This document shows, one piece after another, positions 1 to 64,000 of a DNA stretch of 64,000 nucleotides (within the stretch, counting starts at the first letter, position 1; each line of letters begins with the position of its first letter). The translations under genes and the position numbers were made by a program. Below the pieces are notes generated by a model. That model saw nothing but the letters and a program-made list of their open reading frames with translations. It did no database searches and was not told the origin of the DNA. The stretch spans positions 9,001,412 to 9,065,411 of the forward strand of contig CAJINV010000002.1 in NCBI GenBank assembly GCA_905178155.1. The letters are read 5' to 3'. Origin of the DNA: Amoebophrya sp. A120. Lineage: Eukaryota > Protista > Dinoflagellata.

Positions 1-27
1 AAGATTATTTGAGAAACTATGCGATAC

Positions 28-330
28 CGGACTGGGCCTGCCCGATGGTGTCACGTCCGATCAGGAGCGGTTTGATACCGCGCTGCTGAATGGCGGAAGG
101 CTTCTCGAAACCGTAAGAGTAGATACCTGTAATTGAAGTTTTGCATTGCAATCGAACATAGTCATCAAATTCAATAATAATCTGGGTCTGCGTACCATTT
201 CTCACTATGGAAGCACTTCTGTTGAAAAAATTTATATACCGCGCAACAAGTTTTCGTGCAAGGGCAGGTCGTCGAAGGATTCAATGACTTCGTCGACATG
301 CTCAGCGTCATCCTGTTTGTGCTCTCCCAT
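28..330 (-). CDS. eIF4A: Eukaryotic initiation factor 4A (DEAD-box helicase), 5' part; exons 330-240 and 126-28, gene continues beyond the window start
   Basis: Spliced translation [31 protein letters not shown]|[33 protein letters not shown] contains the eIF4A Q-motif region and the start of motif I. GT-AG intron 239-127; next GT donor at 27. Confidence 0.95.
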
Positions 331-1331
331 CTTGTTCTAAATGAGAAAGAATGCAATGCAAAGGTAGCTTTAAAGAGTCAGTCTCCGTTGATTTAGAGAC
401 TAGCTGAAACTGAGTGTTAGGAAAAATTTGGTTCAAATGGTAGAAATGAATCAGAGAGGTACTTGGAATTATTCCCTCCTTAGTTCGGGTTTAGTCCGCA
501 ATTCCGAAGTTAGAGAGCTTCAGTTTGCAAGGTCGCAGATCTTCAGAATGTAGAGAAATTTCGAAAGAGTTGAGGCCCTTTTCTAGAGCGCCTATACTAT
601 CTTTTAAAGAACTTGTGGATCGTCACCCTTGCAGAAATTCTAAAGATTTCGGGCACAGGCTAGAAACAGCTTTGTAGTGTAATGGTATTCGCTTCGCGAA
701 TTGAGCTCAAGTTTTCTTTAACTGGGTGGAATGATTGACGCTTTTCTTTTCATGGCAAGGTCTCAAACAGATTTCGGATCAATTTTCGAAAATTTAGATT
801 CCAAAGTGCGGATCGCTCTTTCCTGAGTGTGGATCTTTAAATCCGAAGGGACGTAGCGATTTTGGATCCTGCGATTTCAGATTTCCACAACAACACTGGA
901 AAGTCACTTTCTTCAGTACAGATTTGAGTTCGTTTCTCTGCTCCCTGGGCGTTGCTCATGTGATAAGTAGAGTTCCTCTGTTCATTCTATGTTTTTCTCT
1001 GTGGCTCAAAACGCCAAAATATGAAACCTTGCTAGCCCTGTACACGGACTTGCACTCGAAACTGAAAGATGACGCGGCGGTTTGTCGAATCTAAATCTAA
1101 ATCCTATCTTGATCAGCTTACACGAGTCTAAATCGCCAACGGCGAAAATCTCCCGCGGCGATCCGAAACGGGCGCAAATTTGTAATTTTGGTAGCGCAGG
1201 AGGGGTAGAAGGCCGTCCTTTGCTGCGTTTGCCATCCTTGATTCACTCGACCGCCCGGCGATAGTCGTACCCGCAAAATCTAAATTCTCAAAAGGCACTA
1301 GACTTCCTGACGCTACGTGCTTCGAAAAACC

Positions 1332-2786
1332 TTACTGCCAGACGAGATCTTCTGCCTCTTCCACTACTCTGCCGGAGCTACCACGTTCGCCCCAATCAAT
1401 CCTAGATCCCAGCAGCGTCGCGGAAGGCTTTCCCTTCGCTTTGCTCGAAGAGCTTTTGCTTTGCTCGGTTTTGCCTGTGCTTTGCCTGCCACTGTCCTCA
1501 ACATGATCATCTTCCGACAAAACTACTGCAGCGTCAGAAGAAAACACGCGCAACGCCTCACCTTCCATTTTGTTCACGATGGCAACAATGTTCGTTCCAT
1601 TCGTTCCGAAGTAGTACGACTCCATGATTCCGTGGCTGGGCGTGTTGACGGGCACCGGCGTCCCCGGAAAGCGAAAGAAGCCCAGCTCGTCGTTAAACAC
1701 CTTCGCCGGCATCTTCACCGTACCCCTCCCGCCGTTTGTCTTGCTGTTTTCAATCAAGATTTTCTGCACAAAGTAGTCGCCGAGCTCGCGCATGGCCTTC
1801 AAGGCCGGGAACGAGTGGATGGGCTTCTGCAACGGGAAGTCGCTATCGTCAAAATCTTCGCGGTATTCGAAGGTGTTTTTCTCCGGGTGGAACTGGGCCG
1901 CAATCATGGGGTACTGCCGCGCTTCTGCCAACGCGATGAACCCTATATTCTTGCGGTCGTGCCCGAGGGCGATCACCTTCCAGAAGTTGTTTACCCGGGT
2001 TTCATTCGCCGCAACGCCGAAGTGGTGCATGTTGATGGTCACGTTGAGCGTGGAATTGGTGAGGGTTTGCCGCGTTTCGTTCGATAGAAAATTCCAGATG
2101 CCACTGCCGTCCCCGGCTTGAATCTGGTCTTGCTGTTCAGCCAAAGTGCTGCGTACCTTCGCGGCTAATGTGGATTTTATCTGTCGATCCCTCGCTAGTC
2201 GTCCCACCAGCTCCAACGGCAAATAAAGCCGCTCGGCGTCCACGGTGATGAGGGGCAGCTTCGCTGCATACCCGCTATTTATGCTCCCGGTCCCGACCAG
2301 GCTGCTGTACGTGAGTAGCTGTTCGAAGCCCAAGCAAGTGCCCCAAATCGGAAGCCGCATTTGGATCGCGAACTGGAAGATTTTAAAGGAGACTTTCCCG
2401 AACTCGTCTTTGCTGGGATCGATGCCCGCACCGCCGCCCGCAAACACCAGACCGTTGAGCTGCTCCAAGGTCGGTTTTAGCTTCACATCCCAGTTCCAGT
2501 TGAACAGGATCGGCACCGTCCGCGCCCCGCTGGCCTCGATCCACTTGACGTAACTCGCAGCAATGTACGAATTTTGCAACGTCGCATTGTGTTTGGGGTT
2601 CGGCTGGAAAGCGCTCGGCTGGGACAAGATGCCTACGATGGGGACGAAGCTAGCTCCGGCTTCGACGAGCTTATGGCGCAGAAAAAAAGGTGTTTCAACC
2701 CGCACAGAAAACATCTGCATCATCGTGCGCGCGCTGCCACTTGATAACAGAGAAAAGCGAGCTTGGATGCAAAGACTACGCTGCAT
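1332..2786 (-). CDS. GGH: Gamma-glutamyl hydrolase (peptidase C26, class I glutamine amidotransferase fold); start uncertain
   Basis: Motifs PIVGILSQP, YIAASYVKWIEASGARTVP, LNGLVFAGGG, catalytic PIWGTCLGFEQL, HHFGV and AQFHPEKNTFE. Confidence 0.93.
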   Translation of the reverse strand: MQRSLCIQARFSLLSSGSARTMMQMFSVRVETPFFLRHKLVEAGASFVPIVGILSQPSAFQPNPKHNATLQNSYIAASYVKWIEASGARTVPILFNWNWDVKLKPTLEQLNGLVFAGGGAGIDPSKDEFGKVSFKIFQFAIQMRLPIWGTCLGFEQLLTYSSLVGTGSINSGYAAKLPLITVDAERLYLPLELVGRLARDRQIKSTLAAKVRSTLAEQQDQIQAGDGSGIWNFLSNETRQTLTNSTLNVTINMHHFGVAANETRVNNFWKVIALGHDRKNIGFIALAEARQYPMIAAQFHPEKNTFEYREDFDDSDFPLQKPIHSFPALKAMRELGDYFVQKILIENSKTNGGRGTVKMPAKVFNDELGFFRFPGTPVPVNTPSHGIMESYYFGTNGTNIVAIVNKMEGEALRVFSSDAAVVLSEDDHVEDSGRQSTGKTEQSKSSSSKAKGKPSATLLGSRIDWGERGSSGRVVEEAEDLVWQ

Positions 2787-3573
2787 ACAATGCTTTTGTG
2801 AGCTTCCATCGGTAGCTCAGACGCGTGGCTAGAGATGCATCTGCGCTGGTACACTTTTCTGCAGGATAGACGAGGAGGAAAACGTACACCACCCGCCGCA
2901 TCAGACAAGGCCACGACGACATTTTTCGTTTTGAAAGCTACGAAGTGGGAAGCTATGCTGAAATGCTTTTGGTCAATCAAATCGGAAAGTGGTATAGTAG
3001 AAAAAGAGGAATAAGTTCCGCTTTTTATTTGGGAAGCTGCAAAGGGAAATCCAGTGCAAGTCATCTCGCCAATCTGTGGAAACTCAATCTTGCAGAGGAG
3101 AATGCAGGCTTTACTTTGGTGCACGATTGTGAAACTTTTTCTCAAAACAACATTTGGATTTCATGACAGTGACGGCATGTTTACCTGAAAAAAAATCGTG
3201 GGCACACACGCACTTATCGCTCCTCAGCTCAGTGCGTTGCAATCGCATCTGCATCTTCAGAATGATGAGCAAAAACATCACGTCGATGATGAGCAAAAAC
3301 CGATCCCGCTCACGTCGATGAAAATGCTGCAGCTGCAAGACAACCATACTCTCATACACGGGGAGGGACTTTCTCTGGTGTCAGCGAACAGCAAATCAAT
3401 GTACTAAAAAAGCCTCGAGGTACCAGTTTCGTAGGCTCGGCCTGCAGTGCGGAAAGTGATCGAGAGCAAACACGGAATGCGTGTGGTACTAGAGCCACTA
3501 TGTTACAAAATACGTCCGAAATAATTCCTGTCTAATTATGGTACTAAATCGATATGATACTTGTATTGAGACG

Positions 3574-6500
3574 TCATGTGTAGATGTTTGGTTCGAGTTC
3601 TTGTCTCAGTTGTCTTACTAGTTCAGCAAGCGCTGCTAATTTCCTGTCCGCTTCACGGGGATTCCTATTCGCGTGATTCTCATCAGGCGGCTTGGCAAGA
3701 GCAGCGCGCTGCTCCGCTATCGCCTCCGAACTCTTACTTCTACCCTTATCTTTCTCCACCTTGAGATCCTGATGATGCAACAAATGCTCACGCACTTGTC
3801 TTCGTAACTCCGAAATCTCGGCTTCTATTGCAGTCAGCGCCGGCGACGAAAAGTTTTCTTCGGCGGAGTTCGTATCGCCATGCTTCGCTATTCGTTCCAA
3901 CGCCTGAAGTCTCCTCTCGACGTCGTTTATACTCGCGACCAGAGCTGGTGGGACGACCGGCAAAGTATTACCTAATGGCTGCTGATCAGCCGTCGAAAGA
4001 GGCCTCACGACTGGCGGATCGGCGGCAGCAGTAGCAGCAGTTTTCGTGTCTACTGCGTCGGACTCGCGATTTGATGTCGCTTCTTTGACCACTTCCGGTC
4101 CAGGATCACGCTTTATTTCGACTGGTGGTCGAGCTGGCAAATTGGCAGGCGCCACTTGCGTATTCCGGTCGTGGGGAAGTTTATTATCCTCGGGCCGATG
4201 CACCATTTGTGCTGGAAGCGGACCTTCTTCCGGTCTAGGGGACTGCAGATTGGATCTCTGCTGTTCCTGTGCGGCATGGGCTGCAAGCGGCGGGCTGGAG
4301 TGCTGCTCGGCAGTGCGGTTCACGACCTCCAGAAAGCTCGTTGATTCTTCCTCTGCACTGGTCGATTTTGCGCCCTTTGGTTCTGCGTTTTTCTTGTTCT
4401 GCTGCGGCTTTAACTTCGTCTTCACCACTTCGAGCTTTTTGAGGCTACAACCCTCACACGAGGCTTCCTCTTCGTCATCGTTTTCCGTCTCTCCGCCTTT
4501 CGTTTTTTTCTTCTTGCTGCAATTCTTACAGCCGCCGCCCTCGTCGTCGTCCGCATCGTCATCGGCGTCTTGCTTTCTCTTGCCTGCGTTTGCGTTGCCA
4601 TCAGTCTTCACCGCCGGCTGTTCTTCGAGTTGCTATCACCACCAAAAAACGCACTCCCCCATGATAACCCAGACCAAGTTGCATTTTCCTTTTTCAGTGC
4701 ATGCAAAAATTTCCCGGGAGTCACCATCATTTTCATATTTGGTTTGAAATAGCCCAATATACGGCGCATGATGAAACCACCTGAGCAAGGCACTTATCGC
4801 ACGATCCTACTAGCGCATGCATACGCGGCGGGCCTCGCGCTGGAAGTGCAGCAAAAGGAAAGCTACTCTCCGAGCAATAATTCGCCCTGCCTGTCATCTG
4901 TTCCTCCAAAAGTTCCTGCGGAAAGAAACCGAAACTAACTAATGAGCACTGAGAAGAATAAAGAAACTACTTGCTCGCAGTCGCAGGTCTTTCTGACGGG
5001 TTGCGCATTTTTAAATTGGATATCCTCACCTGCTGCTCGTGCTTCGCGGTTTCGTTCTCGACGAAGGAAGAGGAAGAGCGTCGTGTTGCAGGTTCTTCTT
5101 CCTTCTTCTCCGAGGAATTGCAAGCACAGTCACAGTTTTGTTTATCGCCTTCCGTTTTTTTCTTTTTGTCGTCCTCCCCCTGTTTCTTTTTCGTTGTCCC
5201 ACTGTCTCTGTCATCCGGCTCTGCACAATTCTCGCAGCCCTTGTTGTCCTCTTTTGGGTCTCCTGTTTCGTCATCGTCATCCTGCTTCGGCGTCTACTAT
5301 CAGAACCAAAAACGACCCGCCGCGCAGGTGACCTCAAAGCAACTTTCAAAATTTGACGAATGTTGAAAAATTTATCTACCAGGAGTCAGAACAAGTTCGG
5401 TTGTCGATTTCAATTATTGCATCAGAATTAACTCCTGCATCAGGTAGAGACAGGACGCCCACCTGAAGGCGGCGAATAAATATGACCCGCCCGCATATCC
5501 TCATAGAGGCGCAGCACGTTCCAGTTCCTCATATGCCCAATATCCGAAAGTGTTACATGAAAAAACGCAACAGTAGACTTTAGGGGAAAGGTGCTATGGG
5601 TCTCTGTGGTGGATTGAGCATTTTAGATTTTCATATCTTCGGCTTCGGCTGCTGCTCGTGCTTCGCCTTTTCGTTTTCTACAAAGGATGAAGAGCGTCTG
5701 CTTTCAGATTCTTCTTCCGCCTCGGAATTGCAAGGGCAGTCACAGTTTTTCTTTTCGTCTTTCGTTTTTTTCTTTTTGTCGTCCTCGACTATTTTTTTCT
5801 TCGTCCCGCTGTCCCTGTCGTCCGGCTCAGCGCAAGTCTTGCAACCGGCCTTCTCGTTCTCGCTCGACTCTGTTTTGTCGTCGTCCTGCGCGGGTTTCTG
5901 CTATCACAAAAAAAAGGCCCATCGCTCACACCACATAACAGTTAGATCAAGCGCATGCCATAATCTTCAAACCTAAAAAATTCGCCGTTCTCGTTTCCGC
6001 AGTTGCTCAGCAACGAGACGATCACGACATTGCCATCAAAAAATGCAACCTTGTCGTAGTACTATCTTCCAACGCAACAACAAGTGACGCTTTTACAAAA
6101 AAGGCGAATTAGCACGGCCTTGAATCACTTCTGTTTGCGGGAGCACTTCTTCGTTTTCTTTGTGATAGCTGGTTCGGCGCGCCGCTTTGGTTTGGTTTAT
6201 TGTTATTCTCCGCGCCCAGAAAAGAACTTGTGCTTTCCTCGCTCGTCTCCTGCTTACGCTTTTTCTTGGGCTGCCCCGCTGCCTGGCTTTTGGCGCCCTT
6301 TTTCTTGGGTTCGTTCTCGTCGTCCTTCTCTTCTTCAGTGCAGCTACAAGACCGCTTTTCACCGAGCGGCTTCCCCTTGTCATCCCAGTCGTCCTCGTCG
6401 TTGCAAGGACAAGCTTCTTTCTTTTTCTTTCCCTTGTTTTCTTCCTCATCCTCCTTCGCGGGTTTCATGCGACGATCCTTTTCGCCTGCGTATGGCACGG

Positions 6501-9209
6501 AAAAACTACACCAAACCCTGTTTCGTCTAAAACAATCTCTGAGCGTATTGCGCAAGCGCGCACGGCGCTAGAGAGAGGCACTCATTTCGGATTGGAGTGT
6601 ATGTGTATGTAGTACCAGATAGATGCCAATATACTTATTTCCTCGTTGATACATAATGAGCCCGTTGTCAGTTCTACCTTTTGGCTCAAGCATCATCATT
6701 TTCTCTTCGCCTGCGAATGCCGTCGCAGATCACGAAAACATACATACTGCAGTAGTGCCGGCATGCGGCAAAACAATTCGAGGTACTATGTTCGTAAAAA
6801 CCTCAAGAGACGCTACGAAAACGAAAAACGGCATGCTGAAAGTTTTCCTTCCCTAGGACTTTCTTTTTCCTCCCCACGTCGAGCTTTTTCCGCTGCCGGT
6901 CGCGCGCCACTCCCTCGTCCACAAATGAGTAGGGATTGTCTTCGTCGACTCGCGCATCCTGTTCCGGCGATGGTGTTGAAGCAGGACCACGACCCGCAGT
7001 AGCTACAATGCTATTTCCGACGGGTATGCGTATTCTATTCATCAGATGCCGCACTTTCTCAATGCTGACTACCGGTACCGCCGGCGAGGCGTCCGAAGGG
7101 CTCGGTTGAGTGGTGAGGCCGCCGCGCGTCTCCGTGGGTTCGGGTCGCATTCCGGCGGAGGCGCTGCTGGCATCCGCTGGTCGCGTGGCGGTCGGACTTG
7201 CAGTTGCTGCTGCAGGTTCGGTCTGGAGAAGGGACGCCTCCTTGGCTGGTGGGTGCGATACTGCGTTTCTCACCTCGGAGGTCGCTATCCTGGCATCGGC
7301 CGCGTCGTTTGCATGCGGTGGGACCGGTGACTCGGTTCGCGCCTCCGCTTCGCTCGCTTCCTTCTGTTCGCTTTGGCTAAGAACCTGCTCCTGCGAGGGC
7401 GACTGCTCCGAGACCGGCCGGGCAACTACCGGCTCGCCCCCTTCTAGCTTCCCAGCGTCGCTCCTAACTACCGGCGGGGGCTTTTCTGGAACCGGAGAAC
7501 CTACGGCATACGTGCCTTTGTTTTTCGCTGCCTGGCTTATATCGCTTACATCAGGTGATGGCTTTTCGTCTAAACCAGGTCGCGCGTCGGTGGCTTCGGT
7601 GCCTGCACTTCTAGCGGCGGTGGTCGTGCCTGCCGAAGCCGATGGAGGGGGTTTCTCTGGCGCAGGTGCCTCGACCGCGTTTTTCAAATCTTTGTCTTTC
7701 GCGACGGTGCTATCCGTTTGCAAATTCGGAGGACGCCCTCGGACAGATGCGTCTTCTGTCGCACCATCGTTGGCTTTATTATTTGCTCCACTAGAAGTAG
7801 CATCAGACAGTGGATCCGTCCGCTTATCAACATCTTCCGCCGCTTTATTATGTCCACCATTCGCCGCTGCCTCTGCCGCGTCTGACCCTCCTGAATCCTG
7901 CATATCGTCCGTTCGTCCGGACGCAGCTTCTTCTGCGCTCTCCGCGACGAGGGCGTTACTGTCAGGGTCGATCACTGGTGGCGGCTCGGGCTTTTTTAAG
8001 CCGTTGCCCACTAAGGTTGATTTCAATATTTTCTCGGTAGCCGGGTGCGAGGAACGGCTTTCTGGTGGCTGCTTGTCACCTCTGCTTTCGTAACCATCCG
8101 AAACACGACCAGGTTTCTTTATTCCGGCGTCTTGTTCGCTGGCAGCGGTTGGCGGCGGAACAGACGGGCGCTGCGTCTCCGACGTGCCCGTTTGTTCACT
8201 AGTTTGCTTTGCATTATCGTGTTCTGCAAGTAATCTATCCTCGCTTGGTAGCGTCCCAGCACGCTGCTTTACGGCATCGTCGGTCTTGTGCTCGTCTCGA
8301 CCAAGCGCCGTCTTTGCAGCCGCCTGGTCAACATCTCCCCGTGGTCCCGCGACTGGAATCTTACTGTCGCCCGCAACTGGTATTTTACTACCCCCAGCGA
8401 GTGGAAGTTTTTGTTGCTCCGGCGGATCTTCATGCAAAGTTGGCGACTCGTCCGCAGCCGCAGGTTGCGGCGCAGTTTCTGCCGGGTCGCCGTTCTTGTG
8501 CGTAGTCGCCACCGCAGAACCGGCGTCAGAAAGGGGCTTGTCTGTTGCGGCAGTACTAGTACCGCCACCAACTGCACTTGTGGTATCGGTTCCTGTTGTA
8601 GAGCCGCTAGTTTTTGTAGCAGACGCGGGTACGCTATCACCTGCGGTTGCAGAAGTACTATCCGGAGCCGGTTGTGTCTTATCCGAAAGAGCCGCGGTTG
8701 TCGGTGCAGTCTGTTCCGCGACCGTGCTAGCGTCCTTGTTGACCGCAACGGACGACACTCCTTCTGCGGGCGTCGCGTAGTCCGGCTTTTTGTTTGCATA
8801 CAGATGCAGCTCGTGCCTCTTGGCCATAAACTTGGTGTGGGAAGTGTCACGCTGAAAACGTTTCTCTTTGCGGAACCAAAAGCAGTGTGCTGGCAACAGT
8901 TGTTGTCGCTGCATACAAAACGGCTCATGCCAGTTCGCTACAAGTCACAAACTAAAAACAGCGCCCAGTTGAAAATACTTCTAGTCCGCCCACACCCGGC
9001 ACGACACCGCGACTAACTCTTGCGGCGCAAAGAGAAAACGTTTTCTTTTGTGGATACGAATTGAAAACCTTGGTGGTTTCGTATTTGAGTCCCATTCCGT
9101 ACACGAACGTGGCCGTCACCAGCGCAATGCCCACCAGGCCGAGAATGTGCACCCAGGAGGCGTTCTTCGGCACCGCCGGTTCCGGGTCCTCTTCGTCGGG
9201 CGTTGTCAT
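3574..9209 (-). CDS. Multi-exon, low-complexity hypothetical protein with an N-terminal TM/signal anchor and duplicated Cys/Lys/acid-rich exons
   Basis: Exon ~9209-9069 encodes MTTPDEED...WVHILGLVGIALVTATFVYGMGL and ends at AAG|GT. Long Ala/Pro/Ser/Thr-rich ORF ~8820-6860. Probable micro-exon 6710-6678. Further exons at ~6484-6120, ~5900-5640, ~5295-5030 and 4632-3574, each preceded by an AG acceptor. Several junctions unresolved. Confidence 0.6.
4330..6484 (-). repeat. Four tandemly duplicated exon units (CxxC/CxC, poly-K/E/D, SS-F-[LV]-E); the units at ~5030-5300 and ~5640-5905 are the closest pair
   Basis: GCENCAEPDDRDSGTTKKK...NCDCACNS...RRSSSSFVENETAKHEQQ versus GCKTCAEPDDRDSGTKKK...NCDCPCNS...RRSSSFVENEKAKHEQQ. 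Three of the units share the acceptor context tttt...tgatag. Confidence 0.8.
5330..5602. mobile_element. Degenerate MITE-like element inside an intron; related sequence at ~12995-13230
   Basis: Ends gacctcaaagcaactttc and (reverse complement) gacccatagcacctttc. Internal aactttcaaaatttgacgaa...ggagtc and ctcatatgcc recur at 13018-13066 and 13106-13115. Confidence 0.5.
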
Positions 9210-12200
9210 CCTGCTGTCGGACCGGGCGCCGCTGCTGCGGTTATTAGAAAGTACTAACTCAGAGTTTCTTTCAACTCTCCTTCGCTGCCACAAGTAGTTC
9301 AAATATTTCCACTGCGCAGACTTCACTGGACCGCAAGTTGCTCCCAAAAGAAAATTAAAACCCTCGGTGGCTTTCGCGCATGCAAAATCACGTTTGAGCA
9401 GGAAAGAAGGTCTGAAAAAGGCGCAGTCATGATCATTTTGGGGAGTGGGAGTGGTTAATTTGTTCGGAAGCATTATCTTATTGTACATAAAGGGGGCTTA
9501 GTTTTAATTTCGAAAAAATATTCTGAAACACACAGCCGGCGCAGGGATCCTGCGCACGCTGGTCGACGAGTCATGCTGAGAAGAAACGTATCAATCTCAA
9601 TGGGGAATTGCTACTTTCTTGGGGGAATTTCTGTGCGTGTCAAAATTGAAGAGAGGATTTGAAACGAACAACATCAGACGGAAGATTTACGCGCGACTAC
9701 AAACCGGAATACGATACCATCTACTTACGGAGCGCACGATAACCGAAACTAGGACGAAGCTACTGGCTGCCAAATCACGAAAGTGTAGAGCACTTTTGCA
9801 CGACAAAGAGTGACAGAACGGGCGATACAAAGTTGCACGCTTGCGAATGTTAACGTCATCGCATCAACCGAAACTCACGATGATAGATTATTGTACGAGA
9901 GGCACAACCGAAAGTGCTCAGAATATCTGTAGACAGCTTCGTCGTGGCGCCGCGAAGCAGGTACGACGACGCGCACCGACAGTTGCAACCAATTCTACAT
10001 TTAAAGAATGCCAGAAACAGGTGCCACACGAAGACACTAGTGCATAACAACCGACCTGGAGAAGATTCGCATTTCAAGAAACATAGCGAACGAACAACCG
10101 GAACTTTGACGGACGCCCGGACGATATTGGTACGCCGTGCAATCTCGTCTCACAAAGAAAAAGAATCGCAGCGCGCAGGACGGCCTTGCACGCGCCAGCA
10201 ATCAATACATGCTTTCACCTGGGCAATCGTCGAAAACTACCTTACTGGTAGTATGACAACCTAAAGAAAATTTCTTTTTACAGCATAGTGTACTTACTAC
10301 AAAGATCACAAGCTACAGAAAAGCTTACCCGTTCTTTTTTTCCGCGCGCCGAGGCGGGAATTTTGCGGGCGAGTTTGCCTCTATCCGGCCCGGGAAAAAG
10401 AGGCTCCCGGGTACCCAGAAGCATTATTGTACTTAAACCTGCGACGAATCCTCCGTGCCTTTTGTAAGTAGTAAACATACATACATACACGCTCCACGCG
10501 GCTCTGCGAGAGGTTTGTGGTGCTCTAAATTTGATCCTGTCTCCCGGAAAGTGATCCACCCAACGTAGTACGGGCGAGCAAGGGCGTGAAGGAACCCTCT
10601 GCGTTCGTGATGTGGACGAACGTCGCAAGAGGTGAACAAGGATCCTGGAGGGGCCTGGGCCGCCCTTTGCTGGGGGGGGCGACTTAGAGCGCACCGGCGA
10701 GCTCTATATCCATGCTCCTGATGGCCGCATCAATGCGTCTTCGCTACGAGCGTCGTGTTGATTGATTTTGCCACGATCTTTCAATGTCGGCGGCGGGCTA
10801 CGAGCCTTGTGCCGCGTTCATCGTGCATCCTGCATTCTAGCGGATGCTACTGCTCCATCTCTCCGCAGACAGAGAGAGGAGGGGGGGAATCTACTACGAG
10901 CAGGCCCCCCGATGCCAGGGCAGCCTCTACGGCAGCAACCCGGAGGGCAGACGCGGACGCACGGGAAAGGCGCAGGGCCCAGCCCTGCAAGGGCATTGCA
11001 TGCGTCCACGCGCGTAAGTAAGAGCAATGTGGGGCGCAGCCCAATCCTCCGGAAGCGGGCCCATGGCTTTCTGGTGCTTGCTAGGTGGCAGGGAGGCGCA
11101 TGGCAGTCGCGGGCCTTCGTGTCTTGCACATCTTTGCGCGCTCGCTGCGTGGCCCTGTATTGGCGTCTCGTTGTCGTATGCTCCGGGGCTGCACACGCAA
11201 CCGATCGGATGCGACGGGCATGCCACAGGGGAGGCTACAGGGGCGTGGGCAATGTTTTTAGACGCTGAAGGCGGCGCGCGATGGTCTAGCTGCGAGCTAG
11301 ACCTGCTGCGACGAGCGTTCCACGGACCGAACTAGGCGAGATGCTCCACAGGCCTCGCGTAGCTGAGGCGGATACATTGTCTCACTCTGAGCGCGTTGCC
11401 AGTCGGTCCTGGCATCTGCTGGGTCCTAAAGACAGACCAAGCACTTTTGTGCTCCGAGCACATGGGCTCCCTTCCCTACAAGGGCGGGATGTAAGTAGTA
11501 AACGAATAAGCGTGCGTGACTCCTACAAAGGTAAACGAAACCGAAGATCCAAGAAGCTATTCCCGAGTGAGAATCTACAAGCGTTTTCGGGGGTCTACAA
11601 ATCCGAAAAGCCCGAAGCACCAGCCCCGGCGATACCGCGGCAGCATCGCCGAAAATCGGCGACGCTCAGAGGTGCTCTGCATGTTCGGTCCGGCCCCGAC
11701 ATTGACAATCCGGGCTCCTTTTGTTATGCACTGCTGCGCCCCACTTCTGGAAACGCCACGGTAGCGCTGCGCCTTCCAGAATAGCGCTTCGTGTGAGAGC
11801 TTCGGCCGCGCCCAAACCCAGCGAACCGCCTCAGCAAGCCGGCCCTTCGGGAATTCTGTCGCGGGGCCAATCGTGTGCGAGCGGTGGACGAGTTCGGGGC
11901 GACCGGCGGGGAAGGGCACAGCTTTTCGCTAAGCAGTGCCCTCGCCCCGGAAGCTCAGGCCCGCCCGCGGCACTTTCGGAAGGTATGCACCAGGCAGTCG
12001 AGGCGGATTCGACGGGCATCCGCCGGCGGAAGCCATAAACTCCAAGCACTGCCCCACACGCAGCGCCGCAAGAGACGCTCCCCGGCCTCCTCGCCCGACG
12101 GGAAGAGGGTCCGAAGCCCCACCAAGGCGGCGCCTCCACCCCCCCTCCTCTTGGAGGGCGGTCGACCCACGCTGCTTCGGAATCCAGTGCCTATAGGGCG

Positions 12201-13304
12201 ATCGTCTTTGCTTCCTGGACTTTCGGAATTTTCGCAGATGGAAACAGGTGCTGTTAAAGTGGGTCCCATAGGGTTTAACTCTTAAAAAAGTACAATGGTC
12301 GTCTAGGCAACCCATTGTAAAAGAGTACTTTTTCCAAAAGTGCCAAACTTTAATGAACCCTATCACCCTACTATATTTTTCATCGGAAGGCACAAGATAA
12401 GAAATTTTGTCAATCTACTGTGATGGAGTAATAAAAATCATCCCAAAACAGTACGAGTATCACTTTGTTCATTTTTACACCCTTTCCTTATAGTGGGACT
12501 CCATTGTAGGGGAGACACACCAAAACACTCCAAAAAGATAATTTTTTTTTCTGTCCGTGTGGATAAATTTCCCGCTATTCATAGAAGAATCATAGAAGAA
12601 TCATAGAGATAATCCACAAAGACTACCATATTAGTGTAAGTGACCATGTGTTTTTTCATATATTACACATATGTAAACACATTTCCACACTTGTAAAAAA
12701 TTCGAAAAAAAATTAAAAAAAAATACGGTGGCATATTTTACATGTAATTACGCCCAATAAGGTGCATGCGATAAATGTATAGACACTGGACAGCACTGAC
12801 TGTGAAAATGCCTTATATTATGAAGGAAATTCTAGAAAAATACGGCGCCCCAAAATTTTTGAAAAAATGACTTTCCGAGACTCTTGGAAATGTGCAAGAT
12901 TTCCCCACACTTTTGACGCATGATTAAGCATAGCACATGACTTGTGATGCATTATCGTCATGCTCTCAGTGTTTTACACACTGGAATTCATATTATTCAA
13001 CCCTTCAAAAATTTTCCAACTTTTCAAAAATTTGACGAACTGAAAAAATAATGCCTTAAAGGAGTCCAATCAGCTCAAAAAGGTAAAAGTAAGGCCATTA
13101 TGCTGCTCATATGCCAAATTATGGCGAACCTCTCAAATTTTACGCCGTTTCCCACGATTTTCCAGAATTTCAAAAAATGCGAAAAATAGGTAGCACCACT
13201 CTTCTAGGTGGGGGCGCTTCAATATGGCCCAAGCTGGGCAAGAGTGTTCCTCCCCGTGCGTCCTTCATGTTATTGCTCATCCGTTTGATCAACAAAAGCC
13301 CACG

Positions 13305-13592
13305 AAACGCGACGGAATGCCATCTATGGGGATGCAATGGGTCGCGGAGAGGGGGGCGGGGGGGGGTCGCTTCGTCGCGCGCGCTGTACTTCTTGCATAT
13401 ACCTACCAAACGCGGCGGAATACTATGTACAGAAGAGGATGCAGTGGGTCGGGGAGTCCGAACGGGGATCGCTTCGCCGCGCGCTGTGCTCCTTGCATAG
13501 GCCCACCCCGCGCGGCGGAATACCATCGGGGGGAAGTAGTGGGTCGGGTGTCCGGGTGGGGATTGCGTCGCCGCGTGCTGTGCTCCTTGCAT
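13305..13592. repeat. Degenerate tandem repeat, ~100-bp unit, about 3 copies
   Basis: cgcg(g/a)cggaat at ~13308, 13411 and 13512; gctgt(a/g)ct(t/c)cttgcat at ~13382, 13482 and 13577; tgggtcg in each unit. Confidence 0.8.
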
Positions 13593-14463
13593 TGTAATCC
13601 ATTCCCGTCATCTACAGTTCGGTACACCTAGTGCGGCAGCACCATCCGGAATGTCAGAAAACCCGACTAGCGTGGCCTACTCGACCTCGCGGCCTCCCCC
13701 AGGCCAGGCTTCGCAATCTTCGGGGGCGGGAGGCGTTTCGCATCAGCAGTGGCATCACAAAGCCGACGGGGCGGCTCCATGCAAAGTTTCTGCATGTCCC
13801 AAAAGTGCGTGCCTGGTTCCGCGGGTTTTGGAAGGTATGTCTTTGGTGCGATTTCCATTGTTCAGCATCGGTGGACTTTCGCGGGCACCCTATTTATTAC
13901 TAGCTAAGATTTGGAATCTTCGGCCTTTGGGAAGGAGAGGTTGTCGCGCTTCCGGAGAGGCATTGCCCTTTCATGCTATTTCGCTGCGGATTCTAGCGTA
14001 TGGTAAACGCGACGCCCGACGCGGGCGGAGCCACCGGGTTCTTGGACTTTGCGACAGTTGTGCCATGTGTCCCCACGACGTGGCTGCTCTCGCCAGCAAG
14101 AAAGAAGACCGCGCAGCCCGAGGAGAATAGGGCGTCGCGCCTCTATTGTTGCCCGGACCCCCACGGTCCGCCACTGCCCCGGGCGGTTATTGCGTACAAG
14201 CAGAAAACCCCGCGCTGCCGCTTTGCGTCTTTCTAGTCGCGCGCCCACCCCTGCGCACGCGGTCATATGAGATCATTTGCTTACTGAGCGCACGACGTGA
14301 TGCAAAATCGAGCGAGGTGGAGAGGAGGGGACAGCACGAGGAGCCACAACCCTGAGGCAAGCTGCCGCCGCACAGCGCCTCCACCATTGCGTCACGTGCT
14401 TAAGCATTGCATTCTCCTCCCTCCAGTCGTTCTTTCCCGCCGCAGCGGCGCGTGCTATCAAAA

Positions 14464-17400
14464 ATGGAGCAGCGAGGCGGCTCCAGCGGCTCGACCAAGA
14501 TGTCGGAGCAGTCTCGCGACCGGGCGAAAACGTTCTCGGGACTGCACCTTCAGATACCGAACACCGCGGGGCATGCGGACGAGGCGATAAACGAGGAGCT
14601 CCGGCGGGAAAACTCCATCACGATGACGCCGGGCGGCCTGAAGTCCGCAACGCTGTGGCCCTGGGCCCAGCGGAACCACGCGCGGCGGTCCTCCGTGATG
14701 CGGGTGCCACCCTCCGAGCAGCCAAGCGCACACGTCGCGGGCAGCGGGGGCGGGGAGGCCGGAATGATTCCGCCCGGCCCCGACGCGTACTGCTCGACCG
14801 AGCAGATCCGGATGACCGCAGCGTCGCAGTCGCCGACGCCGCATCTCGACGACCGCTCCGGGGGGTCCGGGGGCAGCCCCGCGCCCAGCGTCAGCACGAC
14901 CCGGTTGAACGGCAACGTTCCCGGGCCTGCGAGCACCACCGCGACGAGGGTCGGGAAGCCGAATTTTTTTCAGCAGGGGGTGCAGAAGAAAACGAGCCTG
15001 AGTAAGCTGGAGCGCGGGTGGGATCCACGCCGAGCCCTCTTCACGCCGTTCACGCGCGACGAGCACGCGGAGCACTACAAGTGGCAAGACCGTCTGATCC
15101 CCCGCGATTCTCCGTTCTGCCAGAGTAAGGGAAATCTCGACGTCGAGCGCCAGATACCAGGGTATAATGAACGCGGGAGTATTGAATGATGTTGCGAAAA
15201 AGTCAAGCAGAGCTAAGCGTCAGTCATGCAAAAGTAGTGGGGTGCTGGCGCGAAAGCGCGTGTTGTGCAGCTTTGAGAGTAAAACCATATGCAAGGAGAA
15301 CAGGCTCGCACTTCCGCGCATCGGACAAGACAAGAACTTTTGATTTTTTTCAGCAGGTCTTGTGCTACGTATACTCCACCAAAAAAATCGGTTGACTAAA
15401 AACAACTCCAGGTACCTTGGATCGTCGCTCCGTTCGCTGTACTACCAAAATCTGTTCCACTCCATCCTGGACTTCCGCATGCGCACGCACGTGCTGATCG
15501 TGAGCTCGACGTACACGCTGTTCTGGGTGGTCGTCGCGTTCTTGCTGATTCTCGTCGAGGAAGACTGCAACATGCGGCTCGGCGGGAGCTTCATCAAGGC
15601 CTACATTATCGCGGTGGAAACCTGCATGACGATCTATTACAGTGAAAAGTGCCCCCCACCCCCAAAGTTGCAAAAATTTGTGATGCGAAGTTTCCAAATG
15701 AAAACTTTTTGTCATGCATGAAAGGAGTATGAATCTTTCTGATGCAGAGTCTAGTCGTGTTTCGCATCGCTTGCATGACAAGCACCGCTCTTGCTGGGAT
15801 CTTTTGCAATACAAATTTTTGCTATTCACGAGCGGAAATCTGTGATGCTGATACATACATTCGTTTGGAAAGGTTTGCAATACAAATGCTTTCAAGTTCG
15901 GGGGTGGGGGCATTTTTCACTGTCATACGATCGGGTACGGCATGCACGACGAAACGTTCAACGGCTGCTGGTATGGATTGCAAAAGTGTCTGGGTCTAGA
16001 AACTTGTGATGCTGGTTAGCGTATCATGAGCAAGCGATAAGTGCTGGCTCAGCATGACAAGTTTCTGAGCTTTTAGGTGTTGCCTATTCTGCATGACAAA
16101 CTGCGTTTTTGCATGACAGAAAAATGGGGCTCTTGGGTAACGTGCATGACAGATTTAAGAGTCATGCCAGACAAGCATGACAAACGTGCACTCTTCCAGA
16201 CCCAGACATTTTTTCATTTGATAGCTGGCAGATGGCGGTCATCCTCTCCGCGGCCAGTTTGATCTCCATGATCCTGGACGGCATCTATCGTGAGTAAAAA
16301 TGAGAGTCTGGTTGTCCTCGCGCAACTTCTGGCAAATCAGAGCCTTATTTTGCTGTTTGATTTGCATGAAAAACAGATCGAGTATAATGAAGAGTTCAAC
16401 AAATGACCGAGTCGCATGTCTTTCGTGTCGCAGTACAAGACGTGGATTTTCCTCACAATAATGTCCTGATCGGACTAATTTTCATGACGCTAACGAATCC
16501 GCAGAGGCGCGCGGCCACTGTCGTGTTCACTGACAAAGCCATCATAAAGCTCATAGACGGAGAGCCACACTTCGTTTTCCAGGTAAGGGGTGTTGCGATG
16601 CAAAGTGATTTTCAATGCTGAAGTGTGGAAGATTGTCGTGATCGAACTATTTCACAATGTGTCGACCGCGATGAAAAAACCCAAGAAATTCTACTGTACA
16701 GGTAGCAGAAATACGGAAGCAGTCCCTCCTCGAGGCACACATTTTATCAAAGTGAAAGGCCGTCGCTGTCAATGTTGGCTGTGTCATTCTGCATGATTCG
16801 CCCGCACGGCAAAACTCGATACGCATAATTCCAACTCCTGCCATATGGCAGCACGCGGTAGTACCGCTATCACATTTGTTATTCGTTCCCCCGCCTGCCA
16901 TTGACAAAAGTTTTCCGCACAATTCGTTCGCTGCTACTGTTTCAAGCACTGCGACGTGATCAACCCGCTGACCGGGCAGAAATCCAAATCCCGGGTGCTG
17001 CAGCAGTTTCCCATGCGACTGCAGTCTCCGGACGACGAGTTAGGGGGCATGCTGTTTCTGAGCACGCCCTTGCTGGTCGTGCACCGGATCGATGAGTGGA
17101 GTCCGCTGTACCGCCTGTACGAACGAGCCACCCACTGCGGCGTTCCGGACGGCACGGAGGCGGAGCACGTCCGCATGGATTCCTCCAGCTTTGACCAACC
17201 GGAGCGCGGCGGCGGCGCGCTGAGTCGGACCAACAGCGGCCTGCAGCAGGTCCTGTCGCCCAGTCAGAGCAGCCTCATAACCGGGAAGCGCGGGCGGTCG
17301 CAGGTGCTGGCGGTGCAGCACTCCGGGGTGTTTGACGACGTCGATAACTTACCGACGGGAGCGACAGCGAACAAGAGTAGCACGACACCGCTGTACGGAG

Positions 17401-19604
17401 CGCCGCAAAACAAGAATCTGCTTGGTGGTGTTCTTGACATTGATAGCGCAGGTGCAAGAATAAACGCAGTTGGAACCACGATGAACAGCAGCAGTTCTTC
17501 TGCAAGAAGCCCTACGGGAGGAGCGGTTGCCGCAGCGGGAGGCGGGAGCAGCAGTTCCGCGTTGGATCAAACTACAGTGCCTAACGACCTCCCGGACAAC
17601 ACCAGTACGAAGACCAAGTCGGGCAGTACGGTCATCAAATCCGCCGCGGGCCTAAAATCCCCTTCCCCCACGGCGCGGAACGCCTCGAAAAGCCGGCTGG
17701 ACGCGGAGTTTCAGGTGCGGTTTCAGGACTCCCGTGGGTTTACCTACTACCCGGAGCCCGGCGCGAGTGTTTATTCCGAGCACTTGAATAACGAGCGCGA
17801 CTTTTTCGGCAGCCCGACGGAGCGCGAGCCCACGACGATTTTCTGCGCCGGAGACAATCACGCACAGTACCGGCGCATGATCGGCGTGCCCAACCACCGG
17901 TCCATTCACGGCATGACCGCGTCCGGCGACAGCAAACATCCCAAGCAGTTCACGCGCAACGCCGACCGGCAGAGCAGCGGCGTCTTCGGGGAGCCGCAAG
18001 ACCCGGAAAACAGCGGCGGGCAGTCGGCAGTCGATAGAACCGCGAGTCAGCAGGAGGGGCGGGTTTCAACAGCGCAGGCTGATGCGGCTGGCGTTCCGGG
18101 CGAACAAGCAGGCAACTACAACATTGGGAAAGATTCGACAGCAGTGGAGACGAGAATATCAAAACATCAAAGCCAGGACGACACCCCGCCGCCCGCAGTT
18201 CTGAACAATGCGTCGGGCGTATTTCCTGAAACGTCGAGGCCTAGTCGGGTCGACGCCGGTAGAGCCAGCGCGTCGTCCCTGTCACTTGGACCAGCAGAAC
18301 AAAATGGAGCACAATTACCCCACGCCCTCGGTGCCAGCTCCCCCAGCCCCGGATCGTCGGCCAGCAACGCAGACCCGTCGTCGACCCGGGACAGCAAAGC
18401 GCGTAACCGATTGTCCTCCACGTCAACAGCGATTGCAGGTTTGACACTGACCGACCCGATCAAGACATCTCCGCGCGTGTCCGGCAGCGGTACGGGGTTC
18501 GGCGCAGCCAGCTACTTGACCAGCCTGCTGGCGGGCGGCGGAGTGACGTCCAAGGAAATGATGACGGCACAGGAGGAGGAGGGTCCCACCTACGTCGGAA
18601 AAAAGTCCTCGATTGCCGCAGCAGTGGGAAGGACGAAAGACTTGTCTGCGGTCTCGCAAAGTAAGAACGGCGGTGCACCACCAGCTGGGGACTTACTGCA
18701 AGTGAACGATCCCAGCAGGACATCAGCGACAGGAAAAATAGTAAGCGAGCATTTGGAGAAACCAGAAGAAGAGAGCGCTGACCTATTCAATGTTATCTGT
18801 GACGTCGTCGCTACGCAGGCTGGCAGTTCCGAGGCCGGCGCACCACAGAACGGAAACTCTAATACCAGAGAGCAGAGGTTGTACAACTTCGCTCACGAAC
18901 AGGTTTCCACCCAACTGTGCGCCCGGCGCGACTACGTGGCGCCGCCTCTGCGGATGGTCGACGCGGAGCGGGGCATGTTCACGCTCTACGCCTGCCCGTA
19001 CTGCGGTGAAAGTTACGTCACCAAGTGGCTCTATCGGAAGCATCTCGTGCACAATCGCGGACACGGTAGCAGATTTGATGTGAAGCGGGGTTGGATAGCT
19101 AGAAGTCGCAGACAGTTCGTTGCTTGCCCCTTCGCATGACAAGTTTCCAAATTGTAGCATATACGAAATGTAGTTCTTTTTGGATGACCGCTAGTTACGC
19201 GACAAAAACAAACAGGCGACCACCCCGCGGAGCTACCGAAGTGGACGAAACAGATGGAGAACGAGAAAAAGTTCGGCTACAACCTTTACCAGGAAAATTC
19301 CAAACGGCTCGAGCACTGGGACGCGCGCAAGCGCAGCCAGCCGGTCAACCTTCTCAGCCAGGACTACTTCGAGGTTTTGATTTTGGTGGAGGGTATCGAG
19401 CCCTTCACTTCCACCACGGTGCAGGCACGGCATTCCTACGCGTTTGGACAGGACATCGTCATCAACGGGGACTTCATGCCGTGCACCTTTTTGAAACAGG
19501 ACGGCACCGCCATCGTGGACTTCGGGAAATTTCACCAGGTCGTGCAGTCCAGCGAGGACCACTTTTTCGCGGCGAAGGAAGAAGTGAACATTCCGCTGGA
19601 GTAG
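14464..19604 (+). CDS. Inward-rectifier potassium channel (Kir/IRK family), ~1233 aa; exons 14464-15161, 15412-15634, 15933-15971, 16229-16285, 16466-16582, 16702-16743, 16929-19065, 19216-19604
   Basis: Reassembled motifs: M1 YTLFWVVVAFLL; pore AVETCMTIGYG; M2 SMILDGILIGLIF; NPQRRAATVVFTDKAII; VAEIRKQSLLEAHIR; PLLVVHRIDEWSPLY; FEVLILVEGIEPFTSTTVQARHSY; VDFGKFH. Exon lengths sum to 3702 nt (in frame). Three GT-AG introns and four TIR-type introns. Confidence 0.92.
15635..15927 (+). mobile_element. Introner-like TIR element A (non-canonical intron) splitting the K+ filter TI|GYG
   Basis: Left TIR tattacagtgaaaagtgccccccacccccaaagttg; right TIR (rc) tatgacagtgaaaaatgcccccacccccgaacttg. DR CGATC at 15630-15634 and 15928-15932. 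No register of the precise excision gives GT-AG. Confidence 0.93.
15972..16223 (+). mobile_element. Introner-like TIR element B
   Basis: TIRs tatggattgcaaaagtgtctgggtctagaa and (rc) tatcaaatgaaaaaatgtctgggtctggaa. DR GCTGG/GCTGG. Removal gives NGCW|QMAVIL. Contains repeated gcatgaca. Confidence 0.88.
16286..16460 (+). mobile_element. Introner-like TIR element C in the M2 helix
   Basis: TIRs tatcgtgagtaaaa and (rc) tattgtgaggaaaa. Degenerate DR GCATC/ATGTC. Removing 180 nt gives ILDGI|LIGLIF, colinear with the Kir2 M2 segment IIDAFIIG/IIDSFMIG. Confidence 0.75.
16745..16924 (+). mobile_element. Degenerate introner-like element D
   Basis: Starts tat; right end (rc) aattgtgcggaaaac resembles element C. 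DR CATTT/CGTTC. Removing 185 nt gives LLEAHI|RCYCF (Kir consensus EAHVR). No in-frame GT-AG option found. Confidence 0.65.
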
Positions 19605-20784
19605 CGGGGGGGAAGGAGGTGCCACTGATGCACTTGCATTTCGGTTTTTATGTAGCTGAAGTTCGGGCACTAGATCGTCCGCAAAAGATCTTTTTTTGAA
19701 GCGCGACGACGAGAAAATTTTTCGCCTGTGATGTTTCTTTCGCGAAATGACGATGCTTGTATGTACTTTGCGCGACATCAAAGATTTGCGATCGGCAAGC
19801 TTGTGCAGGAACGATAAAATATTAGCAGAGTCGACGCCTCTCGAGCTCTTTTCTACGGACAAAATGTTGAAAGACCCGCAAACTTCGTATACTCTGAGAC
19901 CCATTCAATTTGACGGCTTCCTACGACCCATGTTTTTAGCTGAGTTTTACTTTTCTTGTCAGAATGTCTATTTTGGATGAAGAAATAAAACATTTAGAAG
20001 TAACCGGTAAAATCACTCGCTTTTCCCATCGTGCATGGTTTCTTGCTGTTTGGTGGAAGGAGAACGGCCTGTAGTTGTTTGAATTTTTGTTGAAAGTTAG
20101 GGATGTCTTGAAATGCGGTCGGAGTTCTGTCAGTCCCGTGTACAACTTTTCCGAAGTAAGAACCAGTGAAGCAGTCGTGCAGTCTAGTAGGCTTGCATAT
20201 TTTTTGAATGAAATTTTTTATGAGTAGAGTTACTCAAGAGCCTGTGGCGGGGACGCATTGGCCTCTTCGGTACTAGGACCGAGGTGGTTGATGTTTCTGC
20301 CTGGGCAAAGGAGTTGTCGCACTAGTCATCCGAAGCACGCGCTTCGTTCGCGATTTCCCGTGCAGGTGCAAAGAAACTGCAAAGAATAGGATGCATGAAA
20401 AATACTACAGAAAAATATTTTAATGAACCCAGTCTTTTGGTACCGGATGCGGAGGAGAAGCAGCTCGCAGTCCAACATTTCCACTACCTCGGAGGAAGAC
20501 GTGTACTGGAAGGGTCGGCTTCTTGTGCACGCTTTGCCAGTGTTCATGTGTTCGATATGCTCACCAGCACACCCGCGCGTTTTTGATCATGGTCCAACCA
20601 GCTATCCACCCGCCTCGCTTTTTTGCAGACAGGCGAACGATGACAATATCGCCTCGTGGGTCGTACATTAGATAGAAGTAGAACTACAAAGAGCTGGCTC
20701 GCTATACGAGCGTGCCACCGCGCCGCGAGCAACTGAAGGTTAGAATAAGAGGGCCCGAGAAAAAGAATCTCACTTCGGAACAAC

Positions 20785-23723
20785 ATGTCGCATCTCCGTT
20801 CGTTTGCTTCCTTCTTCAACCTGCTCGGCGCGAGCCAATGGAAGTCTGCAGCTGCTATGCCTGTGATTTGCAACGGACCGGGATCCACCGGGTACCGGGA
20901 TCTGAAGAAAAGCAGTTCCGACGCGGAGCAAGAGTACTTCCACCGCGCGCCCCTGCTTGCGAGCAATGCGTTCGAGCAGGAGGCGCGGTCCTTCGTCAAC
21001 CAGGAATTCGTTCGACGAGGAGTGCGTTCGTCCACAGCCGGTGAGGAACAAATTCCCGAATTCTGCACGCCGACCTTTGGAGGGCAGGAACTAGGCAGCG
21101 AAGCGGATGGCTTCATGGGTACGAATCCCGACGAGGAGTTGGACCCCGAGGAAAACCACCCACCGATGGTGCTGGCCGGCGAGGCGAATTCGCACAGGGC
21201 CCGCGCTGCCCACCCGCTGCTGGGCTGCGCGCGCCGCAACCAGCGTGCGCTGAAGTTTCTCGGCGTCGCAACAGCGGTTGCCGGCGCAATTTCCGGACTT
21301 CTTGGCCCAAATATGATCGGCACGACGGGCGGCACGAATAGTCAGTTTGCAGCAAGAACTGCGGGACAGGAACCGTGTGACCTCAAGTCTTCCTCAGCCG
21401 GACGTAGTAAAGCCTTCTTGCAGCCGGCGGATCACAACGCCGCCTCTGCCGCACCTTCCGTTGTTGACAAAGACGGCAATTTGATTGCTTTCTCGCAGGA
21501 CTTGCCGTCGCCCAAAGGATTTGACTCCTCGGGCGACCACACCTACGAGAACCTGATAAGGTCCGGGAAGGCGCAGGTCTTGGAGCTGGTGGAAAAGAAA
21601 CCAAAAATCACGTACCGCACGGCGGAAGAGACGGAGGCATTGGCGAAGAGGGAAGCTGCGAAGAAGGCCGCAAAGGACAAGGACGACACCGTCCCGCCGT
21701 TCGTGAATCTGAATCTGGTCACCGTGGAGCGCAAGCCGGCGGGCGCAGCAACTACGCGACAGGCGGTTTCGGACGTGAAAAAAGACATTGCGCAAGCGTT
21801 CGCAGCAGCAGAACCAGCAAAGAGCGCAGCTGAGGACAGTACTGAAGCTAATGCCAGTTCATCTTCGTCTGTCGCTAAGCAAGAGAAAGCTTTCCTCAAC
21901 GCGGAGGCACATACCCTCGCCAGCGCGCTCACGGATGGCGTCGAGAATCTTTTCAAGGACTCCTCGTCCTCGGGAAAGTTGAAAGTAGAGATGGAAGACG
22001 GCCAGACGTTCAAGTACGAAACTGGGAATATGAAAGGCAAAAGTACACAAGAAGATTCTTCGTCCGATGAAACAACCTCATCACAACCAGTCGCTTCACC
22101 AACAACCTCGGCGCCGCAAAAAAACCACCTGCGGCCGGACGAGGTTCTGATCGAGGGAAAGAAGTACCTCACCGTGCATTTGCCAGCGCTGGACGAGGCA
22201 GAAACGGAAACCGGTCATGCGGAGGAAGATTTGACACCAGATGAAGGCAGGCCAAAAGCAGAGATCGGCTCTCTCGCCCCCTTGCGCGACATCACGGACG
22301 CGGACAGGTTCATTCAGATGTCAAACCTGCCTCCGACGTTCATTGCCGGCCCAGAACCGACGGTAGGACATCAAGAGGTCCCAAACCCAACCGAAGCAGT
22401 GCGTCGTTCCGACTTCTTGAATCCCACCCAGAGATTCGTGCTGGATCTACAACGCAAGAAGCGGCTGCTCGCGCACGTGGTCACGCCCGGAAACGCGATG
22501 CAACAACGGTACGCCACGCCCGAGCAGGTGAAGCAGGCCATGACCAAGGCGGACCCGCTGAGCTACATCGAGTTCGATTCGCAGGACGTTATGGTGCTGC
22601 CCGACACGCCGGACAACGGTTTTGTTTCCATGTCGGCGTCATTGGTGCTCCCGAAATCCGACCCGCTCGACGACGGTATGCCGTTCTACTCCGCGCCGTT
22701 CGTTTGTCCTTTGGGAGAAAGTACTACACCGTTCGCGGCCGCGGATAACCGCTTCACTGACAGTTTCCCCGTAGGTGGAGGACCGCAAGCAGCGGGTATG
22801 AGTACCACGCCGGAGGAGATCAACATTCAAACCTTGATTTACGGGAAAACCCAACCCGAGCTGCCATTGTCGACCGCGCAAGCGAACACCGAAGCCGCAA
22901 TTGTCGAAAAACAACACCCCTACTACATGCAGTACTTCGACGCGGACCAGTGCGACGTGCTCGTCACATCGAACGGCGATTTCGGTAGCACGGTATGCAT
23001 TGCAAGTGTAAACTTCGCACTAGCTTGAATCGCATATAGAAATGTTTCAAGAAGAAAGTTGGAATTTGTCGTGCAGATATTGGTGGTAAAGGGAAACCAG
23101 ATTTGGCATGTATGAGTGCGATTTCAGTAAATACAAGCGCGATACTTACATTTTGCAGTGGATACATGGGAATCGCCAGCAACGCGCTGCGCTACTCGAA
23201 GAACGCGGCGGACCGGGCGCATTGGCTGGAAGAGTTGTTGGCGAAGAGAATTATCAATCCCCTGGATAGCCGCTTCGCCGTTACGATGACCGAGGCGGGC
23301 AGGAACGCGCTTTTCAACGCGAAAGACAGTTTGACGCCAGACGAGCGGAGCCGCGCGATCAGCTACTTCCGAAACCTGCGCGGCCCGCCGACGCAGCAGC
23401 AGATGCTGGACCTCCTGGAGCCGATCCCCGGCGAGTTGACCGAGGTGATCGCGAACTGCCCGTTGAAAGCGCTGGTAGGCGTCGCGGACCCGCTCCAGGT
23501 GATGCCGAAAGTGAACCAGGACCGCGTGGTCAAGGCCAAGATGAACAATCTGGCCTTGAACATGGATGATTTCTTCTCGCTGAACGTGCCCTGCACGATC
23601 CAGAAGCCGTCCATGACCGAGGGTATCGTGACGCAAAATTTACCGGCGCTGCGCGAGGTCGATGGGGAGAATGAAGGGAGTGCAGCAGGGGCGAGTGGGA
23701 CAGGAGCATTTGCGGCCGTGTAA
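20785..23723 (+). CDS. Hypothetical protein, ~920 aa, one predicted TM segment; exons 20785-22993 and 23170-23723
   Basis: The 747-aa and 206-aa ORFs join in frame (FGSTG|IASNAL) once element E is removed. Hydrophobic segment LKFLGVATAVAGAISGLLG. No family recognised. Confidence 0.75.
22994..23164 (+). mobile_element. Introner-like TIR element E
   Basis: TIRs tatgcattgcaagtgtaa and (rc) tatccactgcaaaatgtaa. DR CACGG/CATGG. The obvious GT(22993)-AG(23158) splice is out of frame, whereas the 176-nt precise excision is in frame. Confidence 0.82.
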
Positions 23724-24548
23724 GAATAAAGAAATGCGGAGGACCTTCATGCTTTGTAGCGGTTTTATTTCGCTGTTGTTTTAGGAATGAAGTTGAAATC
23801 TGTCGTTTCTGTTGTGAAAATACAAAGAAAGAAGTTTACTGCGAAATACAAAACTTTAAGAATACTGATTTACTTCAAGAAAAATTCCAAATCTGTTTTT
23901 TGCTTGCAGAAATGTAAAAAACTTAATTGCCTATGTGAAACAATGAATGGAGTGTCTCCACAAGGTGGATAGATTTTGCTTCAGATGATCCTTTTCACTC
24001 CCGCCCGTGGAGTAGTGCAAGATGAATATAGCTGTAAATCTGCCAAAATTCAACACCGGTAATATGACTAGCCTGAATGAATTTATGTAAGAAGACACAG
24101 GAGAGCAACGCTCGACTGGCTACGGCGGGTTTTCCTTTTCGCGTTTGCAGCAGCGCGCGCTGTTCGGTTGGTGCAACTTATTTTTCGTACCAGGACGGTA
24201 GTACTCCGGATATCACCGTCGGAACAGCATTTGAAATTGTCCAAAACAGTTTCGGATTGAAGTCGGTTGAAGAATGATCGATTGTGGCCAGCGGCATTCC
24301 AATGCGATCTTTTTGCAGCTTTCGGTGGTGCAAGATCTCAGGCAGGCAGGACTCAGATCCTGATGCGCAATTCTCAGAACTGATTGCCCCCCTACACCTC
24401 ATGCATAGGAATTCGCTTGCCCATTTGTTTCGGACTGCCGCTTCGTTTTCAGCCTTTACAATTAATGATCGCGTGCCCCGAGTAGATAGTAGAAAGCTTC
24501 GGAGTAATTCTCTTCGTATTTTTCTGCTCCACACAAATACAAATCACC

Positions 24549-25891
24549 ATGTCGACCCCCATCTCGACTACGAGTACCTCGGATCCCACCCTGACTCTCG
24601 AGTCTTTCCCTTCGCATTTTACCACATTTCTACTCACCTACACAACCCCCTTCGATCTCATTCTTGCAACTATTTTTCTGTGTTTTTCGCTGTACAAATT
24701 TGGCGCGCACCGGCAGAACTTTCTCGCCACAGCCACCCTGATCGCCGCGTACCTGGGTCGGAAAGCGATCTTACCCGCAACGAACCTGGACGGATGGGAT
24801 CCCGGAAATGATACCGTCGGGCCGGGCATCTACGGGGGGAAGGTGCTGTATGACGAGAAGAACAACATTGTTTACGGGAAGCAGTACCAAAACCACAACC
24901 CCTTCGTCGACGGACCGGTTTACGAGGGCAAAGGGGCGGGCTATTCCTTTATGAACTCCCTGTTGCGTGCGTTTGATGTGGATGGCTTGGAAACCGCACT
25001 GGAGAGAGACCCAGGCCTGTCTTTGGAAATCTCCACCGGCGGCGCGACGCCGCTACACTTCGCCGGCATGATCCGGATACCAAACAATAACGCCGCGAAA
25101 AACGCAACGGGCAAAGGACCGCGGGGTTCTGACGGCAGCAGGAGCGTCGGTGAGACAATTCCCAGCAGCGAGAACGCGTTTTATGAAGAGAAGATGCGGA
25201 AAATGGTGAAAAGCTTGCTGCAAGCGTGCCTTCTTCACATTACAGAAGAACAGAACAAACAAAAATCTGCTAGTAAGGCAAGAGGAGGCGGAACATCTTC
25301 CACTACTGTATCCTTATCTCCAGTGGACGCCTGCATCAACAAAAACATCGACCTATGGGGCTACACGCCGCTGCACCGCGCGGCTGGGAACGAGGCAGTG
25401 GCAGTTTTGCAGGAGCTAGTTGCCTATGAATGGCAAAAATGTCCGGGTCTGGGAGGTTTGGAAACTTGGCATGCTATCATGTCGATGGCGTCCTGCCTTC
25501 AATACACACCAGCACATGCGCACAACAAGTGTTTGTGCTGCCATGCGGTGCAGGGAATTTTCATTTTGCATGAGAGATTGCTGCTTTGCATTACAAAAAA
25601 GCTGAGAGGCCTTTGCGCAACATGCGTGACAGAATGGACGCATTTGCCTGCCGAGCATTACAAGTTTTCACTTTTCCAGACCAAGACATGTGTGCATGGC
25701 ATATCGCTGTCGAAAGTGTTGATTTGAACGTCATGTCGACTGGCGTCTACAACCTGTACGGCGGTCCAGAAACACCTTTGGAGACTGCAAGAAGAGAAAG
25801 CGCGGTAGTCGCAACGAGATTTTTGGAAGAGATTATGGAGAAAACGGAAGGGGAAAGTTCGAAAGCGACTCCTACAGACGCGAATAGATGA
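24549..25891 (+). CDS. Ankyrin-repeat protein with an N-terminal hydrophobic segment, ~352 aa; exons 24549-25424 and 25709-25891
   Basis: Ankyrin motifs GGATPLHFAG, WGYTPLHRAAGN and ETPLETAR. The third repeat joins in frame (QELVA|VESVDLN) only after element F is removed. Confidence 0.85.
25425..25703 (+). mobile_element. Introner-like TIR element F, related to element B
   Basis: TIRs tatgaatggcaaaaatgtccgggtctggga and (rc) tatgccatgcacacatgtcttggtctggaa, sharing the tgtc(t/c)gggtct core with element B. DR TTGCC/TCGCT. CATG-rich interior. Confidence 0.85.
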
Positions 25892-26431
25892 AGAGGCTTT
25901 GTTGTGCTGGGAAAATCTCGAAGTGCATATAAGTGATTTCGTCTCTGGCTTCCTCCGTTTACCACGAGGGGAGGCACATTTAAAGTAGGTTGGAAGAAAA
26001 CTGTGTTTGTGTCCTGGCCATATGAACAAGAAGCATCGTGTACTGCAGAACGATGTTAGAATAACCAAGTCGTCCGTATACTGCAGAAAAAATTCAGACG
26101 AAGCAAATCGTGCGCACTTTCCGTTAGCATAATCGTGTTTAATTTTTCGTGAAGCACTCGCATCCATCTCTTGTGTAGTCACACCGGCAAATTCCCGTGC
26201 ATCCTTGTCTCGTTCTCGTTGCTTTTGCACGTGCGTGCGTCGCAGTCGTGTACGACCAACGTGGTCCTCATTTTTTCCAAATCAGCAACCCGCTCCTTCC
26301 CTTATGTTGAACTGCTGTCATCGATTTGCTGATAGAGGCCTAGATTGAAGCAGCGTCGTGCACGTAATATGTTCTAGACCGTAATTATCCTGTTTACCAT
26401 TTACAGTTTTTTCAACCGAAAACCCAATAAA

Positions 26432-26797
26432 ATGCTCGGGAGCAGCACAAGGAATCACGGCTCGAACTCCCCGTCCACACCGGCGACCCGCCGCATTCCG
26501 ATCCAGCTAAAAAGCGTGACCGATAGCGGTATCGTGCCCCGGAACAAGAAATGGAAGAAGCAGCAAGCGTGGAAAACACACGAGATTTTTGCCGCTTTCG
26601 TCGGGTGCCTACTGCTCTGGTGGGGCTTCCTCTACGGCTTGATGCAGCTCTTTGGGGAGCATCGAGGTGGGAGCCCTAGTAATCCTGCGTTCAAAAGCGA
26701 CGACAGCCCAGGAGAGGTGGAGGCCGGAGACAGGAAAATGGGCGGCGCTTCTAGTGAGCCGATTACCGCTTTCACCCAGTCGACAACAAGCGCTTGA
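26432..26797 (+). CDS. Small hypothetical single-pass membrane protein (121 aa)
   Basis: ATG-initiated ORF; basic stretch RNKKWKKQ followed by TM-like IFAAFVGCLLLWWGFLYGLMQLF. Confidence 0.55.
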   Translation: MLGSSTRNHGSNSPSTPATRRIPIQLKSVTDSGIVPRNKKWKKQQAWKTHEIFAAFVGCLLLWWGFLYGLMQLFGEHRGGSPSNPAFKSDDSPGEVEAGDRKMGGASSEPITAFTQSTTSA

Positions 26798-27580
26798 ACC
26801 AGTGCGGGAAATCAATCTCCAAAAGGGCGCGGAAGCCCATAGTTACTCGCGAGTACTTCTCAAGAGATCGATAAACCAATAGCATGTACAATGAGCATGA
26901 AATAAACATGCGTTCTGACCTGAGCGTTTTCATAATACCGTAGCCCCTGTTTCGAAAATCAAAAACCGTGGGAAATGTCACCGCTGCGTTTGTGCTGTTG
27001 GGTCCTGCTTTTCATATCGTTTTGTTGTTCTTCTCTTGGGTCCGGCGTAGGGGTGCTGCATCGTTCCTTGTGCCCGACAATTGCTGTTTCGCGTCGTTAG
27101 TGGATCTCTATGTGTTTCGGTTCCCAGAAAATCGGTGGCAAACGTTTGCGCTCGGTCTGTTCGTTCCCAGTGTTGCACTTGTTGTTTTCGGCTCTTCCAA
27201 TTATATCGCTTTAGCTCGTATCTCTCTGCTTCGGCTCGTACTTAAGAGGCGTGGTAAGCGCATCTCACTTTTTGGGCTAATTATTTCATGTCGAAAAAAC
27301 GGGATCGCGGGGTGGCTAGCTGGGTTCGTGCAGAAATCTTCGGTTTGTAATTTTCACATTTGGAATTAATGATCCTCACCTTCTTTATTTGGCATCCCAC
27401 GACAAGAATTTCAACTTTAGGAAGTTTTCAGTGCTTGGGTTTTTGTTCAACATTGTTGTGGCACGCAGAAGGGCTACTTTTTGGTGAAATGCATTGAAGA
27501 AACCTCGGGGAAAGTTAGTCGCACATAGAGCTGCTCGAAAAACATCTTCTAGCCATACGGAAAATTATCCCATATCCACT

Positions 27581-30326
27581 ATGACGATGATAGGGCAGCC
27601 TGCGGTCGACGCGAATCGCGATTTTCCGAACCTTGTGGAGGAGTACCAGGGTCTTTCGCAATTCGACAATGACGACGCGGAATCTTGCCGAACCATATCC
27701 CCGACGGAAGAGCACAACAACCAGCTGCAGCCCGTGCTGGAGGAGGACGAGGAGCAGGAGGACGACGTCCAGACCGAAGTTCCGGCCTCGGAAGTCGGGG
27801 CGGATCACTACTACCGGACTTCCAATGGCCAGCAGCAGCTGCACAACAACGGGGCGTCGAGCTCTTCTGCTTGCAATTCCGGGGCGGAGAACAACCACCC
27901 GTTGACTGCGTATTTCAGTCACAGCTCGTCGAACCAGCAGAGCAAAAACAGCATCGGCCAGATCGCGGAGGAGGACGACGAGAAGACGGTCGTGCTGCAC
28001 GACCAATTGTCGCCCGATCGGTTGAGCCCGGTGATGGAAAAACACTTCGAGGCACAGCTGTTGAACAAGGAAAAGACCGTGCGGGTGAGCGGAACAACAG
28101 GTGGGGTTGTTTCGAGTTCTAGTTCGCAACACCCTAGGTTTACAGCGGCGCCCCCGGGCGGCAATACTTCGGCAGGCACAGCGGGGAATGTTGGGGTCTA
28201 TCTCCCCCCGGTGGTGCAAGTGGCCACATCGGCGTCGTCTTCGAATAATATTAACTTCGCGAGTTCTACTTCGGGCGCATTACCAGCCGGTGGCAGGCTT
28301 GTGACCGGAGATCAGGTTTGTTTGGTTTTTTTATTGCATGAAACCCTTGGCAGCTTGATTGTTGCGATGATATGGTTCTTGTCGTTTTGGAGTTCTGTTC
28401 TTGGTGTTTTATGGAAGCGTTTTCTTGTCATCAAAAATGGACTTAGGTTCCGAACCCGATTCGCATCACTGCTCCGGGAACGGTCGCCACCACTACACGA
28501 AAGAGTGCGTATGCCGCTCCAGTGAACTTTTCCACGTACTGTGCTGTGATGCTTTTCTTGAAGGCGTGTCAGGAGTTAGTTTGACTACTTAATCTTGCTT
28601 TGTTCGTGATTCGAGGTTTGATCAAAATGGTTCTCAGAAATAAGCACGAGCACATCCTGCATTTAAAGATACGGCGCGATGTCCCCGCAGAACGTGAGCC
28701 GGATGCTGACGCCGCGGAACCCACAAATCAACTTCGCCGGGACAAGGACGCCGCAGCCGTGGCAAATGGTACATCGCCAGCAGTCCTGGTCGCCAAAGCA
28801 AGTTCACCGCCAAAGTTCCACGAACGTCCAGTTCACCACCGGCGGGATACAGGCCAGGGCGACCACTGTCGGTAGGGAGGTTTTTCTTGACTTTTTTCCT
28901 AAAGCGACTGCGTTTCTGTTTCTTGATATCGTTCGGATGAAATACGACTACATGTTGAGGCGGAAGAGGACCAGCCATAAAACTAGAAACACTACTGGTT
29001 CTTGACTTCAATCATGGACAAAAATCAAAAGTTCCCGCGGCCGCTCGGGACCACCTCCACCGCCGTCTGCAAGTGGATGTGGCAGGTACCATCACGCCGG
29101 CGCCGATGCTGCCGAGTTACGACATCCTCCGCGGGGACACCAACCAGGCGATCCGCACCACGACAAACCACCAGAGGTCGTTGAGCCCAGCGAAATTTTT
29201 GGAACCAAGCACTGGGTCAGCAAATTGCCAACGGTCCAGTTCCGCAAGTTCCTCCTCCTCTGCGTCCAACCGCATTCGGATCCAGCCGCCGCCGAGTATG
29301 ACCGCCGTGCAGAAGCCGACGATCCTGGTTGCGCCGCCGGCGGGAGAGCACGGGCTTGGAGGTGGAGCAGCAGCGGCGTCAACAGCTTCATCCGGGCCCG
29401 CGGTGATAAAGACACTAGTAGAGCAGCAAGGGGGGACCGCGAAGAACTGTGAGGAGAAAACGAAAGCAGATCTTGGTCAAGAAGTTGAATTATCGGGAGA
29501 CGGCGTTGCAGCAGAAAGTAACTCCTCTGCAGTAAAAGTCGCACCAGCAACATCTGGCGGTATCATCCCGAATGCGATCGGTCTAGCGACGACGCAGCCC
29601 GTGCCGAAGTTCACGGTCAAGCTTGGGCCGGACGGAAATAAGACGGTAGTTCAGGAAGGTGGTGCTACGGGGGTAGCAGAGCAACAAGCCAGCACTTCCA
29701 ACAAAGCCCAACGCGCGTCGTCCGTGATTCGCGATCGGTCTGTGATTCGGGGCGCAGATGCTACGAATTCGCGGAGTGCAACAGTCGCACCGAATTCGAC
29801 GCTGATCGCTCCACGGGGCGTGCAGATGGCGTCCGGGGGCATGCCGTTGTTTGGCGCAGGCTTGACAACAGCCAGCGGGGAGTCGATATACAACAGAACG
29901 AAAACCTTTTTTCCCGCCTCGCGAATCAACACCAGCGCAGCGGCAGCAAGTAGTAGCCACCAGGGATTTCAGGCAAAGAAGCAGATGGAGACTGCTGCGA
30001 GTCTTAACACAGGTTCCGTCCTTGCGGGAACGAGCAACGCAACCCAGCCGCAAAGCGCTGGTATCGCTATCACGCCCGTGCAGGAGGAGAACCCGGCAAG
30101 CAGGGGTGTAAACGTCAACGCAAATGTGAGCACGGCGGCGGTGGCGAACCGGGTGCACCGTGTGGGGCAGGCCGTCCCGTTTTTTAAACGGGTGTGGACC
30201 CAGCCAACTCCGTGGGGTTTGTCTGCCAAAGTCGGGCTTCCGCTTATGACGGCGCGCGGCGGAGCGCCGTCGTCGGGCAAAAACACACCGGGGGATGCCG
30301 CTACGGGGACACCGTTGGAGAATTAA
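27581..30326 (+). CDS. Low-complexity (Ser/Thr/Ala/Gln-rich) hypothetical protein, ~773 aa; exons 27581-28315, 28447-28535, 28669-28871, 29032-30326
   Basis: Three GT-AG introns with mutually compatible phases (0, 2, 1); exons total 2322 nt. No domain recognised. Confidence 0.7.
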
Positions 30327-33300
30327 GCTTGAGGGTGCCTGTGGTTTGCGCGACACAGTGTAGCCATTCCAGCTATTTCGGAATGTGCTGGCACAGATTT
30401 CTCGTGGAGTTTCCCGGGCAGAATTTCATCTTCCCTTTGGTAGCGCTGAAAAGAACGTTTTTGAGAATAGTCAGCTGATATTTTCCTGTTGCAAAATTCA
30501 AGTTTCAATTTGAACATGTTGGAAATTTGGACACTTTTGTAATGCCTTCCTGCTATTGATCATCGTGTACTAACTGGTATTTTAAATGTAGAATTTTGAT
30601 AGGGACGCGGCGGAGGTGCAGCATAAGGCTTGGAGTTTGAAGTTCATGACTTTGAGAGCTTCAACATCTCTACCCTGTATCAGAATTGGAGAACATCTAC
30701 GAAGAATTTGTCGAACTGGACCAGAAATCTTGTCATATTGAAATGAAATTGAAGACTCGTGATGAAACATCTGCCCACCTGTAATGCCTTCCGGCGCAAG
30801 AATCCAAGCGATCATGAAATTGATTCGTGTGTTCCTCCAGCTAGGTGTGTTTGCCTGGCGAAGAACACAGCTCAGATATAAAAGCCGAGGGGAGTGGATT
30901 TGTATGCGGCTGCTTCTGCGTCATATTTCGGAGGCCGGCAGACTCATCAACAACAATAGCGGGCGGGCGCGAGAGAAGGCGGCCGCCCCTGCGCCGGCGT
31001 GCTCGGCGCAAGCCCCGGCGGGGCACTGCCGCGCGCGATCCTGTTGCGCCGCGGGTGGGTTTTGGGCGGTCCGCGACGGGCGAAGTTTTTGCGCCAGGCG
31101 GCGCCCGCGCGCCGAATGAGTTCGATCAAGGGGGCGAAGTGCCCGCGGGGCTCCCTGTTCTGCTGCTGTTGTCATCTCGCCCGCCTTTGGAAGCGGCGCC
31201 GAACTCGGCAGCGCCTCCGCGCCGTGCGAGGCACGGGGCAAGCGGCCCGGGGCCTCGCGGGCGCGCTAACAATGACCGCCGAACAGCCTGGCGGCGGGGC
31301 GTTCCGGCTCATGTGCCGAGAAGATGTCGGCGCCACCAAAGCGGCGGGCCGCCCCCTATCGGCAGGCGCCCCGTCCTGTAGACTGGTAAGCGGCGCGACT
31401 TTGGGCGGGCCCAGCAGGCTCGCGGGGAAGGCGTAGCCTCGAAACTGATGGCCGTAGCGTCTCAATTTGTCATGCGCACAGCGTGACAGATTGAATACTT
31501 GGGCAAAATTTGCCCGGCCGGATTAATCGCCCCGGCCAAGCGGGCGACGCGAAGGCGCCGACGGAGAGAGCGCGCTTTGTCGGCCATGGCTCGCAGGTCC
31601 GGGAAAGTGTCGCGCGGAACCTCGGCGCCGCCGCGGCAGCAGTCGACTGGCGTTTGGCGCAGAGCAAACGCCGGGCGGGGCAGGCCAAGGAAGCCCACAG
31701 CCGGCGCCGCGGCCATGCTGGAGAAGCCCCGCGCGCATGCCGCAAAAAGTCTGCGCCCGCCCGGCACGTGCCGGGTCGGGTGATGCCCCGGCCCCCCGGG
31801 CGCGCCGGTCCGTGCTGCGCCTTCGCCGCGGGGGCCCCCCGTCTCGGCCTGTGTCCCCGGGCCGTGCGCTGCGGGGCCTGCGCCTGCACGGGGCCCCGGC
31901 CGCCCTGTGCAGAGCCCCCGAAAGGTACCGCTCTGCCCTAGCGCGCAGCCGTCCGGGCGTGCCCGCCCGACCGCAAAAGGGGCCGGCCGCCCGCGCAGCC
32001 CCGCTGTCCGCCGGCCCGTCTTGGCATTCCAATGCGGGGCGCAGCATTGTCCTCGACCACGTGCTGCTGCGCTTGGTAGAAACAGATTGGCGCGTGCCAA
32101 TCTTTTGCGCGGGGCCTCGAATTTCAAGGCGCCGCCGCTCCAGATGCTCACGGACTTAGGTTTTTCGCAAACATTGAGTCGTAGAAAGCTTGGTAGCGAG
32201 TTGGAGGTGTCTTGCTCAACTAGAAGCGAGCGCACGTGTTGAATTTCCAGGCGGCCTCGCCGCACTGCCGGACCACGCACGGCGGTTGCAGCCTGAAAGC
32301 CGGCGGGCTACCTCCCAGGCGTGTATCGTTGCGCCGGGGATGTTCTTTTTCATGGCAGGTAGGAGCGTTGGGTGGAGCGCAAGCGACGGGGCCAATGTCC
32401 GAGCGCAACCAACTTACGAGAGAGTGCGAGAGGTCGGGTGTGGTGGATCTGAAAAGTGAGGCGCGGAGATTTGATGTGCACGCGCAGTTTATAGTCTCTA
32501 CACCCAGACAGAAGGTCGGCTCGTTTCGAAGTTCCTGTACACAATTTTGGAGATAGAAAGCCAGTTTATCATGTACCAGAGCCGTCTTCTGCTTCTTCGG
32601 GACCAAACGCCACCACAGTTCGACAAACGTCTTCTGCAAGGACAAGAGCAGCGCTGCGACCGGGAATCTACCACATCAAAAAAGCCCGACGCGCAACAGC
32701 ATCGGGAAGTAGAACCGAGTGGACGGGTGTGCGGCAGGGGCAGAAGCCCAAGAAGGAGGCTGGAAAGTCGATCTTTGTAGACAGGCGCTTTTTTCTTGAG
32801 AAAGAGCGCGATCATCATGTACAAAATTTGGTTTAGCACGTAAGAAAACCTCCTTTCTGCAGCCTTGACGATGGATATATCGGTGCAGCACCGGAAAGCT
32901 TGTCGCAGAAGAAAGTGGCGGTATGAGGAAGCAGAGCAAAGTGCCATGTTTGACAGGAATTATGAGTCTGGGAACTCCACTTCTTCAACATCGCCAAAAC
33001 CTGTTTCACGCCGTGATGATGATGATGATGGCGATGACGGAGAGCACCGATCTACCATTTGCGACATGAAGATGTGGAAGTATTGGCGAAGGAAGCGAAG
33101 AAGATCTACTAGGTCAGAAACAGAGGAGCCTTGTGAAGGGTCTCAAACTTATTTGGAAAGCTGTCCTTTTGGGAGGCAGCGGCCAAAACATGCAGTGTGC
33201 AATCACAGCAGTTCTTACCAGCACGACAAGCCACGGCCTTACGACCGCGGACGAGTTGTGGAAGAAGCAATAAGTTTCATTCGAAGAACCTCCGCCAGCC

Positions 33301-33458
33301 TGCTTCATCAGAAAAAGTCCTGCCACATGAACAGGCGCCGGCGAAAGAACTTCTGGTGGGACAAATATCGAAAAAGATCCAGGACAAAAATAGGACCTGA
33401 GGCCGACGCGGCAGCCGCAGCATTTGCTTCCAGTTGTAGAAGATGTACAACTCCGCTG

Positions 33459-36400
33459 ATGTACTTCCTTCGCAAAAATTTCTTCTTTTTCATCCTCACA
33501 GCCACGTTCTTTTTCGCCCTTTTGCCGACGCTTGTCCAGCACCTTCTCGTCCTGGCCCAGGAAGTCCGTCCCCCGTCGCTTCTCTTCAGCAGTCGTGGGC
33601 AGATCCGGCTGCAACTCCACGAACCCACGACCAGTCCGGTACTGCAGAGCCCTGGAGGTTCTTTTAGTACAACCTCCTCCGCGTGCCAGCTGCTCCGGGA
33701 TGACGGGTTGGGCTCTCCGATCTCCATCCTCGCGTACAACGGGACGTGTAACGACGAGGTCGGGCTATTTGGGTTGGAGATCGACCGCAACTACCGGTTT
33801 CAGACCGTGCTGACAAACGAGGAACACGAGAACAGGAACGCCTCCTCTTCCATCGTGATTTCCTACGCCTCAGCCGGTACGCCGATTTTCCCCAACGCCT
33901 TCAAACCGAGAATAACGAAGGACGGCAAGTCCGACGTGGTACTTAGCTGGATCGCGCCGAACGACATGGGCAGCCCGGTGCTGGGGTTTGTCGTCGCCTA
34001 CACGACCGGAACGCACAACGACGAATCAAAGTGGACAAAAATTTACGACAATCCGGAAAACCCAAACCAATTCACCTTCCGTGTCACAGACCTCGACTCC
34101 ATGGCCCTGCACCGCTTTCGCGTACACGCGCGGAACCGAGTCGGGCTGGGGTTGCCGTCCTCGGAAAACTCAATACAGCTGTCGCGGTTGCAGGTGAAAA
34201 AAATTATAGCGGCTTTGTGATGTTGTCGTATAGAAGCCTGGAGGTAAAAGTTTTCTTTGTTTGGAAAGAAGCAAGCTGTATCGTATTTCTTCTTTTCTTA
34301 AACTCTCCCTTCCAGGTCGCTCCCCTCTCTCGCGCACTCCAATTTCCGCGCACCGTTCCCGTGACCAATTCCGGTTTCCGTACCGTGCTTCAGGGTGTGG
34401 ACCCCAGAACGAACTACGACGACAAGCAGGGTGGGCGGCTGTTTCTGATGCAAATCCGAAACCTGTGTGAGCTCGACCCTAGCGACAAAGAGTCGTGTCG
34501 GGATGTCACGGCAGAGCATGTCTTTTTCGAAGATAACCCAAATTCGAGGCCGCAAAAACCCGTTTGCTGCTTTCTCGGCGAGGACCTGAACGACGGCACG
34601 TACTCCATCGAGGGCAAGATACCGAAGAAGGGAAGGTTCACGGTGGGCATTCAATCTCTGGAAGTCGGCGGGCTGTGGGGGCAGTATTGGAATAATCAGT
34701 GGCTGCAGGGGCTTCCCTTTGCAGCACGGCAAGAGGTGGTCGATTTCGACTGGAAGGACGGGATTGTGGGGAGGTACGTAGGACTATGGTTTTTATTTCC
34801 TACGGTTTTATGTTGAATCGCTTGCAATTTTAATTTCTGTTCTTCTGTCCCGAAGCATGTACATCCAGCACAATGTGCGCACGATTTCAGTAGCGAAATT
34901 CAAATAAAACAGTGCCGCTTCCGTCGATTTCGTCGCCGCCAAGTGGTCCGGTTACCTTGTTCCGCAGTACACGCAGCGGTACACGTTTTCCCTGCAAGCG
35001 GACGACGGAGTGAAGCTGTACGTGAACAACGAGCTGATAGTCGACAAATGGTACGAAACCAGCGGCGATTTTTCCGGCGCCGTGGATCTGAAGGGGAACA
35101 CCTTCGTGCCCATAGAACTGGTCTACCGCGAGGTTCTGGGGAACGCAACCTGCAAACTGTTTTACCAATCCTTTTCCGTCGCGAAGCAGATAGTGCCCGG
35201 GGACCGGCTGTACCGCGGCACGTGGATTACGGGGTTCCCGACCTTCATCCAGGTGCAGTCCGAGTTGCTGGAACGGGGATACGAAAACAAAACGGACTAC
35301 AGCTTATCGCAACTTCTGTCCCAGTCCGCCATCGATACCTCGCCGTCAAAATCCACCGTTTTCGGCCCGGTGATCGAGACCAAGACCGCCTTAGCCGGAG
35401 AAACGAACGAGTTCTTCATCCAGGCTAGAGATCAGTTAGGGTTCAACCGCTCGACGGTCCTCGACCACTGGGAAGTGTTGCTCACCCACAGTGAGGACAG
35501 CAACATCAACATTTTTCCCACTGTCACGCCGTACCCCAGCGCGGACCGCGAGACCGGCATGTATCGTGTGACGTTCACGCTGGAAACGATGGGCACGTAC
35601 AAAATGTCTTTGAAGATCCACGGGGAATTCGTACAGCACTTTCCGATGAACATCGAGGGGCTGGCCGGGCGCCCGGACGTGGAGTCGACGCAGGCGTTCG
35701 GGAACGCAACTTCGTACTTCTACGCTGGGGTGGCTGCGGATTTCGAGGTTTTCGTGAAGGATAAGTTCGGGAACGCGGTCACCGACGCGAACTTGCAGAT
35801 CGAGGTGGCGATCCACTGGGAGGGCTACATCGCGGGGTCGGCGTACTTCGACGGCAAGGCGGTCAGCGACACCGATTTGCTCAACGCGGAATTCGGCCGG
35901 CACTTCTTCGGCTCGCCGCGGTACGACCGGCCGGGGGTGTACGTCGTGACCTACACGGCTTTGCGCGCGGGGAACAACAAAATGTACGTGAAAGTGCGGG
36001 GGCAGAACGTCCGCGGCTCGCCCTTCGCGGTCATCGGGTATGCGCAGCGGGACATGACGACGATGAAGGAGCAGCCGTTCGGGCCGCGGTGCAAAGTGAC
36101 TTCGGGGGAGCCGCCGACGGAGTGGCGGGCCGGGTCGTACCATGCCATGATGGTACAGTTGCGGGACGCTTTCGGGAACCCGCTCTCCACACCGCTCTCC
36201 CAACGGCCCAACATCCGGATTTTCACCATTCCGACGAGTTCTCGCGAAGACAATTTCGAGTGCAAGCCCTACCTCGGGTGCGACGCGGACTACCACACCT
36301 TTCCGACGACCTGGAACATCATCGGGCAGTTCTGCACGCAGGTGCGCGGGGTCTACGAGTGCACCATGCGGCCGGAGTACGCTTCTCTCGGGAATGACCG

Positions 36401-39400
36401 GTACATCGACATCCAGGTGTTGAATAACTCGATCTCGAAAGTCGAGGCGCCCCCGCCGCTGAATAACACGGAAGTGACCATGCTCCCCGTGCCGATCCAG
36501 ATTTCTCCCGGGCCCGTGTCCGCGATCCGGTCCGAGGTTTTGGGCTTGCCGCGGAACTTCGTGGCCGGCGTCGGGATTATCGCTTTACTGCAGTGGCGAG
36601 ACGAGTTCGGCAACAACTTGGTGTCCAGTCCGACGATTTTGGATTTCCAGTTGAAGATGTCGGGTGAATCCCTACCCTACACGGACAACTTCAATGGTAC
36701 CTACACGATCGTCGCGAGATCGACGTCGGCGGGGGTGAACAACGAGTTGGAGGCGAAGGTGGTCGGTGAACACTTGAAGGATTCCCCAATCTCCGGATTG
36801 AACGTGCGTCCGGGCCCGGCGTCCGCTTCCGGGTCCTCGTGCGAGATCCCGAAATTCTTCCCGGTGGGTGTGGCGACCAGGGTGGGGTGCTCGACGAATG
36901 ACGAGTTCAACAACCCGATCTCGGAGTTGGATTTGCTCATCTACGCCGAAGCGGTCTCGCAAACCGTCGGCGGGCAAACCGTGCGCGCGACCGGGGCCTA
37001 CGACCGGATCACGAAAAGATACCAGATGCCGCTGACGATCACGGAAATCGGAAACTTCTCGATGGCGGTCAGGTTGGAGGCCCGCGGGGGTCTCATGGCG
37101 CAGTACTACCGCGCGCCGCAGTTTCAGTCGATGATCTCGAAGCGGACGGATTTGAATCACGTCGGGGAGATGGTCACGGAGTACACGCAAATCGACCCCT
37201 TCGTCTCCTTCGTGTGGCCCGCATCGCCGATCGCCGAGGGTACGCCGGATTTTTTCTCGATCCGCTGGTCCGGGATGATTTTGCCTAAATTTTCCGGCGC
37301 GCACTACTTCCGGATCGAGTCTGACTACCGCTGTGCGATTCTGTTGAACGGCAAAGCTATTGTGGACAAATGGAACGTCGACGTCCCGGTGGCGGAAACG
37401 GCGACGGTGCCGGCGGGGGAGCTGCTCGCGGGCGTCCACGTCCCGTTTGAGATTTGGTACGAGCACCGGACCGGCACCGCGTACATCCGGGTGTTCTGGC
37501 GCACCGCGGCGTACGCGGAGGAGGTGATCCCCGCGGTGAATCTGATCTACCCGCTGAACATTCTCTCCGCCAACATCATCGCGCCCTCCACCCCGGCGGA
37601 CGCGTCCACCCGCTCGCTGATGTGCCGGACGATCCACCTGAAGTCCGAGGTGATTGACAATCAGATCGTGTACAGCTGCGAGGAGATTGTGGACGAAGCC
37701 ATGGTGTCCGTGGCCAACGTGTTCTACCTGCACACCCTCGATTCCTACGGCAACCCACGGTACACGGCCTCGTCGGTGCAAATCGCCGGCACGGTGAAGA
37801 CCACCCCACCAACCGCCATCACGTTCAACCACGTCGCGGACACGGGCTACTACACGGTTGAGTTCACACCCACCCGCGCCGGCACCTTCGACATCGAGAT
37901 CAAAGTGGGCAACGGCTTCCTCGCCGCGCCGATCCAGCAGGCCGTGCGGGTTCTGATCCGGCCGGGGCAGCCCAGCCCGATCCACTCCCTGGTCGAGGGC
38001 GCGGGTCTGGCCTACGCGATGGCGGGGGTGTGGAGCGAGTTCAACGTGACGCTCCGCGACGAGAACGAGAACCCGACCGGCGTGTCCGCCGGGCAGGACG
38101 TGGGATCAAACTTACCCGACGTGGCCTGTTTGGACATTGGCGGCTACGGCAAGTTCCGCTGCCGGTACAACATCCAGATCGCGGGGAAATACGAGATGAA
38201 AGTTCTCGTCAACGGGATCAACGTGCTCGCCCTGCAGCCGGGGGTCTACAACTTGTTTGTCAGCTCCCGGGTGATCGACCCCTCGTCCGGCATCCTCTAC
38301 CCCTTCAAGCACACGCAGATGTACACGGAGATCAAGCGCGCGACGGAGAATGTCGTGGTGTTCAACGCGGCGGATGAGTACGGAAATCCGGTGACCTCCA
38401 GCGAAACCACGGAGCTCGAAATTGTGTGCGAAGCGTGGGGCCCTAGAACGTTGAAATCGCAGCTGAACGAGGACGTGCTGTACCTGAAAGTCGCGCAGAT
38501 CCCCGACTTCGCCGGAATGTACCGCCTCATCATGCAGGTGAACGCGGACCGCCCGCTGGGGCAGTACACGTTGGACTGTTTCATCGTGAAGCGGGGCGGC
38601 GTGAACAGTGCGTACTACAACGACATTTGGCTGGAGGGCAACTACAGTTCCACCATTGTGGACACACACTTCGACTTCCAGTGGATCGGCGGCCGGGTCA
38701 CGGCGAACAGCAGCGACATGGTCGGGGCGCAGTTCAACGCGTACCTGAAAGCGCCCTCGCAGGGGGTGTACAACTTCTACCTGACGGTGGACGACGTGTG
38801 CAAGATTTGGCTGGACGGGGTGATCACGATGGACACCTACTACCCGGGGGTGCACTACATCCCGGGGATCTTCTTGACGCAGCAGAAACTGTATTCGGTC
38901 CACGCCATGTACCGTGACTACAAGGACTTCGCGCGGCTCAAGCTCGAGTGGGAGTGCGCGGAGTGCGGGATCACGCGCGAGGTGGTGGGGCAGACGAACT
39001 TCTACCACAGCAGATTGCGGTTGGGGAACTTCCCGCGCTACTTCCAGGTGTTCGACTGCCCGGGCAAGCCGGACGCGTTCTACCGCGACGTGCCGCAGTT
39101 GAGTGGGGAGGTCAGGTTGAAGTGGCTGCCGCCGCTGGAGAACGGCGACAAGCCGGTGACGGGGTTCCGCTTGTACCGGAACACGGGGAACGGCGACGCG
39201 GCGAAGGTGTTGCTTTACGAAACCGCGGATCATTTGTCCACGGGGTACACCGACTCCGGCGTGGACGCGACGAAAATCTACAAGTACGCGCTGGTGTCGC
39301 GAAACCTCGGGTGTGATTCCGACCCGTACGAGATTGAGGTCCAGCCGACGACCGCCCCGGGGATTCCGAACCCGCCGGAATTTTTCAACACAAGCAGCAA

Positions 39401-42400
39401 ATTCGGGCAGATCACTTTGAAATTGACCCCGCCCTTGGACAACGGGGGCGCGCAAGCCTGGCACTACGAACTGCAGCACAACAACGGGCACGACGGGCCC
39501 GCGAACGGCTACCGGACCATCTTTGGCAACGTGGACGCCGACTCGTTTACGCAGCAGGAATTGTCGACGATTTACATTCTGAAGAACCTGGTCCGCGGCC
39601 GGATTTACAAGATGCGGGTCCGCTACGCGACCATCGTCAGCTGGTCCCCGTGGTCCGCGGAGATTTCGATTCTGTGCTGCGAGTTGATAAAGCCCGAAGT
39701 GCGCGTGACAGGACTAAGAAGATCTAAGGTGTTGCCCAACACGGCAACCCAGCTGTCGATCGAGTGGGACGTGATTGAGGAAAGCCTGTCGGCACCGATC
39801 GGGTCGTCCAACATCATCGGGTACAAGGTGTGGATGCTGACTTCCACAAAGACCATCTTCGGCCCGGTAGCCTCCCCCACCATCGGCTACAACGAAGTGG
39901 AATCGGAGTTCGACACCCCCTCCGTCGATGTCAACTACTTTACCGCCAGCAACCTCGTCGCGGTCTTCACCGCCCCACTGGTCGAGTCCTACGCGTTTCA
40001 GGTGGCCGCCTGCAACGTCGCGGGGTGCGGTCCGCGGTCGGAGCGAATCGCGCTGCAGGCGGTGGACGTGTTGGAGAGGCCGAGCTTCAACGTGAACACG
40101 AACAAAACCGTGCTGATCGAGCACCAATCCGAAGACTCCATCGTTTTCAACTTCCGCCCGCCCGACCAGTGGCCGGCCGGCACGGACATGACCCAGGCGG
40201 CGATCCCGACGCCGACGGCGTCCCTGCTGGCCAAGGGGTACCGGATCTTCTGCGACGACGGGCTGGGGGGGCCGATCACCAACGTCGTCCACTACAATGC
40301 GCCCCCGACCATGACGCGGATCGTCTTTACCGGGTACTACAAGATTTTGAACAGCAACGACTACGAAGTTTTACCGCTGGAAGTGGAGAAAGTCACGTTC
40401 TCCGAGTTCATCCCGATCGTCCGCGGGCGGAAATATCGCTTCCACGTGGCGGCGATCAACGCGGCAGGGGAGTCGTTGACCACCGAAATTCCACTACAAG
40501 TCACCGCGGCGACCAAACCCCACCGCATGGAGCCACCGTTCGCCGTGCCGGAGCTGACGGATTTCGACAAGATCGTGCTGTCGTGGTTTGTCCCCGACGA
40601 CGGCGGCGATCCGATAACGGAGTTTGAGATCGAGAAGAAAATCGTGTCCGTCTCCAGGCCGTACGAGAAAACCGATTCGGTCACCGACGACAGCGAGGGG
40701 TTCAGCCTGCTCGCAAAAGTGCCCAACACGGTGGACTATTTGCTGTCCAACGCGAATTTGACTTTCACGGACAGCGCTGTGAACGCGTCGGAGCAGTACG
40801 AGTACCGGATTAAAGCCATAAATGACATCAAAACCGGCACCGAGACGCTCTTCTCCTACCCGGCACAGCTGGTCGCGGCGCCGGTGCCCTCCACGCCGTT
40901 GCTGTGCGGGGTCCGGAAGGAAACGGACGAATTTTGCCACTTCGCGGTCTCGGCCTCCACGAGAAATTCCATCAGCCTGAAGTTTTCCCCGCCGACCAGC
41001 GCTGCGGAGGTGACGAAGTTCACGATCTTCGCGAACAACGAGAAAGTGTTCGAGTCCGACGCGGGGCACCGGAACTTCACGTTCACCAACTGCGAATTCG
41101 CGCAGATTTACGAATTCGAGCTGGTGGTCACCAGCTTCGCCGGCGCGTCTGCGCGGAGCAGAAAGCTGAAGAAAACCTGCACGGCGCCGCCCGGAAAGCC
41201 GGCGAACGCTCGGCTGTACTCGGCGTCGAAAGAGATCGTCACACTGGAGTGGGACGCGCCGGAGAACGACGGGGGCGGGCCCATCACGGGCTACACCGTG
41301 GAGCGGTCCATGCCGTTTCGGGGGGAAACGGACCTGCAGAAATCCGATCTGTACGACAACGCCCTCATCCCCGAAGAAAACAAGTCGCGGGGCACGAAGA
41401 CGAACTACGAGCAGATTTCCTGCATGGTGGAGAGAAGGGAGCGAAACGTGCTCGACCGGTCGATCGGCTTCGAAGCGGACGAGCGCAAGTACAAGTCGTA
41501 CTTACCCAGCAACTACTTCACCTGCGCGGACGATAAAATCGCAAAGGACTGCCCGGACAACACCTGTTGGTATCGGGTGCGGGCCAGCAACGGCGTCGAC
41601 GAGTCCAACACGGGGGAGCCGTCGAACTACGTGGTCCTAGTCGCGGCGGACCCGCCGCACCCGCCGCCGCTGCGAACGATTCGACGAATCGACAACGTGC
41701 GGTCGCCGACCGAGATTGAGATTGCGTGGGACCCGATCGTCGGCTCCGTGATGAACGGCGGGGATACGGTCATTGGGTACAACGTGTACTGCAACGACGG
41801 CAGTAGCGAGTCCGCGGTTCCCTATCTCGACGCGGAGTTACCGGACTCCACGATCCGGTCGTACAAATTCCAAAACCGGATCCCGGGCCGGATGTACTCC
41901 ATCCAGATCGCGGCGCGGAACCGCGCGGGCGTCGGGAAGCGGTCGGAAGTCGCGAAGTTCTTCGCGGGCGTGCCCCCGGCGAAGATGGAAAGGCCGCTCG
42001 TCGTGCACACGACGCGGCAGTCGGTGATGCTGCAGTGGGCGAAGCCGATCTCGCCCGGGGATTCGCCGATTCTCGGATACACGATCTTTTACAGTGATGG
42101 ATTGAACACGACGACGAAGCTGAAAGAACGGATCGACTTGTGCAACCCGGCGGTTTTGTCCTACAACGTGACGGGTTTAACCCCCGGCCTGGAGTACAAA
42201 TTTGCAGTCACCGCGCACGGCCGCTGTCCGTCAACCGAATTCCAGTTGCCCGAGCTCCCGCTCGAGAGAGACCCAGCTAAACCCGAATGCCCTTTGCACA
42301 TCGGGACCCAGTTCTGCTCGTTGCCCGGCGCGGAACTCTCCGATGAGCTGAAGGTGTTTTCCGCGAGCCCACCCCCCGGGATCACGCAGCTGGAGATTGA

Positions 42401-45400
42401 GGCTGGGAGCTACAGGACGCACGGATTTTTCGACAAGCAGTACAACAGGTTCTACACCAGGTTGGAAAAGGATTTTGGCGAAACCGACGAGTTCCGAGTT
42501 ATCAACCGCCGACAGGAAATGTCTGTCACGATCCGGTGGAAGATGCCGGAGGTGGTGGAGGAGGACATCGCGGTGCGGTGGTTCAAGATCTACCGGGACG
42601 AAGGGGTAGGCAGGCCCGAGCACTTCCGGCTAGTGGATGTAATTCCGAACGCCGCCGGGAACCTTCTGAATCTGAACGAGACGACGTGCTCGCAGACGAA
42701 CCAGTGTGAGTACTGGGACCCGGTCGAGAAGAAGTTTGGCGACACCTTTTTCGGCGCGGGGTACAGAAAGTCCGCGGACGGCAATGACATGCAGTTCATC
42801 ACGAGCGAGATGAAGTACTTCGGGCAGATGCAGTACACCGTGGCGAACCTGACCAAGGGCCGCGCGTACATTTTCCTCGTCGAGGCGTGCAACGCCGTCG
42901 GCTGCTCCAACAGCACGCGGCTCGGCCCGATCGTCGCGGCCTTGCCGCCGAATCAGCCGCCCGAGCCGATTCTGCGCTCCGCCGCCGCCTTCCCGGTCCC
43001 CTTCGTCGACCTGTTCTTCCAGGCGCCGAGCGAGAACGGCGGGTCGCCGCTGCTGTACCTGGAGGTCTACAAGGACGACGGCCTCGGCGGGGATTTTCAC
43101 CTGTGGTGGAGCTCGCGGCTGGACGACGAGAATGTCTATTTCGGCTCCAACATGTCCGCGCTGGACAACGGCGGCGCGGCCACGGCGGGGCACAAAGTCG
43201 ACGTGGATGTGGTGCCGAACCGAGTGTACCGGTACAAGACCAAAGCGTTCAACTTGATGGGCGAGTCGCCCAGCTCGACCGTTGCAAACTTCCTGGTCGC
43301 GTCCCCGCCCAACAAACCGCCCGTGCCGCGGTTGGTCGCGCGCACCCGGGACTCCCTGCTCGTGCGCTGGAACTGGACCAGAAACGTTCTGAACGAGTAT
43401 GAACTGATCGAGACAGAGGAGTTCTACCCGGGTTCGATCGGGTACAGTTTGCTGCCGGACGAGGAGAAGCCGGTGTACGATAGTTTCTCCTACTCGAAAG
43501 AGAAAATCAAAGACTACACTGCGAACGAACTCGCCCTGGACATTCTCGGCTGCACGTTGTACCGCGACGACGGGCTGGGTGGGCCGTTGCTACCGGTCTA
43601 CAACGGCCCGGGGACGGAGTTCCGGTCTCTGTACCTAACAACCTTTCGGAACTACAAATTTCAAGTGTCCTGCACCAACCGTGCCGGGGAGTCGGAACTC
43701 TCCGACCCGGCGGTGTTTGCGCCGATCGGGTTTTCTTCTATCATCGCGCAACCGACACTAGTGGCGGTTTCTTGCGGAGATGGCGCGAATGCGCCCGAGA
43801 CGAGCGGGAAGATTTCTTTCCAATGGAAGTACCCGGAGGACGATGGGGGCTGTAAGTTATCTCGTTTCCAAGTCCTGCAAGACTGGAAGATTTTATCGGA
43901 GGTCGACGCTTCAGTTTTTGAGTTAGAAGTGAGTAACTTGAAGTGCAACTCCCGCCCGGCGTTCTCCGTTCGCGCGAAAAACTGTTTGGGGAACTACGCC
44001 GGAACGTCAGTCCCACTGCAGGTCCCGATCGCGTCGAGGCCCGCGATCGTGCAAAATTTGCGGGCGAAGATGGTGGAGATAGAGAAAGATCCGGACAGCA
44101 GCAAGGAAGGCACTTACAAAGTGGGGTTCGGCGATACGTACGCTTTTCGGATTGACTACGAGTGGGACCCGGTTCCTGACGCCGATCCGTTCAGCACGCG
44201 GATCACGGGGTATGAACTTTGGCAGGACGACGGGTTGAAAGGGCCGTTTCAAAAGATCTACCACGGGTACAAGCGCCCGGAGCAGGTGAAGTTCACGACG
44301 GACATGCTAATTCCCTCGCGGATCTACCGTGCCTACGTGGTCGCGCTGTCGATCGCGCAGGCGGAGGGGCTTGTGAGCCACCCGGAGGCGATACCGCTCT
44401 CGTCTATCCCGTCGAACGTCGTCGAAACGATCGTGTCCCGGACGCCGTCGGCTCCGTTGTTTTTGCAGGTACGGCCGGCGATGGTCGCGGGCGGAGTGAT
44501 ATCGAGCACGGCGGTGCAGCTGACCTGGCGGAAGCCGTTGAACAATAATGGGCAGCGTGTGTTGAACTACGAGGTGCAGTACGCGAACGAAGTGGACAAC
44601 TTTCTGCAGTGGACGACGATAACGCCCCCGATGCGCGACAACGACCAAACTTCGGTCCAGATCAATAATTTGGTCAAGGGAAAAATCTACCAGTTTCGCG
44701 TCGCCGCGCAGAACGCGAAGGGCCTCTCCGCGTACTCCGAAATCGCGACCACAATCGTCGGCACGCCCCCGCTGGCTGCGCCAGGGAACTTGCGAACGGT
44801 TTTCGTGCCCGAGTCGCAGCATTTTTCTCCGAATTCCAACACGAACACGTTGATTTGGGAGTGGGACGCGATCGGGCACCCGAAGACCTGGGGCACACCG
44901 CGGGGGCCGTTTGATTACTACTCGGGCGTGATGGTGACCGCAGCAGACGAAAGCAGCTACAAGAGGACAACGAACTCACTCATTACGGCGAATACCAGCG
45001 CGGAACTTGCTACGAAGGAACTCGTCTACGGCGGCGCCGCTTTGGAAGGGTACGTTTTGTACATGGATTCTGGGCGGAACGACCCCGATTCCTTCCGCCC
45101 GATCTACAACGGCTACGGCGCGCCGGGCGTGACCTACTTCATCGCGACCAACGTCACGAAGGGGCTGACCTACCGCGCAAAAGTTGCGGCGATAAACGCG
45201 ATCGGCGAGGGGCCGCTTTCCGAGGTTGCCATCTCCATCGCCGCCACGCCGCCGTCGAAGCCGGAGAAAGTTCGCGTCGCGTTCTCCAACACGACACAGA
45301 TCACGCTCGGCTGGTCGACGCCGCATGATAACGGGGGGTCGCGGCTGATCAGCTACAAAATCGAGCGCGACAGCGGGTTCGGCTGGGAGACGCTGCGGAT

Positions 45401-48400
45401 CATTAACGCCAGCGCGGGGAACAGTTTTGTCGACTACGCGGTCGTGCCGAGTAACAAGACAAGACTGGTGTCTAGTGGCAGTGAGCACCACGACCACCAG
45501 TTCAACCCCTACGAGTACCGAATTTCGGCGAAAGCGATCGCGAACGACTTTTTCGGCGAGACCTCAGATGTCATCACCGCGTACGCAGCGAGGTTGCCGA
45601 ACAAAGTGACCCATCTTGCCTTCCCCAACTACACAAGATACTCCGTCGACGATAGCACCGGGCCGAACCAGAATACCAGAACCTCGATCGCGGTCGAGTG
45701 GCGCGCGGCGGTAGACGACGACTTGGATGTCACGCACTACAAAGTCGAGATCGACGACGGGCTGGGCGGCGACTTCTACTTGGCGCAGCTGACCAGAAAG
45801 CTGTACGCCACGGTTTCAGGGTTGCAATCCGCCCGCGAGTACCGGGTGCGGGTGTGTCCGGAGAACCTGGTCGGGGTCGGCACCTGCAGCATGGAAATCG
45901 TGCAGCGGGCGGCTGAACTACCGGGGAAGATGGAGCCGGCGGTGGTGGATTCCGTGCTTCCGTACGACGCGACGAACCCGCAGCTGATTGTCCGATACCT
46001 CCCCCCGCCGGAGGACGGCGGGGCGGACATTGAGGGCTACCGAGTGTACTTCACGAACGCGGTGTCCGGCGAGAACCAGCTGGCCTGCCCGAAGTACGAC
46101 GGCCGGACCGCCAGCACGCTACTGTTCGCGCTCGTCACCTGCACCGCCGGAGTGGAGTACGAAATCCAGGTGAAGGCCCGGAACTCCGTCGGCTACGGGC
46201 CGCTGTCGGATGTCACGACCAGAACTTGCGGGACCGAGCCGTCGGCACCGTACAACGTGCGGCTAAAAAGGGTAACGCCGTCCATCCCTATCGACATGAT
46301 CGACACGCGGCAGCCAAATTCGCTGACGCTGATCTGGGACCCGCCGCGGCTGATTGGCGGCTCGCCGGTGGTCAAGTACACCGTGTACCGCGATCAGGGA
46401 TTGGGGTACGAGGATCAGGAATTTTTTCAAAGAGTCTGCGAGGTGATCTACACGGAGTGCGAGGTGATCGGGTTGATCAACGGCCGGACCTACAAGTTGT
46501 ACGTTGTCGCGGAAAACGCGGTTGGGGTTTCGCCCGTGTCTTCCATCTACGTCGCGGAGATGAAGTCGACCCCGCTCGCCGCTTTCTCCGCGCCGGTGCT
46601 GAAAACCTCCAGCGAGACGCAAATCACGCTGAAGTGGACGGAGCCGGTGTCGGACGGCGGCAGCCCGCTGACAAGCTACCGGCTGTACCGAAACGACGAG
46701 TTGGTCAACCCGTTGAGCAATTCCATCACCGTGCAGCCGACGTTCACGGACTACTCGATCAGCCAGCACGAGCTGACGGTGAGTTTCTCCGTCGCGAAAG
46801 TCGGAAGAGCGTGGATCAATGTGCTGCTCCCGGAGGACGTGGCGAAGCAGCGGATCGCGACGATCAAGAATGGAACGGACGCTTTGGGCTTGTCGACGTG
46901 CAAGAGGACCACGGGGGGGACCATGGTCGTCGCAGTGGGGTCCAACACGATCACGTTGACCAACTGCAACTTCCCGGTCGACCACACAACCCTCCCTCCC
47001 GGAAAAGTGTTCACGCTGCTCATCTACGTGGAGGGGAGCAAGGGGCTAGACGACGACGGGGTGATCTCGTCGCCGATGAACTTCACGGTTCCCGCGCCGA
47101 CGGCGAGTTTCATCCAGAGCCCGATTTTGTCGGATATCTCGAAGCACGCCGTGGTGGTGGAGTTCGAGGTGAGCTGCAGTGCAGGGTTGTACTGGCTGAA
47201 CATTGTGGTGAACACAAACCGCCCCTTGCTCACAGTCGAAACGCTAAAGCAGGGGAAGTTCGCGGAGGGCGGGGTGGCGTGCAGCATTCAAGGGCGGGAG
47301 ATTTTCGGAAACATTCTGCACAAGGTTTCTCTTTCCGACTGCCAACTCCGGGGCGAAACAACGTATTTCATCATTGTGTACGTCGAAGACCGGGGGACGA
47401 CGCACGAGAAGGGGACGCTGCACGCGCCCGTGCCCATGGTGGTGCCGCCGAGTAACGACTTCCGGATCCAGCCGTACATCTTGGGGAACACGGTGTCCCG
47501 GCAGCCGGAGGGGTCGACAGTGACGGTAGAATTCGGCGCGAAGCAGGCCCCGGCGACGGTGTTCATCACTCTGTACAGCTTCGAGTACACCACTGCGGTG
47601 ACGAAGGCGAAGGTGCGATCGGGGCACGCAGCCCTGTGCTCCAGCCGGGTACCGATCCCGTCGGTGACGTATCTGAACACCGCGACTCTGGTGAATTGCG
47701 ACCTGGAGGTTTCGAGACTGTACAAGGTGTACGTGTACATCGAAGATGATTTGATGCAGGTCCCGGCGGACGGAAAACTCCATTTGCCGGCGTTGGAGCT
47801 GGTCACGAACAGTCGCTACTTGTCGAATTTTTTCACAGTCTACCCGTATTTCAACCAATTAACGTTGACAGCCGACGTCTCCCCTACCGTCGTACGGTTC
47901 AACTATGCGGCAAACAACACCGGAAGAATCTACGCCGGCTTGCTGTTAGAAGATTCGGCAACAGACCAAAAGTGCGGCTCGTACGACTTGGAACCGGTTG
48001 GGTTTAAGCAAGACGTCCCGCCCTTCCTCTGTGGCGCGTACGGGAAGGAGGTGAGAGTCGCCACGGGGCAGTTTGTGATCGATCAGGCGGTGGAGAACAT
48101 TCCGATCAGCACCGTGGAACTGGAAAATTGCAACCTCGTGGGTGGAAAGTCGTACAATCTGTATGTCTACGTGGAAGACTACAACCCGGTGACGAACTAC
48201 TTCGCCGGAGCGATGTCGGACGCCGTAGAGATCAACATTCCCGTGTCCAATTCCTTCGGCCAAGCCGACATTGTCGACGACACAACCGCGATTTCTGCGG
48301 GTGGAGTCACTACCGACGGCCTGACGTTCGCGGTGACAATCAGCAACAAAGGGTTCGGCTGGGCGGAGATTTTCGAGTCCGCGAACATCCAGACGATCGA

Positions 48401-51400
48401 CATCGCGGAGATGAAGTCCGGTCGGTTCGCCGTCGGGAGCTCGAGCTGCAGGGTCAGCGGGACGGCGTACAACAGTTCGTTCGAACTCACCGAAAATGGG
48501 ACGAGCGTGCTGAAAACAACTGACCCCGAAAACGGTGTTTACAACTGGACGCTGTCCGGGTGTTCGCTAACTCGGAAGCAGCCCTACAGCTACTACCTCT
48601 ACGTGGAGGACGAACGGCAAAAGTCGGACGGAACTTTGCTCGGCCCGTTTGCGCTCCCGTTGCGGGATTACTCCAACTACTTTCGGGCCGATATCGAATA
48701 CTACGGAAAGCCGCACCTCCGGGGGACGCCAACGAGGGACCGGTTTGCGCTCGGCTTCACGCCGGAGTTCAACGGGAAAATTTGGTGTTTAGTCGTGGAT
48801 GATGCTTCAACTATCCCGAGCTACCTGGCTTTCGTGAACCAAACACAAGCGAAAACCAGCGCGGAAGTCGCCAAGGGGGTGAAGGTCACGAGCTTCACCT
48901 CAGACGCGGGTTTGATCCTTGCCCGCGTCGACAATGTTGAAGTAAAAGCCGGGGTTTTGCAGGAAGTAGAACTACTCGGGAGTTTCGAATTAAGCAAGAA
49001 CTACACGGCTTTCTTCTACCTCGAAGACGAAAACGGGCTCAACGACGGCTCTCTCCACCGCTTACCCGCAATCACCATCCCGGCGAAGATCGATTCGATT
49101 AATTTTTTCCACACCTTTCCCTACTTGTGCAACACTCCGACTACGGACGGCATCGAGTTCAAGTTTGCGGCGAACCAAACCGGGTATCTGTGGGCCACGC
49201 TTTTCGGCTCGGAGCATTTACACCACGGCATCACGGATGCGAAGTCGGTCAAGTACCGGAGCGGAAATGTGCAACCGATGTTGGAATGCTTTCTGAGCGC
49301 AGTGCCGATAACGGCTAGCACCGGAGATACAACAGCGTCCATGACAACATTGAACTTTACCAGCTGCTCACTTTACGCAGGGAAGGAGTACAACGTTTTG
49401 GTCTACATCGAATCGGAGGAGCTGGAGCTCGATGCAAACGGAACAGCAGTCGCGAACTCCTTCCTGCAGCTCGATTCGGACGGCACGCCCGGGAACGGGA
49501 CCCTCGCACCCATGTTCAACTTCAAGGTGCCGATTTCGAACAACTTAACAGCCTACCAACTCTCCACGATTCCCACGTACACGAAGCTAACTGGGTCGGA
49601 GTTCGACGTTTCTGTGACTGCGGAGAAGACTGGGAGGGTTTGGGTCGCGGTTTTCCCGATTTCTGTCTTCATCGCGTACTTCCCGATGGGCATGGGCACT
49701 CTGAGCTCCGATGGGGTCGTCGACACGAGTAGCGGAATGCACAGCAGTAGTTCAGTATCCTCCTACAGACGGCAGCTGCAGTACAGCTACGGCAGTTCTT
49801 CTTCTTCCAGTTCGGCGTCCTACTCCGCTGCGTCCTCCTCCGTCACGCCGAGCTACAGCTCGCCGACGACGTCTAGTTCGTCAATAGCAGCTTCGAGTAC
49901 CTCTAGCGCGAGCTCATCCAGTGGTTACTCCTCTTCCGGCGGCACGGCAGTGATCAATTACATCAGCTCTGGTTACGACGCGGCGGCCGCGGCCGCGACG
50001 ACCACCACGACGACCATTCCGCCGGTTTATGACCAGTCGCTGTTCCGGCTGCCGGTGGAAATGATCAAAAACCCAGCCGGGATAACCAATGCGGCACAGC
50101 GAGCGCTTTGCTCGACGGCAAATTACACGATGAGCGGGCACAGCATCGTTGAAAGTGAGGCGTTGACTTTGAAGTTGGAAAATTGCACCATCGGCGCCGG
50201 CGTCGCCTACGGTGTGCAATTTTACGTGGAAGACGAAAACAGCAATAACGACGGGCAGCAGTACTATCTGAAGGCGATCACACCCGTTAGCAACAGCTTC
50301 ACGATCAACCCCTACCCGACGACCGATATTTCCGCGAATGGGCTGGATTTGCGGATCGGGGTCACGCTGCTCGGGACGAATGGCGGGAAGATCTGGATGT
50401 TTATCGTGAACGAACAAACGCATTTGGCCGGTCTGGCGAACACCGTCACGGGCGCAAAAGCGTTGACCGGCGCGCAGGGCAGCAGCAATTGTCAAAGACA
50501 AGCGGAACTGATTTCCGACACGTTGATCCAGCTGGTCGGCTGCAGCTTGAGGAAGGGGGAGACGCACTACGTCTATGCGTACGTGGAAGACAGTAATGAT
50601 AACTCCGATGGGACTCTCGCGCCCCCTCTCGCAATCTACGTCCCGGCGTCGAATGTCTTCACCGTCCCCTGCTACTTGAAGTCCACGCCGGTCGAGGACG
50701 GTGTGAAGTTCACGTTCACCGCCAGCGAGGCGACGGGGAAGCTATATGCGGCAGCGATTTCCAAGATCGACTACGAGTTGCGCTTGGCGAACACGTCGAT
50801 GTTGAATACCACGAGCTCGTTGGCGGAAACCGTCGTGGATTTGGCAAGCTACGGGGACAGCAATTGGTACAACTTCGCCGGCTGCTGGGTCAACTTCGTC
50901 ACGATCAGCGGCTCAGGGACGACCTCGACCACCGGGCAAGTGACCACGTGCAACTTCCAGCCGTTCACCGACTACAAACTCCTGGTCTACATCGAGGCGG
51001 ACCATGCGTCGCCGGCGGTCGCGGTCACCGACGGCAGTCTCGCGATCCTGGACGTGAACATCGGCCCGAAAACGAGATCGAACTGGTTCACCGCGAACCC
51101 GTTGGTCGACACGCAATTCGCCGGCTACAGCTACGACAAAGTGTACTTCTCCATCGGCACGTTCGCGGAAGCGGGTTACATTTACGCGATTGTGATCAGT
51201 GAGGACGCGATCACTTCCGTCACGACGGTGAACGAGGTCAAGTCGGGGAAGTTTTCCCACGGTGGGCGGGAGTGCAAGCTGAACCGCGCGCAGCACTTTT
51301 CCTACACGCAGAACCAGCCGAACGTGCAGCCGGACTACTTCACGCACATCCTGCGGGAGTGCGAACTGGTGATGGAGAGGTCGTACTACTTGGTGGTGTA

Positions 51401-54400
51401 CATCGAGGACTTGACCGAGAACAACGACGGGACGATCGCGTCCGTGCGGTTCACGGTCCCGGTCACGACGTTGCCGTACGAGGCCGACCCGCTGGTCCTG
51501 AAGGGCACGGACCGGCAGTTCCAGAACGTCGTGCCCGGCGCCCGGCACTACTACCACGTCCGAGGCGTGAACGCCGCGGGGGTGGGAATGGCGTCGGGGA
51601 AATCCGATTCCTTCTACAACGCGGCGCCACCCTCGACCCCGCTCCCGCCCGTCGCGACCCATGTCACCCGGACGAGCGTGAATCTGAAGTGGGAGCCGCC
51701 GTACAGCGGGGGGTTGCCGGTGGTCTACTATGTGCTCTACATGGCGGAACAGACGGTGATCGAGCACGTCAACCCGGGCCCGGGCGCGCCGAATTCCGAT
51801 ACTTATCACAATTTCCACTTTGAAAGCCCCTACTTCTACTACCACGCCGACGGGGCGCGGTTCACGCAGGTCTACCACGGTACCGACCCGGAGTACAGCC
51901 GGTCCAATTTGCGGCAGAACGCGCAGTACCGGTTCCAGGTCCGCGCGGCGAATGCGGTCGGGGTGAGCAACGTGTCGGACATTGTGAACATCACCCTCTG
52001 TTCGAAACCCACGCCCCCACGGAACGTCCGGATCGTCTATAGGACGAACACCTTGATCAAAGTCTGGTGGGACGAGCCGCTGTCCACGGACGGGTGTCCG
52101 ATCGTCACCTACCGGGTGAAAATCGACGACGTGCTGCAGCCGGAGTCGATGGCCCGGACGTTTTGGATCGACCCGGCGGTGTTGAACCAGGGCTACTTCT
52201 TCCAGGCCAATGTGCGGACGGAGGGCGGGCCGAGTTTGTGGACGGACCCGCTGCTGATCATTGCGGGCGAGGCGCCGGGGCAACTGCCGAAAAAGCCGGT
52301 GATCGTTTCCTCGGATAAAGACCACGTGAGCTTGCGCTGGGAAGCGATTTCTTCGATTTCGTTATCCGGGTTGCCGCTTCTGTTTTATCGGATTTACGCG
52401 CGGGAGAACAACACCAACACGTATCTTTACAACGACACGAGCAACCCAACGGATTTGCAGTTCACGCTGTTCGCGAACTACAGCCAGGGAATCGCCGGCA
52501 GCGGTGTGAACGGGACTGACATCCCCGGGACGCTGAAGACCGGCACGGAGTACTGTATCGCGGTGGCGGCGATGAACAACATTTCGGCCATGAACCCTCT
52601 GAACGACCAGCTGCCGAACTTTTCCCCCGAGCAGTGCGTGTGGACGGCGGTGGTTCCGGATCCGCCGATTGCCATGGTGTTCAACCGGTTAACCTTGCAG
52701 CGGATCATCGTGACCTGGCCCGACCCGGCGGACAACGGCGGCGCGCCGATCGACTACTACGAGATTTCCATGAAGGGGCCAACCGACTCGGCTTTCTCCG
52801 TGGTCGCGCTGAACGACTACGAGGATAAATCTTACTGGTTGCAAAACTGCGTGGTGGGCGCCATCTACAGCTTCATCATCCGCAGCCACTCCCCGGTCGG
52901 GTACGGCGCCTCTTCCAACCAGTTCGACGTGCAGTGCGCCACTCTAACCGCGAAGCCGGACGCCCCGAAGCGGGTGTCCAGCAGCACGGAGTCGATCGGA
53001 ATCAAGTGGGCCGCGCCGAACAACAACGGGGGGACGATCAACAGCTACCGGCTCTTCAAGGCCTTGAGCAAGAACGGCGTGAACACCACGGCCTTTGAGC
53101 TGATGCAAGACCGCAACGAGTTGTCGGCGATCATCACGCCGGTGATCCCCGGACAAGAGTACCAGTTCAAGGTTTCGGTGTACAATTCGGTGGGTTACAG
53201 CGAGGAGTCCGAGGTGCTCACCATCACCGCCGCCGGGATTCCAACGAAAGTCCGGAACGTCACTTTTGACAACATGGGGTACGAGTCCAGCACGAACTTC
53301 AAGTGGCTGGCGCCCGCGTCGGACGGGGGATCGCCGATTTTCCGGTACGAAGTGTACTACGGACTGGTCGGGATCCGGGAGCCGGTGAATAGACTGCTTT
53401 GGACGGGCACGACGACCGAGACGGGGTTGCTGCCGTTTTCCTCCGGGGTGTGTTACCAGTTCCAGATTTTCTCCGTCAATGCCGTGTCCCAGGCCTTCAA
53501 CGTGCGGCCCGAGGCCAGCGACACGCTGCAGTGGTGCAGCGCGATCAAGCCGTCGCAAATCACGTTCACCCTGATCAAGTCCGATGTGGGAGAATTGACG
53601 TTCCGCTGGAACCCCCCTGTCAGCTCCGGCGGCGGCTACATCTTCGCCTACAACATCTACCTCTACGCGCAGGAGGGCGGGAAAGTGTCCGACTTGGACG
53701 CGCTGCGTGTAGCCACGCTGGCGTATGAGGCAAAGGTGACCGGGTTGGCGACGAATTTTCCGTACTTCGCGGAGATCCGCGCGCAGACGACCGCGGGGGA
53801 GTCGCCGGCAAACCCGCTGGCGGTGGTGGTCTGCGACCCGCCGGCGACCATTGCGAGTTTCAAAGTGGTAAGCAGAAACGCCACCAACACGCTGTTCCAG
53901 TGGACCATGCCCACGCAGTTCACCTACTGTCCGATTCTGGGCTACAGTTTGTTCACGGGTTTGTCGACGACCTCGTTCACGAAAATCGGGCAGATCGAGG
54001 GGAAGGAGACGACCAACTTCACGTACGGGCACGCGGTCCCCGGCGTCGGGCGGTACTACAAGGTGGTTGCGGACAATTTTCAAACTAGAAATTTTTTCCA
54101 AACCGGAACCACCAGCTCGGAGATCCTCTTCGCCTACACGGCGGGCGCCCCCGCGCCACCGATGAACTTGCAGCTGACCTCCAAGGACTTGACGACCGCC
54201 AGTCTGGCCTGGACGGCGCCACTCGACACCGGCGGCAGCCCGATCACGGGGTACTACATCCAGAGGAACGACGGCACGGAGAACGGGACGGTGTACGTCT
54301 CCGCTTTGTCCGCGAACGAAACTTTGCCCACGACCCTGACCCACACGGTAACTTCTTTATTGACCGGCTTCACATACAAGCTGCGAGTCGCGGCCGCCTC

Positions 54401-57400
54401 GGCCGTGACGACCACCAACCAGCGGGAGGACGCGTACCCGCGGTTCTCCGACCCCATCTCCGTCGTGATCGGGCGCGCCCCGAGCCAGATGGACGCGCCG
54501 GTGGAGATCCCGGACACCCGGACCGCGACCGGTTTAGGGGTGCGCTGGACGAAGCCGACGGACGTGGGCGGGCAGGTGCTGACCAAGTACCGGCTGTTCC
54601 GCGACGACGGGATCAGCGGAAATCCGACCATTCTCGTCGCGGAGACCGACGTTTTCACGCTGGAATTCACCGTGACGGGCCTAACGCCCGGCGCGCGGTT
54701 TTCCTTCGGGGTGACGGCGGAGAACGCGGCGGGAGTGTCCGTCATGTCGCCGCTGTTGACCACCTTTGCGGGCCAAGGACCGGAGATGCTGGTCGCCCCC
54801 AGCCGGGACACGTCGATCCGCACCTCGGGGGTGCAGATCAATCTGAAGTGGGTGGCGGCGGATATCCGGAAGTCGAACAAGCCGGTGCTGTACTCTAAAA
54901 CGCTGAATTAGCGGCAAAGCCGGTAATCCCTGTGAATTCCAAAAGCCCATGACTCTCGTGCATCAACGCCCGCCGCCCGTGCTTCAAAATCTTGGAGCAG
55001 AACTACTTTGCAAATTTGGCACCCGTGCCTTGCTTCGCTTTGTCCAAATGCAGCAAACCTGTTACGCTGCTCGTCGCCGCGGGCCTGGCTTACCTAACTT
55101 GCCTGCCCCAGGTGACAAGTCTGAAACGCAGCCACCTCAGCGCACAGTCTTCGTAGAGCAGGCGGCCGCGCCCAGGCGTCCGCTGGTGCGCCCCTCGGCG
55201 CCGACGTTTTGTCACAGAGTGAGGCCCCAGACACTCCGTTAACAAGACCTCGGGGTACCCAGAGGTTCTGTTTATCGCGAGCTGTTTTTGCATTTTTGGG
55301 TCTGCAGCCAAAAATCCAAAAACAGCTCGCGATAAACACGACCTCTGGGTACTCATAGGTCTGGTTAACGGAGTGGCGCAGGGTCCATTCCTGGACACAA
55401 CGTCGGCCTGGGTGACGGGGATACTGAATCTACTTAGCACGACCTTTGGCCATGCAAAGGTCATGTTAAGCGGTTTTTTTTTCCCGGCATACTCAGGGAG
55501 TCCGCGACTCAGGGGGTACTCATTTGCCTTTGCGCTCCTGTGTCCCTATTCACGGGTCAGCAGAACTTCGAGCCTGTTTGCAATATTAGCGTCCGCCCTG
55601 AATCCCGATTCAGGATTCTAGGGATCGCTTATCGCTGAGAAATCGCGTTAAATGTTGGGCGGGAGATAGTGGAAAGTTGGATTCTCACAGAGTGGCCGGG
55701 TTTGCCGCTTATTCCCGTACTCAGAGTACTACAAGCTGCTCCGCGACGACGGGAACTTCGGCGACTTCGTCGAGGTGGGCACGACGACCTTCTTGAACGA
55801 AACCATTGGCTCGCTCCGCAACTCGCTCTACTACCGGTTCGTCGTTCAGGCCTACAACGAGGTCGGGTGGGGCCCTTTTTCGCCCGTGTTCCGGTCGCAG
55901 GTCTGCGGGCAGCCGCAGCACCCGGATTCCTTCTACTTCGCGGAGTACTACGACAACGGTGTTTTGCTGCGGTTCACCAAACCGACCGACGGGGGCTGCG
56001 ACACGCCGACGCTGACGAAGTACGAGATCTACCAGAACCACCTGACCTCGGGGAACAACGTGTACGAAAAGATTTACGAGGGCGAGCCGACGGACCTGTT
56101 TGCGAACGCCACGAACTTGAACGCGAATGAGCAGTACCAATTTCAAATCCGCGTGTCGAATTTTGACCAGTCCAGCGACGTCTGGCCGGACAATCTAGTC
56201 CTGCTCGTCGGGGCGGTGCCGCGGAAACCGAACAACCTCTTCTTTCTCTCCGCCCCCACCGCGACCTCCTTGCAAATCGGCTGGGTGGCGCCCGTGTCGA
56301 AGATCCCGATTTTGCAGTACAGGATCTACTTCGACAACGCGGTGGACGGAGCGATTGACACGGTCGTGGAAACCGTCGATGGGTCCGTCTTGAACATCAC
56401 CAAAGCGGGGTTAACGGCAGGCGCGAAGTACCGGTTCCAAATCCAGGCGAGGAACCAGAACGGCTGGGGAGAACGGTCCGGCGTTACGGAGTTCTACGCG
56501 TCGCTGTCCCCGCGCGCCCCGAACTCGGTCAGCTACTACAACAGCACGATCGGACAAGTGTACGTGCAGTGGGAGCAGCCGGTTTTGTACAGCACAAACG
56601 ACGCGCCGTTTTCCAGCTACAACATCTTTTGGGGCAATTTGGACACGGACGGAACAACGGTTTTGCTGGCGGAACAGTCGTACTCCACCAACGCGGCGAC
56701 GAGGTACACGACGCCACCGATTTCGCAAATGTCGTCCCTTTTGAACAGCAACTTCACTTCGGGAACGTTGTTGCACTTCCGGGTCCAAGCGTGCACAATC
56801 AACACGTGCGGGCCCTTCACCGACACGCTGACTCTGGTGGCCGCCGGTCTGCCGAAGCAGCCGGATGCGCCTTCCGTGGTGAGTTTTGCCGGGAAAACGG
56901 TGAGCGAGATCGGCGTGCCGCTGTCCTGGGCGCCGTACAGCACGCTGAGCGAGTCGGGTGCGGAAGCGTACTTGTTCGCGATCTACTCCAGTACGAACGT
57001 GTTGAACCAGGACGACGAGAGCAGTTACACGCTGCACGGATACACGGAATCAAACTCTGCGAACTACAACTTCACCTGTGTCCAGGACGAGCACTACTTC
57101 GTCAAGGTAGCCGCAATCAACGGCGCGGGCGGGAACTACTCGGCGGAAACCAGTTCGGCGTTGTACAAGCAGAATCTCGGCCCGTTCTCCCACCCGCTAC
57201 TGATCGTCTGCACGGACCGGCCGGAGACGCCCGCCGCACCGTCCATGTTGACAACGCAAACCAGCATCTCCGTCGTGTTGTTCGAGCCGAACGTGACACA
57301 GTTGAAAAACGCAACACATGTTGGTTGGGAATTGGAAATTGAGGATCTCGACGATGGTTTAACGAAAAAGTGCGTATTCACCTACTCGGACGTGGTGCAC

Positions 57401-60400
57401 GAGAAGTTCACACTGCCCACGACGAACACAACCACCACGACGATCACCTTGTTTCAGCACAGTTTGGAGAATCTGTACGCGCCAAATTTGAGTCCGATCT
57501 ACGTTTTAGACAGTTCCTTCGTCGTGTCGAACCAAAACCCAACAGTTTTGCAAGGCTTGTCCGCAACGCAGACCGGGGGACAAACCTCCGAAGAGAGCAC
57601 GACCGCAGCGAGTTACACGTTCCAGACCGATGTCGCTGCGTCCGCGGGGAGCTACGAAAGCTACAGTGCGTACGGCTACTTGCGCCGGCTCGCGACCTAC
57701 GCCGAGTTCCCGGGCACCAATCCGGAAACGGTGTTTGACGTGTGGAAGAGGGAGAACGAGAAGGAGAAGAGACGAATGCAGTCGAAGTTCCTGCGAAAGC
57801 GGAAGCTGTTGAGCAAGTTGGAGGTAAGAGAATTGATGGCACCGTACGAGGATGATGTTCTGGCGGAAAGCGAAATTTCCGGCCCGACAGAGGTGGTCTT
57901 CACGTGGTCCACAGCAGCAGCCGGATCAAGGAGGCAGCTAGTGGCCGCAGGTGATTCAACAGCATCGAATGATGTAGTAGACCTTTACGACGAGGACTCC
58001 GTCCAGCAGCTATCCTACACCCGTCGCTTTCTCCAGTCCGTCTACATTCACACGAGCGAGTTCGTGGTGGTCTCCGGCCACCGTTACACGGCGAAGATCC
58101 GGCTGTGCAGCAACATGGGCTGCAGCGACCAATCCGCCGCGTCCGAGCCGACGTACGCTGCGGACTCGCCGAGCGCGACGGATTCTCTGGCGATCCTGAG
58201 CACGACAAACGAGCAGATCGCGATCCAGTGGGACTTCAACAACGGAACCACGAACGGCGCGCCGCTAACCGGGTTTTGCATCTACATTTCCCAAATCCCG
58301 CTGTACGACCCGGAACTGGACGCAAACGGCACGGCGCTGTTCCCCGACCCCAACGCGCCGTGCTTGACCTGCGGCAATTCGGAAAAGATCGTTTTGAACG
58401 ACCCATTATTTCGAAACTACACGTTTAACTGCGCCCCCAACATTGCCTCCCCGACGTTCAACGGATCGCAGAATGTGTTCTTCTTCCAGGTGGCCGCGAG
58501 CAACCAGAACGGGATCGGCCCCAGAGGGGAGGTTTTGCCGGTGCGGTGTTCGTCCGCGCCGGACCAGCCGGCGGCGCCGTTTTACATGCAGAGTGTGTCA
58601 AATTCGAGTCAAGTGATCGGATTCACATTGCCGAACTTGTACAACGCGCGTCACGTGTCGAGTCAGATGTACCGGCGGCAAACCACGGGCTCCGGCGCGA
58701 CGGCAACTTACAGCCTGACCAGCAGCACGACGGATTTGCTCGCGCGGACTTTCACTAGTTCGGGTTTGGTTTCCGGCGAGCAGTACGAGTACTACGTGAC
58801 GATTGCGTCCGGCACGGGGACCAGTGTTCCCTCGGCCACAACCACCATTGCGGCGGGAGAGCTGCCCGGAAACGGCACGATCACCTTCGTCAACGCGACA
58901 AACAGCTCCATCACGGTGCAAATCACCGTCCCGACGGACTACGCGACCGGGACGGGCGGGGCGAAGTTGAGTGGTTATCGGGTGTTTGAGTCCGCGGATG
59001 GCGTGTTCTACGATTACACCTCTCCGAACAGCACGGTGACACTCACGGGGACGGAAACCAGTCAGCAACTGGCGAATTTGTTCTACGTCCGAGAAGATTG
59101 TGTTACCGGGAGTCTCTACTGGTTTTCGATACAGATTGTCAATCAGGTCGGCGAGGGGCTGGTCAACGAAGGGGTCAAGTTCCGCTGCTCCGCACCCCCC
59201 GCGACGCCAGCCGCGCCAACGTTGGTGACGGCCGCGAAGGACAGTTTGGCGGTCCGGGTGGAGCGCATCGACCCGGATTTTCTCAACCTCGCGAAGTTTT
59301 CCAAGTACATCTTCAGCATTGACGACGGAGCCGGCGGGGCTTTTGAGAGCTTCGAAGTGCCGGACGACGAAACGGCGAGAACGTTCACCTTCACGAACTT
59401 GACGACCGGGTTGCTCTACAAAACGACCGTGCAGGTGTTTTCGGATGCGCCGGGCGCGTCCGAAGTGTCCGCCGCGTCGACCTTTTACGCGGCGACGCAA
59501 CCCTCGGCGCCCCTGTCGGTGTCGCAAACGAGTTCGACTTCCACTTCCATGGTGGTGTCCTGGAACGCGCCCGCGGACAATGGCGGATTGCCGATCCAGG
59601 CGTACAACGTGTACACCGCGTTCCAAGTGTACAACTACGCCGACAACACGACCAGCTACTACCCGTACCAGGGCGTGAGTCCCGCGATTTACGGGACCAC
59701 GCCCACCGCAACGGTGGCGGCGACGACCTTCACGCTGGCCGACTGCGGCATCAGCAGCTACGGCGGGTACGTGTGGTTCAAGGTTGCGGCGTACTCGGTG
59801 AACGGGGAGGGGGAATTCTCCGAGGGGCGGCGGTTTTTCTGCGCCCCGAAACCGGAGGCGCCGAGCCCGGTGACCTGGGAATCGTCGACGGCGACGTCGA
59901 TCACGGTGAATTACAAGATGGACGCCGAGACCTACAACGTCACCGCGACCGGGTTCGCGTTGTACTACAACGACGGACTAGGCGGAACCTCGTACACGCG
60001 CGTCGCGATCGAGTTCGACACGAACCCGAACCAGTTCACGATCACCGGGTTGACCGCGGGGCGGCGGTACAAGGTGAAACTCGCAGTGGTCTCCTTCGTG
60101 GGGGAAGGAACGCAGTCGGCCGAAACGGAAATCTACGCGGGACAAGCCCCGAGCGCGTTGACGGCGCCGACGCGGGTCTCTTCCAGCTTCCAACATGTCG
60201 AGTTCCAGTGGAGCAGTCCGGGGTCGACCGTGAACGGGCTCACGACCACCGCGGTGCGCGTGTTCGCGAGCTCGGACCCCGGGCACTTCAACGCGTCCTC
60301 CGTGGTCGACTTGCCGCACGGCACCACGAGCTACCAGTTGAACTGCGAGGACGTCCCCGGCCCGCTCTGGGACTACAACGCCACGGATTTTTTTCAATTT

Positions 60401-62413
60401 TCCAACGAACCAAACGCGTCCGACTACTTCCCGTACGGCAGCGACTACAACGCGAGCCTGGCCACCGCGATCAACCAATCCGACGTCGAGCAGCCACTGA
60501 CCAGTACCTACCTCTACACGGTCGAGTCCTCCGAGGGGCAGACGAAAACCTTCGTCAGCAAGAACTTGACCGGAACTTTGGTTTTCATCAAGCTCCAGGT
60601 CGTGACGCTGAACGTGTTCTACGGCGAGTTCTCCGACCCGGTGTCCTTCTACTGCGCGCCGCCGCCGCTGAAACCGATAGCCTACGAGGAAGTGGCGTCC
60701 ACCACCAGTGCGCAAGTCGCGCTCGGCTGGAGCGTGCAGAACACCTACGGGGCGCGGATCCTGCAGCACAAAGTGTACAACGGCGCCACCAACGCCCTGA
60801 TCACGACGATCACCGCCACCACCGGGCTCGCGCCGGAGTTCGTACTGTCCACGGGCATCGTGGCGGCCCAGACCTACCAGTTCCAGGTGGCGACGGTCAC
60901 CGAGGTGGCGGAGGGGGACAAGTCGGACGTGCTGTCCATCATTGCGTGCAGCAGTCCGACGGTGAACACGACGTTGCCGGCGATTGTGTCCGGGAACAAG
61001 GTTTTCAACAGCACCACAGACACCTACACGGCCGGCGTGGACGCGTACAACATCACCTTCAACTGGCCGGCCGTGTACGATACCGGGGGTTGCCCGGTCA
61101 CCGACTACAAGTTGTATTTGGAGCAGGAGACGGCGACGAGCGAGACGGTGCCCTACAACGACACGGACTTCTTCAACATCACGAACACCACCTTCAACGA
61201 CACCACGAACGAGACGGAGACGACGATCACGGAACTGTCCACGACGAACCAGCTGACCACGGTGTTCGCGGGCGAGACGGAGGTGTACATCGACGTGACC
61301 GACGAGGGCACTCTGTCCGTTTCGGACCGGCAGTTCCAGTTTGCGTCGACCCGGATCGAGGCGTCCAAGACCTACACGTTCAGGATAGGGACGATCACGA
61401 CCAAGACCACGCCCAACGTGACCATCGGCCCCACGTCCGACGTGAAGGCCGCGGGGCTGCCGAACCAGATCGCCATCGCGCCGGTCCGGGACGCGGCGCA
61501 AAGTTCCAGCACGTCCGTGTTCCTGACGTGGACCGCGCCGGACAACCAGGGAGGCTATCTGTTCGGGTTCACGATGTACCGCGACGGGGCGGTCGATACC
61601 AGCTGCGGCATGGACAACGACCCGACGCCCCCGCTGGAGTGCCTGATCAGCGGGCTGTCGACCGGGGCGTCGCACAGCTTTTCCGTGCAGACGCGGAACG
61701 AGATGGGCAGCTCGCCGATCTCGCCCGCGGCAAGTTTGGTGGTCGGCACCAACCCGGTGGCGCACAACGTGACCACAAGCGATTCGCACTACAACCCGCC
61801 GAAGTTCACGGTGACCTGGAACGGGATCGAGAACGGCGCCACGATCTACAACTTCATCATGGTCTTCAAGGACGTGTTGACGGGCACGGAGGAAACGAAG
61901 GACCTGGGCGGCACGGCGCTGGTGCCCTTCAACCCGACGACCACCGGCGGGGACCAGTGGACCAAAAGCTTCGAGGCCGCCGACTTCAGCACGATCACGT
62001 TCGCGGCGCAGCGGGAGTACCAGATCAAGGTCAAGGCCATCAACGCGTTCGGGCAGAGCGCCTTCACGGCGTACTCCGCCTCCGTGTGGACGCTAACCGA
62101 GCCGAGCACGCCCGCGAACTTCCAGAACGTGACGGACAGCAGCAACACGACGAACAAGTTGCAGTTCACGGCGGCGTCGAACACGCAGGAACGGGGCGGG
62201 GACGGCAGCAACAACGTGCAGTACATTTTCGAGGGCGACACCACGGACGGAACCTCCGGCACGGTGCTGCACACCATGCAGTGCGCGGGCGGGAACTGCC
62301 AATTTCAGCACGAAAACCTGCAGACCTACGCCTTCTGGTACTACCGCATGCGGTCAAAGAACCAGGGCTACTACTCCGCCTACACCGCGATTCTGACCGT
62401 GCAGGTTACGTAG
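33459..62413 (+). CDS. Giant secreted multidomain protein, ~9285 aa (dozens of FN3 domains, 3 PA14, filamin/Ig-like repeats, an 11-copy internal repeat); exons 33459-34193, 34316-34773, 34913-54890, 55727-62413
   Basis: Signal-like MYFLRKNFFFFILTATFFFALLPTLVQHLLVLA (alternative start at 32865). Recurrent FN3 signature W..P.D.GG.P...Y and Y.F.V.A.N..G.G..S. PA14 motifs (FVAAKWSGYL...ADDGVKLYVN; FSIRWSGMI; VDDVCKIWLDG). Filamin-like F.IQARD..G and GSPF. Two GT-AG introns and one TIR intron; total 27858 nt in frame. Confidence 0.9.
54891..55726 (+). mobile_element. 836-nt TIR intron (TA-flanked, MITE-like) joining the two giant ORFs
   Basis: About 50-bp TIRs: tactctaaaacgctgaattagcggcaaagccggtaatccctgtgaattccaa and (rc) tactctgagtacgggaataagcggcaaacccggccactctgtgagaatccaa. 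GTACT occurs at both junctions. Removal gives KPVL|YYKLLRDDG, completing an FN3 strand. Confidence 0.88.
55232..55375. repeat. Near-perfect 144-bp inverted repeat (hairpin) nested in the TIR intron
   Basis: Arms cactccgttaac-a/c-agacct...gtacccagaggt..tgtttatcgcgagctgtttttg-c/g-atttttgg of about 67 bp around a short loop. Confidence 0.93.
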
Positions 62414-63170
62414 TGATGGGAAAAAGTGGTGCGCCGACGTCGGGAAGGTGCGGTAAAGGAGGCGAAGGAGGAATACGCATACGCCGGCGCATCACAATAA
62501 GCAACGGGCGGGAGAACTACAAAGGGACTAGCACCAAGTCAAATTTGTCGTGATACTACAAAAAGAAGCAGTGACCTTGTCGATCGACGACGGGTTGCAA
62601 GCGGTCTTGTATGCTCGTACAATACTTTGAAAGTGATAATTTAGTAGCGTTTTTTTGGAATTCGGATGCGAAAATATCAAATTGCCTTAAACTATCAATC
62701 AACTATACAAGAAAAATGATACAGCGCGCTGACGCTGTCGCGCAAGTTCTACCTTCTATTTTCAAGCGATACTCTTACTCCAAAAATCAGAAAGATTAGT
62801 ATGTGGTCGGAAAAATCGTCCTCCTCCTCCTCAGAAAGATTAGTATGGTCGTTCGGAAAAGCAAGACGCCACATAAACGCAATTTTTGTGCTGTTGACAT
62901 CTTGCACTATGCGTGTCCGAAAGTGCGTCAATCGATCCTGATGAATACTTAAAAAGATTTTGCAACGCATTTTGTTTCCTTATTCGTTTCAGATGTTTAC
63001 CAGTTTGCTATCGCTTGCACGCCTTGCGCTAAGTCGCCTAGCGGAAGTACTCAGATTTTGTAGGAATTTGCTTTCACAGTTCCGGGTCGTGAGATGGAGG
63101 CCGGGGCTATCATTTCAGGTATTTATTGGACAGCGTGGAGTGTTACACTTTTGCTTGAAAAAGTAATCGT

Positions 63171-63990
63171 TTACGTTTCAAAAGTCAAAGACGCAGTATA
63201 GACACCAAGCTTCTTGAAAACGGAAGCCAGTCCGGCAAGAGCCTGTGGCAAAGCCGGCTCGTGTTCTGTCCGTCGATTGTTGAATGAGAGCAGGCATCTT
63301 GTCGGGCACCAGGCATTTTTGTCGTACATGGCTTTGCGATGCCTATCTTCGAGAGCTTCGGAGAGCCGGTTTCCCAGGGAGTGTTTTGCCCTTAGGTTGT
63401 TCGCATTTGGGCCCATTTCGTATGAGAGCAGCTCCCGCTCGTTAGAGATAGAGTCGCATTGCGTCGTGCTCTGTACTCGTCTTTGACCCGTCTCTCATCT
63501 ACTCGCAATAAATGCACATAACCCGCGATGTTGTTGTCTTGTTCTTGAGGTAATGAAGGACGTTGAAGACCTCGTCGCTGCCTGCTTCGGAGTAGATTGG
63601 TGGAAAATTAGATTGTAGAAACAAAATCAGAAATGAATTCGTTGGTCGATGATGGCGTGACGTGAAGATAGCGGATTTCATCATGCGCGAAGTAGGTCGC
63701 CACCGGCGCCGGGGGATTGGTCCGACCGCACTGCTCCTGCTTCTCCGGAATGATGGAGGGGGACACTATCAATTTGTCTCCGGGAGCGCGACAAATCAGG
63801 TAGACATAGGTTCGTCGGGCCTGCTCGCGGGCGGCCAGGAGCAAGAAGCGGAAGAATGGACAAAAAAGCAAGGTATGGATAGTTCTTTCAAACGGTTTTG
63901 CTGCCAAACAAAATATGAAGAACCCAATTCCTCGTTTTCGGCATGGACGCCAGAATCTTCTTCGAGACATGGACTTTATTTCAAACAATT
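63171..63990 (-). CDS. Probable 3' part of a multi-exon hypothetical gene entering from the right edge
   Basis: Adjacent minus-strand ORFs. A 42-nt GT-AG intron (63522-63481) links RQQHRG to RVQSTTQCD...MGPNANNL...TFET*. The upstream junction near 63610-63665 is unresolved. Confidence 0.4.
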
Positions 63991-64000
63991 CAGTATCAAT

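Follow-up and report, generated by a model that had tools for sequence, protein, structure and literature searches.

A 64,000-nt stretch of the Amoebophrya sp. A120 genome (hereafter, the window) carries seven short inverted-repeat elements that behave as introns without GT-AG borders, and the cut that removes them falls after base 3 or 4 of the flanking repeat. We favour, at a probability of roughly 55%, the reading that they are short, non-autonomous introners of the A120 type, bounded by 5-bp duplications and removed by a putative relaxed spliceosome that sets its cuts by distance from the two ends of the element. The system is the one already described for Amoebophrya A120, and its transposon origin, TAT termini, 5-bp target site duplications (TSD) and non-GT-AG removal are in print in the accounts cited below. 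What is new is a likely fixed position of the cut with respect to the element ends, along with a short motif situated ten bases to one side of most insertion sites.

According to the published description, A120 introner elements have ends consisting of TAT, 7 nt and AAA, measure ~240 nt and lack a splice dinucleotide, their direct repeats span 3–5 nt (5 bp in the legend to Fig. S19), and the repeated introns of this strain number 29,850 (Farhat 2021, PMC7789003). The legend to Fig. 3 of the same paper gives the position of the border relative to the hairpin as variable or unknown (PMC7789003). The window elements resemble these introners in their TAT-N7-AAA ends, short direct repeats, non-GT-AG removal and A120 host protein, and go beyond them in a border pinned to repeat base 3–4 and in a one-sided target motif; no target motif is given in the portions of PMC7789003 considered here. 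Neither the cut register nor the motif was found in the literature surveyed, which included portions of PMC7789003, PMC9860276 and PMC12005148, subscription papers and figure images falling outside the survey.

Elements skipped in transcripts of the window

Elements A–D reside in one forward-strand gene (14464..19604) for an inward-rectifier K+ channel-like protein of 1233 aa, which has weak Pfam matches to IRK channels, and which also contains three GT-AG introns (15162-15411, 16583-16701 and 19066-19215). These elements are A (15635..15927, 293 nt), B (15972..16223, 252 nt, belonging to a high-copy family), C (16286..16460, 175 nt) and D (16745..16924, 180 nt). Element E (22994..23164, 171 nt) interrupts a second forward-strand gene (20785..23723), which has no Pfam match and yields a 932-codon open frame once E is removed. 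Element F (25425..25703, 279 nt, with B-like ends) lies in a third (24550..25888, also forward), whose ankyrin matches are weak and below the cut-off and whose frame is open once F is removed. The coordinates and termini given for these six inserts in the first-pass annotation are correct: 6/6 start with TAT and 5/6 end with ATA, D ending with ATT. The window copies show the inverted ends of TAT, seven variable bases and AAA, although F has a degraded AAA, and D a degraded TAT, at one of its ends. The window has 5 signature pairs with scores of 6.5 or more, whereas 200 shuffles yield 0.3 on average and never more than 3.

The flanking repeats and inverted ends are less uniform than first described. 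Of the 5-bp direct repeats ascribed to all six inserts, those of A and B are exact, and those of C (2/5), D (3/5), E (4/5) and F (3/5) are partial. Imperfect terminal inverted repeats (TIR) are borne out for A–C, E and F by end-to-end alignment scores of 8.5–20.5 (A 20.5, B 18, C 8.5, E 10.5, F 12) and are weak in D (2.5).

A seventh spliced copy, H (2672..2868, 197 nt, repeat 2/5), had been overlooked; it is hosted by a peptidase C26/glutamine-amidotransferase gene on the reverse strand. Further candidates at 4634-5022, 5298-5635 and 5902-6167 lie in places without RNA-type contig cover.

Removal was followed in contigs of four runs (X1–X4) from one sample, called RNA-type here as their RNA nature is presumed. 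In 4/4 runs the contigs skip 298 nt at A, 257 nt at B, 180 nt at C, 185 nt at D and 202 nt at H, and the skips of A–D, which the first-pass annotation had proposed to look for by RNA mapping, involve no use of GT-AG sites. Element E is skipped by 176 nt in one run (X1), and every observed skip length equals the element plus 5 nt. Between positions 2400 and 17100, seven joints recur in 4/4 runs, namely those of A, B, C, D and H and of two GT-AG introns. In run X1 the alignment breaks at 25421, on the left of F, which is the one side displayed for this element; the right side is deduced from a 373-aa open frame. After splicing, the three host frames run open over 1239, 932 and 373 codons, the last with the right side of F deduced as above. 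As the first description had it, removal is not of the GT-AG type: no allowed placement of the junction gives GT-AG in any window copy (0/7), and among related copies it is possible at some placement in 10/181. A contig with DNA-like behaviour (X5) runs unbroken across 16195-29000, so that C–F are present in DNA, and the raw-read RNA runs X7 and X8 cover repeats only, leaving the genes uncovered.

The spliced product of the gene holding A–D is identical over 1233 aa to the public A120 protein model P0001, and its A25 orthologue, compared at the protein level only, aligns colinearly through the A–D junctions. Given this identity and the published description, the finding and most of what had been inferred from it were already in print.

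Related copies and the position of the cut

A scan for the end pattern recovered at least 151 loci (591 kb), all on JACKZZ01 contigs of one public assembly with 13/64 parts covered, and the set is biased toward young B-type copies. A Rab5 exon from JACKZZ01 matches the A120 protein at 98% identity, which makes the source of these contigs the same species or a very near relative, not an independent lineage. Homologous copies of A and B are present in at least 151 loci of this near-identical assembly; the interiors of C, D, E and H had no match in the same 591 kb, and viral contigs yielded 0 hits to the end pattern.

An exact 5-bp duplication flanks 119/138 paired B-type copies; the counts of exact matches are 10 at 2 bp, 3 at 3 bp, 1 at 4 bp and 0 at 6–10 bp. 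With the observed skips, these duplications support the transposon origin, TAT termini and 5-bp TSD put forward in the first-pass annotation, though all three had been published previously. Among 148 B-type copies collected without requiring TAT, 290/296 ends are TAT. By a self-trained coding model, which assigned the right strand for A–C and, at low margin, the wrong one for H, flanking reading frames fit a 5-nt gap in 116/128 cases. Of 1729 pairs, 865 have the interior in one orientation to the transcript and 864 in the other, and in the related copies no bias toward splice dinucleotides is seen among the duplicated bases.

It is the imperfect repeats that fix the cut. C, E and H need it after repeat base 3 or later (allowed range 3–5 in each, that of H in transcript sense), and D and F after base 4 or earlier (allowed range 2–4 in both); a cut after base 5 would, in addition, put a stop into locus L041. 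Within this interval, a cut after base 4, N-TAT...ATA-NNNN, is likely on the evidence of sequence comparison, and it is preferred to base 3 because of one protein junction, that of the Rab5 gene (L038). There the repeat copies differ at base 4, the upstream copy giving Ala. Of 55 hits, 52 homologues carried the anchor motif, and Ala stands at this position in 48 of them, as it does in each of the five nearest. A cut after base 4 would place the window introns at 15634-15931 (A), 15971-16227 (B), 16285-16464 (C), 16744-16928 (D) and 22993-23168 (E).

Other indications are divided. Contrary to the Rab5 junction, the coding-model test at base 4 chose the downstream copy in 12/15 cases, and a test for AT drift gave 7:3 for base 4, yet pointed in the wrong direction at bases 1–2. 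In Table S4 of the published study, 9/9 predominant non-canonical motifs of A120 begin with N-T and 9/9 of those of strain A25, whose repeat begins with TTA, with TT (PMC7789003), but the N-T starts may stem from aligner preference. Further junctions added nothing to the choice between bases 3 and 4: a protein search with locus L047 came back empty, L008 gave only a gene call entering the element, and 35 flanking peptides had no Pfam match at the cut-off. That repeat base 4 is kept identical on both sides, as in 7/7 window copies, was considered and rejected, mismatches by position being 12/11/7/12/11 in 197 related copies.

Target motif and transposon affiliation

Empty sites were reconstructed for 281 insertions, and 183/562 of their half-sites combine T at -15 with G at -13 from the centre of the duplication, compared with 6.1% at other offsets. 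The offset is single and sharp (183 vs 15–52 at 34 others), and the motif is one-sided, T-N-G being found on both sides, one side or neither side of 11, 161 and 109 sites, respectively (odds ratio 0.19, p 1.5e-7). It persists where there is no neighbouring element end (170/510), and is carried by 128/318 half-sites, or 120/159 sites, of the B type and by 55/244 half-sites of other families; low-score control pairs are not enriched (13/154, p 0.1), and only 2/9 window elements carry it. The oriented profile approximates A-W-T-Y-G-Y at -17 to -12, with frequencies that are inflated, the orientation having been picked on the same bases. The side of the motif is independent of element orientation (27/22/21/18) and of transcript direction (78:77), a strand symmetry which argues for a signal of insertion rather than of splicing.

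The related copies have an overall codon-phase bias (93/50/38), which we rejected as a splicing signal since only sites that bear the motif show it (64/24/15, vs 23/22/22 elsewhere); for the top phase, a simple T-N-G model predicts 42% vs 62% observed.

IS3-like elements can insert beside sequences resembling their own ends, the IS911 mechanism being an example. The motif here matches the element's own end box best at end position 10, a likeness short of significance, as 81/720 column permutations and 117/2000 shuffles do equally well, and inter-element gaps of 0–15 nt number 0/113. The Tf1 element integrates at set distances (-9, +19) from a Sap1-linked motif (PMC5741268); the parallel concerns the offset motif alone, Tf1 being an LTR retrotransposon that is guided by a 21-bp host-factor motif to promoters, not exons.

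Among known transposons, Ginger1 and Ginger2 have TG..CA termini (PMC6839031, PMC10045372), which are absent here, the window and related copies ending in TAT/ATA; to this extent the earlier exclusion of Ginger stands. It is weakened by A120 introner family 38, published with TA/TA termini and a 5-bp TSD, and labelled Ginger-like (Gozashti 2025, PMC12130899), and by the fact that TA..TA termini define IS3EU/GingerRoot. Family 38 is ~808 nt long with remnants of an integrase-like ORF, and the main text states that it lacks Ginger termini and TSDs (PMC12130899); the window copies, compared by description only, differ in being non-coding and 171–293 nt long. With IS3EU/GingerRoot the elements share TA..TA termini with inverted repeats (PMC6839031, PMC10045372). 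That group, as described in the same sources, usually has a 6-bp TSD, TIR of 100–150 bp and an encoded transposase, with no nucleotide-specific target preference reported, whereas the elements here have a 5-bp TSD (6 bp in 0/138), TIR of ~15–30 bp and the one-sided motif. No transposase family was found in 21 window frames (a set leaving out frame 48909-54908), and no autonomous copy came to light in the 591 kb, where none of the copies flanked by an exact repeat exceeds 1031 nt.

Candidate removal mechanisms and their significance

Under the reading we favour, a DDE transposase, probably related to integrases or IS3 as the TA..TA ends suggest, would act in trans, making a 5-bp staggered cut ~10 bp from the one-sided motif (approximately A-W-T-Y-G-Y) and placing the element in either orientation. 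A relaxed spliceosome that does not read GT-AG would then excise the element with exactly five flanking bases: the element end would supply U+2 and A+3, producing a donor like the GUA of canonical introns, position +1 and the 3' AG would be left free, and the acceptor would lie 4 nt past ATA. As the same signal would be present at both ends, either orientation could be spliced, and as the target is duplicated, a new insertion would be silent in the protein. Canonical donors begin with GTA in 5/5 introns inspected, and it is the sharing of U+2/A+3, which a cut after base 4 would bring, with these donors and with the TTA of A25 that leads us to favour the relaxed spliceosome. The stricter proposition, that a eukaryotic transposase of the DDE type reading a short asymmetric motif inserts at a fixed 10-bp offset, in the manner of a type IIS enzyme or PAM-distal integrase, and that removal at N-TAT...ATA-NNNN needs only U+2/A+3 and distance, without G+1 or AG, we hold tentatively, at somewhat less than even odds.

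Excision by a non-spliceosomal endonuclease and ligase that would read the paired TAT/ATA ends and release the intron as a circle or a linear RNA, a route put forward for euglenid introns, appears unlikely. The missing AG and the variable +1 position would suit it, as would the failure to detect U1 snRNA in A120; in the same published account the spliceosomal proteins are nearly all present, in keeping with the spliceosomal reading (PMC7789003). Euglenid nonconventional introns are also alike in their MITE-like origin, lack of GT-AG and end motif at fixed spacers; those of Euglena have the form N3-CAG...CTG-N5 and leave as circles, which by analogy points away from a standard spliceosome (PMC12501133, PMC11282704). 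The euglenid spacers of 3 and 5 nt flank CAG/CTG, whereas here spacers of 1 and 4 (or 2 and 3) nt flank TAT/ATA, and the Euglena code is not present at the ends of these elements. Against such a route, U+2/A+3 are common to canonical donors in both strains, and canonical and non-canonical introns alternate within one pre-mRNA, for which a single machine is simpler.

Less probable still is the version of the first-pass annotation, in which a long terminal RNA stem would set the cut irrespective of sequence. A hairpin is drawn in Fig. 4 of the published study (PMC7789003), a long stem is predicted for B (z -5.6), and end positions 10 and 14 match above the random level, which may reflect subfamily structure. 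Against it, D is spliced in 4/4 runs although folding predicts no stem at its termini (z +0.61), and end positions 4, 5 and 7 match in 55, 59 and 34% of copies, the level of random pairing. In the 148 B-type copies, which are young, pairing over positions 4–10 is 0.72 against 0.71 at random, and G.U and A.C mismatches stand at 97:97, a weak test at this age. Terminal-stem recognition thus finds no support as the sole signal, while pairing as such may occur, the tests being weak in young copies.

Reverse transcriptase may switch templates where a stem is accompanied by direct repeats. Although the RNA status of the one sample behind X1–X4 is presumed, we consider such switching, like element-free DNA alleles, very improbable, as the same contigs also skip GT-AG introns, the skips are exact even at 2/5 repeats (C, H), the retained forms bear frameshifts or stops, and the spliced product agrees with its A25 orthologue through A–D.

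Since the elements are published and already accommodated in a public gene model, the original finding adds little. A fixed register, for its part, would turn the apparent lack of a splice signature into a testable code, consisting of the +2 base and the distance past ATA, and would allow ambiguous intron borders, which number in the tens of thousands, to be re-annotated. The one-sided motif at a fixed distance provides a fingerprint for locating the missing transposase, and sequence-directed insertion at a distance, if true, would be uncommon behaviour among eukaryotic transposons with inverted repeats.

Boundary and family of the element B

The family to which B (15972..16223) belongs also leaves its trace in X7, a run from another sample carrying the same species label, in which 72 raw RNA reads join a B-type end (window 16192-16223) to a different flank. 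This flank begins immediately past 16223, and the reads confirm the boundary of B and a family common to both samples.

Further copies and their spacing

A seventh spliced TAT...ATA copy, element H (2672-2868; direct repeat 2/5), resides within a minus-strand peptidase C26 gene. Three candidate elements (4634-5022, 5298-5635 and 5902-6167) lie in a low-complexity gene on the minus strand; the frames flanking them are compatible with a 5-nt gap, and no RNA contig covers them. The element scan called no TAT...ATA candidates in the 26-64 kb part of the window. Across the 151 loci with related copies, gaps between consecutive elements rarely fall below 34 nt (3 real cases among 113 gaps: 16, 26 and 28 nt), which suggests a minimum exon length. 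An 18-nt stretch (19134-19151) inside the GT-AG intron 19066-19215 shows 94% complementarity to an internal part of element F (25425..25703), and this intron is possibly a decayed introner that has become canonical.

Other features of the window

Within the inward-rectifier K+ channel-like protein, a low-complexity stretch of ~600 residues (17244-19064), which matches C2H2 weakly, interrupts the C-terminal domain; the orthologue in the sister strain A25 and a third orthologue carry unrelated inserts at this position. Elsewhere, a multicopy unit of ~1 kb (10475-11490) is bounded by a short direct repeat, and contigs exit it at either end into one identical foreign sequence, a pattern that would fit an LTR-like element or one arranged head-to-tail. 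Two stop-free frames, of ~6,670 codons (34908-54908) and ~2,250 codons (55670-62410), contain fibronectin III, PA14 and filamin repeats.

Comparison with the introns of Euglena

The hAT elements typically have CAG ends and generate 8-bp duplications. In the nonconventional introns of Euglena, as described in PMC12501133, the spacers of 3 and 5 sum to 8, just as those of A120, 1 and 4 under the base-4 placement, total 5, the duplication length in bp. Given these sums and the hAT-typical features, the intron codes of Euglena and A120 may both represent frozen target site duplication geometry.

Follow-up and report, generated by a model that had tools for sequence, protein, structure and literature searches.

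An introner within the selectivity filter codons of an Amoebophrya sp. A120 Kir channel gene and its exact removal from the transcript

The selectivity filter codons of an inward-rectifier K+ channel (Kir) gene of Amoebophrya sp. A120 are split by a 293-bp insert, and 298 nt are missing from the transcripts at the same place. Our reading is that an A120 introner lies in a Kir gene that is expressed, and that its exact removal takes one copy of its target-site duplication with it, likely through a modified major spliceosome (rough probability of the reading as a whole, 0.9). That the insert is a known A120 introner spliced at the RNA level is, taken by itself, nearly certain. Diverged duplications of eight neighbouring elements further suggest a fixed cut register, one or two bases before the element, a side result that appears to be new against the open-access literature. 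The window analysed here is a 64,000-nt stretch of A120 DNA, and all positions, including those of Table 1, refer to it.

The hexamer ACGATC occurs at 15629-15634 and again at 15927-15932, spaced by 298 nt, and the element between the repeats, which starts with TAT and finishes with ATA, separates TI from GYG in the filter. The true duplication at 15630 is the 5-bp CGATC, the length also seen in related copies; the sixth identical base belongs to the element, whose terminal A happens to match. The element is GC-poor (GC 0.42). At 18 of its first 20 nt the element is complementary to its opposite end, its arms are ~80% alike along 69 nt, and its predicted fold (-123.4 kcal/mol, z = -10.1) was equalled in stability by 0 of 100 shuffles. 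The unspliced frame reads ETCMTIYYSEK past the filter and meets a stop at 15719, whereas removal of 298 nt gives ETCMTIGYG. The initial annotation had described the flanks and the insert between TI and GYG, both readings of the frame and seven equivalent splice registers (AC-AT, CG-TA, GA-AC, AT-CG, TC-GA, CT-AT and TA-TC), and the sequence agrees with it throughout. U2-type GT/GC-AG ends were absent from all seven registers, which lowers the case for a canonical U2 intron, not for an intron spliced like one. None of nine GT/GC-AG pairs examined around the filter site restored the TIGYG junction in frame, and Rfam models (self-splicing and other Rfam RNAs) gave no match to 15500-16950 at E up to 1.

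Table 1. Positions of the Kir gene, its inserts and the neighbouring introner-derived introns
Feature	Position	Strand	Details and basis
Kir (inward-rectifier K+ channel) gene	14464..19605	+	8 exons, 1233 aa; CAD7935531.1 / GSA120T00010366001
Kir exons 1-4 (one of equivalent registers)	14464-15161, 15412-15634, 15933-15971, 16229-16285	+	sequence and contig pieces
Kir exons 5-8 (one of equivalent registers)	16466-16582, 16702-16743, 16929-19065, 19216-19605	+	sequence and contig pieces
Canonical GT-AG introns of Kir	15162..15411, 16583-16701, 19066-19215	+	donors GTATAA, GTAAGG, GTAGCA
Target-site duplication, 5' copy CGATC	15630..15634	+	family duplication length 5
Introner/MITE-like element, 293 bp, TAT...ATA	15635..15927	+	arms ~15635-15702 / ~15860-15927; genome-repeated
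Target-site duplication, 3' copy CGATC	15928..15932	+	sequence
Probable true filter intron, register -1, CT..AT	15634..15931	+	298-nt length from RNA; register inferred from neighbours
Alternative filter intron, register -2, TC..GA	15633-15930	+	neighbours
Second Kir introner, 252 bp, duplication GCTGG, identical copies	15972..16223	+	high-copy family; removed as 257 nt
Third Kir introner, aged, duplication GCATC/ATGTC	16286..16460	+	RNA joint 16283>16464, 2 letters fit either side
Fourth Kir introner, aged, duplication CATTT/CGTTC	16745..16924	+	RNA joint 16741>16927, 2 letters fit either side
Five introner-derived introns of CAD7935529.1, diverged duplications	4630..9057	-	annotated protein
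Register -1 for the CAD7935529.1 introns	9057-8841, 6856-6487, 6168-5898, 5636-5294, 5023-4630	-	annotated protein
Introner-derived intron in gene 20785-23723, duplication CACGG/CATGG	22993..23168	+	annotated protein allows -2..0

The Kir gene model was built before the protein search, in which an exon query matched a public 1233-aa A120 protein at 100% identity along the query; model and protein are identical letter for letter. Three of its seven introns are GT-AG and four are non-canonical. Pfam IRK (PF01007) and IRK_C (PF17655) matched on single exons, with only the last exon passing the curated cut-off, and 59 PDB sequences matched the protein (best E 1.8e-23). The alignment to Kir channels spans the pore helix, the TIGYG filter, M2 and the cytoplasmic domain. 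With the IRK and IRK_C domains and a TxGYG filter present the protein was classed as a Kir channel, its K+ current being a prediction. The TIGYG filter had been called essentially invariant among Kir channels; it is conserved, but the wording was slightly too strong, the best PDB match reading TVGYG. The filter of Kir6 is TIGFG.

Compared with Kir2, Kir3, Kir6 and KirBac the A120 protein has a long N-terminus and, within the cytoplasmic domain, a ~690-aa insert with a C2H2-like motif. The insert (residues ~460-1150; 16929-19065, + strand) is of low complexity and carries the C2H2-like zinc finger at its end, an unusual architecture in which the finger is conserved in the AT5 orthologue. The orthologue is conserved with the A120 protein on both sides of the non-canonical introns. 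Its own gene model has an unbroken TIGY and then lacks M2, which is probably a gene-model error, and the model was set aside as evidence on intron position.

The alignments covered seven of ten runs, X1-X5, X8 and X9. Removal of the insert was followed in four sets of contigs, X1-X4, whose RNA status was guessed from their behaviour: they skip GT-AG introns and have zero depth in bins 4400-9911, as expected of RNA. The joint 15628>15927, which skips 298 nt and where 6 letters fit either side, was present in 4/4 of these runs. Each run has six joints within 15160-16927 (99% likeness), and the pieces flanking the 298-nt skip carry no other letters. Although the letters between the two sides of this joint are marked as not known, the coordinates of the record give 15927-15966 room for its 40 nt and no more, and the predicted span of the contig, 3787 nt, equals the observed 3787 nt. 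The initial annotation had predicted, for a functional gene, a nucleotide-precise excision independent of GT-AG, and the skip in all four runs, with a spliced protein equal to the public model, bore this out. It had also named two contrary outcomes, cDNA without the joined sequence and an unexpressed pseudogene; instead the joint and spliced Kir transcripts were found in every one of the four, with a frame of 1233 codons free of stops. X1-X4 are contigs from one sample of one study, in which rare imprecise or retained forms are invisible, and they may be the data underlying the annotation, so that transcript joints and protein-model match are not independent. Two raw RNA runs under the same species label contributed little: X8 matched only a 32-nt end of the second Kir element, and X9 matched nothing. 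The 89 X8 reads fall exclusively on 16192-16223 and come nearly all from one other locus, which suggests a retained or exonic family copy in a related culture.

Farhat 2021 reported 66,565 RNA-supported A120 introns, 65% of them non-canonical (PMC7789003, Table S4), and 29,850 repeated introns in 1,954 families (PMC7789003). The inverted repeat (IR) of A120 introners, 8-20 nt long or more, is given there as a TAT start, seven less-conserved nt and at least three As, with direct repeats of 3-5 nt at the borders (PMC7789003). The filter element fits this motif (TATTACAGTGAAAA), and CGATC lies on both of its sides. It is also repeated in the genome: variant columns at 15667-15799 are carried by up to 36 contigs of the run X5 at 92% identity or more. 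Thousands of short X5 contigs pile onto the first two Kir elements, which indicates large repeat families. Terminal inverted repeats (TIRs), the 5-bp repeat, a constant duplication length and the lack of coding content agree with a MITE/TIR DNA transposon. The filter intron thus has every testable defining feature of the A120 introners and is already known as a type.

Related copies were collected from metagenome contigs. The flagged element is 70% identical along 304 nt to one of them (L050), and the TIR of the second Kir element was found at no fewer than 157 loci. Among the loci listed, 128 elements had both ends and flanks; copies were up to 92% identical to the second Kir element of the window, and 104 of the 128 had a perfect 5-bp duplication. 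A duplication length of 5 gave a mean identity of 0.91, lengths of 2-4 and 6-9 one of 0.24-0.31. Such duplications in related copies, with the large families seen in the DNA-like run, uphold the initial call of an introner-type insertion. We kept 118 of the 128 (at least 3/5 duplication matches, full flanks), and 85 of the 118 could be oriented by a codon model. Among these matches neither G at intron position +1 (28/85, p 0.55) nor AG at the 3' end (7/85, p 0.51) was in excess, and both orientations occurred (52 and 33), giving no sign of a pull towards canonical sites. G was weakly in excess at duplication position 1 (35/85 of the listed matches, p 0.024, one of six tests). In the same listed set, stop codons excluded no register in 14 diverged duplications, and the seven variable TIR bases showed no more pairing with their own partner than with shuffled ones (5.02 vs 4.96, sd 0.08). 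The second element's family and the 70% relative of the flagged element are dense in another assembly (contigs JACKZZ01...); if that assembly is a different strain, A120 families would be less strain-specific than published. The Kir orthologue locus was sought in the metagenome contigs and not found, hence no empty site was seen.

The filter intron cannot itself report its cut register, because its two repeats are identical. Neighbouring elements with diverged duplications can. Eleven elements of the window were considered; two have identical copies and are uninformative, 25425-25703 was omitted, and eight are informative, two through RNA contigs and six through transcript-built gene models. 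RNA across the third Kir introner keeps the 5' duplication copy at positions 1-3, which places the intron start at -2..0 relative to TAT, and across the fourth it allows -3..-1, excluding a cut directly at TAT. The five introns of CAD7935529.1 allow -4..0, -2/-1, -4..-1, -3..0 and -2/-1; this minus-strand gene (3577-9488) has no cover in X1-X4, and its junctions come from the annotation alone. All eight informative introns permit -2 and -1, whereas 0 is excluded by four and -3 or lower also by four. With independent, uniform random cuts 10,260 of 1,119,744 combinations share any register (P ~0.009). This null is simple, and three decayed element ends were placed by eye. A register fixed at -1 or -2 is quite probable. 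No fixed register was found in the open-access literature, in which the Fig. 3 legend of PMC7789003 calls the splice position at introner borders variable or unknown; subscription papers and figures S19-S25 of PMC7789003 may bear on the point.

Register -1 specifically is a reasonable though less secure choice; we infer it over -2, which fits the nucleotide-level data equally well. It yields N|UAU, with U at +2 and A at +3, which is a GUA donor lacking only the G, and we prefer it because the three GT-AG donors of the Kir gene also have U+2/A+3. The tabulated ends of A120 introns may carry an aligner bias towards GT-like donors. Nine of the top nine non-canonical ends listed for A120 have T at +2, and the top nine of A25, whose IR starts with TTA, all begin with TT (PMC7789003, Table S4). 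The layout of direct repeat plus IR (DR+IR) is reported for 15% of canonical A120 introns vs 1% in A25 (PMC7789003). Register -1 would account for this difference, since the TTA start of A25 cannot give GT at offset 0. An argument from AT drift in favour of -1 over -2 was dropped, as a hand tally of positions 1-3 revealed no such drift.

The element probably arrived by DNA transposition, as its TIR, 5-bp duplication and many copies suggest; no autonomous transposase is reported as found in A120 (PMC7789003). We propose that each duplication copy would be cut after base 4; the intron would then open with N-U-A-U, and its last base would lie four positions beyond the closing ATA. The U+2 and A+3 of a GUA-type donor would come from the terminal TAT, and distance from the terminal hairpin, rather than AG, would define the 3' site, a relaxed major spliceosome acting with the hairpin as its ruler. 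Nearly all spliceosomal proteins and the U2, U4, U5 and U6 RNAs are reported from A120, and U1 snRNA is reported as not found (PMC7789003). We lean slightly towards spliceosomal chemistry, against which count the lack of canonical pull, the missing U1 and the splicing of aged copies with weak hairpins. More tentative, and in our view just short of an even chance, is the general rule that tens of thousands of 'motif-less' A120 introns are cut at one register, after base 4, by a U1-less spliceosome that keeps U+2/A+3, dispenses with G+1 and AG and measures the 3' site from the stem.

The same exact removal from RNA could be the work of a spliceosome-independent nuclease and ligase, or of a second splicing machine reading the hairpin, as proposed for euglenids. 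Such a machine is a serious possibility, though a doubtful one. It would explain why no preference for G+1 or AG was seen and both orientations are tolerated among the 85 oriented copies in the matches listed, and it would suit a genome from which U1 is reported missing (PMC7789003). Euglenid nonconventional introns, which also have TIRs and repeats resembling target-site duplications, are released as circles without a lariat (PMC11282704), and a nuclease that measures distance could account equally well for cuts at a constant 1 nt ahead of the stem and 4 nt beyond it. Against such a machine count the U+2/A+3 of the gene's own GT-AG donors, which register -1 reproduces, and the DR+IR layout in 15% of canonical A120 introns vs 1% in A25 (PMC7789003; the reading of these figures is ours). 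For the two aged Kir introns the predicted fold was no more stable than that of shuffles (z -0.8 and -0.2), and yet both are spliced exactly; a strong hairpin is thus not required, which also speaks against a machine that reads it.

The joint 15628>15927 might instead be a template-switch artefact of reverse transcriptase, the mRNA really keeping the element. Hairpins flanked by a direct repeat are the classic setting for such artefacts, at the filter site a 6-nt direct repeat borders a strong hairpin (z -10), and the RNA data are cDNA-derived contigs. The same contig, however, also leaves out two aged elements whose repeats have only 2 nt in common and whose hairpins are not significant, and each skip restores the Kir frame; retention would put the stop at 15719 inside the pore, and the AT5 orthologue is conserved on either side of the Kir introns. 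We consider this explanation very improbable.

Even less probable is excision from DNA in the style of ciliate internal eliminated sequences (IES). The TA start, the TIR bounds and the footprint-free removal of a transposon-derived element resemble IES excision. The run X5 behaves as DNA, with an even depth of 43-48 over introns and spacers outside repeats, and one X5 contig runs unbroken from 13800 to 15659, across the exon-element junction, at a single-copy depth of 48. The 298-nt skip was absent from the 15 X5 joints listed (of 49), in contigs that drop rare variants and in which low-level excision could escape notice. A dead Kir pseudogene or an assembly artefact has a negligible probability: the protein is odd in its split cytoplasmic domain, but spliced transcripts occur in 4/4 runs with an open 1233-codon frame, the AT5 orthologue has the same split layout, and DNA contigs of X5 enter the Kir elements from both flanks.

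Several other features of the window were recorded. Although the 5' TAT of the decayed element 6855-6491 (- strand) has become TAG, the annotated protein still implies a cut at -1/-2, which fits a need for the T and A only. At 4634-6167 (- strand) three introners lie at near-matching places in repeated Lys/Asp/Cys-rich units of CAD7935529.1, and all three have G after ATA. The omitted element 25425-25703 (+ strand; TAT...ATA, duplication TTGCC/TCGCT) is 69% like the second Kir element along 137 nt. A simple scan for TAT...ATA (12/20 matches) gave 44 hits vs 91-110 in local shuffles and served only as a candidate list, not as evidence. At 55200-55407, a hairpin with 100-nt arms (81% complementary) occupies part of the 760 nt that separate two very long frames rich in repeats, 34908-54911 (6667 aa) and 55670-62413 (2247 aa). 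The two frames have the appearance of a single giant gene broken by an insertion. Inside the hairpin is a TAT...ATA palindrome with inverted, not direct, flanks. At 10171-11490, RNA-like contigs carry a few variant letters and have loose ends in common at 10475 and at 11489-11490, a pattern that suggests transcription from a multi-copy element of ~1 kb.

The filter intron had been put forward as a good reporter. It could score spliced against unspliced RNA, but its identical repeats hide the real cut position, and introns with diverged duplications (5023-4630, 6856-6487, 16285-16464 and 16744-16928) are better suited; the copies of the first two differ synonymously at duplication position 4. 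We know of no transfection system for Amoebophrya, which limits the minigene approach. A special standing for this intron was not borne out: non-GT-AG introns are the published norm in A120, the Kir gene has three more, and the public model already removes this one. It is a neat illustration and no new biology, exact removal independent of GT-AG being required of ~43,000 RNA-supported non-canonical A120 introns (PMC7789003). A fixed cut position, if true, would turn 'no splice motif' into a rule of an N|UA donor and an acceptor at stem + 4, which is open to a genome-wide test on genome and RNA data already available and would tell lariat or circle experiments which ends to seek. If the one-register rule holds, an inverted-repeat element could insert at any site and whichever way round, a channel filter included, and would function as an intron straight away; in A25 the same N-U-A donor would arise from the TTA start at offset 0.

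The closest known system is the A120 introners of Farhat 2021, with which the filter intron shares the genome, the IR motif, the border direct repeat, the hairpin and the repeated family (PMC7789003). Its length of 298 nt is similar to the 240-nt mean of A120 non-canonical introns, its non-GT-AG ends are likewise RNA-supported, and nothing in the published description differs in kind (PMC7789003); where that description gives a variable or unknown splice position, our data point to a register fixed at -1/-2 and to a duplication of strictly 5 bp. Gozashti 2025 assigned A120 introners to TIR and retro classes, diverse and sometimes tens per gene (PMC12130899), and their splicing mechanism is still described as open (PMC7789003, PMC11282704). 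Recruitment of splice sites from target-site duplications was reported by Gozashti 2022 (PMC9860276). The MITE-derived introners of Micromonas and Aureococcus (Huff 2016) likewise have TIRs and target-site duplications, become introns upon insertion with mRNA length unchanged, and recruit splice sites partly from the duplication, as here, but they keep canonical G(Y)-AG-type ends (PMC9860276, PMC7789003), whereas A120 needs neither G+1 nor AG. Introns of Fritillaria borealis (Henriet 2019) are also MITE-derived, with TIRs, target-site duplications and non-canonical ends, and their removal by an adapted spliceosome is reported; AG-AC/AG-AT ends dominate there and the exonic target is TAC (PMC11282704), whereas the A120 target sequence is nearly free. 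Euglenid nonconventional introns share the end-joining terminal stem, the repeats like target-site duplications and the lack of GT-AG; they are excised as circles, and their stem pairs +4..+6 with -8..-6 and has CAG/CTG (PMC11282704), whereas the A120 stem would run from +2 to -5.
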